DNA of 63,749 bases, filler included, from Intoshia linei (GCA_001642005.1; 8 parts of 8 records of this genome joined end to end with filler, not necessarily neighbours in it), one strand, 5' to 3'; shown: positions 1 through 63,749, counted from the whole stretch's first letter. The notes: generated from the sequence alone by a model not told the origin. A program made the numbers and translations.

Positions 1-245
1 AGATAGACCAAATCAGTTTGGGATTCCTTGATGTATATTATGCATTACGCGTTATACAGGTAAAAAAATTACATATGAGTCTAATTGGCTCATTTTCCCC
101 GACAATTATACTAATTTTTAAATGAAACGATAAAATTTTATATTTAGTTTCACTAAGCATAACATTGATATTTCGACCTATTTAAATATTAGGAATACCT
201 CTAATATATGAATATATTTTATAATCTATATTATTAAATTATTAG

Positions 246-3200
246 ATTGTCCAGACAAATGTATTACTTGTACCATCGATATTAATGATGAAATCGTTTG
301 TACATATACAAATAATTTAATTGTTAAGGATGGATGTATTGCAGATTATGTTTGGGAAAGTACTACAAAGAGCTGTCAAGGTAGATTTAAGTTTGAAGTG
401 GTTTTTTAATTTAATATTATATTGCGTATATTTGACTAAAATGAGTAGTTAGTTTTAGATAAACAGTATATTAATGTAAATATACTCATCTGTGCTGTGA
501 TTTTGTTTTGATTTAAGTTATTATAAGTAACAAATCGTAAGATAGGTTTCATATACATACATTTTATATACATATTCATACATACTTTTAATAATGATGT
601 AGCACAGATATATTCAACTTTTTTTATTTCACGGAACTTTACCCATATTATCTAGGGAAATATTAGTATGATTCAATTATATTAATCATAATTATACAAT
701 TATCATAATAATCAATATAATTGGAAAACCGGTTGAGTCGTACTAGTGTATCTTATGTTTCTGTGAATCACCAAAATCGCAATATTCATTTTAATATTCA
801 AAGATGCACATGATAAATACTTATTATTCATATATTTTATAGCATGTAATCAAATATCACCAAATTTGTTGATTTTGCAAGACTCGTGTAAAAAATGTAC
901 AGGGTTATTTTTTGATGGCACCTGTCAAAGTAAGTTAATTAAAATTATATTTCATATATAAAAATCTATATAATATGCATTAAATATTTTAGAATTTAAA
1001 TTTTTTGGAAATAATTTTCATTTTCATTTCAAATTTAAAACATACATACTTGTATAATAAATCTATTATTATATTTAAAATTTGATATTATTATTTGTAT
1101 AGCTTTGTATTAAGGCATATAATACAGGTTGCATTGGGAGAACGTGTTTTATATATATACTATTTTAAATAAGGTTGCTTACCTACAACAATAATGGACG
1201 ATTTTGAAAAATGTGATAGTTGCTTTGATTCTCTGGGAGGCTACGCTAAGCATTCTTTTTATGATATTCTATCTGTGTGTCTCGGTATTAAATTATATCG
1301 TATTATATATATACTTGTATAATTATAATTATAAGATTATAAAAAGCAGTTTATAGTATATTATATATATTAGGGTGCTTTATTTTAGTTTTTTTTTGAA
1401 TTTCAAAGACTATTTTTGTATATCATCCCCATTTTGTATAAGTAGGAGCAAACCACAAAAAAATTCAAAATTATAAAAATTTGCCAGGGCCCGGTAAGGG
1501 TAAAATTTAGGTTTTTTCATAATCTGATTTTTTATTTTCGAATGTTTTTTTCTATGATCTCCGACAACCTGTATCAGGTTTTACTTAGCATCTTCATTTA
1601 TGGTTTCAAATTTTTAAAAATGTACATTATTAACTAGAAATAAATAAAATTACCTTTAAAGATAATACAAAAATATTAGCTCATCTAAAATACTTATGTG
1701 TTGACCATTCATGTACGGGATATTGCAAAATATGCAATGTGCCAAGAGTTATCAGAGTAAATTTACATTCATGTGTGACAAATTCTGAATAATTAGATTC
1801 TAAATTTAGGTTCGTTTTTGACCTTTGTGTAATCGTGACAGTAGTTAAATTAGACGTAGAAATTATTTTTAATTCCAACAAGGACTTACATATGTATTTG
1901 ATTCTGACAAAGTTTTCCAGAAAAAAGATAACGGAATTAAGAGCCCTAAGATACCATAGATATCTTATTAATTCATTTTCTGAAACGCCATACCATAATA
2001 AATACCTCGAAAAAATTGTAAATTCTTATATAGCTGTAAATCACTTAATGTAATTTCAACTGCGTATAAGCAATTGAACCACTGTGTAACAAAAAAAATA
2101 AATCTCTATAATTTCCGTTAAAACTTGTTTATCATTTGAAATTGTTTCTTAAACATCTACATTTAAATTCAATAATAGGCTTTTATCATCCATCTTGCCT
2201 GATGAAAAGCACCTGCCACTTATAAAACAGAATAACAGCTTTAAAATCAGGTTTTAACAAATTGGTTCCAATGTCTGGTCCTCAGAAATAGTTTTTCTAA
2301 AAAAAAATAAATTTTAATAGTTCTGGAGAAAAATTTGACTTCTGTGTATGTGAACCTATTGGATAGGTTCCCAACCACGACACATACTTTAATGTAAATG
2401 CGTCCTGATTTAAGTGAATGTGTGACTATTAAATGATGATTATGTATGTATTATTTTAGAGGTTGTATGCGATGCTAGTTCCGATCCCGTAGTGTGTAAT
2501 TCTTGTCACGGTTGGTATCACGACGGTAACGATTGCATTGGTAATATTATTTTTATTTTATATTTCATATACGTTCAAATAAGATAATGACTTATTGAAT
2601 TATAAATGTTATTTTTATATTAAAAAATAAATTAGCTATTAATTGTGCTGCTAAACCTTTCCATTTAAGTAATTCTCTCCATTGCAATTCATGCGACAAT
2701 CGAATTATGCATCTAGGATTGTGTCGTATTGGTAATTGCATATTTAAATCTAATTTAATAAATATAAAAATTAAAAAAGTATAATATTATGGGAATGCAT
2801 ATATCACATGTTACATTATTACATGTATGGTTGTAAAATATTTTGTTACTGTTAAATAGAAATTGAAGTTATAAATTTTAGCTTTCAAACAGCTTAAAAT
2901 TTTACTTTGCACTTAATAATATATTTAATGTCAAATTATGATTAATTTTTTTAATTTTTAGGCAATACGTGTACTGGTATTGTGAATGATTCTATTAATT
3001 TATATTGTTATGCTAGATGGGATCAATTTAACGGTTCCTGCCAAGGTAATTATATTAATTCAATATTAATTATGTTAAAAGTACAAGTTAAAATGTACAT
3101 GCTTCCAATAATGTACATTTTACGGTTAAACTAGGTTCCATATATCAGTCTGTTTCACAATATTAGACTGAATAGCCTCATATTGATACTATAATATCAT

Positions 3201-6200
3201 CACCAACGAGTGATATATCCTCACTTATATAAAATTTTCAAATTTTAACTACTTTTATTTTATGTAAGTTGAGATGATATTAAAATAAAAAACAAATATA
3301 ATAAAGTACCCAATAAATGCTATTAATTTTTAAATGTTTCAAAATATGAAATATATATATATGTATATATGTATACTTGCTTATATATTGCGATTTTAAT
3401 TTTAATTTAAAATAGCCGTGGATTGTGCAGATGAAACAAGATTAATCGGACCAGTAATGTGTGGAGCATGTCACAATCGATATTATTATCAAGGAGCATG
3501 CCACAGTATAAATAATTTAATTTTTACTTCATTTTAATAAATTAGAAATTGATTGTATTGCTGATCCCCTTAATACACTCGAGAAATGTAGAGGTTGCAG
3601 GAGAATGTTGTATTATTGGAATGGATCATGTATTCGTATGATTTTAGCAATTTATTAATACATATTTTGATAATAATACTAATATTTACAGTCCCCGTCA
3701 CCTATTACAGTACTCTTTAAAACTGTCGTTTTAAATTAGAAATTTCTAGTGCCATATGAATTATATAATTTAGTACTATCGTTATAACACAGCACAAATA
3801 CAACTTCGACGTTTTTTTACATTTTAAAAATGATTCACATACTTTGAAAAATAATCTTTTTATAATTTGTTAAAAAATTTACATAATTTTAATAAATTTT
3901 CTAACGATAAGACTTATTTTAAAATTTATATCACAATACAAAGTTAACCTAAATAAAGACTCAAAAACCTTAAAATTAGTATGATGAATGTTGTTATGAA
4001 TAGCGTCTACTGTATTTACATTTTATAAAAATAAACATATTTTATAAATTAGTTACTGTCACTAAAATTTTGGTTAAAACTTTTGTTTATTTTAAACGCG
4101 TTTGATTGGTTTAATTAGTTCATTGTTAATTATAGTTGCTTTGATTATATTTCTTGGTAATTAGTATTTGTGCTGTAATCTCCTGCATTATGTATAACTC
4201 TATAAAAATTTGTGGATTGTTTCATCCATTATTTTAGAATCTAATTTTATAACGCTAGTGTATGTCGAGGACTGTTAATATATTAAATAATTCATGTATT
4301 CTTTTTTTATGACATATGAAAGTATAGTGTATTAATAAATCAACAAACAACGCTAAATTTTACATTTTGATTATATTAATAAGTCGGTGGTTACAAAATT
4401 GATTGTATTTATTTGTCATAATAAAGTTTTAAATGTGAAAACTGTATAAATGTCTTTCATTCTGTAACAGATTAACAAAAAATATTTTAATTTGAACGGT
4501 ACTGCATTATGTCCAATGTGAAATACATTTATAATTTAATTGAATATTTTATAGAAACAACATGTACGGTCACTTTATACACGCAATCAGAAGAATGTTA
4601 TGCGTGCGAAGGTTATTATTGGAATGGATCTCAGTGTCTTGGTAAAATTTAAATAAATGATCTTTTTTGTACATACATAAATATAGTATATAAATATAAA
4701 TATTCGATAATATTTTTATACTATATATTACAACACGTAAAATAATATATAATGATATCAATAAATTCTGCTTTTCTTTTTATCGTTAGGAATTATATAT
4801 TTTTTTATAGGTTTTGGTAAAAGTAGATTCGTTTTTTTAGTTTCATTATTTATAATTCAATAAATTATAGAATTTTTAATAATGTTTAATTTATAATACC
4901 CAATCATTTTTATCATAAAAAACGCTTTTTAATCGTCATCATATTTTGGTTAAACATCATAAAAAAATAAAAATTTACAACCTCATTATATTTTGGTCTA
5001 ATAAAACATTTTAAAACCTTCATAACATCTTGGTTCAAATATAAAATTTTAAAACCTTATTATATTTTGGTCTAATAAAAACCTTTAAATTTATTTGATA
5101 ATGTTATCACGCTTAATTATCGCAGAAGTTCAAATTATTCAGATGTGCACTTTTTAATTTCAATTTGATTTAGATTGCACTACACAAATATATATAATAT
5201 AATATTATACTATAGTATGATATATTTATTATAAAAAATATTATCAGAAAATTTTTTTATGAAACAGAAATAGTGCCACCATTGTCAAAAATTAAATAAA
5301 TTTGAACCGTTTTACGTCATATTAGCCATAAAAGGTTCAAAATTCAATGGAACATTCTCAAATTTTACTTTTTAAATGTTATACTGTAAAAACTTACTTA
5401 ATATTTTGTAGCCAAGTTTTACTAGCTAAACATAAAAGTTTTAATTGTAGACAAATACCATGCATACAATTTTTTTTAAATTGTATTTTTACTAAAAATT
5501 ATATTTCAGTGTACGAGAAAACTACCCAAAAATATTGCATAGTTAAGTTCAAATTTTGGTGACCCTAAACAGAATGCATTGTACATATCACGAATATACT
5601 ATTTATTTTAATTAATTAAATCTGAAAATATATAATCATATCATATACGATGTATAATAATATATAATGTAAGTACATTTTTTGTATATTAATATACTTT
5701 TAGTTAACATTATATATTAATGAATACATAATATCGATTAAAATATACAAATATTAAAAATTTTATTTAGCTATTGCGTGTAGTGGAATCATGGTATTTT
5801 TAAAATTAATTTGAAACAGTTGAAAGTTTAAAAGTGACCAATTTTTTATAAATAGTCAATGATATAATGATCAAAAATAAAAAATAAACAATAAAATAAT
5901 AACAATTCATCTCATCATAAAAACTTAATTTTTAATGTTGAAAAGTGGCATTGATGAAAAATGATAATTAAATAATAATTATATATTTAGCAATATTAAT
6001 TAATTTTAATTTTAATTTATATAATAACTTTTAAAAATAAATCGGTTAAAATTAAATTAAATCGATACTCTATATGAAAAATGGTTAACCTTATTTGAAA
6101 AATCGCTACAGTTTATAAAAAATATTTAACTTGAAATTAAAACATTACTACTTTATTATGACATATGAAAGTATACAGTATTAATTAATCAACAAGCAAC

Positions 6201-9200
6201 GCTAAATTTTACATTTTGATTATATTAATAAGTTGGTGGTTACAAAATTGATTGTATTTATTAGTCATAAAAAAGTTTTAAATGTGCAAAATAAATATTT
6301 GTTAATTATAAAAAATAATTTACAAGGTGTACTGAGAAAGTAATTTTTTGAGAAACACTCTAGTACACTATGAATACATTACTGTGATATTACATTATAA
6401 TAAAACTAATTTTAAATTTTAAAACTAATATATTGCTACCTTTTTTGTATTAATAATAATTTAACATAATTTAAATTGAATAATATTTGTAAATTGAGTT
6501 ATTATGTTTTTATGTTAGACGAATGATCAAAACAAATGTACCAAATGCTTTGGAAAGACGCAATTAAATGGACATTGGGTTGGTAATTGAACATAGTTAT
6601 AAAACATATTAATATATTCAGCAACGCAATGTACATCATCACTAAATCAAAACGATTGCTCTTTTTGCAAACCTTTTATGTATTTTGATTCGAATCAAAA
6701 CACATGCAAAAGTAAGTGTATACTGTATAAATTATAAAAATAATGTAATATCCCAGTGGCCATTAAATCCGATTTATCCGGATATCCGATCTGCGTATTT
6801 TTTTTTACTTTAAATTATAAATTCTAAGTAAAACTAAATTGAAAAATATTGATGTAATTTAATTGATTTATTTATTATGAAACTACTAAATACAACTTTA
6901 CAAATTTTTTTTCATTGTGACAAATTTTTCACAATTTAGTTATAAATTTTCCATTTTTTTTCTTATTACATAATACAATGACATATTAATTTTAATCCCA
7001 TTCGTCATCTAGGTTAGGGTGACCAACCTAATGATGGTAATGGGCCTAATGGTAGATTCTGATAATATAAGTGATAATTATGCGAATCTGACACATTAAA
7101 AATTTACTACCCACTGTTACTATTTATAAAAATGACAGAGGTTTAATAAAATCAATTAAATTGGCTGTGAGGTCCAAAAAAATTAAATTTCGAAATTTGA
7201 CGGGAAAAAGTTTGAATCAGCCCAAATCATGATATTAATAAAAAATATTTTGTTTGTAAACATAAAAATGTAGGGTTTACTAGAACTATACCCACAAACA
7301 AAGAAATTTGTGATCAAGCAATGGATTATTATTGGAATGGTATGCAATGTATAGGTATCTTGATACTAATATGGTTATTATGATAGTTATAAAAAGTAAC
7401 TATACCATAAATATTCATATCACACGTAGGTTTTACACCGAATTGTACTAGAGATTATATACGTCATTCAGCATATACTCAGGAAATGTGTACGGGGTGT
7501 ATCAATGCATATTTCGATCCAATGGCTCAAAACATTTGCCATGGTATATTTTTTATATGTACAATAGAAACCGCTTATAGTGATCAAAACTGATAATTCA
7601 GTACATGTTGATCAATATGTATCAATATGAAATATAAAACAATAAAAATGGAATAAGTGTAAAAATAATGTTAAAATTGTAATAATGAATAAATAAATCA
7701 TGAAAAATATATGAAAAAACTGTAAAATAAGAATTATGTGTAAAAAATCGTTATAAAAATAAAAATTTATATTATAACGCCGGCCGCACATTCCATAATT
7801 GGGGGCCGCAAATGGCCCGAGAGCCGCATAATCGACACCCCTGAATACTATTCAATTCTCAAAAAAATTCAAAAAATTATAGTTATTATTTTAGTGCTAA
7901 ATAATAAAATCCAAATACGCGTGAAATGATATCATATTACAATTATAAATTAAATTATTATAAAATGTTGGAACTGAAATATTAATAATAAATATAAGAA
8001 TATATTTGTTTTAATTCTGAATTTGGAAAAATAAGGTCACCATTTAAAATAAAATTTCGTCTTTTCAAAAAAATATGCAAATAGAAAATTTTTACCTTAA
8101 GGGTTGTAATATTTGATTTATATTTTGGGGTTGGATTAATTGGATTTTTCTCATGTGTTTGGTAAAATCAGATATTATATTTTAAAAAAAATATCTGTAA
8201 AAGTCGATTTTTTCCATTAATGTTTGGAGTTGTATTTTTTATTAAATAATATTAAATTTTATTAATAATGGAATAAAAGTTAGATTTTTGCTTAATAATA
8301 TGAGATAATGGCTTAGCGGTTCTCTAGGCTTTTTGATAATTTCACACCGTCTGTCTACTCTGTAATAAACTGATTACAGTGATCAAAAGTTCTCTGTCCC
8401 AATGTGATCACTGATCACTACAAGCGACTTCTATTGTATTTTATATATACTTTTTTCTAACATATTAAATGTATTTACATTACAGTTATATTATTGACAT
8501 GTTATTTATATTATTTACATTATTTATATGTTGGTTAAGTTAACAGTAAGTAAAGTAAACTCATGTTTAAAGTAACGTGATACTGAATGCCAATTGGATT
8601 ATGTACTGGGCACTACTTGGCATAATTGCTTGTACATTTTAATGTAAGATAATTTTTTCATAATTAAGAAATTTTCTATATTACTTGTTAGTTTAAAATA
8701 CTAGCCGTTATATTGATCTGCTTATAGGATGAATGGCAATTATGTTTTCTAATCCAAATATTCATGAGCTGATGACCATGAAACCGTTGTTAATATTATA
8801 CTTTTACAATTTGCATTTATTAATTTTAATTTATATACATTATTTTGTATTCACATTTACATTTTAAGAACTGGATTGTTCTAATCTATACGACATTGCT
8901 AGTGTCGAAAAAAAATGTAAAAAATGTCAAATCACGAAACAAGGCCTAGTTTGGGAAAATTTATCCTGTACACGTATGTTTCACTATATTATTTTCTATT
9001 TTATGACAGCTACGCGTATGCTATACTTTTATATATTAATTTATCAACTATACATTATATTTATACATACAGTCAAAGTCCTTATTAACGGAATTTTAAA
9101 TTATTTATTTTTTTCATAACGAATTTGCAGGAACCAAAAATTCGTTAATAATAATTTTATCTCTAAAGCTCTAGATTCTAGAGTCTAGAATCTATTTTTA

Positions 9201-12200
9201 AGAGAATTTAGAAGTCAATTTATTACGTTTTTTATCTAATTGATAACAAGAAATATGACCATTTAATGGTTTTTATTTAAAAAAATTAAATTCCGTTAAC
9301 TAGGGTGTTACTATGGGGAAAATGTCATATTGACGGAATTTTAAATTTTGTTAATAAGGACTGAAACTGTATTATATTTTATTTTATTATTGTACATTAT
9401 CATTGTATGTATTTTAGATGTTGACTGTAGTCAACCAAATTTGTTGGACAGTATTCACTGTTTAGCATGCCCTCTAACTAAATTTGAGAATGGAATATGT
9501 TATGGTAAAAATAAAAAAAAAATTCAAATAAATTATAATTTAGCAATACCAGCGTTAACATGTTTGACCGAAGCCAAATCGTTGGATACGTGTAATGCCT
9601 GTAAACCTGCAAATTCACTTACGACGACACAATGGTATGAATCATACGGTGGTGCTTGTGAATGTAATATTAAACAAAATGCTTATCAAAATTAACATTT
9701 AGTTTATAACGTTATAACCTAAAATATTTTAGTTTGTGTTGAAAATTGTAAAGTTTGCGACGATACAGGATGCTCACAGTGTATCGACGGATATTATTTA
9801 AATGGTGGCTGTATTGATTGTCAATCTGTATCTCCACCAACTCTAAAACTTTGCGCTTTATGTAAGGGAAGATTCTGGAGTGGTGATTCCTGCAAAAGTA
9901 ATTTAATTAATTAATTGGCATATACATTATGTTATTTCACAAAATGTTGTTTTTGACGTAGGACAAAAATTCGTAGGAAACACTTTTACAATTTTTCTCA
10001 TGAAATCTGCTTTCGTGCAATTTGAATCACTATTTTCATTATAAATGTTTTTTACAATTTTATTTTTGAAATATTCTTTAAAACCTTGTTTCCTTCACTT
10101 GTAATTTGATTGATTGTCAAGTCAGATTAACAGTCCGAGATAAAATAGGAAGACGTATTAATATACAAAATTTAGTATAATTGTGGTACCAAACTACATT
10201 GTACTGTTGACATCTTTTTAAAACATTTGATATTCATTTTTTGTTTTACTATTTGATATACTTTAATAAAATAATTAATAATTATACATCAGGTATAGAT
10301 AATATTTTTATAGATTGCATGGATAAGTGTGAAGAATGTACTAACTTGACAAGCTGTAGTAAATGTGAAATTGATTCAATTTGGAATAATAATATGTGCG
10401 AAGGTATTATTAATGGATATATCTTTTAAATTTTAATAATTTTATCTAATAATGAAAATCAATATTATATTCAACAGAATTTTTTTCATAGTTAATGTAC
10501 ATTAATAATAATAATGTAATGTTGTAATGTATATATAATAATATATATAATATAATAATGTAACATATTATTATTACAATGTATTAGAGTTATAATTTAT
10601 AATTAGCATGTCTTGTTCACACACAACAATCATGTGAAGATTGTTCGAACGATCAAAATACTCTTGTTTTTATCAATTCTCATTGCGAATGTAATTGTCA
10701 TATTTTATACAAGCTATGCTAATGGTGGTTGTGAAATATCGTAGAGATTTCCAGGAAAAATAATCGAAAAAATTTGTATGGAGTATTACACTGACATTGC
10801 TGGCTTGTAGTTCAATATTGAATTAGCGATGTTTCAAACATTAATTTTTACAAAAAATAATAATTTTAATTTATCTCTACAAATGTTAATAACGATACAT
10901 ATTAATTTATTCATAAATTTTAGTACAATAGTTTATATAACAAGTTCAGACTAGTTCCATACCTAATACAAAATTTGTAAAATAAACACAAAAATTTGTG
11001 CTAAATTTAAAATATCATGTAAAAAGCCTTGTAGATGTGGCTAGGGGTATATAAAACCAATCATCGTTTGCAAAAAGTTTTGTATGAGCCTATTATTCAT
11101 TTTCGGACGGCCAGATATTATTAGATTCGGCTCTGTCTTAGTGTACTTACGTAAATGAACAAATTTTAAATTAAATTTTTAAATGTGTATTACGGTTAAT
11201 GGTTTTTGGTTAAAACTTGTACAAGAATACACCAGGTTTTTTTAATGAGTTGAGATTAGGCGAATTTGAATATCTTTAAAATATATTCATATGGTATTAG
11301 GGTGAAATCTTTATATAAAAATTAATTCCCAACCGAAATCGCAATATACAATCTAATATTTAATCTAATTATATTAGATTGTTATACCGAAATAATTTTG
11401 GATACTCAAAATTTGTGCGAAAGATGCGGTTTGATAACAACTAATAATGTGAATTCTAAATTTTGGGATATCAGTACAATGCAGTGTTTAAGTAAGAACC
11501 TTATTATTTTATGTAATTAAAAACCTATAGATATTTAATTTATTAATATTTTATATATGATACATTAATATTATTTATTATTGATATTCATAGATATACA
11601 TTATTTTTGTATATGATGTTATATACATTATGAATAAATTAATGTAATACCTTGATATAAGTAAAAAATATATGTACCAATAATTTATATGGTCGTGTCC
11701 AAAAATAACTGATATGGAAAAGTATTAAGATGTGAATGGTTTAAAATGAAATTTGGAACATTCAAAGATAATCAATATTTATGTAGTGTAATGAATTTTC
11801 AGATTCACCTGAAAATTTTTTTTAAATTGACTGAACCATGAATTATTGATAAAATATATATTTAACTTGTACTTTTATTTATTTTATTTATACGACATTT
11901 TCACGTTCGTAATGTTACTTATAGCAAGGGTATGCAATAAACGTAAGCATATAGTGCGATAATTTGACATTATTTATCAATCATTTTTATTTTTTACCAT
12001 TATATTATGAAAATCAAATAGATTGTCCAATAAATTGTGCAAAATGTGATAAAGCCAATACATGCAATTCATGTCATAACGACTATTATTTTAATAATGC
12101 AACGTTTCAATGTGAAGGTATATTGAATAATTTCATTTATATGCTGAATATATTACATTAAACATTTAGCCTGTCCATTAAATTGTGATGTATGTATTTC

Positions 12201-15200
12201 AACGTCATCTTGTGTATCTTGTAAATACAATTTTTTTTATGATGATATCAATAATGGTTGTGTTGGTACGTGTTGGTTTGAAATATAATTAACACTTAGA
12301 CACTTTCATTGTTTTTTACATGAAATTATACAAAATCTGATAAGCTAAATGTCCAGAATTTAAATACAAAAGTAAGAATATACTAGCTACAGAATAAACA
12401 CGCCTCTATCGAAAAGTGTGGTTCTATATAGTGCTTCCGCAATTATTCATCGATTGTTTACCAATGAATCGAATAACATGATAAAGTTATGCTCTTTTTA
12501 TCAATTGTATTTTACAAGATTTTGATATTGGAATTATTATATTTAAAATGGAAATACAATACAAGTTGTAGTATAATTAGTAAGATTTAAATAAGAGCTT
12601 TTAATAGAACAAGCAAATTCAACTTAGGTTGATAATATAGATAAATAACAATCAATCTCATCTTCAATCTTCATAGTGATATTATATATCACTACTTAAG
12701 TTAAATTATTAAAATTTTCCCAAGCTTTAGACTTTGATTTCATCCCTTAATATAGAAATAATTATCCCTGAACTAGAAAGTAATTTTATTGGTTTCTATG
12801 TTACATACCGAATTAGTTTTACGAAAATATCAAGTGTCAAAAAATGTCACAAAAAATAATATAACTTAACAACAAATGAAGTAATACTGTACAAAATAAA
12901 TTTCAGTTGTTCGATTAATTGTTTGACGAACAAACAAATGAACAATTATTCATTGCGGAAGCACTAGTTCTATAACAAAAACTATTAAAATGGAATGTTG
13001 ACACTTTAATATTTAAAACTTGCAATTAAATTTACTAGCCAAAATAGCATGTCAGTAATTTAAATTATTTCATACAAATAAAAAAAATTAAAAATAATAG
13101 ATAAATGGGCGTGTTTATAGTCTAATGCCTAAGATTGAAATCTCATTTTGTACTTTTAATTGTACATTTTATATACACATTTTATTGTCATTTTTAAAAT
13201 CTCACATAAGATATTTTGGTGTATAAGTGTTAATATATTTTTATTTTATTCTAAAGTAGTATTTTTAAATACGATTAAATTAATAGTTAAAAATGTAATA
13301 TTATCAATTAATTTAGCGTGTTTGAATAATTGTATTAGTTGTAATGATATCGAATCGTGTATAGAATGTGAACAATACATGTTCTTTGACAAAAAAAACA
13401 ACAAATGTCAAAGTATGGTTTTTTCAAAAATCCAAAATTACATTATTAAATTACGATTTAATTTAGAATGTCCGCAATTTTGTGCTATTTGTGATGAATT
13501 AAATACATGCATTGAATGTAATTACAACATGTATTGGGATTCAGAAATGACTCTATGTAGAGGTACGCTATATTTTTATTAATGATTTTCACTGTTAGAA
13601 ATTTTAATTATTGTGTTTCCTCCTTTATTACGTTTATTATTATTATTAATTTTGTTTGGTTGAACTAATAATTCCGTTTTATAGCCTCTCGTCATTTGAT
13701 ATTCATTTTTATTTATTATAATAAATACTAATAATTGATTATATGAATTATTAATGATCTAATATGGAAATATTAAATATTGGTTATTTTATCCTTATCC
13801 GCAACAAATTTGCAGGATATAACTTAACAAAATGTATTTCAGTAAGAATAATAAACATTAATTAAGATAAATAATAAATTAGAAAATAATAATAATAAAT
13901 AATAATGTTGTATTTAGATTGTATACCAGATTGTTCGATTTGTAGCACAAATTCTATATGCGAAAAATGCGTAGCTGGTTACTTTTTTGAAAATGAAACC
14001 AAAAAGTGTACATGTAATAATTGAAATATGTATTACAGTCAGACTTGTTAATAGTGAACTTAACTGATATTACTAACTTGATGCATGATTAATAATGTTT
14101 CATTTCACTGTCATTTTCATTATTTATGATTTTTTTATAGTGAACATTAAAAAAATTCGGAACCAAATGTTCATTATCCACAAGTCTGACTGTATTATTT
14201 TTAACAGAACATAAATGCGATAATTATTCAATATTTAATATTCAAATGAATTTTAAGTTTTATAAACTATAAAATTTAGCATGCAAAAGCAATTGTTTCG
14301 AGTGTACGAATAAAACGGAGTGCGTGAGCTGTTATAGTGGATACTGTGTAGATGAGAAAAATGATTGCATATGTACAATTTTGTCATTTTTAAAATATTA
14401 CACTAACAAACAAAATTGTTTTATAATACCAGTTTTTTATTTTTTTAAATCTGGATCAAATTATCATATTATTATACATATTTAAAATAAAGTGGCCAGA
14501 AAAAATACGTTCTATCAATTTTAGTTTATTTGGTGATAAATTTAAAGCCAAAACTACTCATCTATTTTGATGAATAAAATTTTTCGGCTTAAAATTTATT
14601 CCAAATAAACTAAAATTAATATACGTATTTTTTCTGGACATAAGCATAACTTAAATTTAGTCACTACAAAAAATTGTCACTCGTGTAAATACGATTCTAT
14701 ATCTCAAAGTCAATCATGTACCTCATGTGTTCAAGGCTATAATTTAGAATTTTGTTTGGGTAAGTCACGTTTAAATTATTAATGTTATTTATGATTTAAT
14801 AAATATTAATATATAGAATGCTCGTCATTTTGTGTAAAATGCTTAGATAATACTCAATGTGTGGAGTGTCGTATAGGAACCTACTTGGAGAATTCTTTGT
14901 GTAAAAGTATTCTGGTGTAAATTTTATTTTTTAAATCATGTTTAGAATGCCCAAATAATTGTAAAGATTGTTTTTCAAATTTAGAATGTAACGAATGCAG
15001 TGAAATGTTTTATTTTAATAATGTATCAAATGAATGTGAAGGTATAACTAATCTTATTACTCCTTTATTATTTATTTGATCTTACGTTTTGACGAGTACA
15101 AAATATTTATGGCCAAGGTTTTCGATATATAGAGGAGCATTAGAAACGTATTTTTGAAACATCTTTTCTGATTAATATGTCAAACGTAAAATTAAACTTT

Positions 15201-18200
15201 GACGAATAATTTATGTTTTTTTCTACATTTTTTACCAATGGCTAAATTAAAAAAAATTTATAAAATGTTAAAATGTTTAAATATAACCACTTTTTTTTAC
15301 AAGTTTGTATTTATTGCAAAATTGATGGGAGGGTATAATTTTAATGATTTAAATTTTAATAGCATGCCCCAAAAATTGTTTATCCTGTCAATCTGAAAAC
15401 AACTGTGAACAATGCATTAAATCAAATCAATTTTTTAATGGAATAAATGCATGCGATGGTTAGTTTAATATTTATTTATTATGTTAATTATAATTAAACT
15501 ATATAATTATAGCATTGTACAATATTTTGGTGTAGTTTCAAAATCGATGAATCGGTTTGAACCATCATGATTGTTAGAAAATAACACAAATTTGATATTT
15601 TTAATATATCAAGTGATAAAATATTTTCAATGCATAATTTTTAGTTACATTAAGGGGTTTTGCATTTTGAAAAATTTTAGGTTTTAAAAGAACAGTAAAT
15701 TATAAAAAAATTGAATGATTCGAAATTTTTTTAATCTTGTCTAGTAATTTTACTTTAATATGGTCCGCAATAAATTTTATAATTTATTACCAGTCCGCCG
15801 TGAAAAAAATGTGGGAACCCCTGTTTTAATACATCTAATTAATTCTGGTGAATTATCCTTTAAAACTCTTAATTTATACATACATTCATTATGTGTGTAA
15901 AAAAATATGCATATGTATAACATACATTATTATTTTCTACATTTAATAGATTGCATTATAAATTGTCAAAAATGCTATTCTACTGATGAATGCGATGTAT
16001 GTATGCCTGGATATATTATAAATACGGATAGAACAATATGTCTAGGTAACAATTATTTTTGAATTAATTTCAATGTACGATATGTACCGTAAAATGTAAT
16101 TTTGTTTTTTATGGAATTTTTATAACTGAAATTATTTTGTTTTTGCACGCTTAAATTTATTAGCGACAACTAAAAATGATTATTCTTTGAAGATTTTATT
16201 TTTGCAGTCATATAACAAACTACTTTTTTAAAATTTTCAAATATAATTTTAAATTTAAGAATATTTAAATTTCTCGAGAGCAATCAAAATGTATGATATA
16301 TGTAAATGGAACATACATTATATATTTTGGGAAATCTTTAATTTTAATTAACATTTCTAGCCTTGAAAATTACATTAAATTTTTTTATATATTGTAATAT
16401 ATATTTTAGATAATTAATTATTAACATTATGTAAATTATCTAAATTAAGTTATGTAGTTACTACATCTAAAAAATCCAAAAGAATGGATAATTTTGAAAA
16501 TTAATTTTAGAATGTCCTGCCAATTGTGAAGAATGTCAATCTGGCGGTGTTTGCATAAAATGTGATGAATATTCATATAGAGAAATTGACAATAATCAAC
16601 ACGATTGTAAAAGTATATGATAATTAATTATGTTCATTGAAATAATTACGTTTTCACCGGTATAATCAGTTTGCCCAGTTCTTTTGAGAAGTTATTGAGA
16701 AAGGTTCATACGTTAACATTTAAAAAATTACCATAAAAACCTTTCTAAAATTTGGCTTAAAACATGGTGCCGACACTTTCTTCACTTATGGCCACCATTG
16801 TCAAAACGTTAAAATCTTTTAACAGTTTTACATGCCTATTAGTCATAAACCGTGAAAATTCAATAGCACATGTGCCAGACACATTTGTATATTTTAATTA
16901 ACCGAATTTTCCGGTTATTGTATATGTATATGTCCATTTCCATAATCAGGGCAACACTATTTTCTATATTTAGAGCATTTAATTAATACATTAATTTAGA
17001 ATGCTCTGGTATAATTGACTATTGTAATAAATGTATGCTCAGGAATGAACAATTAATTTGCATTGAATGCGCTCAAGGATCGTGTTTATCAGATAACGAT
17101 TTATATTGCATCAGTATAGCTTTAAAACATTTTTTAACTAATATAGCTAATATTAATATAAACACAATTGGAATAATCCTATTTAGAAAGTTCGTCCAAC
17201 TGTTTACAATGTATTGATCCAAAAACTGAGTGTTTGAAATGTGAAAATACGTATCATCTCACAGAAGACAAAATACAATGTACTAGTAACAGATGTTATA
17301 CATGCTCAACAAAAGAATGTGACTATGAGGATACCAATAATATGATAGGTTGTCCTGACTTAGGGTTGTCAAATTCGTGCTGGGTAAAATAATTATTTCA
17401 TAATATATCTTTTAACCTTTGAACGTGTTTAATTTTCAAGAGAGTTACCACAGTTGATTAGTTTTTGTGCGCGATTCAACGTGACTTATCAGTTGATCGA
17501 ATAATTTGTTATTTTAATAGAATGATGAACTTTAACATTTTAATTTTAAACGAAATTTTAGGGAAACCCGTCATAAATTGGCTTTTATTGTTAAATACAT
17601 TTCATTATAATGTATTTTAATAATATTGTATAGAAAATAGTATAAATTACTATACCATTTCACTATCGATATGATAATAGCTAAATTCAATGTAATAGTG
17701 TGGGTTTATTAGAAAAACCTTACGTAAATATAAACAAAAACTTCGTTACAACTAATTAAAATTATAACCGTTTAATAAATAGTTTTGTTGGATACATCCT
17801 AATTTATATAATATGCTACGCGATTTTTGTTTGTGTGTGTGTTCCACTTTATTGAAATAACTATCAGTCTTAAAATTTTATAAAGTCCACATTTTAATTA
17901 CAGTTTTTTCCGGGATGTATAACAAGATAAATTTCAACCTCCCAAACTCATATCTTACAGGTCAAAAACCCCAATTGTTCCTCTTTTTGAAAATCAAACG
18001 AGTTGGAGAATTTAAAAAAATATATACGCTGATACGGATTTTAAAATCATAATCAGTATCATAAATTTAAATTTAAAAAAATTATATCTTCAGAGCCAAA
18101 ACCCCAAATTACCCTTATTTTTTTAATGAAAACAGCCCTAGAATTTCAAAAACTTTACAGGTGGTACAGTTGTATCGTTTTAAAACACACAGAAAATTTC

Positions 18201-19418
18201 AATCCAAATACGTGACGACTTCACGGTCAGAAAACATTTTAGTATTCATTTTTTTTCGAAATATTTTATTAAAACAAAAAATTTGAAATAATTAACTATC
18301 CGAAAATTAAAAAAAAAAGATTATTCTGATAGAGCTTATTCCAGTTGATATAATTACAAAATTTCAACCCTGAAATCTACGCATTCCCGGTGAAAAATAA
18401 TTTTTAATATATTTTTCAAATATTTCGATTAAAATAAAAATTGAAAATGTAAATATTGATCCTACAATTTTAAAAATAAAGTGCAATTTGTAGTCTACAC
18501 ATTTCCAATTATAATAAAAATCTATATAATTCATTCCTTCGGAATATTTTTCATTTCTATGCAATTTTTAAATTTCAAATTCTCATTTTCAAAACATTTT
18601 GAATAAAATTTAAAATAAAAACTAAACAAAAAACTAAAACAACTGTTAATATCATTTTTATATTTATTACAATCCTTTGCAATTTTGGTAAAATTAGACT
18701 AAAATAATATTTTTATAAAGTGAATATAATTGGTATTTTGAAGTATTTATTAAATTGGTATCATCACATTGAAAATCACCAAATAGGTTTTTATAATTTT
18801 ATTTTTTCTGGAATTTATGCTATTTATGAAAATTTTTAAGATTGTACTGTTTTTACTTTATTTTTAATATTATAAACACATTCTGTCTAATAAATTAAAA
18901 AAATGGGATAACTATTGTTTTATTTAAAATTCTTTACGTAAATATTAACAACAAAAAATTAAGATGGAATAATTGACTTTAAAGTAAAAAATAATGTGAT
19001 ATGATGGTTCCACCTAAAACAAATTTGGAAAACACTCCTTTGAAGGATTGATAATAGTGAATAGTAGGATTTTTAAGTTAAATTTTCAACGTGAATTTAT
19101 TTTTTTAGTTTAATGAAAATATGCCCTCGGCAGAGCTAGGTGTTGTTTGTACGTAGTACATTACATTCAACCTAGTATTATATAATATACATGGTATTAT
19201 AATATTATGTTAATGTCATATTAATCATAATAATAATATGTTATTATGACATATTTAACTGTAAAAATAAAATTCATATTATATTATTAATTTATTATTA
19301 GATAAGTCATACTCAAATTAACAACAAAAATTACTATTCTCGTGCATGTAAAAATGTAACTTGTGACGATCAATCTCTTCAAATTTTATGCAAAACTACA
19401 GATTCCACTGGAAACTCG
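246..19418 (+). CDS. Giant multi-exon cysteine-rich (CxxC/furin-like repeat) protein with C-terminal Ly6/uPAR-like domain; partial at both ends
   Basis: Manually spliced AG/GT-bounded exons: 246-380, 843-929, 1174-1284, 2460-2540, 2636-2731, 2962-3045, 3416-3505, 3546-3635, 4555-4641, 5771-5793, 6519-6582, 6622-6711, 7274-7354, 7430-7543, 8869-8973, 9418-9504, 9544-9663, 9733-9897, 10314-10403, 10607-10690, 11378-11491, 12022-12117, 12170-12265, 13317-13412, 13467-13562, 13918-14013, 14280-14372, 14661-14759, 14817-14906, 14946-15041, 15363-15458, 15950-16045, 16511-16612, 17000-17113, 17187-17383, 19302-19418. They join into one open frame, e.g. DCPINCAKCDKANTCNSCHNDYYFNNATFQCE, ending ...RCYTCSTKECDYEDTNNMIGCPDLGLSNSCW|ISHTQINNKNYYSRACKNVTCDDQSLQILCKTTDSTGNS. 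Confidence 0.9.
1371..2400 (-). mobile_element. Degenerate hATm-type DNA transposon (transposase pseudogene) in an intron
   Basis: The minus strand gives AGAFHQARWMIKAYY (~2170-2215) and IRYLWYLRALNSVIFF...SEFVTHEC, resembling hATm transposase motifs PGAxHHARWMAKAIY and HLWYLSEE. There are many stops, and a TAGGGTG terminus at 1371. Confidence 0.6.
3688..4013. mobile_element. TA-flanked MITE (Tc1/mariner/pogo type)
   Basis: TACAGT...ACTGTA ends with imperfect inverted repeats. Confidence 0.45.
4165..4516 (+). pseudogene. Decayed cysteine-repeat pseudo-exons within the Cys-rich gene
   Basis: CITL*KFVDCFIHYFRI*FYNASVCR followed by a GA instead of GT donor (~4190-4269); YKCLSFCN...YFNLNGTALCP with a frameshift (~4444-4516). 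Confidence 0.5.
4301..4426. mobile_element. Short MITE, second copy at ~6151-6275
   Basis: Near-identical ~125-nt copies with inverted ends CTTTATTATGAC...GTCATAATAAAG. Confidence 0.6.
4925..5085. repeat. Degenerate ~41-nt tandem repeat
   Basis: Repeated (C/T)ATTATATTTTGGTCTAATAAAA...TTTTAAAACCT units, ~4 copies. Confidence 0.5.
7560..8439. mobile_element. TA-flanked MITE (pogo/Tigger-like) containing nested fragments
   Basis: Inverted ends TACAATAGAAACCGCTTATAGTGATCA / TGATCACTACAAGCGACTTCTATTGTA; internal hAT-type end ...CGACACCCCTG at ~7843. Confidence 0.7.
9068..9371. mobile_element. TA-flanked MITE
   Basis: TACAGTCAAAGTCCTTATTAAC...GTTAATAAGGACTGAAACTGTA inverted ends. Confidence 0.65.
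12429..12966. mobile_element. hAT-family MITE
   Basis: TIR TAGTGCTTCCGCAAT / ATTGCGGAAGCACTA flanked by a perfect 8-bp TSD GTTCTATA. Confidence 0.85.
14034..14194. mobile_element. TA-flanked MITE
   Basis: TACAGTCAGACTTGT...ACAAGTCTGACTGTA inverted ends. Confidence 0.7.
14488..14642. mobile_element. Short inverted-repeat element; related copies at ~19866 and ~43195-43345
   Basis: TAAAGTGGCCAGAAAAAATACGT...ACGTATTTTTTCTGGAC, with a shared core AAATTTTTCGGCTTAAAATTTATTCCAAATA. Confidence 0.55.
17797..19175 (+). mobile_element. Non-autonomous Helitron (~1.4 kb), full-length copy
   Basis: A|TC 5' end (TCCTAATTTATATAAT plus TG microsatellite), CTAG|T 3' end, subterminal palindrome TGTACGTAGTACA, no TSD; many copies in the window. 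Confidence 0.8.
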
Positions 19419-20731
19419 GTATCATAATTACATTAATTACTTATTTATTATTTAATTTATTATGCTACATAAAATTGTATATTCTCTCTACAATCCGCCT
19501 ATTCTGTCGTTTGACAATCATCAATATCCCCATAAATCTTATGAACAAATTCATTTTATCAAAATGGGGTCAAGGCATGAAAATTTCTTAAATCAAGTTA
19601 GTATAAGAGTAAGAAAGAAAAATTAAAAGGAAAAGAATGATTAAATAATTGCATAAAAAATGTTTATATTTTGCCGCCCGCGAAATTTGTAAATGTATTT
19701 TTTGGGCCTCACTCGATATCTGTTTGGACCACTGATCTACATTATAACAATTATAACTTGACGTATTTTCACCTAATGCACACATTAACCTGTGTAAAAT
19801 AATGCCTTTAATTATAATTAACAGCTTTTGATTTGTTCTTACAGATAGTCGAACATTAGTTTAGTTAAAGTGGCCAGAAAAATACTTACGGAAAATTTTT
19901 CGGCTTAAAATTTATTCCAAATAAACTAAAAGTGATACAGTATAACCCCGTTTTGGGGCACCTTTTTTGAAAAGTGCCCCAAAGAGCGGGGTGCCCAAAA
20001 AACTGAGGGTATTGAACGATCATAGTATTTAATCATAGTAAGAAAGTTGATAAAGATTCGTTGATGGGGTATATCACAAAAAATTAAGCATTTATTTAAA
20101 AAATAGATTTTTATACTATTAAAAAAAATTGAAATTAGAATTGAAAATTTGATAAACGCATGAATATCGAGACAAGACAATAACAACTTAATATTTACAT
20201 AATATCTGATAAAAACAAATGTAACTTTTTATCTTTTAATAATTGAGCTATTTCCAATTTTGTGTCATAATTAGAGCCATTCAAACATTATGCTCTTATT
20301 ATGCTCTAAAGTCGTTAAGCAACAATAAATAAATTCAAAATAAAATAAAATGTAAACAAATAAACGCAATTATGTAATTCACAATGATGCAAACTTCTTT
20401 AAGAGCATAACATTGCCAAACAAAATAACAACTTTTTTGAGGTGCAAGAATAAAATTTAGTGCATATGGAAGAGATTTTTTTTAAAATACGCCTAAAGTT
20501 CGAAAAGGTGTCTAAACTAGGCATATTTGAAGGTCAATAGAAATGTTAAATAAAGTACATATATGGATTATTATATATGATTGGAAAGGGAAAATCTTTG
20601 CGTTACAACTTGCGAAATTATTAACAGAATTGAATACTATTGAACGAAATGTAGCGGAATATATGTAAAAAAATATCATTATAATATTCAATAAGCAAAT
20701 AAATATTAGTTCATTCTACATGTATAATATA

Positions 20732-20830
20732 NNNNNNNNNNNNNNNNNNNNNNNNNNNNNNNNNNNNNNNNNNNNTTAATTAATTAANNNNNNNNNNNNN
20801 NNNNNNNNNNNNNNNNNNNNNNNNNNNNNN
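20732..20830. other. Assembly gap with artificial all-frame-stop linker (also ~22766, 40986, 44578, 46945, 51654, 61507; plain gap 57786)
   Basis: Identical N-run/TTAATTAATTAA/N-run structure at each site. Confidence 0.95.
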
Positions 20831-20963
20831 NAACTGAAAAAAAGTTTGGTACTAATTTAATATTTGTTTCTTGGCCAATTTCTTTAACTATAAGGTCTAG
20901 AAATAAAACTGGTACCCACCCGCCCATTTTATCACCACTTTTAACGAATCATTTAAAAATTAC

Positions 20964-22579
20964 TTTACGTGACCTGAAGCTGCGGCTAAATGTATTGGTG
21001 TTGAATCGTCTTCATTTTTAAGTGTTGTATCAGCTTTATGACTAATGAGAATCTATAATTAAAATCAATTAAATACGCAAATGGTGAGTAAATATAAAAA
21101 TAAATAATGGAAAGATTACATTAACAATGTCTATATAACCTTTAGAAGCGGCAACATGCAATGGACTGTCTCCTGACTTGTCTGTCATGTCCATGAGACA
21201 TTCAGCACAATGAGTTTTTAAAAGTATCTAAGTAAAACGAATTAAAATGTTAATTCACAAGAATGAAAAGGTTGGATAGAGAAACTGCCCACAAAAATAT
21301 TTTTATTTATTTATTATTATTTTATTTTTATATATTTGCAGCGTAAACTTTCAACGTTTTAGTAAAATTATTTGACAGTGTTTAATAAACACTGTTTATA
21401 AACATCAGGTGTCGGCAACCAGTAGACCTTTGAGTAAATATGTAAATTATTTATTTTTAAATTTTTCAATCCCGTTTAAATATTTTATACTACATTGTAT
21501 AATTGGCTATCTATCTATTATATATAATATGATTTTAATACTGAATTTTCAGATCGCCCTGGTTTTTATTTTTTTAAATACTTTTTATTATTTTGTATTT
21601 TTTGTACTAGAACCGTTTCTGTTCTGTTGGAATTGAAATGTATCATGTGTAAATTTATAAAAGCGTGACCCGTAAAATGTATTGATATAAAAAAGTGGTT
21701 AACGCAATTCAAAAGGTTTCCGATCTCTGATATACATGAATGTACGTTGATAATGGCCATAATTCACTGCATATGATAAGCTACAATCTAATGAAATAAT
21801 AATATAGAGTATACCTCCAAAGCCGCTACATTGTTTTCTTGAGCAGCCCAAAATAAAGCTGATTTATCATCACGATCAATAGCTTCAATGTTTACATTAT
21901 TAATGAGAAATATTTTGATGGTTTCAACATGCCCATAACTAGCTGCAACTAAAAATGGTGTAAAATTGTCACAGTCTCTTTTTTCTAAATTTGCTCCACT
22001 AAAAATTTAAACATTTTAAATATAATTAACATTTTAATAATACGCCTAATGCAATGTCATATATTTTATTAGCATTTGTGCTTTTTAAAATTCTAGAATT
22101 CTTAGCTTTTTTTTAATTTTTCCAAAAAAAAAGGTGATATGGAATTTTTACTATGAAGATTCAAATTTCAGATAATAAAATTTATGACACTGTTTTAGTC
22201 TAGATAAAATCTATTAGAATTGATGTTATTAAAAATTCTAGGACTCTTTCTCATTTAAAAAAGGTTATATGGGGTTTTTTTTAAATTCTAGGACTTTATA
22301 TACCATATTAATTTTTTTAGTGTAGATAATAAAATTTACTTGTCAATTAAAAACTGAGATATTTCACTATTTCCATTTTGAGCAGCTTTGTGTAACGGAG
22401 TTTGCATGTTATTATCAAATGCGTCGATTCTAGCTTTATATTGAATTAATAAGTCACACAAATCTTTTTCTCCATTCGAAGCTGCTAAATGCAATGCAGT
22501 TGTCTAATAACAATTATATTAATAGTTAACGATAATTATAATTATACTCCATTAAATTTTTGCATGTTGACTTTTGCTC
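20964..22579 (-). CDS. Ankyrin-repeat protein, TRPA1-like N-terminal region (internal fragment between gaps)
   Basis: Five spliced exons: GAKVNMQKFNG|TTALHLAASNGEKDLCDLLIQYKARIDAFDNNMQTPLHKAAQNG...|GANLEKRDCDNFTPFLVAASYGH...DDKSALFWAAQENN|...GDSPLHVAASKG|...STPIHLAAASGH. Ankyrin repeats are clear; TRPA1 identity is by recalled similarity only. Confidence 0.8.
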
Positions 22580-23209
22580 CTACATTTAATATAATTTAGA
22601 TTATCATTATATAAAGCAGGGATTCCAAAACTTTTTTACCGCGTAATTACCGGACACGTTATTTCACATTTGTTTCACGTTAAATACTTGGCAGATGACT
22701 TAAAATCTAATTTCTACAATGTATTACCAAAACATTTTCACTAAATTACTTTATTGTCATCTTACNNNNNNNNNNNNNNNNNNNNNNNNNNNNNNNNNNN
22801 NNNNNNNNNTTAATTAATTAANNNNNNNNNNNNNNNNNNNNNNNNNNNNNNNNNNNNNNNNNNNNTATAGATTTTATTTTTTTTGAATACCATTTAAATA
22901 ATGTAAATAGCCACAATTCAAGAAATTAAATCGTTAATAAAATCCAAAAAAATTGAGTAGGAAACAAATTTTAAAAAATAAACTGTATAACAATTATGAA
23001 GTTTGTACCACGTTTAAAAGCTCAAACGCCAATTTCCGTTAAAATAAAGATCAGTTTTAATTTTGTAATATATAGTATATATAAAAAAAACTTTAAATGG
23101 TCAGACCATCTTTAATATTCGTTGAAATGCATTAATATTTTGGAAATATCATTTTTTTATGCTTGATCACTATTATACCTAAGGATGTTCAAAAATATTA
23201 TTTTTATTT

Positions 23210-23499
23210 TTTTTGAGACACCTTAATGTAGTTATATTCGGGTTATCGTTAGAATTTAAGTATTCATTCCAAGTATCGAAATATAAATTATTGCAACTAT
23301 TCAAAAGGTGTGCTGTCTAAATATTGGGGTCAACTAATTTCTGTTTTCCTTATCCGGTTCTTGATTTTATCTGCAAATTTTCTAGGCGAATATTTGCCTG
23401 TATAAGAATGATGTCTAATTTTTCTTCATGAGTGAGACAATAATTTCTTTTCTTTTTTACAAATATAATCGCGCTTTTGTATATTTTTTCATTCTCCAT
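23210..23499 (-). pseudogene. Decayed N-terminus of an IS630/Tc1-like transposase
   Basis: MENEK...RNYCLTHEEKLDIILIQANIR...TAHLLNS...DTWNEY with two stops, adjacent to a TIR-like AGGTGTCTCAAAAAA. Confidence 0.35.
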
Positions 23500-24357
23500 A
23501 ATCTTATAAATTGGTAAATGTATAATTAATTTTAATGTAATCTTACGTACTCTATGACAATGACTATGTAACGGGGATTATATTGTTGATATGAGACAAC
23601 CTAAAGACATTATGTGTGTTTTGGACAATAATTAGTGAAAATTTTGTTTATCGCATTGCTAATCATTCATCATAATTATAAATGATTCATTAATGAATTA
23701 TGAATTTAGAAATAATCACAAAGTAAATCATTACGCAATTTTAATTTTTACCATTTGACAAATAGAAAATTATAATTTTTATATCTATGAAAATATGCAT
23801 TGAAACGAAATTTTTAGTAAAATTTTGGCTAAAGACTCATTTTATTTTTATTGCGCATTAATTTTAATAAATTACTATTTGCGCTACATAAATTTGCTAG
23901 ATATAAACTTAATTAGACACATACATATTTAAAATTGAAATTGCAACACACTTTTTTTCTCATAGGCCAGGTAGGTGACGCTTACTGTTAATACTTATAT
24001 TTTATTTAAAAAAAAATTGAAATAATTAACGGTCCTACAATTAAAAAAAAAGATTTTTCTGATACAGCTTATCATAATTGATAAAGATACAAAGTTTCAA
24101 CCCCAGAAATCTACGCATTCTTGATGAAAAATAACTTTTAATATATTATCAACCAATATTTTTCAAATATTTCGATTAAAATAAAAATGAAAATGCAAAT
24201 TGATGCTACAATTTCAAAAAAAATGTGCATTGTACATCTACACATTTCCAATAAAGACATATGGGTGGAAATCTCATAAATTGATTTCTTCGGTATTTTT
24301 TATTTCTACGCAATTGTTCATTTTCATTTATAAATTTTGATATATTATCAAATTTAG

Positions 24358-27300
24358 ATTTTGGCAGATCGTCATAAACATCAATGTTTATTAATAAATG
24401 TATGCCGTTCAATGATGAATGTATGGAACGAAATATTATTAAGAATACAAATTTCCACAAAAAACCATTTTTTTAATAAATGTTCATTATATGAAAAATG
24501 TTGCAACAGTTTTTATCACATTTGCAATGTACTTTTGTTAAACCTCATTTCATTCAACTCAAAAGCACAGGTATTGCATGTATTAATAATACAATTTTTA
24601 TAAAATTTTAAATTAAATAATGCTAGAAAAATGACAAAATTGTTTTTCCACGGAATAATCTGTTTAATATAAATATGAAGAATGAAAATTGTAAAAATTC
24701 AAATTTTGATGTGCATTTTTTTAAATCTTTTGTCAATGTAACTCTGGAACTATTACACTTTAATAAAAGATATGAATCAATAGTTCATATTGTTCTACTT
24801 TATACTCATTTAACAAGGTAATTTTTCATCATTTTCGTTTATAATACCAAAACAGTGGCATATTTGCTTTTGAAGCATTTCCGTTACTAATACATAGCCA
24901 AAAGCAGATCATGTTGGGAAAAATAAAAGACTTGAAAAAAAATGAAATTGTTGCTCTCGTTTCGTCCAACGTTACGCCAGCTATATACGTTAAAAACAAT
25001 TTTGCCAGTAATTATATTTTATCAATTTTTATATTTATAATATTATACTTAAAATTATTACTTTAGATTTAATTTTTAAAAAAATTTCAGTCAGTGTTCC
25101 GCTCAATTACAATTATTACATTAACCAATATCATGAAATACTTAAATCTGTCGATTTGTCAATTTTACTTACAATGGCTTGCCGAACAATTGGAGATGTT
25201 TATATTAAAACAAAATCTTTATATAACGATTTCAACGAATGTAATTTTAATTTGTAAACCTATAAAAAATTTATTTAGATTCTGAAAATAATCCTCTAAA
25301 AGACGTTATAAATTTTTATGAAATACCCAACAATATTAAATATCCTCATCTGACATTTGATGAAAAAATTATTAAATTTCTCAATTCTAAATATTTTAAT
25401 GCTAACTACATTATAAAATCTTACATGTCAATTTCAAGTGTCATGTACAAAAAAGATGTATTATCATCTCGATATTATTATGAATTTTTTAAATATCAAT
25501 ACGTCATAAATAGTGAAGAGTAATTTTCAATGTTAATGTTTTTCAATTCAATTTAGAAAACATGTCTCAATTGTACACTCTATAAAATGTTTGTTTAAAA
25601 TTGAAGAATTTGGAAAAAGTTTCGAAGACTTGTATAAAAAGATTTTGCTAGTAAACTGTAAAAAGTTAAAATTTACAATATTTGATTACGTGTATGCTGG
25701 AATTGTTTTGACAACTTTTGCAAAGTATTGTATACAAAAAAAGACCAAATTAAATGTTCAATTTTGTGTGCTCGCCGCAAAATTTTTTAGAAAAATTTAT
25801 GAATATACTCCAAATATGAATTTTGATACTGATCAAGACTATAGTTTGTTTTGTTTTGATGATAAATGGAAAAGTCAAAAACTTTTACCAAATATTAATC
25901 TTTTTTGGAACAAATATACAATTAGTTACATGGACTTTTTGAGTTCATTGGAATATCTTTCTCAACAATTTATTTCCACTTTTAATTATCGAAAGGTTTT
26001 TATTCAATTTTATTCATTATATCATTTTTATAGGCATTACCTATTCTTGCATTAGCAGAATATTATTGTCTTCACGTTTATCATGATACCACCAGAATGC
26101 TTCAATTGAGAATTAAAAGACTAAGAGTATTGACAGATTTAAAATTGTATGCTGAAGCTTTTCAAGTTTTAATGATTCTCTTGAATGGGTTATTTATACC
26201 CATGCGATTATTACATACTTATAAACCTATCGATAATACTAATGATTATGTTCAATTTACTACGTCAAAGAGCATATTTTTCACGAAAAATTTAATGGTT
26301 TCATTTTTTCTTTTTAAAGATTACAAGTATATCTCTATTTGTGAATTGGTATGAGGGGTTTTAGTTTTTTGATTACCAAACTAATAGAGGGATATTTATA
26401 CTTTTATAAATGAATCAATAAATGACTTTATTTTAAAAATAAATTAATGCATTTTAGGCAATAGAATGGCTGTGTATGAAAAGATTATCTTCCAATTTAG
26501 GATCATTTTATGGGTCATACTTGACATGTATATTAGCAATTAATCAATGTCACCTTATCACTTCTATTGCGTCACACATTATTTATAAACTAGTCCCGGC
26601 CACATCTGAGGACACTACGTAATTTTTTAAACCACATTTCCGATTGATTAAGGACTGTTTGGATTAGTGCAGGGGTTCCTACACTTTTTTCACCAAGGAC
26701 CACTGAATTAAAATTACTATATGGTAATATAGTAAAATTTTAAAATAATATGATAATATATATATACATATTTATGTTAATAATTACAATATTTATTGTA
26801 TTTCAATACCTTTTATTTATACCTTCAGAAACATTTTTCAAGTACTGCTTCACGTTCCGGCACCGACACTTGAGAACCGCTGGATTAGTGCGGTTTGAAT
26901 ATATTGAAGATTCATTAACCTCACTAATCGAGGCTTACAGGGTCTTCACATTTTTGAGGGATGGTCACATTTCATCAATCTTCACAATTGTAATACAATC
27001 GTACATATAAAAATGATAATAACAAAGTTTAATTTGTAGTACTTGGTTGTTGTAGTTTTAGTACAAAGCAGAGTTGCCAGAAAATAAACTCAGTTTCTTG
27101 CAAATTAGATTGAAGATCTTGATACATTTATTTGTTGAGAAAAAGTTCAAATTGAAAACAAAAATTAACATAAATATAATTGTATTCATTTAGTATCTGA
27201 TTGTGACGCATAATTATGGTTATAATCAATTTCTGAGTCGGGATCATTAAATTTATTCCTTTCATTATCATATATTGATGAATTAAAATAATAAAATTAA

Positions 27301-30300
27301 TTAATTTTGTTCTCCATGTTTAGTTATACAGTTTATTTTTTTAGATTTGTTTGTAGCTCAATTTTTTTGGATGCTTTGAATACAATTTAAATTATGTAAA
27401 TAGCCAGAATTCGAGAAATTAAATCGTTAATAAAATCCAAAAAAATTGAGCCACAAACAAATTTAAAAAAATAAATAGTATACCTATATATATAAATAGG
27501 AGTCCGTAAATTTTTTTTGTATATAAAAAGTGGCCACGAGAGGCAAAAAACTGCCGACCCCTCATGTATATTATCGTTTTTCAACCCAACCAAATGCTCC
27601 ACTATACAAAAACTAATCAGTCTCTAATCTGGTGAACTAGAGAGAGATTACTGTATTTTAATTTCACATTTAGAACTGAAAAAAATTATACATTTGATGA
27701 TTCTATATCAATTAAAACACAATCAAATGCGCAAGGTATATTGGGTACAATTAAACCAAATCAATTGGGTGTAAATTTTGAAAATTCAAAAAGCCGGAGC
27801 GCTTCAAATAATCAAAATAGGCGCAATAGTAAAGACGATAGACGAAATAGTGTCACGTTCAACAATGTCGTAAGACCGTTTTCAAATTTTACAGACATGT
27901 CAATTCGGAATGTCGCTTTGAATCAAGATGTAATTTTGGACCAAAATCTGAAAAAATTTATACTGTCAAGTGCATTCCAAATTTGTTCTGATATGACGGC
28001 TGCAATAATTGACAATTACACTAGCGGAAATATGAGTAATATTAAATATTGATACAAATTATTGTTTTTATCCAACAGGTTTTTGGTGATTGATATTAGA
28101 AACCCCCTTGAAATTAAACTTACTTTTATTGATGTTTATGGAAAAATATACTAAACTTGGAAAAAATATAATTTAATGATCGATAGTAGTATAACCGGGC
28201 ATGTCGTGCACTTCACTGGTTGACATTTCCCAATTCTTATCGTCCTGTTATCAAAATTTTTCATTAACCACCAGTATAATAATAATAATAATAACCGCTT
28301 AAATAATTATAAAATGATGGAAAAAACCGTTACCGTTCAGATAACACTAGATGTAACTACTAATCACAACTTTGAGCAATTTTAATAATTCTTGATATAG
28401 TCTTGATTTAGGCAAGAAAAAATTGAATTGCATTGAAATGGAAATAATAATTGAATGTCGATTTATTTTGATTTCTATTTACCTTCAAGAAAAGAAATGG
28501 CCGTATGCTCAATTAATTTCTGAATCGATAATATCGTTATTGAAAATTTCAAACATTTTTGAAAATAAAATAGATTGGTAATTATTAATAAATTAGTCTA
28601 GTGGTGCACAACCTTTTTCGTTGGAAGGACCCCATATTGAAAAATTTAATATAAATTAAACTTATAATAAATTCAAAAAGGTCGCACATCGTATTTCTTT
28701 AAATTATAAACTAATCGTAAAACATTAAATTAGATAATATTTATATTATTTGTTTTTTAATGATTCATAACTATCATAACATAACTAGACGAAATAGTAT
28801 CTAAAAAAATAGTTATGCACCACCAATTGGTCGCATATACATGTATTAATAACACCAACTGGTTTACACTAAAAATTGCTCGCTATAATACAAGAATATT
28901 AAACTAGGAATTATTAATCCGATTTTACAAAACCTGATGAGAAAATTCACTTAATGAAAGTCCAAAATAGAAAATACAATTTTACCAACCCTTGAGGGAA
29001 AAATCTCCATTTTCAATATTTTTTTTGAAAAATTTGATTTTACCAAATCTTATGATATAAAACCTCTTATTCCAACCCCAAAATAAAGATCCAATTTTAT
29101 CTTCTTTTTCCAATATTTAATTTTCAAATATAAATTCTTTAATGCTGAATTTTGAAAAATGAGGCCCCATCTTACAAAAATTTCGTCGTTCCTCTAACAC
29201 AAAGAGAACCTTGGTAGGTTGGGATCTAATTTTTCCTTATTAAAGGTTGAATATACGTGATTTATTGTATAATTCTTATTTTAGTTTTAAATTAATTTAT
29301 TATGATGATATCTCATCTCAATACAAATATCAAGAAATCGAAGTTGCTCAAAAATTTAATATGGGTTGTTGGTTTCGAACAATGTTTAACTTTTTTTATT
29401 GTAAAATATTTTGTTATAATCATGTCAACCAATCTCGATTGTTGGAAGGAGGTAATATACTGAAATTTAAATTAAATTAATTTTTTTTAAATTTTTTAAT
29501 AGCTAATGAAATGGACATTTCAATCGAAAATGATAAAATTGTTTCTTTATTGGATTGTACAATAGCATTTACAAAAAGTTACAATTATGAATCATATCAA
29601 CTTTTATTTTTGATTTTGGAATGGAAATATAAAATGCAAAATGGATATTTGCCAAATATAATGCTAGAAAAATTGAAGGTAAAATAAAATAAATTTTATC
29701 CATCTTTTAGAAAATTTTTGAATTGTATGATTCATTTAATGAAAATGAAATACCGCCCTTTGCTTTAAATTGTATACAAGAATTTATGGAATACGAAATC
29801 TCTTTAAATTATGTATTGGGGTCAGATAAATGTCATGATTTGATTGAAAAATTCATATCAAACATTTATAAATTATATCATCAAAAGGTAATTTTAATAT
29901 TTTAATAATGTTATAAAAAGGTAATTAAAAATTTTTTTAGTCGGAATTGAAAACAAAGATGTTATCAATTTCAAATGTATCTTTAAAAATTCCCATTGAT
30001 TTTCCAAAAAATTATTTTTGTGACGCATACTTTGTTCTGGCTATAAATTTAACCAGGTGTGTACAATTGATGATAATTGCGGATGAAACCCATCACGAGT
30101 AATTTTTTATTCATTTAGCAAATATTATATTTTATATAGTATTTCGGATTGGAGAGGAGTATTTTTCTTGCTGTATAAATCATTAAATTTGTTGAATGCT
30201 ATCGATTCTAGTCATTATTGTTTAAAATCTGAAATTTTAAACACATTGGGTACCATAAAAATTATTGCCATGAAAAATAATGAAAATGAATCAAATATAC

Positions 30301-33300
30301 TTGAACCGTTCATTGAGGCTTTTTTTATACAACTCTATTATATCAACGATTTAAAGTAATAATAACATTAAAATTTTAATTTTTTAAATTTTGTACCAGA
30401 TCCATGAAATACATATTACTTCAAATACTGTTCATTTTGTTATATAAATTCAATTACATGAAAATGAATTTAAGGAAACACTTTGATTTCATCCAACCCT
30501 TAAAAAGATCAAATAGTAAAATTGATCACAGGATATCAAAGGTGATATTAAATAATTGATTATTTATTTATATTTATTTTAAAATATAGACAAGTAAAGT
30601 AAAAAAAAGCCCTGCTACAGAAGTATCAATTGATAAAAATAATATTGCCTATTGTGTTAAAATGATTTCTACAATTATGCAAATTGAAGAAATTATCGCA
30701 AAATCTCATTCAGATATTTCTACCGTTAGTATTAGAGATATAACTCATGTCAGTGAACCAGTTATCACGGAATTACTGGCTAATGAAATTTTTACTAAAC
30801 ATCATATAGATATGCAAGGTAAATGATACGTTTATTTGTCCATTAATTGATAGTTAATTAGCAATGCTAATTTAGGATGGAAATTTATTTTTTAAAGACG
30901 GGTATGGAGAGGTGGATAAGGCATTTTAGGATTTTTTGAGGTGCTTATTTTTAATTTTCTAGGCTTCGAGTGAAATAGGTGCAGAGTCCTGAATAGAAAA
31001 GTCACCAATTTAAAATATAGACATGTTTAAATATGATCTCTTTTAGAAAAATGTTTTAAAAACAATCAATCTGACAGCGATATGAAGTATCGATATGAAA
31101 AAGTTCGAATGACTTCAGTTTGGAGCCATCTAGACAATATTAAAAGATTTTTGCAATTGCGAAATGTAGAGAAATTGGGAGTTGCTGAAAAAACTGAATT
31201 GAATGATAAAATTAAAATATTATTTTCAGCCGGTCGTGTTTTCAAAAGAAAAATTGGTGAAATCATCCAAAATTCTGCCATCACATGGTCTAATCTGTAT
31301 GGTAAGATTATACGTTTTAAATATTGTATAAAATTTTATACTAACGTATAAATAACTTAAAAAATAGTTTTGTGTCCTTTTTAAGAGTTAGAATATTACA
31401 ATTTAAAAGTTTTTTAAGTTTTCTCAATTTTTTTTTCAAAAAATATAGTTTTAATTTGACTATAAAGGTGATGCAATTAATTTTAAACGTTGGCCAGATA
31501 AGACGGAACAAAAATGCACGGGTTAAATAAAAACAATAAATTTGACATAATTTATATTTTTAAAAGAATGTTTTTATTTTAAAAAAGGATTATTTGTGTT
31601 TTTGACCCTGAAAGATTCGATTTCTGAAAATGACGTTTGCGATAAAACTTTAATAACACCCTCGAAAAAGTGAATTAAAAATTGGTGTTTTTAAAAAATT
31701 ACGCCTCGTACTGTCTTAAATAAATGGTGTATACATTTTTAACTAAATCCTAATTTATATTAAAAAATTTGTCTGTTTGTCTGTGTGTTATCGTTTAGTT
31801 CAATAACTAAAAGTCTTTTCTTTTAGTCTAATTTTTAAAATTCCACGTTTCCATTACAGTTTTTTCCTGGGTAAAAGTAAAATACATTTAAATCTCAGAA
31901 ATTGAGTCGTTTAAGGACAAAACCCCCAATTGTTTCTTTTTTTTTTAAATTAAACCAGTCCTAGAAATATAAAAAATACACAATCTGATCAAGATTTTAA
32001 TATCATCAATATTGTGATAATTTTCAATTTTATATTTTCAGAGCCAAAACTCCAAATTTTCTTACTTATATAATATGCTATGCAATATTTGTTTTTGTGT
32101 GCTACCGTTTATTTCAATAACTACTAGTCTTAGAATTTTATAAAGTCCACATTTCAATTACAGTTTTTTCCGGGGTGTTAGCAAAATAACATTTCAACCT
32201 CCCAAACTCACATCTTATGGGTCAAAAAGTTTAATTGTCCTTTTTTTTGAAAATCAAACGAGTTCGAGAATGAAAAAAAATATATGTTCAGGGCCAAAAC
32301 CAAAAATTACCCTTTTTTTTAATGCAAACAGCCCTAGAATTTAAAAAAATACAGGTGGTACAGTAATATCTTGTTAACACACACAAAAAATTTCAATCTT
32401 AATAAGTGACACCTTTATGGTTAAAAAAGCATTTTAGTATTCATATATTTTTTTTCCGAAATATTTTATTAAAACAAAAAATGTGAATAATTTACTTATC
32501 AAATTGAAAATGATAAAATAGGTTTTTATAATTTTATTTTTTCTGGAATTTATGCTATAATTCACTTTAAAGTAAAAAGTAATGTGATATGACGGTTCCA
32601 CCTGAAACAAGTTTGGAAACCACTCTTTTAAAGAATTGATAATAGTGAATAGTCGGATTTTTAATTAGATTTTCAACGTAAATTTATTTTTGTAGTAGAA
32701 TAAAAATGTGCCCTCGGCAGAGCTAGGTGCTGTTTGTACGTATTACATAACAGTTAACCTAGTACGGTATATTTCGGGTTATTAATACATTTCATAATGT
32801 CATAATACGAATAATATTTAATTTTGATAAAATTTTCTTCAGAATTTTACAATATATATGTACGAAATAATGAACTTGTCTGGGATAAAATGAACACATC
32901 TGAAACGACAAATTTGAATGATTCTTTTGATAACGAAAATATGGAAAATGAATCAAAAGTTTGTAATCACTTATTATACAAAAATGTAATTAATCGTCGA
33001 AACAATGAATCTCTTCAAAATATGATTATGAATGTTATGAATACTTTCCATCCTGTTATTAATGAAAAATTAACTTGTTTAAAATCAATTTGGAAACAAT
33101 TTTGTCAGTCCTACAAGACTGAAACTGATAATTGCATTTCCAAATATAAGAATAGTAATATTTCGTCATTTGAATATTCCAATAAAGAAACTACTGATGG
33201 TACATTACTATATTAATATTATAATTATACAAGTACTGCATTTACCATTACTGTATTGCAATTAAAATTAATATTCTTATACTTAAAATTAATTTTTACC

Positions 33301-34154
33301 ACAGAAGAGGAAAGGTCAAAAGAAAATACACCAAAATCTAATATAAATGCTAGAGAAGGTTCACAGAATTCTGAAATTTTTGGAATTTACACCAAATCTT
33401 GTCAATCTTATCCCGTGTGCGCAAAAAATAAAAATGAAATTTTGACTCTTGTTATTTGTATTTATAAAAGAATTGATCCGACACCAATAATTTTTTGCAA
33501 AAAATTTATTTTGAAGGAATTTTTAAAAGTCAAAAATGAGTAATGTTTATTTTCATGCATGTTTCTGATTCATTTAATTTTTATCAAAGGTTCGAAAAAA
33601 ACATTTACAAGTACAAAAAAAAGCCTCTAATAAAAAGTAAAAAGGGTAAAACTCCTCATACCAAGAATGATGAACACGAGGTAATATTGTACAATTATTA
33701 TGTATGTATTAATACTTTTTATTATTTCAGTATATTATAGTAAAAACCCCCAAAAAACGTATAAAATAAATTTTTAATTTTTCAAAATTGTATAAATTCC
33801 GTTATAGGGTATTTACATGACATTCAGACATAAATGTTCCGTTAATATGGATGATAAGACTATTCACTTTGGTTAAAATTTAAATTTAATGTCAAATTTA
33901 GCAACTTCACTATAAAATTTTACAGTCAGTAGACTATTTGTTAAAGTCTGATTATGATGAAAAAACATCCAAAGATGTTTTAAACAAAGAATATGAAGTT
34001 TTATTTATGCTTAAATCATTTTAATTTTTTTTAGAAAATTGCTCATACAATAAAAAAGTCTACCGATCCCATTGAAAATATTTTCAATATCAAACATGGA
34101 TTTTATATTAAAGATGCAAAATTAATTTCAAATATTATAAATATTATTAATTAA
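24358..34154 (+). CDS. CFAP54: Cilia- and flagella-associated protein 54 (C-terminal half, multi-exon)
   Basis: Spliced peptides resemble CFAP54: LINVCRSMMN; RYESIVHIVLLY...PLLIHSQKQI; CVLAAKFF; YRK|ALPILALAEYY...RMLQLRIKRLRVLTDLKLYAEAF; final exon IENIFNIKHGFYIKD...*, TAA at 34152-34154. Confidence 0.8.
26670..26882. mobile_element. hAT-family MITE
   Basis: CAGGGGTTCC...GAACCGCTG ends with an 8-bp TSD GATTAGTG. Confidence 0.8.
31748..32762 (+). mobile_element. Non-autonomous Helitron copy (composite of two 5' segments) in a CFAP54 intron
   Basis: A|TCCTAATTTATAT start and GCCCTCGGCAGAGCTAGG...CCTAG|T end; homologous to 17797-19175. Confidence 0.75.
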
Positions 34155-34473
34155 ATATATTATTTTATTCATAATTGAATTGACACGAACAGTGAACACT
34201 TGGTGAAGGGTAATAAAAATTATATATAAGAGATTTTTGTCAGTTTTCATATTTAATCATTTACAAAATAGATTAGTATTCATATATTTTGTTTCTGAAA
34301 TATGTACTACAATTTCGGAGTAAATGAGAATAATTTCAACTTACAACTTGTAGACTACAAGTCCAGTTAAAAATTTAAAAGAGTTGCAATTAGGAAAACA
34401 AATGTAGTTTTGAGATTATGATAGCATATATTCTGAATCAAATTCATTTCACTGTGACGATTGTAAACAAAAA

Positions 34474-35013
34474 ATGGAAAACTGGGAAAATTACAAAATA
34501 AACAAGATAGACAAATATGTACTGAGAAGAATAGGTAGAACATTTGACGTTGGATGTATTTATGCTCTGGATATATCTGGTCAAAATTTGAGGAACTTGG
34601 GCGAAATAAATTTATGCATTGAATTAAAATATTTAGATGCAAGTAAGAATAAATTAGAATCACTGGGCAATGTATCAAAATTAAAAAAATTAGAACATTT
34701 CGACCTGCACAATAACGAATTAAGTAAATTAGAAGGAATAGGAAACCTGACATCATTAATAAGTTTGAATTTATCTGGAAATAGAATAAACAAAATTGAA
34801 TCTTTGCATATACTCCGCAAATTGAACCTAAAAAGACTAATTCTAAGAAACAGAAAGAGCAAATTGACAAATCCATTTATACTACAATTAGAATGTAACC
34901 ATTCAGAAACGGACGATATGTATTTAGATTGTTACAAAAGCGTTGTCGCTAATACGCTACCAAATGTAAAGTTTCTTGATGGAATACCCGCTTTGGGTTC
35001 AAAAAATACGTAA
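34474..35013 (+). CDS. LRRC61: Leucine-rich repeat-containing protein 61
   Basis: Intronless 179-aa ORF with SDS22-like LRRs, N-terminal FDVGCIYALDISGQNLRNLG...CIELKYLDASKN and cap TNPF...Y...V...LPNVKFLDG, typical of LRRC61. Confidence 0.8.
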   Translation: MENWENYKINKIDKYVLRRIGRTFDVGCIYALDISGQNLRNLGEINLCIELKYLDASKNKLESLGNVSKLKKLEHFDLHNNELSKLEGIGNLTSLISLNLSGNRINKIESLHILRKLNLKRLILRNRKSKLTNPFILQLECNHSETDDMYLDCYKSVVANTLPNVKFLDGIPALGSKNT

Positions 35014-35020
35014 ATAAACT

Positions 35021-35499
35021 TTAATCAAAACCCACTATATGTCCTTTGCTTTCTTTCAAAGTAATGGCTCTTTTATGACCCACATTCTAAATTTTTTAAA
35101 GTGTTTCAAAGATTTTCAAACCAATTGAGTCATTTCCGCTTCCTGTACATAAATTTTGACATTGGTGTGAATTTTTTTGTTTTTTCTAACGAATAAAAAT
35201 TAAACCTTTAAAATAAACCTGTCGTAGATGGATTCAAATGGAACGGCTACTAAAAATTTTAACCCGTAATCTAAAAATGCCGTATCGTTTGTGAAATCAA
35301 CGACTTTTGCCGAATAAACTTTTCCAGAATTATCTCCTATTCTAAATTGACTCGACTCTCTGAGTAATTGATCAAAAATAGCGTATTCTTCATTTTTGTA
35401 TGGTTTATTTAGTTTTTCAGTGTAATACGTCAATTTGTGATTTAAACGAAAAATGTTTTTTTTGAAAAGTTGACATGTTAGAATAGTAATTTTATTCAT
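35021..35499 (-). CDS. MRPS28: Mitochondrial ribosomal protein S28 (bS1m), 3 exons
   Basis: FDQLLRESSQFRIGDNSGKVYSAKVVDFTNDTAFLDYGLKF...R|KNKKIHTNVKIYVQEAEMTQL|NVGHKRAITLKESKGHIVGFD*, with two ~33-35-nt GT-AG introns. Confidence 0.75.
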
Positions 35500-35606
35500 T
35501 ATCAATTAGAAAATTGTAAAGAAGTTGTATTGATTTTGTATATATTCAAAGCAACCTGGAAAATATATTTTTGTGAAATTGGGGATTTAGATTTAAATTT
35601 ATTTAA

Positions 35607-38600
35607 ATGATTAGGTTCAATGATACCACACTTTTAACTCAACTACAAACCAATACAAAAAATATAAGAAACATTTCGATTTTAGCTCATGTTGACCACG
35701 GTTTTTTAAAATTAACATTATAGTTACTTTTGTTAGGAAAAACTACATTGGCAGATTCACTTATAGCTAGCAATAACATAATTTCGAAAGGGTCTGCCGG
35801 ACAAATTAGATATCTTGACAGCCGCCAAGACGAGCAACGGAGAGGTATAACAATGAAAACAAGCTGTATTAGTTTAATTCATGAACGAGAAAAAGAAAAG
35901 TACCTTATAAACCTTTTGGATTCTCCTGGGCATGTCGATTTTAGCAGTGAAGTTAGCGCGGCTGCTCAACTTAGTGACGGAGCTTTGATTATTATCTGTG
36001 TCGTGGAAGGAATTTCGGCTCAAACTCGTTATGTATTAAAACAAGCTAGAAGGTGTGGGCTGCGTTGTATATTAGTCTTGAACAAAATTGACAGATTACT
36101 ACTTGAAACTACTCAATCTTTGAGTGAGTGTTACGATAAATTGAAAAATATTATTTCTGAAGCTAATATTTTAATGGGATCTTTAAAAACCGAATGCATG
36201 GAAGATGAAACTGATAAATTTGATAATTTGGATAAAGAATTTCAATATTTCGACCCCCGAAAACGAAATGTTCTTTTTGTGTCTGCTATTGATAATATGG
36301 GATTTCGACTTTATGATTTTGCTGTCATGTATGCTGATAAATTTAATACTAGTATAAGAAAATGCGAATTGGCTCTGTGGGGGAATTGCCAATATGATAA
36401 AACCAAATCTAAATTTGTACATATCAAGAATCAGGTATTTATTTTTTGTAAGGGTAAAACGGTAGATTTTGACCGTCGACGTGCCAATTTTTGAAATTTT
36501 TTTGGAATCTGAATTTTCTCTATAAATGGTTACACATTGTGACCTATTTTTAGCAATAATTACATTATATGGCGTCCATTCTAAGGGGCGACATGGATTT
36601 GAGCGATACATCTTAGCAACATAATCATCGAATTTACTAATTTATCATATTATTGATATTGATATTAAATAGTGTATTCACGAAATTTTAGTGGGTTTCT
36701 TTATTCATTTTTTATTATCTTATATTCATAATTTTGTTACCAAAATTTTTTTAGGGCTTAAGAAAGTTTTTTTACCCAATTTTTAAAGTTTTTTAAGATA
36801 TTTTTTGGCAAAAAATTTGGTATGGTTTTTAGGGGAATATTTTTTTCTACCATTTTTTTAAAGATTTTGAAATAATTTTAGGATTAAATTTTTTTTTAGG
36901 GTTCAAGAAAGTTTTTTTACCCAATTTTTAAAGGTTTTCAAGATATTTTTTGGCTAAAATTTTGTATGGTTTTTAAGGGAACAAGTTTTTAAAGGGTTTG
37001 AAAATATTTTTCGGCCTAAATAAGAATAGGGCTTAAGGAAGTTTTTTTTACCCAATTTTTAAAAATTTTGAAGATATTTTTTGGCCAAAATTTTGTATGG
37101 TTTTTAAGGGAATTTTTTTTTTTACCATTTTTAAAAAATTTTGGATATAATTTTGTTACCAATATTTTGTTATTAGGGTTTAAGTGAAGTTTTTTTCAAC
37201 CAATTTTTAAAGATTTTGAAGATTCTATAAAATGTCATCCAATTTTACCAACCCTTAAGGGAAAAAACCCTTTTTCCAATATTTTTTTAAAAAACACGGT
37301 TTTACCAAATCTTATGAGCAACGACTTGCTAATTCAAAACCCAAAATAAAAAATCAAATTTACCAACCCTCAATAAAAAAATTCTCATTTTCCAATATTT
37401 TTATGAAAAACACGATGTTACTAAATTATATGATGAAAAACCTTTAATTTTTTCATCAATGTTTTATATTCATGTTTCCCTTGGGTTCAAAAAAATAAAT
37501 ATTTTGAAATGGGGTCCGTACACTCTTTGAACTGTGAAGCAGTGCATTAAACCAATGAAAAAATGAAAATATTTTGATTTTTATTTCCAATTTTATCATC
37601 ATTTTCACATTTGATTTTTAATTTTAACCGAAAAAGATTTATTATAATTATGATGTTAGTCATTTTAAGTTAAAATTTAACGGAATTTTTTTCGTTAACG
37701 AGGAACTCTGTAAAATAGAAATTAGCCTGTAATTAATTAAATATATTTAGAAAAAGACAAATTTATTTACCTCATTTATTTTAAAAATGTTAAAAGAAGT
37801 TTACAATTTATTTATCACTGAACAGTATTAAAATACACTTGATTACTATATAATTTTTTTAGTGATACAGAAAAGATACAAATTTTATTTGACAAGTACA
37901 ATATAAAAATTTCTGCAAATAGATTAAAAAATAATAATCCAAGATTACTATTGAAATTATTTTTTCAAAATTGGATGCCTTTAGATAAATCTGTTATTGG
38001 TTTAATTATTCAAATAATATATTAAGTTTAAATTTAACAGCCTCAATAATTGATGTAATACCGAACCCTGTAGACACTTCACATAAAATTGATTACCTCT
38101 TTCCGAAAATCTGTTTCGACAAAGATTATTTAAATGTTATAGATTCGTTACACATTGGTAATTTGAAATTTAATCTAACATTTTAAATACATTTTATTTA
38201 GATTTTAAAAATAAAAAAAGTAAAAATAATGTAGCATTTGTATCAAAATCAATGTGTTTGGACTTGGATGCTCTTAATAGTCAGACACAATTGTACATTA
38301 TACTTTTCTGGTTTTATATAATTTTAGGTATAACATATTTACAAAATCGGAATCCAAATCAAAATACGCTTTTCTTGGGATATCAAGGCTAATGAGTGGT
38401 ATATTGAAGAAAGGAGATTTAATGTTTTTTCTGGGTCCAAAATATAAACTGCTTGAAACTATTCAAGAAGTGATATTTAATTTACGTGTATTAATTGATA
38501 GTTAGGACAAGACAAATATATAACCACACAACAATATTTAGACGAAAATATGGATATTCCACATGTTGACGTATTCACCATTACTGAAATATATCTGATT

Positions 38601-39752
38601 ATGAGCACAAATATTATACCCATTGGATATTCTGTAGCTGGAAACATAATAGGCATTACACTTTTTTTCCTTTTAACCTAAATCTAGGCATTGGTGGACT
38701 TGAAAATTGCATGATAAAAAGTGGGACTGTTAGTTCTACATTAATGTGCCCTTCGTTCACGGGGAGTCTATTCCAAGAATATTCTGTTCCGCTAATGAGT
38801 GTTGTAGTTAGTCCAAAAAAACCGAGTAATTTTATATTATAATTAGCTTATGATAGCTTATAGATGATATGGATGTATTGCGACAAGGCTTAGCTATTTT
38901 AAACAAATCAGATTCGGCTATTGAAACAAAAATTTGTAAAAATGGTGAATATTTGATATCTGCGTGCGGTGAGGTTCATCTCAATAAATGTATAGACGAT
39001 TTAAGAAATTTGTAACAAGTTTTGTTTTTTTTCCTCAAATTATTATTTTAGTTTTGTCTCAATTGAAATTGTAATATCTGAGCCTGTTGTACCATTCCGC
39101 GAAACTATATCATTCCAAAACTATACAAATGCCAAGCACACTCATCAAATATGCGAATTTAACTTTGAATTAGGATTATTTGTTTTTGAACTTTTTGCTT
39201 TTCCAATTTCTGATGCCGCCACTCAAATTCTCAATGAAAATGCGTTAGATTTTTCTTGTATTCATGAAATGGAAAATGACAAGTTGATAACAAATTTGAT
39301 TTCTGAAATTGGTCCATGGTTCATGGACAATATGGCGCTTTTGTCTATTGGAAATAAAAAAACTGAATCAAATTTATTGTTTATCAATGCGGATATTTCA
39401 GATATTGAGACCGAGGATAAATTTGATTTATTGCTTGTCGAAAATAAATCAAAAATACCCTTTTTCTCACAACTCCATTCTGCATTTCAAATGGCTTGTG
39501 AAAAAGGACCTCTGTGCGAAGAACCACTATCTGGTGTAGCATTTTTTATATCAGATTTAAAAATTTGTTTTAATTCAGCTTAACGTTTTTATATCATATT
39601 TTTAGTTCAAAGAAATCATATTAAACCTTTGATGTTTGGAGAAATTATTCCCAAAATGAAGGATACCTTTTTGTCATGTCTTTGTGTTTCATATCAAAGA
39701 TTGGTTATTGCTACATGCAAGTGTTTTGTCGAAGTAGAAACTAATTATCTAG
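35607..39752 (+). CDS. EFL1: Elongation factor-like GTPase 1 (EFL1/Ria1); 3' end not visible
   Basis: IRNISILAHVDHG|KTT, RYLDSRQDEQRRGITMK, NLLDSPGHVDFSSEV, NKID, LGPKY, GNIIGIGGL, GEVHLNKCIDDL, GPLCEEPL. These motifs fit EFL1 rather than eEF2. Confidence 0.92.
36728..37225. repeat. ~120-150-nt tandem repeat (~4 units) in an EFL1 intron
   Basis: Recurrent TAGGGCTTAAGAAAGTTTTTTTACCCAATTTTTAAA...AAGATATTTTTTGGC...GTATGGTTTTTAAGGGAA. Confidence 0.75.
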
Positions 39753-39787
39753 GTAAAATTTACAATTTCATAAACAAACATATAAAT

Positions 39788-40093
39788 CAGGGGTCGGCAA
39801 CCTTTTGCGTCTCGTGGGCAACTTTTTTATATCTAAAAATTCTACGGGTCATGTTTTTAAAAATTTAAGCATTATGCATTTCAATTTTAACTGAAGAGAA
39901 ACGGTTCTAGTATATTCAACAAAATAATATCCAGGTGATCTGAAAATTCAGAATCAAAATGATTATAATAAGCCAATTATAGTAGAAAATATTTAAAACG
40001 GTGTTTAAAAGTTAAAAATAAATAATTTACATATACATGTATAGTCAAAGAGCCACCAAATTTATTCTGTGGGCCATTGGCTGCCGACCCCTG
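39788..40093. mobile_element. hAT-family MITE (related fragments at ~21406 and ~27360-27562)
   Basis: TIR CAGGGGTCGGCA / TGCCGACCCCTG with a perfect 8-bp TSD ATATAAAT. Confidence 0.85.
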
Positions 40094-40176
40094 ATATAAA
40101 TAAATGATTTGTTTTAATTAATTTCTTTATGAAAATTTAAAATCATGAACTACTTAGATCAGAAGTTAGTGTGGGT

Positions 40177-40412
40177 AGAGCCGAACCTACCAAGCTCGAG
40201 GCCGTTTATAATGAAATTTTTTTTTTTACAAACGATTATTAGTGTCATATAGCCTTTAACCACATATCCAAAGCTCTTGACTTGAAATTTTGAATTTAGG
40301 ACACTAAATAGTTGATATTCAAGAATATATTTTTTTACTTAATTTGGAAAAATAAGGATCCATTTTATTGAGGCCCCCGCAGAGGGTATCGTGTGTGGTA
40401 GGTTCTAGCTGT
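40177..40412. mobile_element. Inverted-repeat MITE; second copy ~58217-58880
   Basis: AGAGCCGAACCTACC...GGTAGGTTCTAGCT ends; internal similarity to 58217-58880. Confidence 0.55.
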
Positions 40413-41109
40413 GCCTTATGATAAAACTATTTTTTAAATTTTCTGGGGATTAGGGATTGAACCTAGTCGATGCCAGTAGTTATTGGTCTACTATACTTTT
40501 TTAGTAAGGTTCCAATTAGGCATTGGAACCAACATTATAATGAAATTACTTTTAATGTATTTACTTCATTTATGATTATTATTATTAATTTATCAATATT
40601 TCCAGTTTAATTAGTGCTACATTATTTAATTCATACTCAATTCGTTTTATTTTTTCTTATTAATAGGCCAAGTTTTTCCTAGACTAAAAATCAAAAAAAA
40701 TTTACCTACAAAATAAAATTAACTGACTATTGACCAATACATTTTTTTCTGTCATCATCAGAAGATGTCTAATTATTAGGGCAATTTATTGATGACCAAA
40801 AATTCAAAAAAAATATAACATTTTCCAAAAATAATATAACTTTTTATGACAAATTAATTTATTATAGTACAGCGGATCCCAAATGAAGATACTGAAACCC
40901 CTAGGGACCCCAGAAAATATTTTAGAGTGCTAGCTCGTCTGATACTATGACTCATAAATTATATATATTTTTTTAAATCCCAAAANNNNNNNNNNNNNNN
41001 NNNNNNNNNNNNNNNNNNNNNNNNNNNNNTTAATTAATTAANNNNNNNNNNNNNNNNNNNNNNNNNNNNNNNNNNNNNNNNNNNNTTTTCTTGTGAATGT
41101 TACTTTTCT

Positions 41110-42130
41110 TTTTAGCATTTTCAAATTAAGTTAAATTAAAAATTAAATTAGTATCAAAACTTTTATAAATTCGTTGCCGTAGATGTTCAAAATGTTTGGA
41201 AAATGAAAATTTGAAATTTAAAAATTGCGTAGCAATGAACAAAATTCCGAAGGAATGAATTATATAGATTTTCACTCATATGCCTTGACTGGAAATGTGT
41301 AGACGTACAATCCACATTTTTTTTTAAAATTGTAGGATCAATATTTACATTTTCAATTTTTGATTTTAATCGAAATATTTGAAAAATATTGGTTGATAAT
41401 ATATTAAAAATTATTTTTCACCGAAAATGCGTAGATTTCTGGGATTGAAATTTTGTATTTATATTAACTGGAATAAGCTCTATCAGAAAAATATTTTTTT
41501 TAATTTTCGGACCGTTAATTATTTCAGATTTTTTGTTTTAATAAAATATTTCGGAAAAAAAATATATGAATACTAAAATGCTTTTTTGACCGTGAAGTCG
41601 TCACTTATCCGTATGAAATTTTTTATGTGTTTTTAACATGATACAACTTTACCACTTGTAAATTTTTTGAAATTTTAGGGCTGTTTTCAAAAAAAAAGAA
41701 AGAGAATTTGTGGTTTTGGCCATGAAGGTATAATTTTTTTAAATTTAAATTTATGATAATGTTTATGATTTTAAAATCCGTATCAGCGTATATATTTTTT
41801 TAAATTCTCGAACTCGTTTGATTTTCAAAAAAAAGACAATTGGGATATATATTTTTTTAAATTCTCCAACTCGTTTGATTTTCAAAAAGAGGGACAATTT
41901 TTTAAATTCTCCAACTCGTTTGATTTTCAAAAGGAGGGACAACAGGGGTTTTTAACCCTTAAGATGTGAAATTGGGAGGTTGAAATTTATCTTATTATAC
42001 GTCCTGGAAAAAACTGTAATTGAAATGTTATCTTTAAAAAATTTTAAAAATGCTAGTTATTTTAAAAAAGTAAGACACACAGACAGACAGACAAACAAAA
42101 CTCGCGTCGCATTTTATCTATAATTATAGA
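41110..42130 (-). mobile_element. Helitron family copy, reverse orientation
   Basis: Reverse complement of ~17800-18600, with a local triplication of TTCTCCAACTCGTTTGATTTTCAAAA. Confidence 0.75.
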
Positions 42131-44202
42131 TTATAATTGATTATAAACTGAAAATAATACAATTTACAATTTCAGTTATAAACATGGCAGAATATTAGTA
42201 TACGAGGTATTCTACATTATTATTTTTAAACTAAAATTTTGTTTTACATATTTCTGACACTTCACGTCTCTGAGGACCTCTATTGTAAACCTCTCAAATT
42301 TATTTAAATTAACATTCTAATTGTGATCCAAATTATGTTCAGTAAATCTTACACCTAAAAATAAGCATTAATTAACATAATTTATATGATAATAATAAAA
42401 TATAATTAATAATTAAAATAAAAAATTGATTAGTTAACTTAAATTAATTTCAATTAGCGCAAAATATCTTTATTATAAATATCATAGTTGGTAAATTATT
42501 TTTGAATTGTTATTTCTTACAATCACATTTAATTTATTATTAATTAAAATATATTTATCTTAAAATAATGACGAGTTTTTACTTTGTTATACATGTATGT
42601 AGTTGGTATATTATGATAATTCAAATTGATGAATATAATTATAATATATTTAGTCTTTGGTATAAATTATTGAAGAACAAAAATATAATAAAATAGAACA
42701 ATACAAAAACTGAAATTAAATTAGAAATAATAACACTGTCATTTATAAATTTAGTTACATGTAAAAAAATTATAAATAATACCCAAAAGACAGTAATTTG
42801 ACAGTTTATAATTATATTATTTTGCAGGCATCAGTAATATAACCCTTTTAATTTTTGTAAATTATTCTAATTTTCGATCAAAAATGTAATTGTTACGTTT
42901 CAATTTTAGTTTGTAATAAAATTGTAAAAATTTTGTAATAACTTAACATTTAATTATAGCATCAAGTAAGAATACATAATAGTTAATATATTTTATATAT
43001 ATAGTATTATATTTTCAGTAGATTTTAATGTAATTATTATACATGTAGTTATAGGTAATACAATACAATGTACATTGTACAATATAGGTCAGTACAAATA
43101 ATTGATACTATAAATCCATAATGATGTAAAAAAAGTATTACGAGATAAATCTTATTGATTTTTTTAGAGACGACGAAATACCGACTAATATAAAGTGATT
43201 AAAAAAATACGTACTATCACTTTTCGTGTATTTGGAATAAATTTTAAGCCGAAAAATTTTGTTCTTCATCATAGATAAGTAGATTTGGCTTTATATTTAA
43301 TCTCCATTTAAAATTGATAGTACGTATTTTGTCTGGCCACTTTAACTAAGACAATGTTAGTTTATAAAAGGAAACCTACATTTGTGATATATGAAACTAG
43401 GAAAAAGTCAAAATTATTTTGTCGAACCCCATTTTTTTAAGTTAACAAATACATATTATTATAATTTATAATGCAGTTTTATAGTTAAAAATAATATTTT
43501 TGTAATTTTTTAAAATCTAAATATATAATTATTTAGTAGATCAAGTAGAGGATACATTTCGTAATTGATTAAAATCATAGTTAATCAATAATATTTAATA
43601 CAGCAAATATTTAAAAAACTATTATAGCTAGTAATTTTTACAAATAATTTAATTTACACAGTTAAAAACACAGTCCAACAAAATAACAACTTTTTTTGAA
43701 TGCAAGAGTAACATTTAGTGCACCTAGAAGAGATTTTTATTCTGAACTAGACGGTATAATCAGTTTTTCTGTATCACGTCCAGATGTTTTTTAAAATACG
43801 CCTAAAGTTCGAAAAAGGGCATATTTGAAGATCAATAAAAATGTTAAATAAAGTAGATATATATATTATTATATATGATTGGAAAGGGAAAATCATTGCG
43901 TTACAACTTACGAAATTATTAACAGAATTGAATACTATTGAACAAAATGAAGCGGAATATATGAAAAATTTAATTATAATATACACTAAGCAAATAAATG
44001 TTAGCTCATTCTACATGTATAATCTAAATGTACAGAGTTTCTCAAGAATATAAATTTTATTTTTAATTCAAAAATACCTCAGAAAGGCTGTAATTACTAA
44101 TTATACAACAAATCTGAGTAATCTGGTCATTAATAATAATGAATTCCATCATATGTTGCGTAATAAAGATTTTACTTGACTTTATTGCATGTAAATATTT
44201 TG

Positions 44203-45011
44203 TCCTAACTTATATAATATGCTACGCTATTTTTGTTTGTGTGTTTCTCTCTGTATGTTCCACTTTATTGAAATAACTACCAGTCTTAGAATTTTATAAA
44301 GTCCACATTTCAATTACAGTTTTTTCCGGTACGTATATTAAGATAAATTCCAACCTCCTAATTTCACATCTTACGGGTCAAAAACCCCAGTTGTCCCTCT
44401 TTTTGAAAATCAAACGAGTTGGAGAATTTAAAAAGTATATACGCTGATACGGAGTTTGAAATCATAAACATTACCATATATTTAAATTTAAAAAAATATA
44501 CAGGTGGTACAGTTGTATACTGCTAACACACACAAAAAATTTCAATCCGAATAAGTGACGACTTCACAGTCAAAAAANNNNNNNNNNNNNNNNNNNNNNN
44601 NNNNNNNNNNNNNNNNNNNNNTTAATTAATTAANNNNNNNNNNNNNNNNNNNNNNNNNNNNNNNNNNNNNNNNNNNNTTCCCGAATATATTGTGAAAGAT
44701 TAATTTAATTTGTGCTTCTTAAAAATGACTTCTGGAATTTATGACAATTTTTAGGATTGGACTGTTTTTATTTTATTTTTAAATGTTAAACAAAAAATTA
44801 AGATGGAATAATTCACTTTAAAGTAAAAAGTAATGATATGATGGTTCCACCTGACACAAATTGGGGAACTACTCCTTTATAGGATTGATAATAGTGAATA
44901 GTAGGATTTTAAATTAGATTTTTAACGTTAATTTATTTTTTAAGTATAATAAAAATGTGCCCTCGGCAGAGCTAGGTCCTGTTTGTACGTAGTACATAAC
45001 AGTCAAGCTAG
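44203..45011 (+). mobile_element. Helitron family copy spanning an assembly gap
   Basis: TCCTAACTTATATAATATGCTACGC start; GCCCTCGGCAGAGCTAGG...GCTAG|T end. Confidence 0.7.
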
Positions 45012-45989
45012 TTATAACTTTAAAGTATAATGTACTTTAAATTATTAATTCGAACTCTTTATTTAATATAAATCTATGACCTCTATTAGATAAAGTTTCA
45101 AATCTTCCACTTTTTATTTTCACTTTCATTAATTCGTTCATTATTATTTTTAGATTCTATAATATTTTTTATTCTTATTATATGTTCAGAGTACGTTTCC
45201 AATGCATTTCTATATTCAAGGTTCTACTTGATCAAATTAGCAAGAAATATACAAATATGTGAACATTACCACGGAATGGGTGGGCCCACATTATTGTGTG
45301 ACTTTTAAAAATTTTAAATTAAATTTTGATTCATAATTACTTTGGCCACGATTATTGCAAATATTTTAATACTATTAACTTGATAGTATCAATGGTAAGA
45401 TTTAAATGGTTAAACTAAAAAATTAACATATGACAACTATGAAACACTTAGATCATCAAATACGGAGAAAATCAGCGCTTTGATATACATATAAGATAAA
45501 TTTGAACCTGCCAAACTTACATCTTACGGGCCAAAACGCCAAATTACTCTATTTTAATGAAAACAGCCCTATAATTTCAAAAAGTTTCAATTCGAATAAG
45601 TGACGACTTCACGGTCAAAAAAGTATTTTAGTATTCATATATTTTTTCGAAATATATTATTAAAACAAAAAATGTGAACTAAACAACGGTCCCAAAAATT
45701 AAAAAAGAGATTATGCTGATGGAGCTAAACTTACTACATTTCATGTATATTAATGTATTATTTTAATAGTTATTGGAACATGTCATATTTGTATTTTATA
45801 TATTAAATTAAATATGAAACAATATTAATTATTTTATANTTTTATATATTAAATTAAATATGAAACAATATTAATTATTTTATAATTATAATAATTATTA
45901 TATTAATACATTTACATTATTATTGTATTTATAATTAAAATGGTTTGAATAAAGAATAGTAAACAAATAGCAAATAAAGATTTTTCTAA

Positions 45990-46944
45990 AAATAATGATA
46001 ATGTTCAACCAAGCATTATTGCTTTTCCTACAACATGGCTTGTAGAAACTGTGTGTACCCATTAATCCAGTGATTATATTCGCCAATTTCAAGTCGGTTG
46101 ATATTGTATAAGGCAACTCTAATTTTTCTATTTCTAGTTTTTGCCAAATACTAAGCACATTTTCAAAGTTTTCTGGAATGGCTGGAACCATTCCTAAAAC
46201 GAAAAGTTTATTGACACTACTATCTTTTTTTTGTTTTGATGTAATGCCATCACTATAACTTTGTCTCACATTTGCTACTTCCATATCATTGATATTGATC
46301 AAATTCAAACAAATCTACATGATATAATAATTTTGATAAATTCAAAATTGAATGTAAAAAAAACCTCCACCTCCATCTATTCCAATTTTCAAATTTGTAT
46401 ATTTTTTACCACGCATTTTTTCAAGTCTCTATACAAGCTGATTAATATCATTACAAATTATAAAAAGTTTTAATTTGGTATTGTTTTCTGCCATTTCTAG
46501 AAAGTGTTCTTTCATTGTGTATTCTTCATTAGAAAGAGTAAATAAGTCATTTAACCTGTGATTTATTTTTGCAATTTTGTTTTAAGATGAGTTTCAATAA
46601 TATTTCTATCACCAGTTGCTACTCTGATATAACCCGCTAATTTCAAAATCTGTGTTACTCAAACTTAAATCTGTTTGAATCGAAGACATATTTTCTTTTG
46701 AAAACACAACAGTTCTTACAGCCTTCAGTGAAGTCACCTTTTCAATACATTTGGAAGAACCCGTTTCAGCAAGTTCTTTTATGTTTGTTACACGCATCGA
46801 TTTTGTGCAGGAATGCGATTTTCCTCTAGCTAATATACATAAACAAAAACTACATACAATCATTGGCATAGGTGTATTGGAGAATTTTATAAATAAACTT
46901 GACAATTCTGAAGATTCTTCAATGTCAGGTAACTTTTTTGGTCT
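45990..46944 (-). mobile_element. Chapaev/CMC-like transposase pseudogene
   Basis: Frameshifted pieces VCSFCLCILARGKSHSC and KKDSSVNKLFVLGMVPAIPENFENV...DLKLANIITGLMGTHSFYKPC resemble the DLKxxNIxxGL...PC core of Chapaev-type transposases. Confidence 0.6.
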
Positions 46945-47759
46945 NNNNNNNNNNNNNNNNNNNNNNNNNNNNNNNNNNNNNNNNNNNNTTAATTAATTAA
47001 NNNNNNNNNNNNNNNNNNNNNNNNNNNNNNNNNNNNNNNNNNNNTTTCAATATATTGTTCATTTTGAGAATTTATTTAAATTGAATTAAAATTGTAATTA
47101 AATGTAAATTAAAATAAAATGTAAGTGTAAAAACGATTTAGTAATTTTAATTCAATACGATAATTAATAAATAATTAAATAATCTATGGATACCATATAT
47201 AGTGAACATATGTTTACTACAATTATTATTAATTAATTATAATTAATATTATTTTTATATTGATTTAAGATATCGGTATCTTTTCAGTTTAATAAACTTT
47301 AACATTTTATGAGAATCATTAATAATTCATTATTATTATTTATATTATTATAATGTATACTACTTAGTCAATGAATATTCAGTTACGGTTATTGGAATAG
47401 TAATTACTTTAATTATACTATGCTCTTCAGTAGGAAATTTTATATTATATCTGATAAATTTTAATTATTATACTAATGACATATGACATAATGACATCAC
47501 ATTTAGTATATAATATACATATGTATATCAATTCAAAAACATCCACAACATGGCAATTGTATACAAATTAGGGAATTGAATACTTTTTAATTGTATCTAT
47601 AAAATAACCAAATTCCATGTATTATTAGGTAATTTTATTGTAAGGTAATTTAAACCGATTAATATTTTGTGGTAATTATTTATTAGTGAAGTCATAGGAA
47701 TGTTGAAAAAAATATTGCTTAGACTCTTGTTTATAGTGCATGTCTTATTATTTAGTGCA

Positions 47760-48700
47760 GTGGTATGAATTACACATCTTTGGCCAACATTTTGTTATTG
47801 ATTCTAGAGTATATGCAATTTTCGCACTCGAATCATTTCGATTTTAATTGATAAATAAATTATAATTAATTAACTTCTGATATTTCAATTTCCCCTTTTT
47901 TTGGTTTATTCTAGTTGATATTATCAATATCATTAGTTATCTATTCCATCATCTATAAACATATCCTTTGTTTTCATGTAAAACCGACGAATGAATGAAA
48001 TAGGTTCAATTTTAAAGACACTAATCGATTTTGTAAAGACATAATTAAAATTTCCCTTTCCTTTTTCGTTTTATTATGTATTAGATCCTTCAAAAATTTT
48101 TTATTGTTAGATATATTAAACTCGGTTAAATATGGTTTGATCAATTTTAAAAATCCTTTGTTTTTATTCAATGCAAATGGACCGGCACCATCAACAAAAA
48201 TTGATATAAGAGACTGTAAATTTTCGATTTTAGCCTTGACTGCTCACACATAGGAGGGAACATTTTTTTTTGAAAGATTGATCAAAAGTGACAATACTCA
48301 ATTTCTTTATTTTAAAATATTCCATAAGGTCAAATTGTTCATTATGTAAATTAGATTTTAAATAAACCCTAGCATTGTTGAGGTGTAGTGTTGAGATTTT
48401 AATGTTACAGATATCTAGACAATTTGGAGCTTTCAATTTGATACAACTTACAACCATATAACTTGTATGGATCCAACAGTTACAAATTTGGCTTCCTTAA
48501 AATTTTATCAACCTTATGCCCGTGTTGTATAATTTCTATAAGATTTTATATACGAATTACACTTTTGTCAAAAATGTTGCTTCTCAAAGATATCTACATG
48601 ATGCTAACCTATAATTCTGTCAACCTTTATGTACACATTTATTGAGGGTTCTTTTTATTTTACAGATAGAATATGGAAGACTTGAAACATTAAAATCTGA
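47760..48700 (-). pseudogene. Decayed coding-like sequence of unknown family
   Basis: Consecutive minus-strand ORF pieces (48230-48457, 47974-48171 and flanks) separated by stops and frameshifts; no recognised motif. Confidence 0.3.
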
Positions 48701-50229
48701 TCAAAATCAAAATAATCATTATTTTTTCATAAGCTGAATTTCATTAAGTGATTTATGTTAATTATATTACGTTTATATTATTTTGAACAAAACAAAAATT
48801 TTAGCAATTTTAGTAAATTTTTTGAAATTCTAGGGGTGTTTAATTAAAAAAGAAGGATAATTTGTGGTTTTGGCCCTAAAGATATAATTTTTTTAAATTT
48901 AAATTTATGATAATGCTTATGATTTTAAAATCCGTATCAGCGTATACATTTTTTTAAATTTTCCAACTTGTTTGATTTTCAAAAAAAAAACCAAGGAAGT
49001 ATATTTTAAATTTGGTACCGCATCAAATTTACTATACTGAAATATATTAAAAAAAATTTCAATTTATATGTTTTTATAATTTTATTAAATCGCCCCTGGG
49101 CGATATCACCCACTTCGGGAACCCCTGCTCTAACACAACAAATCTTAAATGTGTCTATAACGGTTTTTTGGGATATATGAAAAATTGTAGTCAAATTATT
49201 TACAAAAGAAACAAATATAAATACAAACTTTAATCTTAATAGTTAAATATTGACAAACGCGATATTTATTTATTTGGCTTATTTCAATTTAAAAATTTAA
49301 AAATTTAAATTTTTCAATATGTTGCAATAATGTTATAAAATAGAAAAAAAATTAGACAAATTAGCCTTCTATAAATAAAAAATATTTAATCCATTACAAA
49401 TCAGATTTGATACGAATCTATCAACGTTAATACTAATTAATAATTTTTTATTGTTAATATCAGTCAATAGCTAAACAATTCTAAATTTTAACAATTATGA
49501 AACGGGATAATGGCAAATTACATTTGGTTAAACTATCAATACATTTTTGAGAAAACTAGTTTTATAATTCATTAAAAAGATAATTCAATTATTATAATTG
49601 CCGTTTAAAACAATCGGATTACAAATTGAAAAATATCTTTCACGGACGTCCAGTAAAAATTTTATGACTAAAATCGGTATCTCAAAGTACATTAACTAAT
49701 ATGTGAAAAAGTAAAAAACATCCTAATCTTTTGTATTTTATGAGTCCCCAATGGGGACTCCCCATTACAAATTATTATTCATAATAAAGTCGATATAGTA
49801 ACGAAAAACGAATAATTTAAAATTACAAGGAACCTGTTGGTTCCTCAAAGATTGTCAGATTCGATACTAAAATCTAGTAAATATTATCTGCCATAAAAAT
49901 AAGAATCGTATGTAAATTGACCTAAACTGGTAATCACCGGGGGACACCGCCATTAATGGGATAAATAATATCTAAATATATAAGATACATAATTAGACCT
50001 CTTGATTTAAGAGTCTATCTATCAATTTAGTAAAGTTTCTATGAAAATAAAATTGAAAATTTTACATCATTTATTTTGTTTATTTTGCCATCTGTAATAA
50101 TTTCTATATACAAACTGCTAGACACAAGACTGAATATAAACTGAATAATTATGTACAGACGAATTACTGAATAAAGTTATCGATAACAACAAAATTCATT
50201 CATTACATGATTAAATTTTACCCCAAAAA

Positions 50230-50658
50230 ATGAATAAGCAAACAACTTTGGATTTTAAATTTGTAAAGATATTGGGAGAAGGTATTCATGCAACGTAAAA
50301 AACTTTAAATAATTTTAGGGTCATTTTCGACAGTAGTATTGGCATTTTCAGTTAAAACTCATATCCCATATGCTATTAAAATTGTAGAAAAATCTCACGT
50401 TATAAAACACAACAAAATAGAGGCGACAATGCGAGAAAAAGACATGTACAGTATGATGAGTTACGAATTGATAGTTAAATTGGTGTGTACATTTCAGGAC
50501 GCCAATAATTTGTATTTTGTGTTAAATTACTGCCATGGAGGAGATTTATACACACTTTTAAATCACCACAAACTTTTTACTGTTGATGTTGCTCAATTCT
50601 ATTTAGCCGAACTTGTCCTTTGTATGGAATATCTACGATCCACTAATATTTTGCACAG
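50230..50658 (+). CDS. PDPK1: 3-phosphoinositide-dependent protein kinase 1, first two exons (rest lost, probably in gap)
   Basis: MNKQTTLDFKFVKILGEG|SFSTVVLA...YAIKIVEKSHVIKHNK...REKD...VKLVCTFQDANNLYFVL...ILHR; 37-nt intron 50282-50318. Confidence 0.85.
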
Positions 50659-52002
50659 GTTAGTTTAATTTATTACTTAGAACCAAAATGTTGCGACTCG
50701 TGAGATTTACCTAAAAAATGAAAGTAACAATTTAAATTTTATTCCAGAGTAAAATCGACAAATATAAAAAGTGGTTTTTACAAAATTGACGGTTAGCGCA
50801 CATTTGGAGTCTAGGTGAATTTAATGGAGTGATTGGTTAAATGTCAACGCCTTGATATTGTAGTAAGGTAATAATGTGTATTGAGGCTACGTACTTGATT
50901 TGACTCTCTTGTTTAAATATTCATTTCATTTTAGAGTATTTGCTGTGAGTCGTTTTTAAATGTAGGGATAAAAATAATTGAAAGGATATTAATCAGTTTT
51001 TATGATTGGATTGTCAAACAAAATCATCGTGGGTATGTTATGTAGTGTCATTTAAAGAACCTGAGGTAAAGGTGACTGACCAAATTAACATAAAATGAGA
51101 CCAGTTAAAAAATGTATTTTTATGTGCTCAATTTACTAAATTTTGGTACATTCTGTATCTTTTTATAATGGTACAATATAGTTTCATATTTTTTTAAATT
51201 AATTCTTTGGATTATAAACAGTGCAATAATGATTAATTTTTAAATTTTTTGATTTTTGTAAAAATTAGTCGTATTTGCAATCATAAAATGTAAATTTATC
51301 TCGAATAGTTAAAACCGTTTAAAAACATTTCATTTCTCGTTCATAATTTTTTACCGGACCCTAGAGATTTGTGGAACCCAGTTTACGAATTGCAAACCGA
51401 AAATATTAAGTGAGTTAGTACATCGTTCTAAAAGTCATTTTGTGGACTTTACCGGTCGATCTTATTTTCAACAATATATATTTTGTCAGTTCTAAAAAAA
51501 ATGAAATTACATTTGTATTAAAACAATTATTACACAATTTTAACCACTTTAGAAGTCGATACAAGATATTAATTTAAAAATAAATTTGATGTAGTTAATT
51601 TATTAGTCATTGTGAATATTTATCTCACTGGTTCCAAATTTTTTCAAATTACCNNNNNNNNNNNNNNNNNNNNNNNNNNNNNNNNNNNNNNNNNNNNTTA
51701 ATTAATTAANNNNNNNNNNNNNNNNNNNNNNNNNNNNNNNNNNNNNNNNNNNNATATATAATAAATTAATAAATTACAACTTACAATAACAACTATTGAT
51801 TTTATAGTTAGTGACATTGTTCACATAGTTTTGTAAATCTAGGGTCGCCCAAATTTATAAAAATGGGTACATGTCAAAAACTGTGATTGCAAAAATCAAA
51901 TTTTACCATGTTGATCAGCGTATTCTACGTATAATTGTTTACCAGTGTAATTGATATATAATACGTAATTTCACTACATTTTAAACATAAAAATAAAATA
52001 AC

Positions 52003-55000
52003 TTGAAAAGACGAGCATGACAAAGCAGTATAGCCATCCCGCATTTCCCAGATTTTATATTGTTTATCACTGCGTCGATATCGAATTCATAGTCTTGTTT
52101 AATCGGACGTTTCAAATCATTTATTAACAATACGGCTATCGCTATTTTACTGCCAATAGTTTCATATTCTTTTGGCTCCAATCTAGTGTCTAAAATATAT
52201 AATGTATATAAAATTTAATGAATCCAGATTAAATGCGGAAACGTCACATCTCATATTCAAAAAAAGTTTAGATAAATTTTCCCGGATATATAGTTTTATT
52301 TAAATTTAATTTCACTTCAAAAACATACAAATTTAGGGATATTACAAATTTTTAGGACGGACCTGTCAACTACCCTAAACATATAATATCTTATTCTTAT
52401 AGCTAAAATTTACATTTACATGTATTACATTAACTCTTTTAAAATGGTATTTAAATAATTTTTAGGTGTAAAACTTTACTTTTATTAGATTTTAATCTAT
52501 CAATAACTTGCCAAGTAATTTTTGATAAAATTGTTTCCAGTAAAACGTCTGATCCTTTTCTAGAGCTAAGCTTGTGAATTCTTCCAAACATAAGATGATC
52601 AAATGTTCTATACAGACAACTTTAAATTATAAAACCAAAGTCGTTACTACAAGTTTAATTATGAAAAAATTTGGTGAAATATTATAAAGTAGTATCTATC
52701 TATTATGATATAAACATACGAATAAAGGCAACCATCATTTTCGCTTTATTCGATATTTTTTCAGTCTCACACATATCATAAATATAATTCAAAAAACATT
52801 GTTGTATTATGAATACATCAAAAAACATCAAATTCATAAAAACAATTCTACAGTATGCTAAAACCATTTTACATAAATTTAAACCAATTTAATTGAATGA
52901 ATGAATGAATAATTAAATGAATAAATAATATTACTCTGTGGTAGGTTCAATTAAATTGATCAATTTTTTTAATTTGGTAAAGTGCTCATATTGTCCACTT
53001 TCTGTCTAAAATAAATTAATGTTTTCAGAAAATAAAATTTATTTAAATTAGATTAGGGTCGTCAAATTTTGTTCGCCCTGGAAGCCAACCAAAAATAATA
53101 ATTTTAAAATCTAAGTAAATAAATTAATTTCGAAAAAATAAGACAAAAAAAGAAAAAAACTTTGGTAAACGCTGGATTAAATAATTAATAAAATAAGAAA
53201 ATTTTTTTTAATATCTAGGGGTCCAAAATGTTCATCTGGCCTAGTTCAATGTTGAGTCTCGACACCCCTTTCTCCAAGTGATAATCAAAAATTATTGCCG
53301 GATTAGCTTAACACCGAGAATCACAGAATAATAGATCAGGACCAATTATGGCAAATCAGTTTTTAAAATACTAATAATTAGTAATTAGTAATTAATCATT
53401 ATGCTAAAAAATTATAGTACCACATAAACAAATTGATATGATTTGTATTTATCTTTTCGAGTAAAATATGCGGCCAAATCACTACATTTTTAATAAAATT
53501 TAAATAATATTGAATAATGTCTCGTTCAGTGATCACTACAGTTTGTAATATACATATCACGTGCATCTGAAATAATATATAATCCTCACTTATATAAAGT
53601 AAAAGTGCTAGAAATATGTCTGTGTGTAGCCATTAATTGAAAAAACTGACAGCTAAATAATTGCAAAAACAAAAATGCTAGTCATTTTTTTCCAACACAG
53701 AAAGTAAGATAAATTCAAAAATAATCACCTTCACGGCCAAAACTCTAAATTAACCATTTTTTTCTGACATAAATTTAAAAAATTAATAAAGCAAAACCGT
53801 ACTGAGCGAGACCCTACTCAATTGAGTTTACTGGTATAGTGTACAGTGTAAACTTTACACAATTATAGTTTGGTAATGATGTAAATTATTAAAAATTAGG
53901 TACCGCGCAATGTATAATGATGTACCATCCTTTCTTTTAAGTAAAATATTTTTATCTTCATTTTTAACATATGTACCATATCTAAGAATAGAATAAATAA
54001 TACATTAAAAATTAAAAATTACTCATTTTTTTTAGCAATACCTTTATCAAAAAGATAGTCGGTCATTATCTTTGATTCTTTATCGTAATTCGACTCGTAC
54101 TCTGAATCACAAAATTGTACGTCCAATAACTAGAGTATAATTTTTTTTAATTAGTGCATCACAATAAAAAATACAACTAAGAATAGTATCTCCAAAATTA
54201 AACATAATCTCACAACATATCCTATGTCTAAAACTCAAATTTGGAACAAGTGACCCCAAAATATTCTAAAATAAATTTTTTGTAATATTTCTTAATAAAA
54301 TATTGACGGGTTCCAATAACACTATGTATCCATATAAAACCAAGATATACCTTATATGTATTTTCATATTCTTGAATAGAAATATTTTTAAGTTTCTGCC
54401 ATATACTTGTCAATTTTAAATCACCTTACAATACAAAGTATACAAATATAAACAGTATAAATAAATAAATCAGCCATTTCATATAATTAATCTTTTTGAA
54501 ATAAGGTGTGGATCTCCATGGTATTGTATATTCATTCAACTTTACCATCAAACACATTTTTACAAAAAAAACCAAAAGTGGCGGAAAAAAACAAGTAATT
54601 ATAAATTTCATAATATGGACATTCATGATGTTAATACTTAAAATTTAGTGGGACTAAAATTTTGTGATATAAAAAAACAAGTACATTTTTTCTTGATATG
54701 ACCTAAGTACCTATGTCCCACAATAGCTGATATAAATTTCATTTAACATTCATTTACTAAACCTTGTTCCAATTTCATTATTGAATTTAATGCTTTTTGT
54801 TTAGTTTCAAGAGTGATATTGTTGGACTTTTCAGAGTATATACGATTCAAGGTACAAAGTATTTCATCGGCAGATTTTTCAAAAATTTTTTCATCCACAT
54901 TAGACAATAAAATACCTATAAAAATAAAAAATACATACCATTAAGACCGTTCATTTCATGTTATCGTTAATAATTTTAATTTTTTACCAAGTAATACTTT

Positions 55001-56671
55001 TTATTATTTAAATACCAAAAATTTAAAATAACTTGATCTACTCAGTACATTGTACTGGTTTTACTCCTGTATCGACGTATCATGGTTTAAATTTTAAAAT
55101 TTAAATTAAATACAAAGTAAATATTTGCATAAATTACCCATTTGCATTCCCCAGTCACCATAATAATTTAATCTAACTACATTATCATGTAAAAGTTCAT
55201 AAATATTTGCTAAAACGTGCCCTATCATAGTAGATCGAAAATGGCCATAATGAAATCGTTTTGCAATATTTGGTGAACTACAAATATATAAAATAAACAT
55301 GAAAATAAAAAAGTGTCAAAAATGACTTAACGGTCAATTTATTTTTTTGGCTTATACAAAAGTTCAAGAATTATTATTATCACACATATGAATTATTTAC
55401 TTATATAAAATTGAACTTACTTATATAATATGCTACGCAATATTTGTTTGTGTGTCTGTGTGTGTGTTCCCGTTTATTTCAATAACTACCAGTCTAAGAA
55501 TTTTATAAAATCTACATTTCAATTACAGTTTTTTCCGGGGGTGTTAGCAAAATAAATTTCAATCTCCCAAACTCACATCTTATTAAGCAAAAAACCCAAT
55601 TGTCCTTTTTTTGAAAATCAAACCAGTCGAGAGTTTAAAAAAATATATACTCTGATACGGATTTTAAAATCATAAATTTAAAAAAATTATATCTTGGGGG
55701 CCAAAACTCCAAATTACCCTTTTTTTAATGAAAACAACCCTATAATTTAAAAAAATTTCAATCTGAATAAATGACGAAAAATTTTTCGAGCGTGATGTTT
55801 TCTCGTAAATTTCGTCATCAGAAATGGAGTTCTTCATGGTCAAACACCCAAATGACTCTTCTTTTTTTTAATCATGCGCATTATTATACATTTCAAATTC
55901 AAAAACCTATATCTTCATGTCAAAAATCCGAAATTACCCCATATTTTAATAAAATAAAATTTAATTAAATGAGTTTAAAGTTAATAATTAATTATTTTGA
56001 TAAAACGAAAAAAAATTTTTGGAAAATTTCATTACATTAACATTCAATAATGATCATTATTGGACCTAAGCAATAGAAAAATAATTGTAATATAATTACC
56101 CTTCTAAACATAAATAAAACTCACCTGTATTCAATACAAACATTTTTATATTGGCGTGATTTATATACTCCGTTTACTAAAGAATAATTGTTTAATGGTG
56201 CATTAAATCCAAAATCTTCTTTATGTGTTATAATGGTTTCATAAACACTCTAATTTAAGCATTAAAAAATTTTATAAAAACTAAATTAACAATACATAAA
56301 ATAAATAAAATTACTTCAATAAACAATTTGTAATCTATTTGCATGAGAAATTCATTTCCAACCAAGTTTACATTATTTATATTATCATCAATCTCTATCT
56401 ATGAAAATTGATAATTCATGTAAAAGTTTTGTCTGGATGATGAAAAATTTATCCATGTTCATAATTACAATTTATAATTTAAAAAAATTACCATTTTTGC
56501 TATAGTATATTTATATTTATCAAATTCTTCTTTTTTTTTAAAAGTGGGGAAATAGTTAAATTTTTGTAATTTATCGATAGAAACACTCATGTTGTATTGT
56601 CTTGAAATATTTTTGGTTTTTCTAAATAAATCGTATAAGTTCCATTTAAGGGTATTTAGATATGACAACAT
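52003..56671 (-). CDS. RARS2: Mitochondrial arginyl-tRNA synthetase (multi-exon, 3' end cut by gap)
   Basis: [20 protein letters not shown]...[13 protein letters not shown]; [12 protein letters not shown]|DLAA; [20 protein letters not shown]; CHARLF. Confidence 0.9.
55418..55775 (+). mobile_element. Helitron family 5' fragment in a RARS2 intron
   Basis: TTATATAATATGCTACGC plus TG repeat plus AAATAACTACCAGTCT, shared with 17797. Confidence 0.7.
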
Positions 56672-58403
56672 AATTTATTTTGACCGGGATTATCTATTAT
56701 CGGATTAATTGGAAAAAAAACATTTACTGATCGTGTAACTTAAAAAGTTTTTCTTTATTTCTTAAATATAAGCTGTATAGCATTATCTAGTTATAAACTG
56801 CATATATTTATAATTTTGTTAAAAAATTCATTTTTTTTTAAATTTTAATAAACCAATTAATATTTATTCATTATAAATAAAGTTTAATAAGCTTTATTAT
56901 AATAATAACTACAGTTTAGTTATATAAATATTAACTTTTTGTAATTTGATATAAATTTTGTTGTAGCTGTAATGTGACTTGAATGATTGACAAAGCCTAT
57001 ATTCTGTAATCGTTCTACACAACTCAAAATCTAAATTTACATATACATTGAAGTATTAAACTAATAAACGTATAATATAAAAAAGTCCATAAAATTCCAA
57101 AATATTAAGACTCAGAATCCAAAACGTTTTTAAGATAGACAGCTAATTTCAGATAAAATTTATGATAAGGACGGATAGCGGTTTTCATGTTTGCATTTGA
57201 TAATCGCTTGACTAAAGCTTTATAGGTTGATTCTCAAAAAACATTAATAACTTATCTAATAAAATTAAACAATTTAACTCCGAATATATAATGAATAATT
57301 AGTATCATATCATCATAATATAAGTAACATACATTGTATATTATACACAGATATGTATATAATTCATGCATAATATATTCATCACATAGAATTATTGTTG
57401 AATTTAGATTTTATCAAACTAGGGTGGTTCCAGTTCTGACGATATATCAGATTTTTGTTGTTTATTGGTCTCAAGGTCCCTTAGAATAATTTTTTTCATT
57501 TACACCTTATATAATTTAAAAATTTGGCACAATGTTTTTAAATAATAATTATAATATAATTAATTAATATATTACTTAAGTCCGATAATTTAATTTAAAC
57601 TGTTGTTAAAGTCCGATAGCAAATTAATGTACATAAAACGTAAACAATGATAACAACCATAGTTCAATAAACGTAATTTGATGGGTCATAGCAAAATTTT
57701 TTAATTTCACACAATGTTAATATAAAAATTAAAATATTTTAGGGCACATTTGTCACGTCAGTAGGGGCTACCCTGCCCCCCCCCCNNNNNNNNNNNNNNN
57801 NCCCTGCCCCCCCCCCCCTTTGCATTCCACTTAGATCCGCTACTGCGTACATGTATTACTGAACCAATTTTTAAAAATCATTTATTATAAATATTACTCG
57901 GTATGCTGCAAGTTTTCTAAGATTCAGACTCATAATACTACAAAGTTGTGAAAGTTATACATTTAATTACAACTTAAGTTAAATTTTAACATTTAATATT
58001 TTTAATAAACATCAAATCTTTTTGTTAATTTAAACTTTTAAATTGTATTTATTTTCAATAAATATACTTTTAAATTTTTATGTGTCATTTTATGTTTTAA
58101 TTTTGGTTCTTTTCCAGTTTAACTTCAGCACAAAATTAATACATGCTTAACACACTGTTCATCAAAATTTGAACGATTTATTAACTAGTTTATTTTATAT
58201 GCGTTGTCGTCGGCGACAGAGCTAAACCTACTAAGCTCGAAGTCACCCGAAAATGAAAAATGGGCCCAAACATATTTTTAGATAATTTTTAACGATGCTT
58301 AGTGTGACACTTATAGTATCATATAGTCCTAGCCACGCCTCTAACGCTCTAGACTTGATATTTTCAATTTAGACAACAAAAACAAAAATTATGATATTCA
58401 AGA

Positions 58404-58753
58404 ACAGTGGTTCTCAACGGTGAGACAAGAGGTTCACAGTGGAGGAATTATTTTTCTAGGGAGGAAATTTGGATAGGTTAAGGGACGAAATTTGTAAAAA
58501 GGCGACAATTTGGGGGAAAAAATTATTTTAGTTTAATTGTGTAGTGTGATGTACAATGTACATTTATTATCGAAATCTTGATTCATATGCAAGTAAAAAG
58601 TAAAATATTTAACTTTAAAATAGGATTAGTGTCTGTAAAATGGATAATTTACAGATATGCACAAAATTACGACATATAGTATAAGTTAAAATTTAATCAT
58701 AAATAAAGTAATGATTGAGGGAGGAATTATCAAAAAAGGGTTGAGAACCACTT
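58404..58753. mobile_element. hAT-family MITE nested in another MITE
   Basis: CAGTGGTTCTCAAC / GTTGAGAACCACTT ends; near-perfect 8-bp TSD TTCAAGAA/TCCAAGAA. Confidence 0.75.
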
Positions 58754-58983
58754 TCCAAGAATATAATTTTTTATTTTATTTCATTTATTATATTATATTA
58801 TTATATTTATTATTATTATATTTTTATTTTAATTTTAAAATAATGGGCCAAAGAGGGGTTTCGGTACGGTAGGTTTGGCACCGAGTTCAAGTATGAATTT
58901 CATGCAATCAGCATACAATGTTCTTTTATTTGCAAATATCATGCCAATATTTTTTGTAAAAAAATTTATAAAAACCACATCTA

Positions 58984-60743
58984 CAGTATTGGAAAAATTA
59001 TTAGAAAGTATTTATAAATTTTATTAAATCGTTCAGCATAGTAAGACTTTAAATAAATATATAATGAAATGAAATTATCAGTTAATATCAGTTAAAAGTA
59101 TAAAATTAATATTAAACACATTCTCTAGTCGCACATATACCTGCGCATTAACGTGTCAACATCGTATTGTTAATACATTTTTTAATGCGCAATTTTCTCT
59201 TTGTTATATTTTATAAGTACTTAAATGACAGGGCGGATTTAAGGGGTGCAGAAAATGCAGTTGCACCCCCTAAATTTTTAAGAAAAAATTTTAATTAATG
59301 TTTTGTAAAATAACTGAAAAAGGTTTTAATTTATTAAAACAATATATATGGCGCATAACATTACATGTCATTACATGACCAATTGATCATGTGACTTGAG
59401 GCCTTTTATGGTTTCAAGAAATTGAATAATAGGTCTTTCAAAATAGATTGGCTTGATAAATATTCATGGCTGTACTACTTTGAAATAAATAATGGAGGTA
59501 AATTATGCAAATATTGCATTTTATTTTCAAATTTTTTAAGATCAACAATGACTGGTAATCATCTATGTAGACTGGCCCTCATAAATTGTCACTATGACTA
59601 TAATTTTTATATTGAAAGTTTGGTTAATAAATTTGCAATACTTCATCCAAGAAAACTGGACCTAATTGATTTAGGATTATTTAATGAACTAAATTAATTC
59701 CTTTTTTTTTGTGCTAATCATTTTTTTTTATTTTTTTGAAAAAATACAAATTTGGAAACTATTGTATAACAACCTTTAAATGAAATTAAAAGAGACGCTT
59801 TAAAATCAAACTAGACGCCTTGATATTAAAGGAGACGCCTCTAAAAAATTTTTTCGCCTTTGGCGAAGTTAAATATATTGCTCGCTTATATCGCACCCCA
59901 TTAACTAGCCTCTTGGATCCCCCTGAATGACCTATATTAACAATTAACTAGTGAATTATTAATTAAATATTACTCAATGAGTAATACTTATAACGGCATA
60001 CGATAATTTTATTATCAAAAAAAATAATATTTACAATGGGTCAAAAATCAAATATATTACTGGAAACAAAATCTAAAGTAATTGCTATGCTTGAGCACTC
60101 CTCGAAATCTCAAATGGAAATTGCAAAAATTTGTAATATTTCGGAATCAACAGTATTAAAAATTAAAAAAAATTCTAAAAATTCCAATTTTAAATCAAAC
60201 AGAACAAATGTATGCGGGCGTAAAAGGGTAGCAACGGAAAGAATAGTTCGAAATATAGTCTTTAAAAAATCGATCTATGACTAGCGGGGAGATAGCCTGC
60301 AATTTGCACAGTGAATGCAAAACATTATGTAGAAAAACAGTTAACAATAGATTCATTGAGGCAGGTTTAAGATCTTTTTTTGATTCAACAATGGAAAGTA
60401 TTACCCTGGTCCAGTAATTCTGCAGATATGAATCCCATTGAAAACGTTTGGAACGTATTGAAGGATGAAGTACATCAAGTTCATATTTCGTTAAAAAAAA
60501 AATTAATTGACCGGACAATATGGGTTTGGAATAATTCGGACAAAATTCAATTATTATGCAAAAACTTAATAATTCAAATGTCTAGACGAATTCTTGATTA
60601 CATTGGCGGAAAAGGTGGAATTACAAAATACAAAGTACTAATGTTATTTTTGGTATTATATTTTAATTTATCTGTAATTTTTATTATTTTAAATACTAAT
60701 AATTAATATTTTATGAGAATTTCTAATAATGTTTCCAATATTG
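58984..60743 (+). mobile_element. Tc1-like transposon, internally deleted, with nested hAT
   Basis: TA-flanked TIRs CAGTATTGGAAAAATTATTAGAAA / TTTCTAATAATGTTTCCAATATTG; transposase remnants HTH...GRKR (60036-60284) and WSSNSADMNPIENVW (60380-60640). Confidence 0.85.
59229..59925 (+). mobile_element. Internally deleted hAT (ZMYM1/TTF-zinc-finger type) element
   Basis: CAGGGCGGAT / ATCCCCCTG ends; ORF RSFKIDWLDKYSWLYY...LCKYCILF fused to C-terminal VNKFAILHPRKL. Confidence 0.65.
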
Positions 60744-61339
60744 TATTACAATAATTAAAAAAAATTGTTTTTTCTTTTAAAATTTATTTCATAAAAACTA
60801 CATCAGTAGTTCCCGATTGGGGTTCAAATCTATATGTCTGGGTGCGTGAATTTCAAATAAAATATTGAAAAATTTTTATCAACTTTTATTTAATTTATGG
60901 ATTTAAGAATTTTTAATATTTATTACAGAGTTAGCAAATTTAGGGATTTATTCCAAAGATTTATGTAAAAACGGTACAACTTAAATAATTATAATTACAT
61001 AGCCATGAAAATACAATTGTATTGTTAGAATCTAACAATTGTGTTAAATTAACACAAGTCGAACTTAATATACACTATAAAAGTAACTGAATGAGTGAAT
61101 TATAATTATAATATCACTTATAAGCAGTGGTAATCAATAAATTTATTGCAATAATGTATTTTTAATAAAAAATATATTGGAGCAATAATTTAAAATATTT
61201 CAACAAAGTTATTATTAAAGTTTTATTAGTTAACTAATAAAAAAGATCACTAAACTTACTTATATACTAAACTTAAAAATATATTATCACTCAAAAATGT
61301 ACTTTCAATGAAATTTTTTGAAGCCTATGTTAACTTGAA

Positions 61340-61506
61340 CAAAGACCCAACGTATGAAAATATGTGGGTTTGTTAAGCTGTGTAAAAAAATGCGCAAAAA
61401 AAACCTAGTGCCGGATACAGTAATTTAGAATCTCATTTGAGCGTTTCATATTCGAATTACAAAAAATTAGCTCTAGAAATGAATTCAGAAAGTATATTAA
61501 AATACG
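61340..61506 (+). pseudogene. BED-type zinc finger remnant of a transposase
   Basis: Frameshifted WVC/KLCKKMRKK/KPSAGYSNLESHLSVS. Confidence 0.4.
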
Positions 61507-61606
61507 NNNNNNNNNNNNNNNNNNNNNNNNNNNNNNNNNNNNNNNNNNNNTTAATTAATTAANNNNNNNNNNNNNNNNNNNNNNNNNNNNNNNNNNNNNN
61601 NNNNNN

Positions 61607-62322
61607 AATATTAAATTTCTTAAACTTATCTCTCCAGGGAAAAGGCTTACAGTAATTGATGACATGAGCATAGTTTTTACAACAGAAAGTCCTTTGAATA
61701 AAGCAATTAAACAACATCTTCTTTCTCTTAAAAATGAAATCATTCACTACTTCCCAACTCTTAATTATACAGATGTATATGATTCTTTTATAAGAGATCT
61801 ATTTATATTTGATTTTGAACAGTTATTAGTGAAGGAATTAGTATTCCAGGAAGAATTCATAGAATTAATTAATGATGGCTCTGCCAAAATAACATTTTCT
61901 AAAAGTACGATAACTGAATTTTGGATAGCTATGGCACAATCATATCCAAAGGTTTCTAAAATGATTCTCAAAATACTTATGCCGTTTCCAACAACCTATG
62001 AATGTGAAAAGGCATTTTCAACACTCGTACAAATAAAAACAGAATCTAGAAACAGACTATATGTCAGTGATGATTTGAGATGTGCTTTATCTAAAACAGA
62101 ACCAAGAAAAGTTGAATTCTCAAAAATTAAACAGAAACATCCTTCACATTAGTTTAATAAAATCTAATTTGAATTAATAATGTTTGTGGGAGCTACGGCT
62201 CAGAATATATAATAAAACATTTCTTAAAAATTAAGTTATTATATTAATTAAATTATGTTTTATTTGGGGGTCCGCGAGCAAAATTAAAATTAAAAATGGA
62301 CCTAAAAGTTTGAGAACCCCTG
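61607..62322 (+). mobile_element. hAT Buster/Charlie-type transposase 3' part with right TIR
   Basis: hAT dimerisation region FWIAM...YPKVSKM...PFPTTYECEKAFS...KTESRNRL...DLRCALSKTEP...HPSH*; terminal TTTGAGAACCCCTG at 62309-62322. Confidence 0.85.
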
Positions 62323-62861
62323 CATTAGCGTAATTAGTATCACATCTCAAAATGGTCTACATAACCTATAATTTTTAAAATCAATTTAAATGATAATAAT
62401 TTTAAATGACGATAAATTAAGTTGTCTGTTAATTTAAAAATTTTCACAATTAACAATTTTTTAAAATGTTTCTTATCTCAATTGATTTGTTGTTTATAGC
62501 AATTGATTTAGCAATTAAAGTTTAATTTTAAGTATAGAAACTATCAGTAAATAAATAAATTTAACATTAAATTTAGAAAATTTGCAATGATTCTAAATGT
62601 CAATTAATTTCGTCATATTTTAGCAATTCAATTAAAATAGTTTAATTATACTATTTTTAGTTTTTAATTTTACAATTAATTTGTACAGAATTTAATACAA
62701 TTTTCTTTAACAATTTATAATATTATCCTTATTTATATCTTTATTAAATTTATAATAATATATATATAATAATATAATTATAATAGAATTTCTCCAGAAA
62801 GGTCCGTAATATTCATTCTCATGACTGGAAATGACAGCTTAAACCATATATATATATATTA

Positions 62862-63135
62862 TACACACATTCTGTCTAATAAATTAAAAAATGGGATAAC
62901 AATTGTTTTTAAAATTTTTTACGCAAATGTTAACAAACAAAAAATTAAGATAAAATAATTCACTTTAAAGTAAAAAGTAATGTGATATAATGGTTTCATC
63001 TGAAACTAATTTGGGAACCACTCATTTAAAGGATTAATAGTAGTGAATAGTAAGATTTTTAAGTTAGATTTTCAACATGAATTTATTTTTTTGGTTAAAT
63101 AAAAATTTTCCCCCAGCAGAGCTCGGTGAACCTAG
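62862..63135 (+). mobile_element. Helitron family 3' fragment
   Basis: Matches 18875-19140 and ends CCTAG|T. Confidence 0.65.
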
Positions 63136-63474
63136 TTTAGTATAATTATAATAACCAGTATTTAAGTGTTAAAATGGAAGATAACGGTGATAATAGTGTA
63201 TCAAATGCAATTGCAATTGATTATCTACGTATCAACTATCGTAATGTAAATTAATTCAAAATAAATCGCTAACTTAAAATAAAATATCGTTAATTTTATT
63301 TACAGTGCGCGACAGCTATTATGCTCGGAAAATATTTGTAATTTATCAAATGAATTTAAAATTTCCACCCGTTAATGTGTTGGTATTATGTAAATACAAA
63401 CAGCTCTGTAGTGATATATCGCTATCATACTAATCGAGATTCGAATATATACTTTTGATATAACTCACTTGTGA

Positions 63475-63548
63475 TGTCTAACTGGCAGAGTGGTTATAGT
63501 CATATAATTGTATACTGTGTGGCTAGGCTCGAATCAAGATTTGGACAT
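63475..63548 (+). other. tRNA-like pseudogene or SINE head
   Basis: A-box TGGCAGAGTGG, B-box-like GGCTCGAATC, closing stem ATGTCTAA/TTGGACAT; the arms pair poorly. Confidence 0.4.
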
Positions 63549-63749
63549 TTTTTAATTTAAGATGAACTTATCTGCCAATCGTTACAAGGATAAATAGTGA
63601 TTACCTAACAGTTAGGCTCATTAGCAGAGTCGACAAATGCAATTTTTTATGGCACTAAAAAATTTCTAGCCCTAAAGTTACTAAACAACAATAAGACAAC
63701 AATTGATGCAAAGTTCATTAAATTTATTTGAATTGAAAATAAAAGTCAT

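What the first reader, a model, noticed from the sequence alone, without database searches (positions are those of the whole stretch)
246..17113. Cassette array of 33 one-repeat, phase-1 symmetric exon units encoding a divergent CxxC surface-protein stalk
Seen: 32 exons (81-165 nt, all multiples of 3, all phase 1-1) plus one split pair. Nearly all encode one Cys repeat, and they share little beyond Cys spacing and an aromatic residue. Known: long CxxC/furin-like arrays build Giardia VSPs and ciliate immobilisation antigens, and symmetric exons can be skipped or duplicated in frame, as in Dscam-like diversification. Inference: this may be a modular variant surface protein of a (probably parasitic) animal, diversified by exon skipping and exon birth/death. 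Caveat: phase 1-1 exons are common in ordinary extracellular mosaic proteins, so alternative splicing is unproven.
Basis: partly seen in the sequence, partly recalled or inferred. Interest (0 to 1): 0.78.

Follow-up and report, generated by a model that had tools for sequence, protein, structure and literature searches.

The report
Fixed cysteine-repeat surface rod of Intoshia
In the parasitic worm Intoshia linei, 36 short exons are spliced one after another into a single long cysteine-repeat protein that is likely anchored on the cell surface; a sister gene keeps the same repeats in the same order and free-living worms have proteins of the same layout, so it is likely a fixed surface rod, not a splice-shuffled variant antigen.

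Summary
The gene is Intoshia linei (orthonectid) A3Q56_04891; NCBI's protein matches my exon model. It continues beyond the finding into a likely Ly6/uPAR (LU)-type domain.

The variant-antigen reading is not supported. Three runs each hold one spliced 4.4-4.6 kb contig containing every exon. In the 3' half all 13 listed joints in four runs join neighbouring exons, with no sequence differences; contigs can hide rare isoforms. A paralogue at 31% identity is collinear repeat by repeat, with equal cysteine counts in 29 of 32 units. Compensating cysteine swaps appear to couple adjacent exons.

Capitella and Paralvinella have the same layout (signal peptide, CxxC array, LU-like domain, GPI-like tail) without collinearity. 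Best reading: a predominantly single-isoform, likely GPI-anchored disulfide rod from an uncharacterised annelid family, with at least three copies in Intoshia, changing by gene duplication and rare whole-repeat gain or loss. Fold, anchor and function are inferred.

The parts
246..380 (+). exon 1 in window (135 nt, phase 1-1), 6 Cys; about 800 nt of mRNA lie upstream, outside the window
   Evidence: joint in X2/X3/X5
843..929 (+). exon 2, 4-Cys repeat
   Evidence: joints
1174..1284 (+). exon 3, 4-Cys repeat
   Evidence: joints
2460..2540 (+). exon 4, 4-Cys repeat
   Evidence: joints
2636..2731 (+). exon 5, 4-Cys repeat
   Evidence: joints
2962..3045 (+). exon 6, 3-Cys repeat (odd count shared with the paralogue)
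   Evidence: joints
3416..3505 (+). exon 7, 4-Cys repeat
   Evidence: joints
3546..3635 (+). exon 8, 4-Cys repeat
   Evidence: joints
4555..4641 (+). exon 9, 4-Cys repeat
   Evidence: joints
5771..5793 (+). exon 10, 23-nt microexon, phase 1-0, first half of the split unit
   Evidence: joints
6519..6582 (+). exon 11, phase 0-1, second half of the split unit (3 Cys in the unit)
   Evidence: joints
6622..6711 (+). exon 12, 4-Cys repeat
   Evidence: joints
7274..7354 (+). exon 13, 2-Cys repeat, 16 of 26 residues identical in the paralogue
   Evidence: joint
7430..7543 (+). exon 14, 4-Cys repeat
   Evidence: contig piece; length sum
8869..8973 (+). exon 15, 4-Cys repeat
   Evidence: length sum; NCBI protein
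9418..9504 (+). exon 16, 4-Cys repeat
   Evidence: length sum
9544..9663 (+). exon 17, 4-Cys repeat
   Evidence: contig piece
9733..9897 (+). exon 18, two repeats (6-Cys + 4-Cys)
   Evidence: contig piece
10314..10403 (+). exon 19, 6-Cys repeat
   Evidence: length sum
10607..10690 (+). exon 20, 4-Cys repeat
   Evidence: length sum
11378..11491 (+). exon 21, 4-Cys repeat
   Evidence: length sum; its 3' end is the loose end before 12022 in X4
12022..12117 (+). exon 22, 6-Cys furin-like repeat
   Evidence: joint
12170..12265 (+). exon 23, 6-Cys repeat; aligned to a gap in A3Q56_02727 (one repeat fewer there)
   Evidence: joints
13317..13412 (+). exon 24, 6-Cys repeat
   Evidence: joints
13467..13562 (+). 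exon 25, 6-Cys repeat
   Evidence: 5' joint; length sum
13918..14013 (+). exon 26, 6-Cys repeat
   Evidence: 3' joint and contig piece
14280..14372 (+). exon 27, 7-Cys repeat (extra Cys)
   Evidence: joints
14661..14759 (+). exon 28, 5-Cys repeat (lacks first Cys); the 7+5 pair is in all three paralogues
   Evidence: joints
14817..14906 (+). exon 29, 6-Cys repeat
   Evidence: joints
14946..15041 (+). exon 30, 6-Cys repeat
   Evidence: joints
15363..15458 (+). exon 31, 6-Cys repeat
   Evidence: joints
15950..16045 (+). exon 32, 6-Cys repeat
   Evidence: joints
16511..16612 (+). exon 33, 6-Cys repeat
   Evidence: joints
17000..17113 (+). exon 34, 7-Cys repeat (extra Cys, this gene only)
   Evidence: joints
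17187..17383 (+). exon 35 (phase 1-0, outside the finding): last repeat (5 Cys, lacks first Cys) fused to the first half of the LU-like domain
   Evidence: joints
19302..19418 (+). exon 36 (phase 0-0): middle of the LU-like domain with the R-x-C motif; spliced on to an exon beginning TCEQCCDTDK that is not in the window's called sequence
   Evidence: joint and loose end; (0 matches)

Best explanation
This is most of the Intoshia linei gene A3Q56_04891, whose exons are spliced in one fixed order into a long protein of CxxC cysteine repeats ending in a likely Ly6/uPAR (LU)-type domain, predicted to be a GPI-anchored, disulfide-stapled rod that likely serves as a structural coat element on the cell surface. 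Shown: the exon model, in-order splicing in the assembled transcripts, two paralogues, and repeat-by-repeat conservation with one of them. Inferred: (1) a signal peptide and about seven more 6-Cys repeats lie in the roughly 800 nt upstream, as in paralogue A3Q56_00828, giving about 1,480 residues in all; (2) the unseen last exon completes CC-x4-CN and a GPI signal, as in paralogue A3Q56_02727; (3) each repeat folds as a small disulfide module, so the chain projects tens of nanometres from an LU base at the membrane, with 12 N-glycosylation sequons in the known part; (4) it likely works as a glycocalyx or coat element of the microvillar cuticle, the cilia or the plasmodium surface. The one-repeat-per-exon, phase 1-1 layout is the fossil of old tandem exon duplication. 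It lets repeats be gained or lost in frame over evolutionary time, but it is not used as a cassette system in the main transcript. Diversity comes from a few long-diverged gene copies.
For: One spliced contig of 4565, 4403 and 4459 nt in X2, X3 and X5 spans all exons, and its coordinates match the summed exon lengths exactly. All 13 listed joints at 11900-20730 join neighbouring exons in 4 runs of 2 studies, with no rows hidden and no differing letters listed over 15 exons / 1,580 nt. The NCBI protein is identical to the model. A3Q56_02727: 31% identity over 96% of the query, E 1e-154; 162 of 165 aligned Cys kept against 202 of 927 other residues, and equal Cys count in 29 of 32 units; unit order matters (1641 against 951 +/- 60, maximum 1086 in 40 shuffles); 26 of 33 units score better against the paralogue than against their own gene. 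Compensated 7+5 Cys pairs at exons 27/28 (all three paralogues) and 34/35 (this gene only) imply cross-exon disulfides (inference). The C-terminal Cys skeleton with invariant R-x-C is shared with Capitella, Paralvinella and an unnamed JGI protein. All five Pfam-named Atlas rows shown for the paralogue's C-terminus carry LU-type families (DUF753, QVR, UPAR_LY6, Toxin_TOLIP, Activin_recp) at 0.85-0.88, which is a lead only. In the paralogue and those three relatives, the last 20 residues hold 13-15 hydrophobic and 0-1 charged residues, with no cytoplasmic tail. The N-terminus of the known part matches residues 242-347 of the signal-peptide-bearing A3Q56_00828 (score 134 against a shuffle maximum of 96).
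Against: All expression evidence is assembled contigs, which drop rare variants; in the 5' half 213 joint rows and 162 difference rows were not shown, and the 99% filter would exclude alleles more than 1% diverged. Neither the signal peptide nor the GPI signal of this gene was seen. Pfam gave 0 families for the whole protein and no LU family for the C-terminal stretches; PDB sequence searches gave nothing significant. Both AlphaFold models failed (mean pLDDT 32 and 38). In a leave-one-out profile test 4 of 6 C-terminal domains were recovered; A3Q56_00828 and Paralvinella were not, and an Intoshia-only profile found neither annelid protein. The LU gene layout is atypical: phase-0 introns, and no intron before the domain. 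No localisation or stage data exist here, so the coat function is the weakest step.
Confidence: 0.68

Rival explanations
1. A small variant-coat family like ciliate immobilization antigens: each gene is single-isoform, but the three or more paralogues are switched between life stages or hosts, so the surface varies by gene choice.
For: At least three paralogues about 30% identical and a hint of a further CxxC transcript (loose end at 12165). Same plan as i-antigens: hydrophobic ends, periodic Cys, GPI (PMC3341644, passages). The retention of several long copies in a much simplified parasite suggests they are not redundant (inference).
Against: Few copies were found, against 17-34 i-antigen genes and about 100 VSPs. 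This gene is present as a spliced contig in all 4 spliced runs laid. Position-specific repeat conservation and the same layout in free-living annelids fit a conserved structural role. Expression of the paralogues was not examined.
Confidence: 0.14
2. A recognition or adhesion receptor: the repeat rod or the LU domain binds a specific partner (gamete, host tissue or matrix) and is not merely a coat.
For: LU loops generally mediate protein-protein contacts, and LU proteins act in fertilization and complement control (PMC6600238, passages). Individual repeats keep distinctive non-Cys residues between paralogues, for example 14 non-Cys identities in 26 residues in exon 13.
Against: The LU-like domain sits at the predicted membrane base under about 1,300 residues of rod. 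No partner or known binding domain was found.
Confidence: 0.12
3. One reading: a modular variant surface protein diversified by in-frame exon skipping (Dscam-like) and ongoing exon birth and death.
For: 32 symmetric phase 1-1 exons could be skipped in frame, and most joins re-create a CxxC across the junction. One-repeat differences exist between paralogues. Contigs cannot exclude rare isoforms.
Against: All exons are present in one contig in 3 runs; 0 of 13 listed 3' joints skip an exon. A 6-frame scan of all 35 introns found only one Cys-rich stretch (intron 3), which the contigs splice over. No multi-copy intronic motif near the exons that could act as a selector (a weak test). No recent exon duplicates. 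10 of 35 introns are 75 nt or shorter, while skipping is associated with long flanking introns (PMC6142364, passages). Coupled 7+5 Cys exon pairs.
Confidence: 0.05
4. An ordinary conserved mosaic gene such as PCSK5/furin or FRAS1, seen only in its cysteine-rich part.
For: Furin-like repeat spacing; weak Furin-like_2 scores, E 0.14 and 0.033, below the curated cut-off.
Against: Only 795-813 nt lie upstream in three contigs, too little for the prodomain, subtilase and P domain (about 600 residues, recalled). The whole contig is 4.4-4.6 kb, too short for FRAS1 (about 4,000 residues, recalled). The paralogue with an intact N-terminus goes from signal peptide straight into repeats. No such protein among the 17 hits.
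Confidence: 0.01

Closest known systems
I. linei hypothetical proteins A3Q56_02727 (OAF69529.1) and A3Q56_00828 (OAF71400.1)
   Same: Paralogues with mixed 4-Cys and 6-Cys repeats and an LU-like end. A3Q56_02727 is collinear over the whole length; A3Q56_00828 is collinear mainly in the 3' half (1000 against 838 +/- 52, maximum 948).
   Different: About 30% identity; one repeat more or fewer against A3Q56_02727, and a differently built 4-Cys region in A3Q56_00828. All are uncharacterised.
Capitella teleta CAPTEDRAFT_205275 and Paralvinella palmiformis LSH36_15g03064
   Same: Signal peptide, more than 100 CxxC, LU-like C-terminal domain, GPI-like hydrophobic tail, in free-living annelids.
   Different: About 2,000 residues. 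Repeat order is not collinear with the Intoshia gene (620 against 639 +/- 25; 755 against 691 +/- 33, shuffle maximum 781), so one-to-one orthology is not shown. The Capitella protein lacks the canonical CC-x4-CN ending.
Diplomonad variant-specific surface proteins (Giardia, Spironucleus; also reported in the myxozoan Sphaerospora)
   Same: More than 10% Cys and many CxxC; Spironucleus cysteine-rich membrane proteins are among the sequence hits (E 1e-28).
   Different: VSPs have a transmembrane segment with a conserved cytoplasmic motif and vary by switching among many genes. Here there is no PF03302 hit, an LU-like base, a GPI-like tail in the paralogue, and few copies.
Ciliate immobilization antigens
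   Same: Predicted GPI-anchored surface protein with periodic cysteines; works like a coat protein in the preferred reading.
   Different: Their repeats are 60-100 residues in 5-6 copies in Ichthyophthirius against about 30 residues in 35 or more copies here; no LU domain is mentioned in the passages read; mutually exclusive expression is untested here.
Ly6/uPAR (LU) domain proteins, including Quiver/sleepless and DUF753 types
   Same: C-x2-C start, R-x-C, CC-x4-CN ending (complete in the paralogue), followed by a GPI-like tail.
   Different: LU domains occur mostly alone or as LU-only repeats and rarely in a non-homologous context (PMC6600238). Here one sits under a long CxxC array, has 12 Cys and different intron phases.
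Dscam1 mutually exclusive exon arrays
   Same: Tandem, similar-length, frame-preserving exons from old duplications.
   Different: There one exon of an array enters the mRNA (PMC6071210 abstract); here all do.

Membership tests
Dscam-type mutually exclusive / cassette exon array | Only one (or a subset) of the array's exons enters the mature mRNA | tested here: not met
   All 36 exons in one contig in X2, X3, X5; 13 of 13 listed 3' joints consecutive in 4 runs
Dscam-type mutually exclusive / cassette exon array | Docking site with multiple selector sequences in the introns | tested here: inconclusive
   Repeat scan of 1-19500 showed no intronic family with more than 3 copies among the 20 of 25 families shown; short or degenerate selectors would be missed
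Dscam-type mutually exclusive / cassette exon array | Minor skipped isoforms in raw reads | not testable with these tools
   Only assembled contigs were served
Diplomonad VSP | More than 10% Cys and more than 5 CXC/CXXC motifs | tested here: met
   14.9% Cys, 69 CxxC; definition from 10.64898/2026.02.11.705288
Diplomonad VSP | N-terminal signal peptide | tested here: inconclusive
   5' end is outside the window; present in paralogue A3Q56_00828 by hydropathy
Diplomonad VSP | Single transmembrane segment followed by a conserved cytoplasmic motif | tested here: not met
   Tested on the collinear paralogue, whose hydrophobic tail runs to the last residue; this gene's own tail was not seen
Diplomonad VSP | Pfam PF03302 match | tested here: not met
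   0 families for P0001, P0002 and P0003, while the Spironucleus protein scores E 3e-16
Ly6/uPAR (LU) domain | 60-90 residues with the 10-Cys signature | tested here: met
   By inspection: 10 canonical plus 2 extra Cys in about 90 residues in A3Q56_02727; in this gene 11 of the 12 are seen (8 in exons 35-36, 3 in the loose end) (definition PMC6600238)
Ly6/uPAR (LU) domain | Asn after the last Cys | tested here: inconclusive
   Present in A3Q56_02727, Paralvinella and the JGI protein; for this gene the 30-letter loose end stops just before it
Ly6/uPAR (LU) domain | Profile match to an LU family | tested here: inconclusive
   Pfam: none at E up to 1 for 6 of 6 C-terminal stretches. Atlas: 10 of the 10 best family-bearing hits share one clan, but scores are 0.85-0.88
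Ly6/uPAR (LU) domain | Typical two-exon set flanked by phase-1 introns | tested here: not met
   The domain starts inside exon 35 and is cut by two phase-0 introns
Ly6/uPAR (LU) domain | Three-finger fold | tested here: inconclusive
   AlphaFold mean pLDDT 37.6; no fold search run on it
Ciliate immobilization antigen | 5-6 tandem repeats of 60-100 residues with periodic Cys | tested here: not met
   About 30-residue repeats, 35 in the known part
Ciliate immobilization antigen | Mutually exclusive expression of paralogues | not tested
   No locus or expression data for the paralogues were fetched
PCSK5 / furin | Prodomain, peptidase S8 and P domain before the Cys-rich region | tested here: not met
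   At most 271 codons upstream; none in the paralogue with an intact N-terminus
FRAS1 | About 4,000 residues with VWC, CSPG and Calx-beta domains (recalled) | tested here: not met
   Contigs are 4.4-4.6 kb and end in an LU-like domain

The most novel reading that the evidence does not exclude
An undescribed animal family of giant GPI-anchored CxxC rods standing on an LU base, inherited from free-living annelids and multiplied in Intoshia into a small set of coat proteins that are switched between the host-dwelling plasmodium and the swimming adults: a metazoan counterpart of ciliate immobilization antigens and the main host-facing surface of an orthonectid.
Probability: 0.15. Interest if true: 0.7.

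Novelty: new variant of a known kind. Interest (0 to 1): 0.33.

Why it matters
The exciting claim, splice-generated antigenic variation, does not hold up, and the gene is already annotated as a hypothetical protein with the same exon model. What remains is modest but real. It defines an apparently uncharacterised architecture (long CxxC array, LU-like domain, GPI-like tail) shared by an orthonectid and free-living annelids, and LU domains are rarely found under a foreign domain array. A heavily simplified parasite keeps at least three long copies, which makes them concrete candidates for its cuticle or host-facing coat. The compensated cysteine swaps give testable disulfide predictions for a repeat type that AlphaFold could not model.

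Tried and rejected
No whole genome was held, so the paralogues' exon structure, the 5' exons and the last exon could not be read from DNA. The last exon's first 30 nt have 0 matches in the window. No run was listed as RNA by its record; X2, X3, X4 and X5 are called spliced only because their contigs join GT-AG introns. Pfam on single exons gave only sub-threshold scores and on the whole protein none. PDB sequence searches: 0 hits for P0001; two integrin-beta hits at E 0.15 for the C-terminal profile, rejected as chance. AlphaFold on the three paralogues (pLDDT 32) and on the C-terminal alignment (pLDDT 38) was unusable, so no fold search was run. A word-based search with the last 297 residues of A3Q56_02727 found only itself among 265 candidates. 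The profile search of 1.84 billion representatives never ran because the queue was full, so the family's range is known only from 17 hits. Loose ends at 2759 and 9756 and three non-GT-AG joints were set aside as repeat or chance matches. Earlier findings of this scan: none by place, sequence or words. Literature: no paper in the held library has both 'Intoshia' and 'A3Q56'. Searches for furin-like + Ly6 + GPI + lophotrochozoa and for LU domain + CXXC + GPI returned only unrelated reviews. Subscription papers on the I. linei genome and transcriptome are not held, and their supplements may list this gene.

Full report
Observation. The window is AT-rich eukaryotic DNA (GC 21-29%) with N gaps; the first called stretch runs 1-20731. 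A blind scan for AG/GT-bounded, stop-free, Cys-patterned segments gave 30 clusters in 1-17400, against 0-2 in 20 Markov-2 simulations, and none on the minus strand. Adding the exons that this rule misses gives 36 exons. The joined frame is open for 1192 codons, with 178 Cys, 69 CxxC and 12 N-glycosylation sequons. The 5' half is built mostly from 4-Cys repeats and the 3' half from 6-Cys furin-like repeats.

Identity. A search with exon 35 returned one protein, I. linei A3Q56_04891 (OAF67373.1, partial, 1191 aa, on a 20,731-nt contig). It is identical to my model. I. linei is an orthonectid: a plasmodium lives in the host and releases short-lived swimming males and females with an annelid-type microvillar cuticle (PMC12249979, passages). 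Its introns are short, median 57 bp (PMC6543705, passages); 10 of the 35 introns here are 75 nt or shorter.

Splicing, the decisive test. Six runs hold part of the locus; I laid five. X1 gave contigs that run through introns. X2, X3 and X5 each gave one spliced contig (4565, 4403, 4459 nt), and X4 one of 2407 nt covering the 3' half. In one search, 12 GT-AG joints link exons 1-13 consecutively in X2, X3 and X5, including the 23-nt microexon; 3 other listed joints are not GT-AG, and 213 rows were not shown. In one search (11900-20730, 99% likeness, 1% share) 13 joints are listed and none is hidden; all link neighbouring exons in all four runs. The 14th expected joint (13562-13918) is not listed and lies beside repeats the tool skipped. 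Contig coordinates give 1545 nt from exon 1 to exon 18 and 1719 nt from exon 18 to exon 35 in three runs, equal to the summed exon lengths. The assembled transcript therefore contains every exon. These are contigs, which drop rare variants, so minor isoforms are not excluded. No differing letter was listed over the 15 exons in runs of two studies (2016 and 2024). Of 40 differences listed, two are exonic (one silent, one Ala to Val); both appear at full depth in all four runs laid there, so they are differences from the assembly, not among runs. 162 rows were not shown.

Ends of the gene. The three long contigs extend 813, 795 and 808 nt upstream of position 246, so at most 271 codons precede the known part. 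Downstream, the gene passes from the last repeat into a different Cys pattern in exons 35-36 and is spliced to an exon reading TCEQCCDTDK (loose end in X4 and X5) that is not in the window. X2 has 174 nt after exon 36, enough for the roughly 40 residues that follow the same point in the paralogue.

Relatives. A whole-length search gave 17 proteins among 857 candidates: the query, two I. linei paralogues, two annelid proteins, two Spironucleus proteins, one Tetrahymena protein and nine unnamed ones. A3Q56_02727 aligns over 96% of the length at 31% identity. It keeps 162 of 165 aligned Cys but only 202 of 927 other residues, and has the same Cys count in 29 of 32 units, including the odd 3-, 3- and 2-Cys units. 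Shuffling unit order within repeat class drops the score from 1641 to 951 +/- 60. For 26 of 33 units the best match in the paralogue beats the best match within the gene; the best match is the collinear one in 17 of 31. Each gene has one 6-Cys repeat that the other lacks. No two exons of this gene exceed 64% DNA identity. The array is therefore old, ordered and position-specific, with rare whole-repeat gain or loss. A3Q56_00828 has a signal peptide followed directly by repeats; its residues 242-347 match the start of the known part (134 against a shuffle maximum of 96), which fits the roughly 800 nt missing upstream. Its 4-Cys region is built differently, so larger repeat changes occurred at that older split.

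Coupling between exons (inference). Exon 27 has a seventh Cys and exon 28 lacks its first; all three paralogues share this. Exon 34 has a seventh Cys and exon 35 lacks its first; here the other two paralogues have the normal 6+6. A gained Cys matched by a lost Cys in the next repeat points to a disulfide across the exon border, so those exons are unlikely to be free cassettes.

C-terminal domain. A3Q56_02727 ends in a roughly 90-residue domain with 12 Cys, an R-x-C motif and CC-x4-CN, then 28 residues whose last 20 hold 14 hydrophobic and 1 charged residue. Capitella CAPTEDRAFT_205275, Paralvinella LSH36_15g03064 and unnamed P0015 end alike; 11 columns are invariant in the six-way alignment of last repeat plus domain. 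The LU signature is 10 Cys in 60-90 residues with Asn after the tenth, often followed by a GPI anchor (PMC6600238, passages). The Atlas's named neighbours are all LU-type families at 0.85-0.88, a lead only. Against: no Pfam LU hit, failed AlphaFold models, atypical intron phases, and a leave-one-out profile that recovers 4 of 6 members and 0 of the 11 other proteins; an Intoshia-only profile finds P0015 but neither annelid. That alignment was chosen after inspection, so the test is partly circular. I call the domain LU-like and the anchor GPI-like. Repeat order is not shared with the annelid proteins, so the layout is shared but orthology is unproven.

How it most likely works. Shown: an ordered, fully spliced Cys-repeat chain of conserved design. 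Inferred: secretion, GPI anchoring, an LU base at the membrane, and a glycosylated disulfide rod of about 40 repeats projecting outward. The likeliest role is structural, as a coat or glycocalyx element on the microvillar cuticle, cilia or plasmodium surface (about 0.68 for the whole reading; the site of action is the weakest step). Rivals: paralogue switching as in ciliate i-antigens (0.14), specific receptor or adhesin (0.12), splice-diversified antigen (0.05), PCSK5/FRAS1 (0.01).

Comparison with what is known. It works like an immobilization antigen or VSP in being a Cys-rich surface rod, but fails their membership tests: no transmembrane-plus-tail in the paralogue and no PF03302 match for VSP (definition from bioRxiv 10.64898/2026.02.11.705288, passages), and different repeat length and number for i-antigens (PMC3341644, passages). 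It is not Dscam-like, where one exon of an array is included (PMC6071210, abstract). Phase-symmetric exons are the normal mark of mobile extracellular modules (PMC6600238), and skipping is linked to long flanking introns (PMC6142364, passages). The sizes of PCSK5 and FRAS1 are recalled, not from a call. I found no description of the CxxC-array + LU + GPI layout in the held library (listings only); subscription papers and their supplements were not available.

Verdict. Observation confirmed, interpretation partly supported, main hypothesis not supported. New variant of a known kind; interest 0.33.

Noticed in passing
window 12165-12200 (loose end in X2, X3, X5): Another long contig matches the start of exon 23 and, read by eye in frame, runs ...KKFCLACPLNC. 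Neither known paralogue has this motif, so a fourth CxxC-repeat gene may exist.
   Followed up: partly
window 2962-3045 and 5771-6582: Two non-adjacent units have 3 Cys, and the paralogue has 3 Cys at both places: a possible long-range or inter-chain disulfide.
   Followed up: partly
window 1680-1774: Cys-rich open stretch in intron 3 with AG/GT borders (phase 1-0); the spliced contigs skip it. Chance or a decayed exon.
   Followed up: partly
window 17400-19300: Intron 35 holds high-copy repeats (summed contig depth up to about 13,000 in X1 and up to about 6,000 in the spliced runs).
   Followed up: no
window 9067-9372, 12429-12966, 14031-14197, 14513-14621; 4303-4453 with 6152-6302: Intronic inverted-repeat pairs that look like small non-autonomous transposons, and a 151-nt direct repeat at 91% identity.
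   Followed up: no
window 20732-20831 and similar gaps: Assembly gaps written as N runs around TTAATTAATTAA (read at 20776, 22810 and 51698; eight such N-run pairs); the gene's last exon may lie in or beyond the first.
   Followed up: partly
window 21791-22006, minus strand: Ankyrin-repeat gene exon (Pfam Ank_2 E 5e-9), facing the Cys-repeat gene's 3' end.
   Followed up: no
window 34414-39583: LRR ORF (LRR_4 E 1e-9), a minus-strand mitochondrial ribosomal protein ORF (MRP-S35 E 4e-5, just under the cut-off) and an EF-G-type GTPase gene (GTP_EFTU E 3e-38; EFL1-like by recall).
   Followed up: no
window 50309-50668 (+) and 55109-55312 (-): Protein kinase exon (Pkinase E 1e-21) and arginyl-tRNA synthetase exon (tRNA-synt_1d E 2e-20).
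   Followed up: no
window 59994-60706 and 61610-62152: Transposase remnants: HTH plus DDE_3 (weak) and a hAT dimerisation domain (E 2e-9).
   Followed up: no
window 25266-33543: Several exon-like ORFs on the plus strand with no Pfam family above cut-off: one or more unidentified genes.
   Followed up: no
P0013 and P0016 N-termini: The Capitella and Paralvinella proteins carry basic motifs (REKR, RWRR) after the signal peptide that look like furin cleavage sites (recalled consensus).
   Followed up: no
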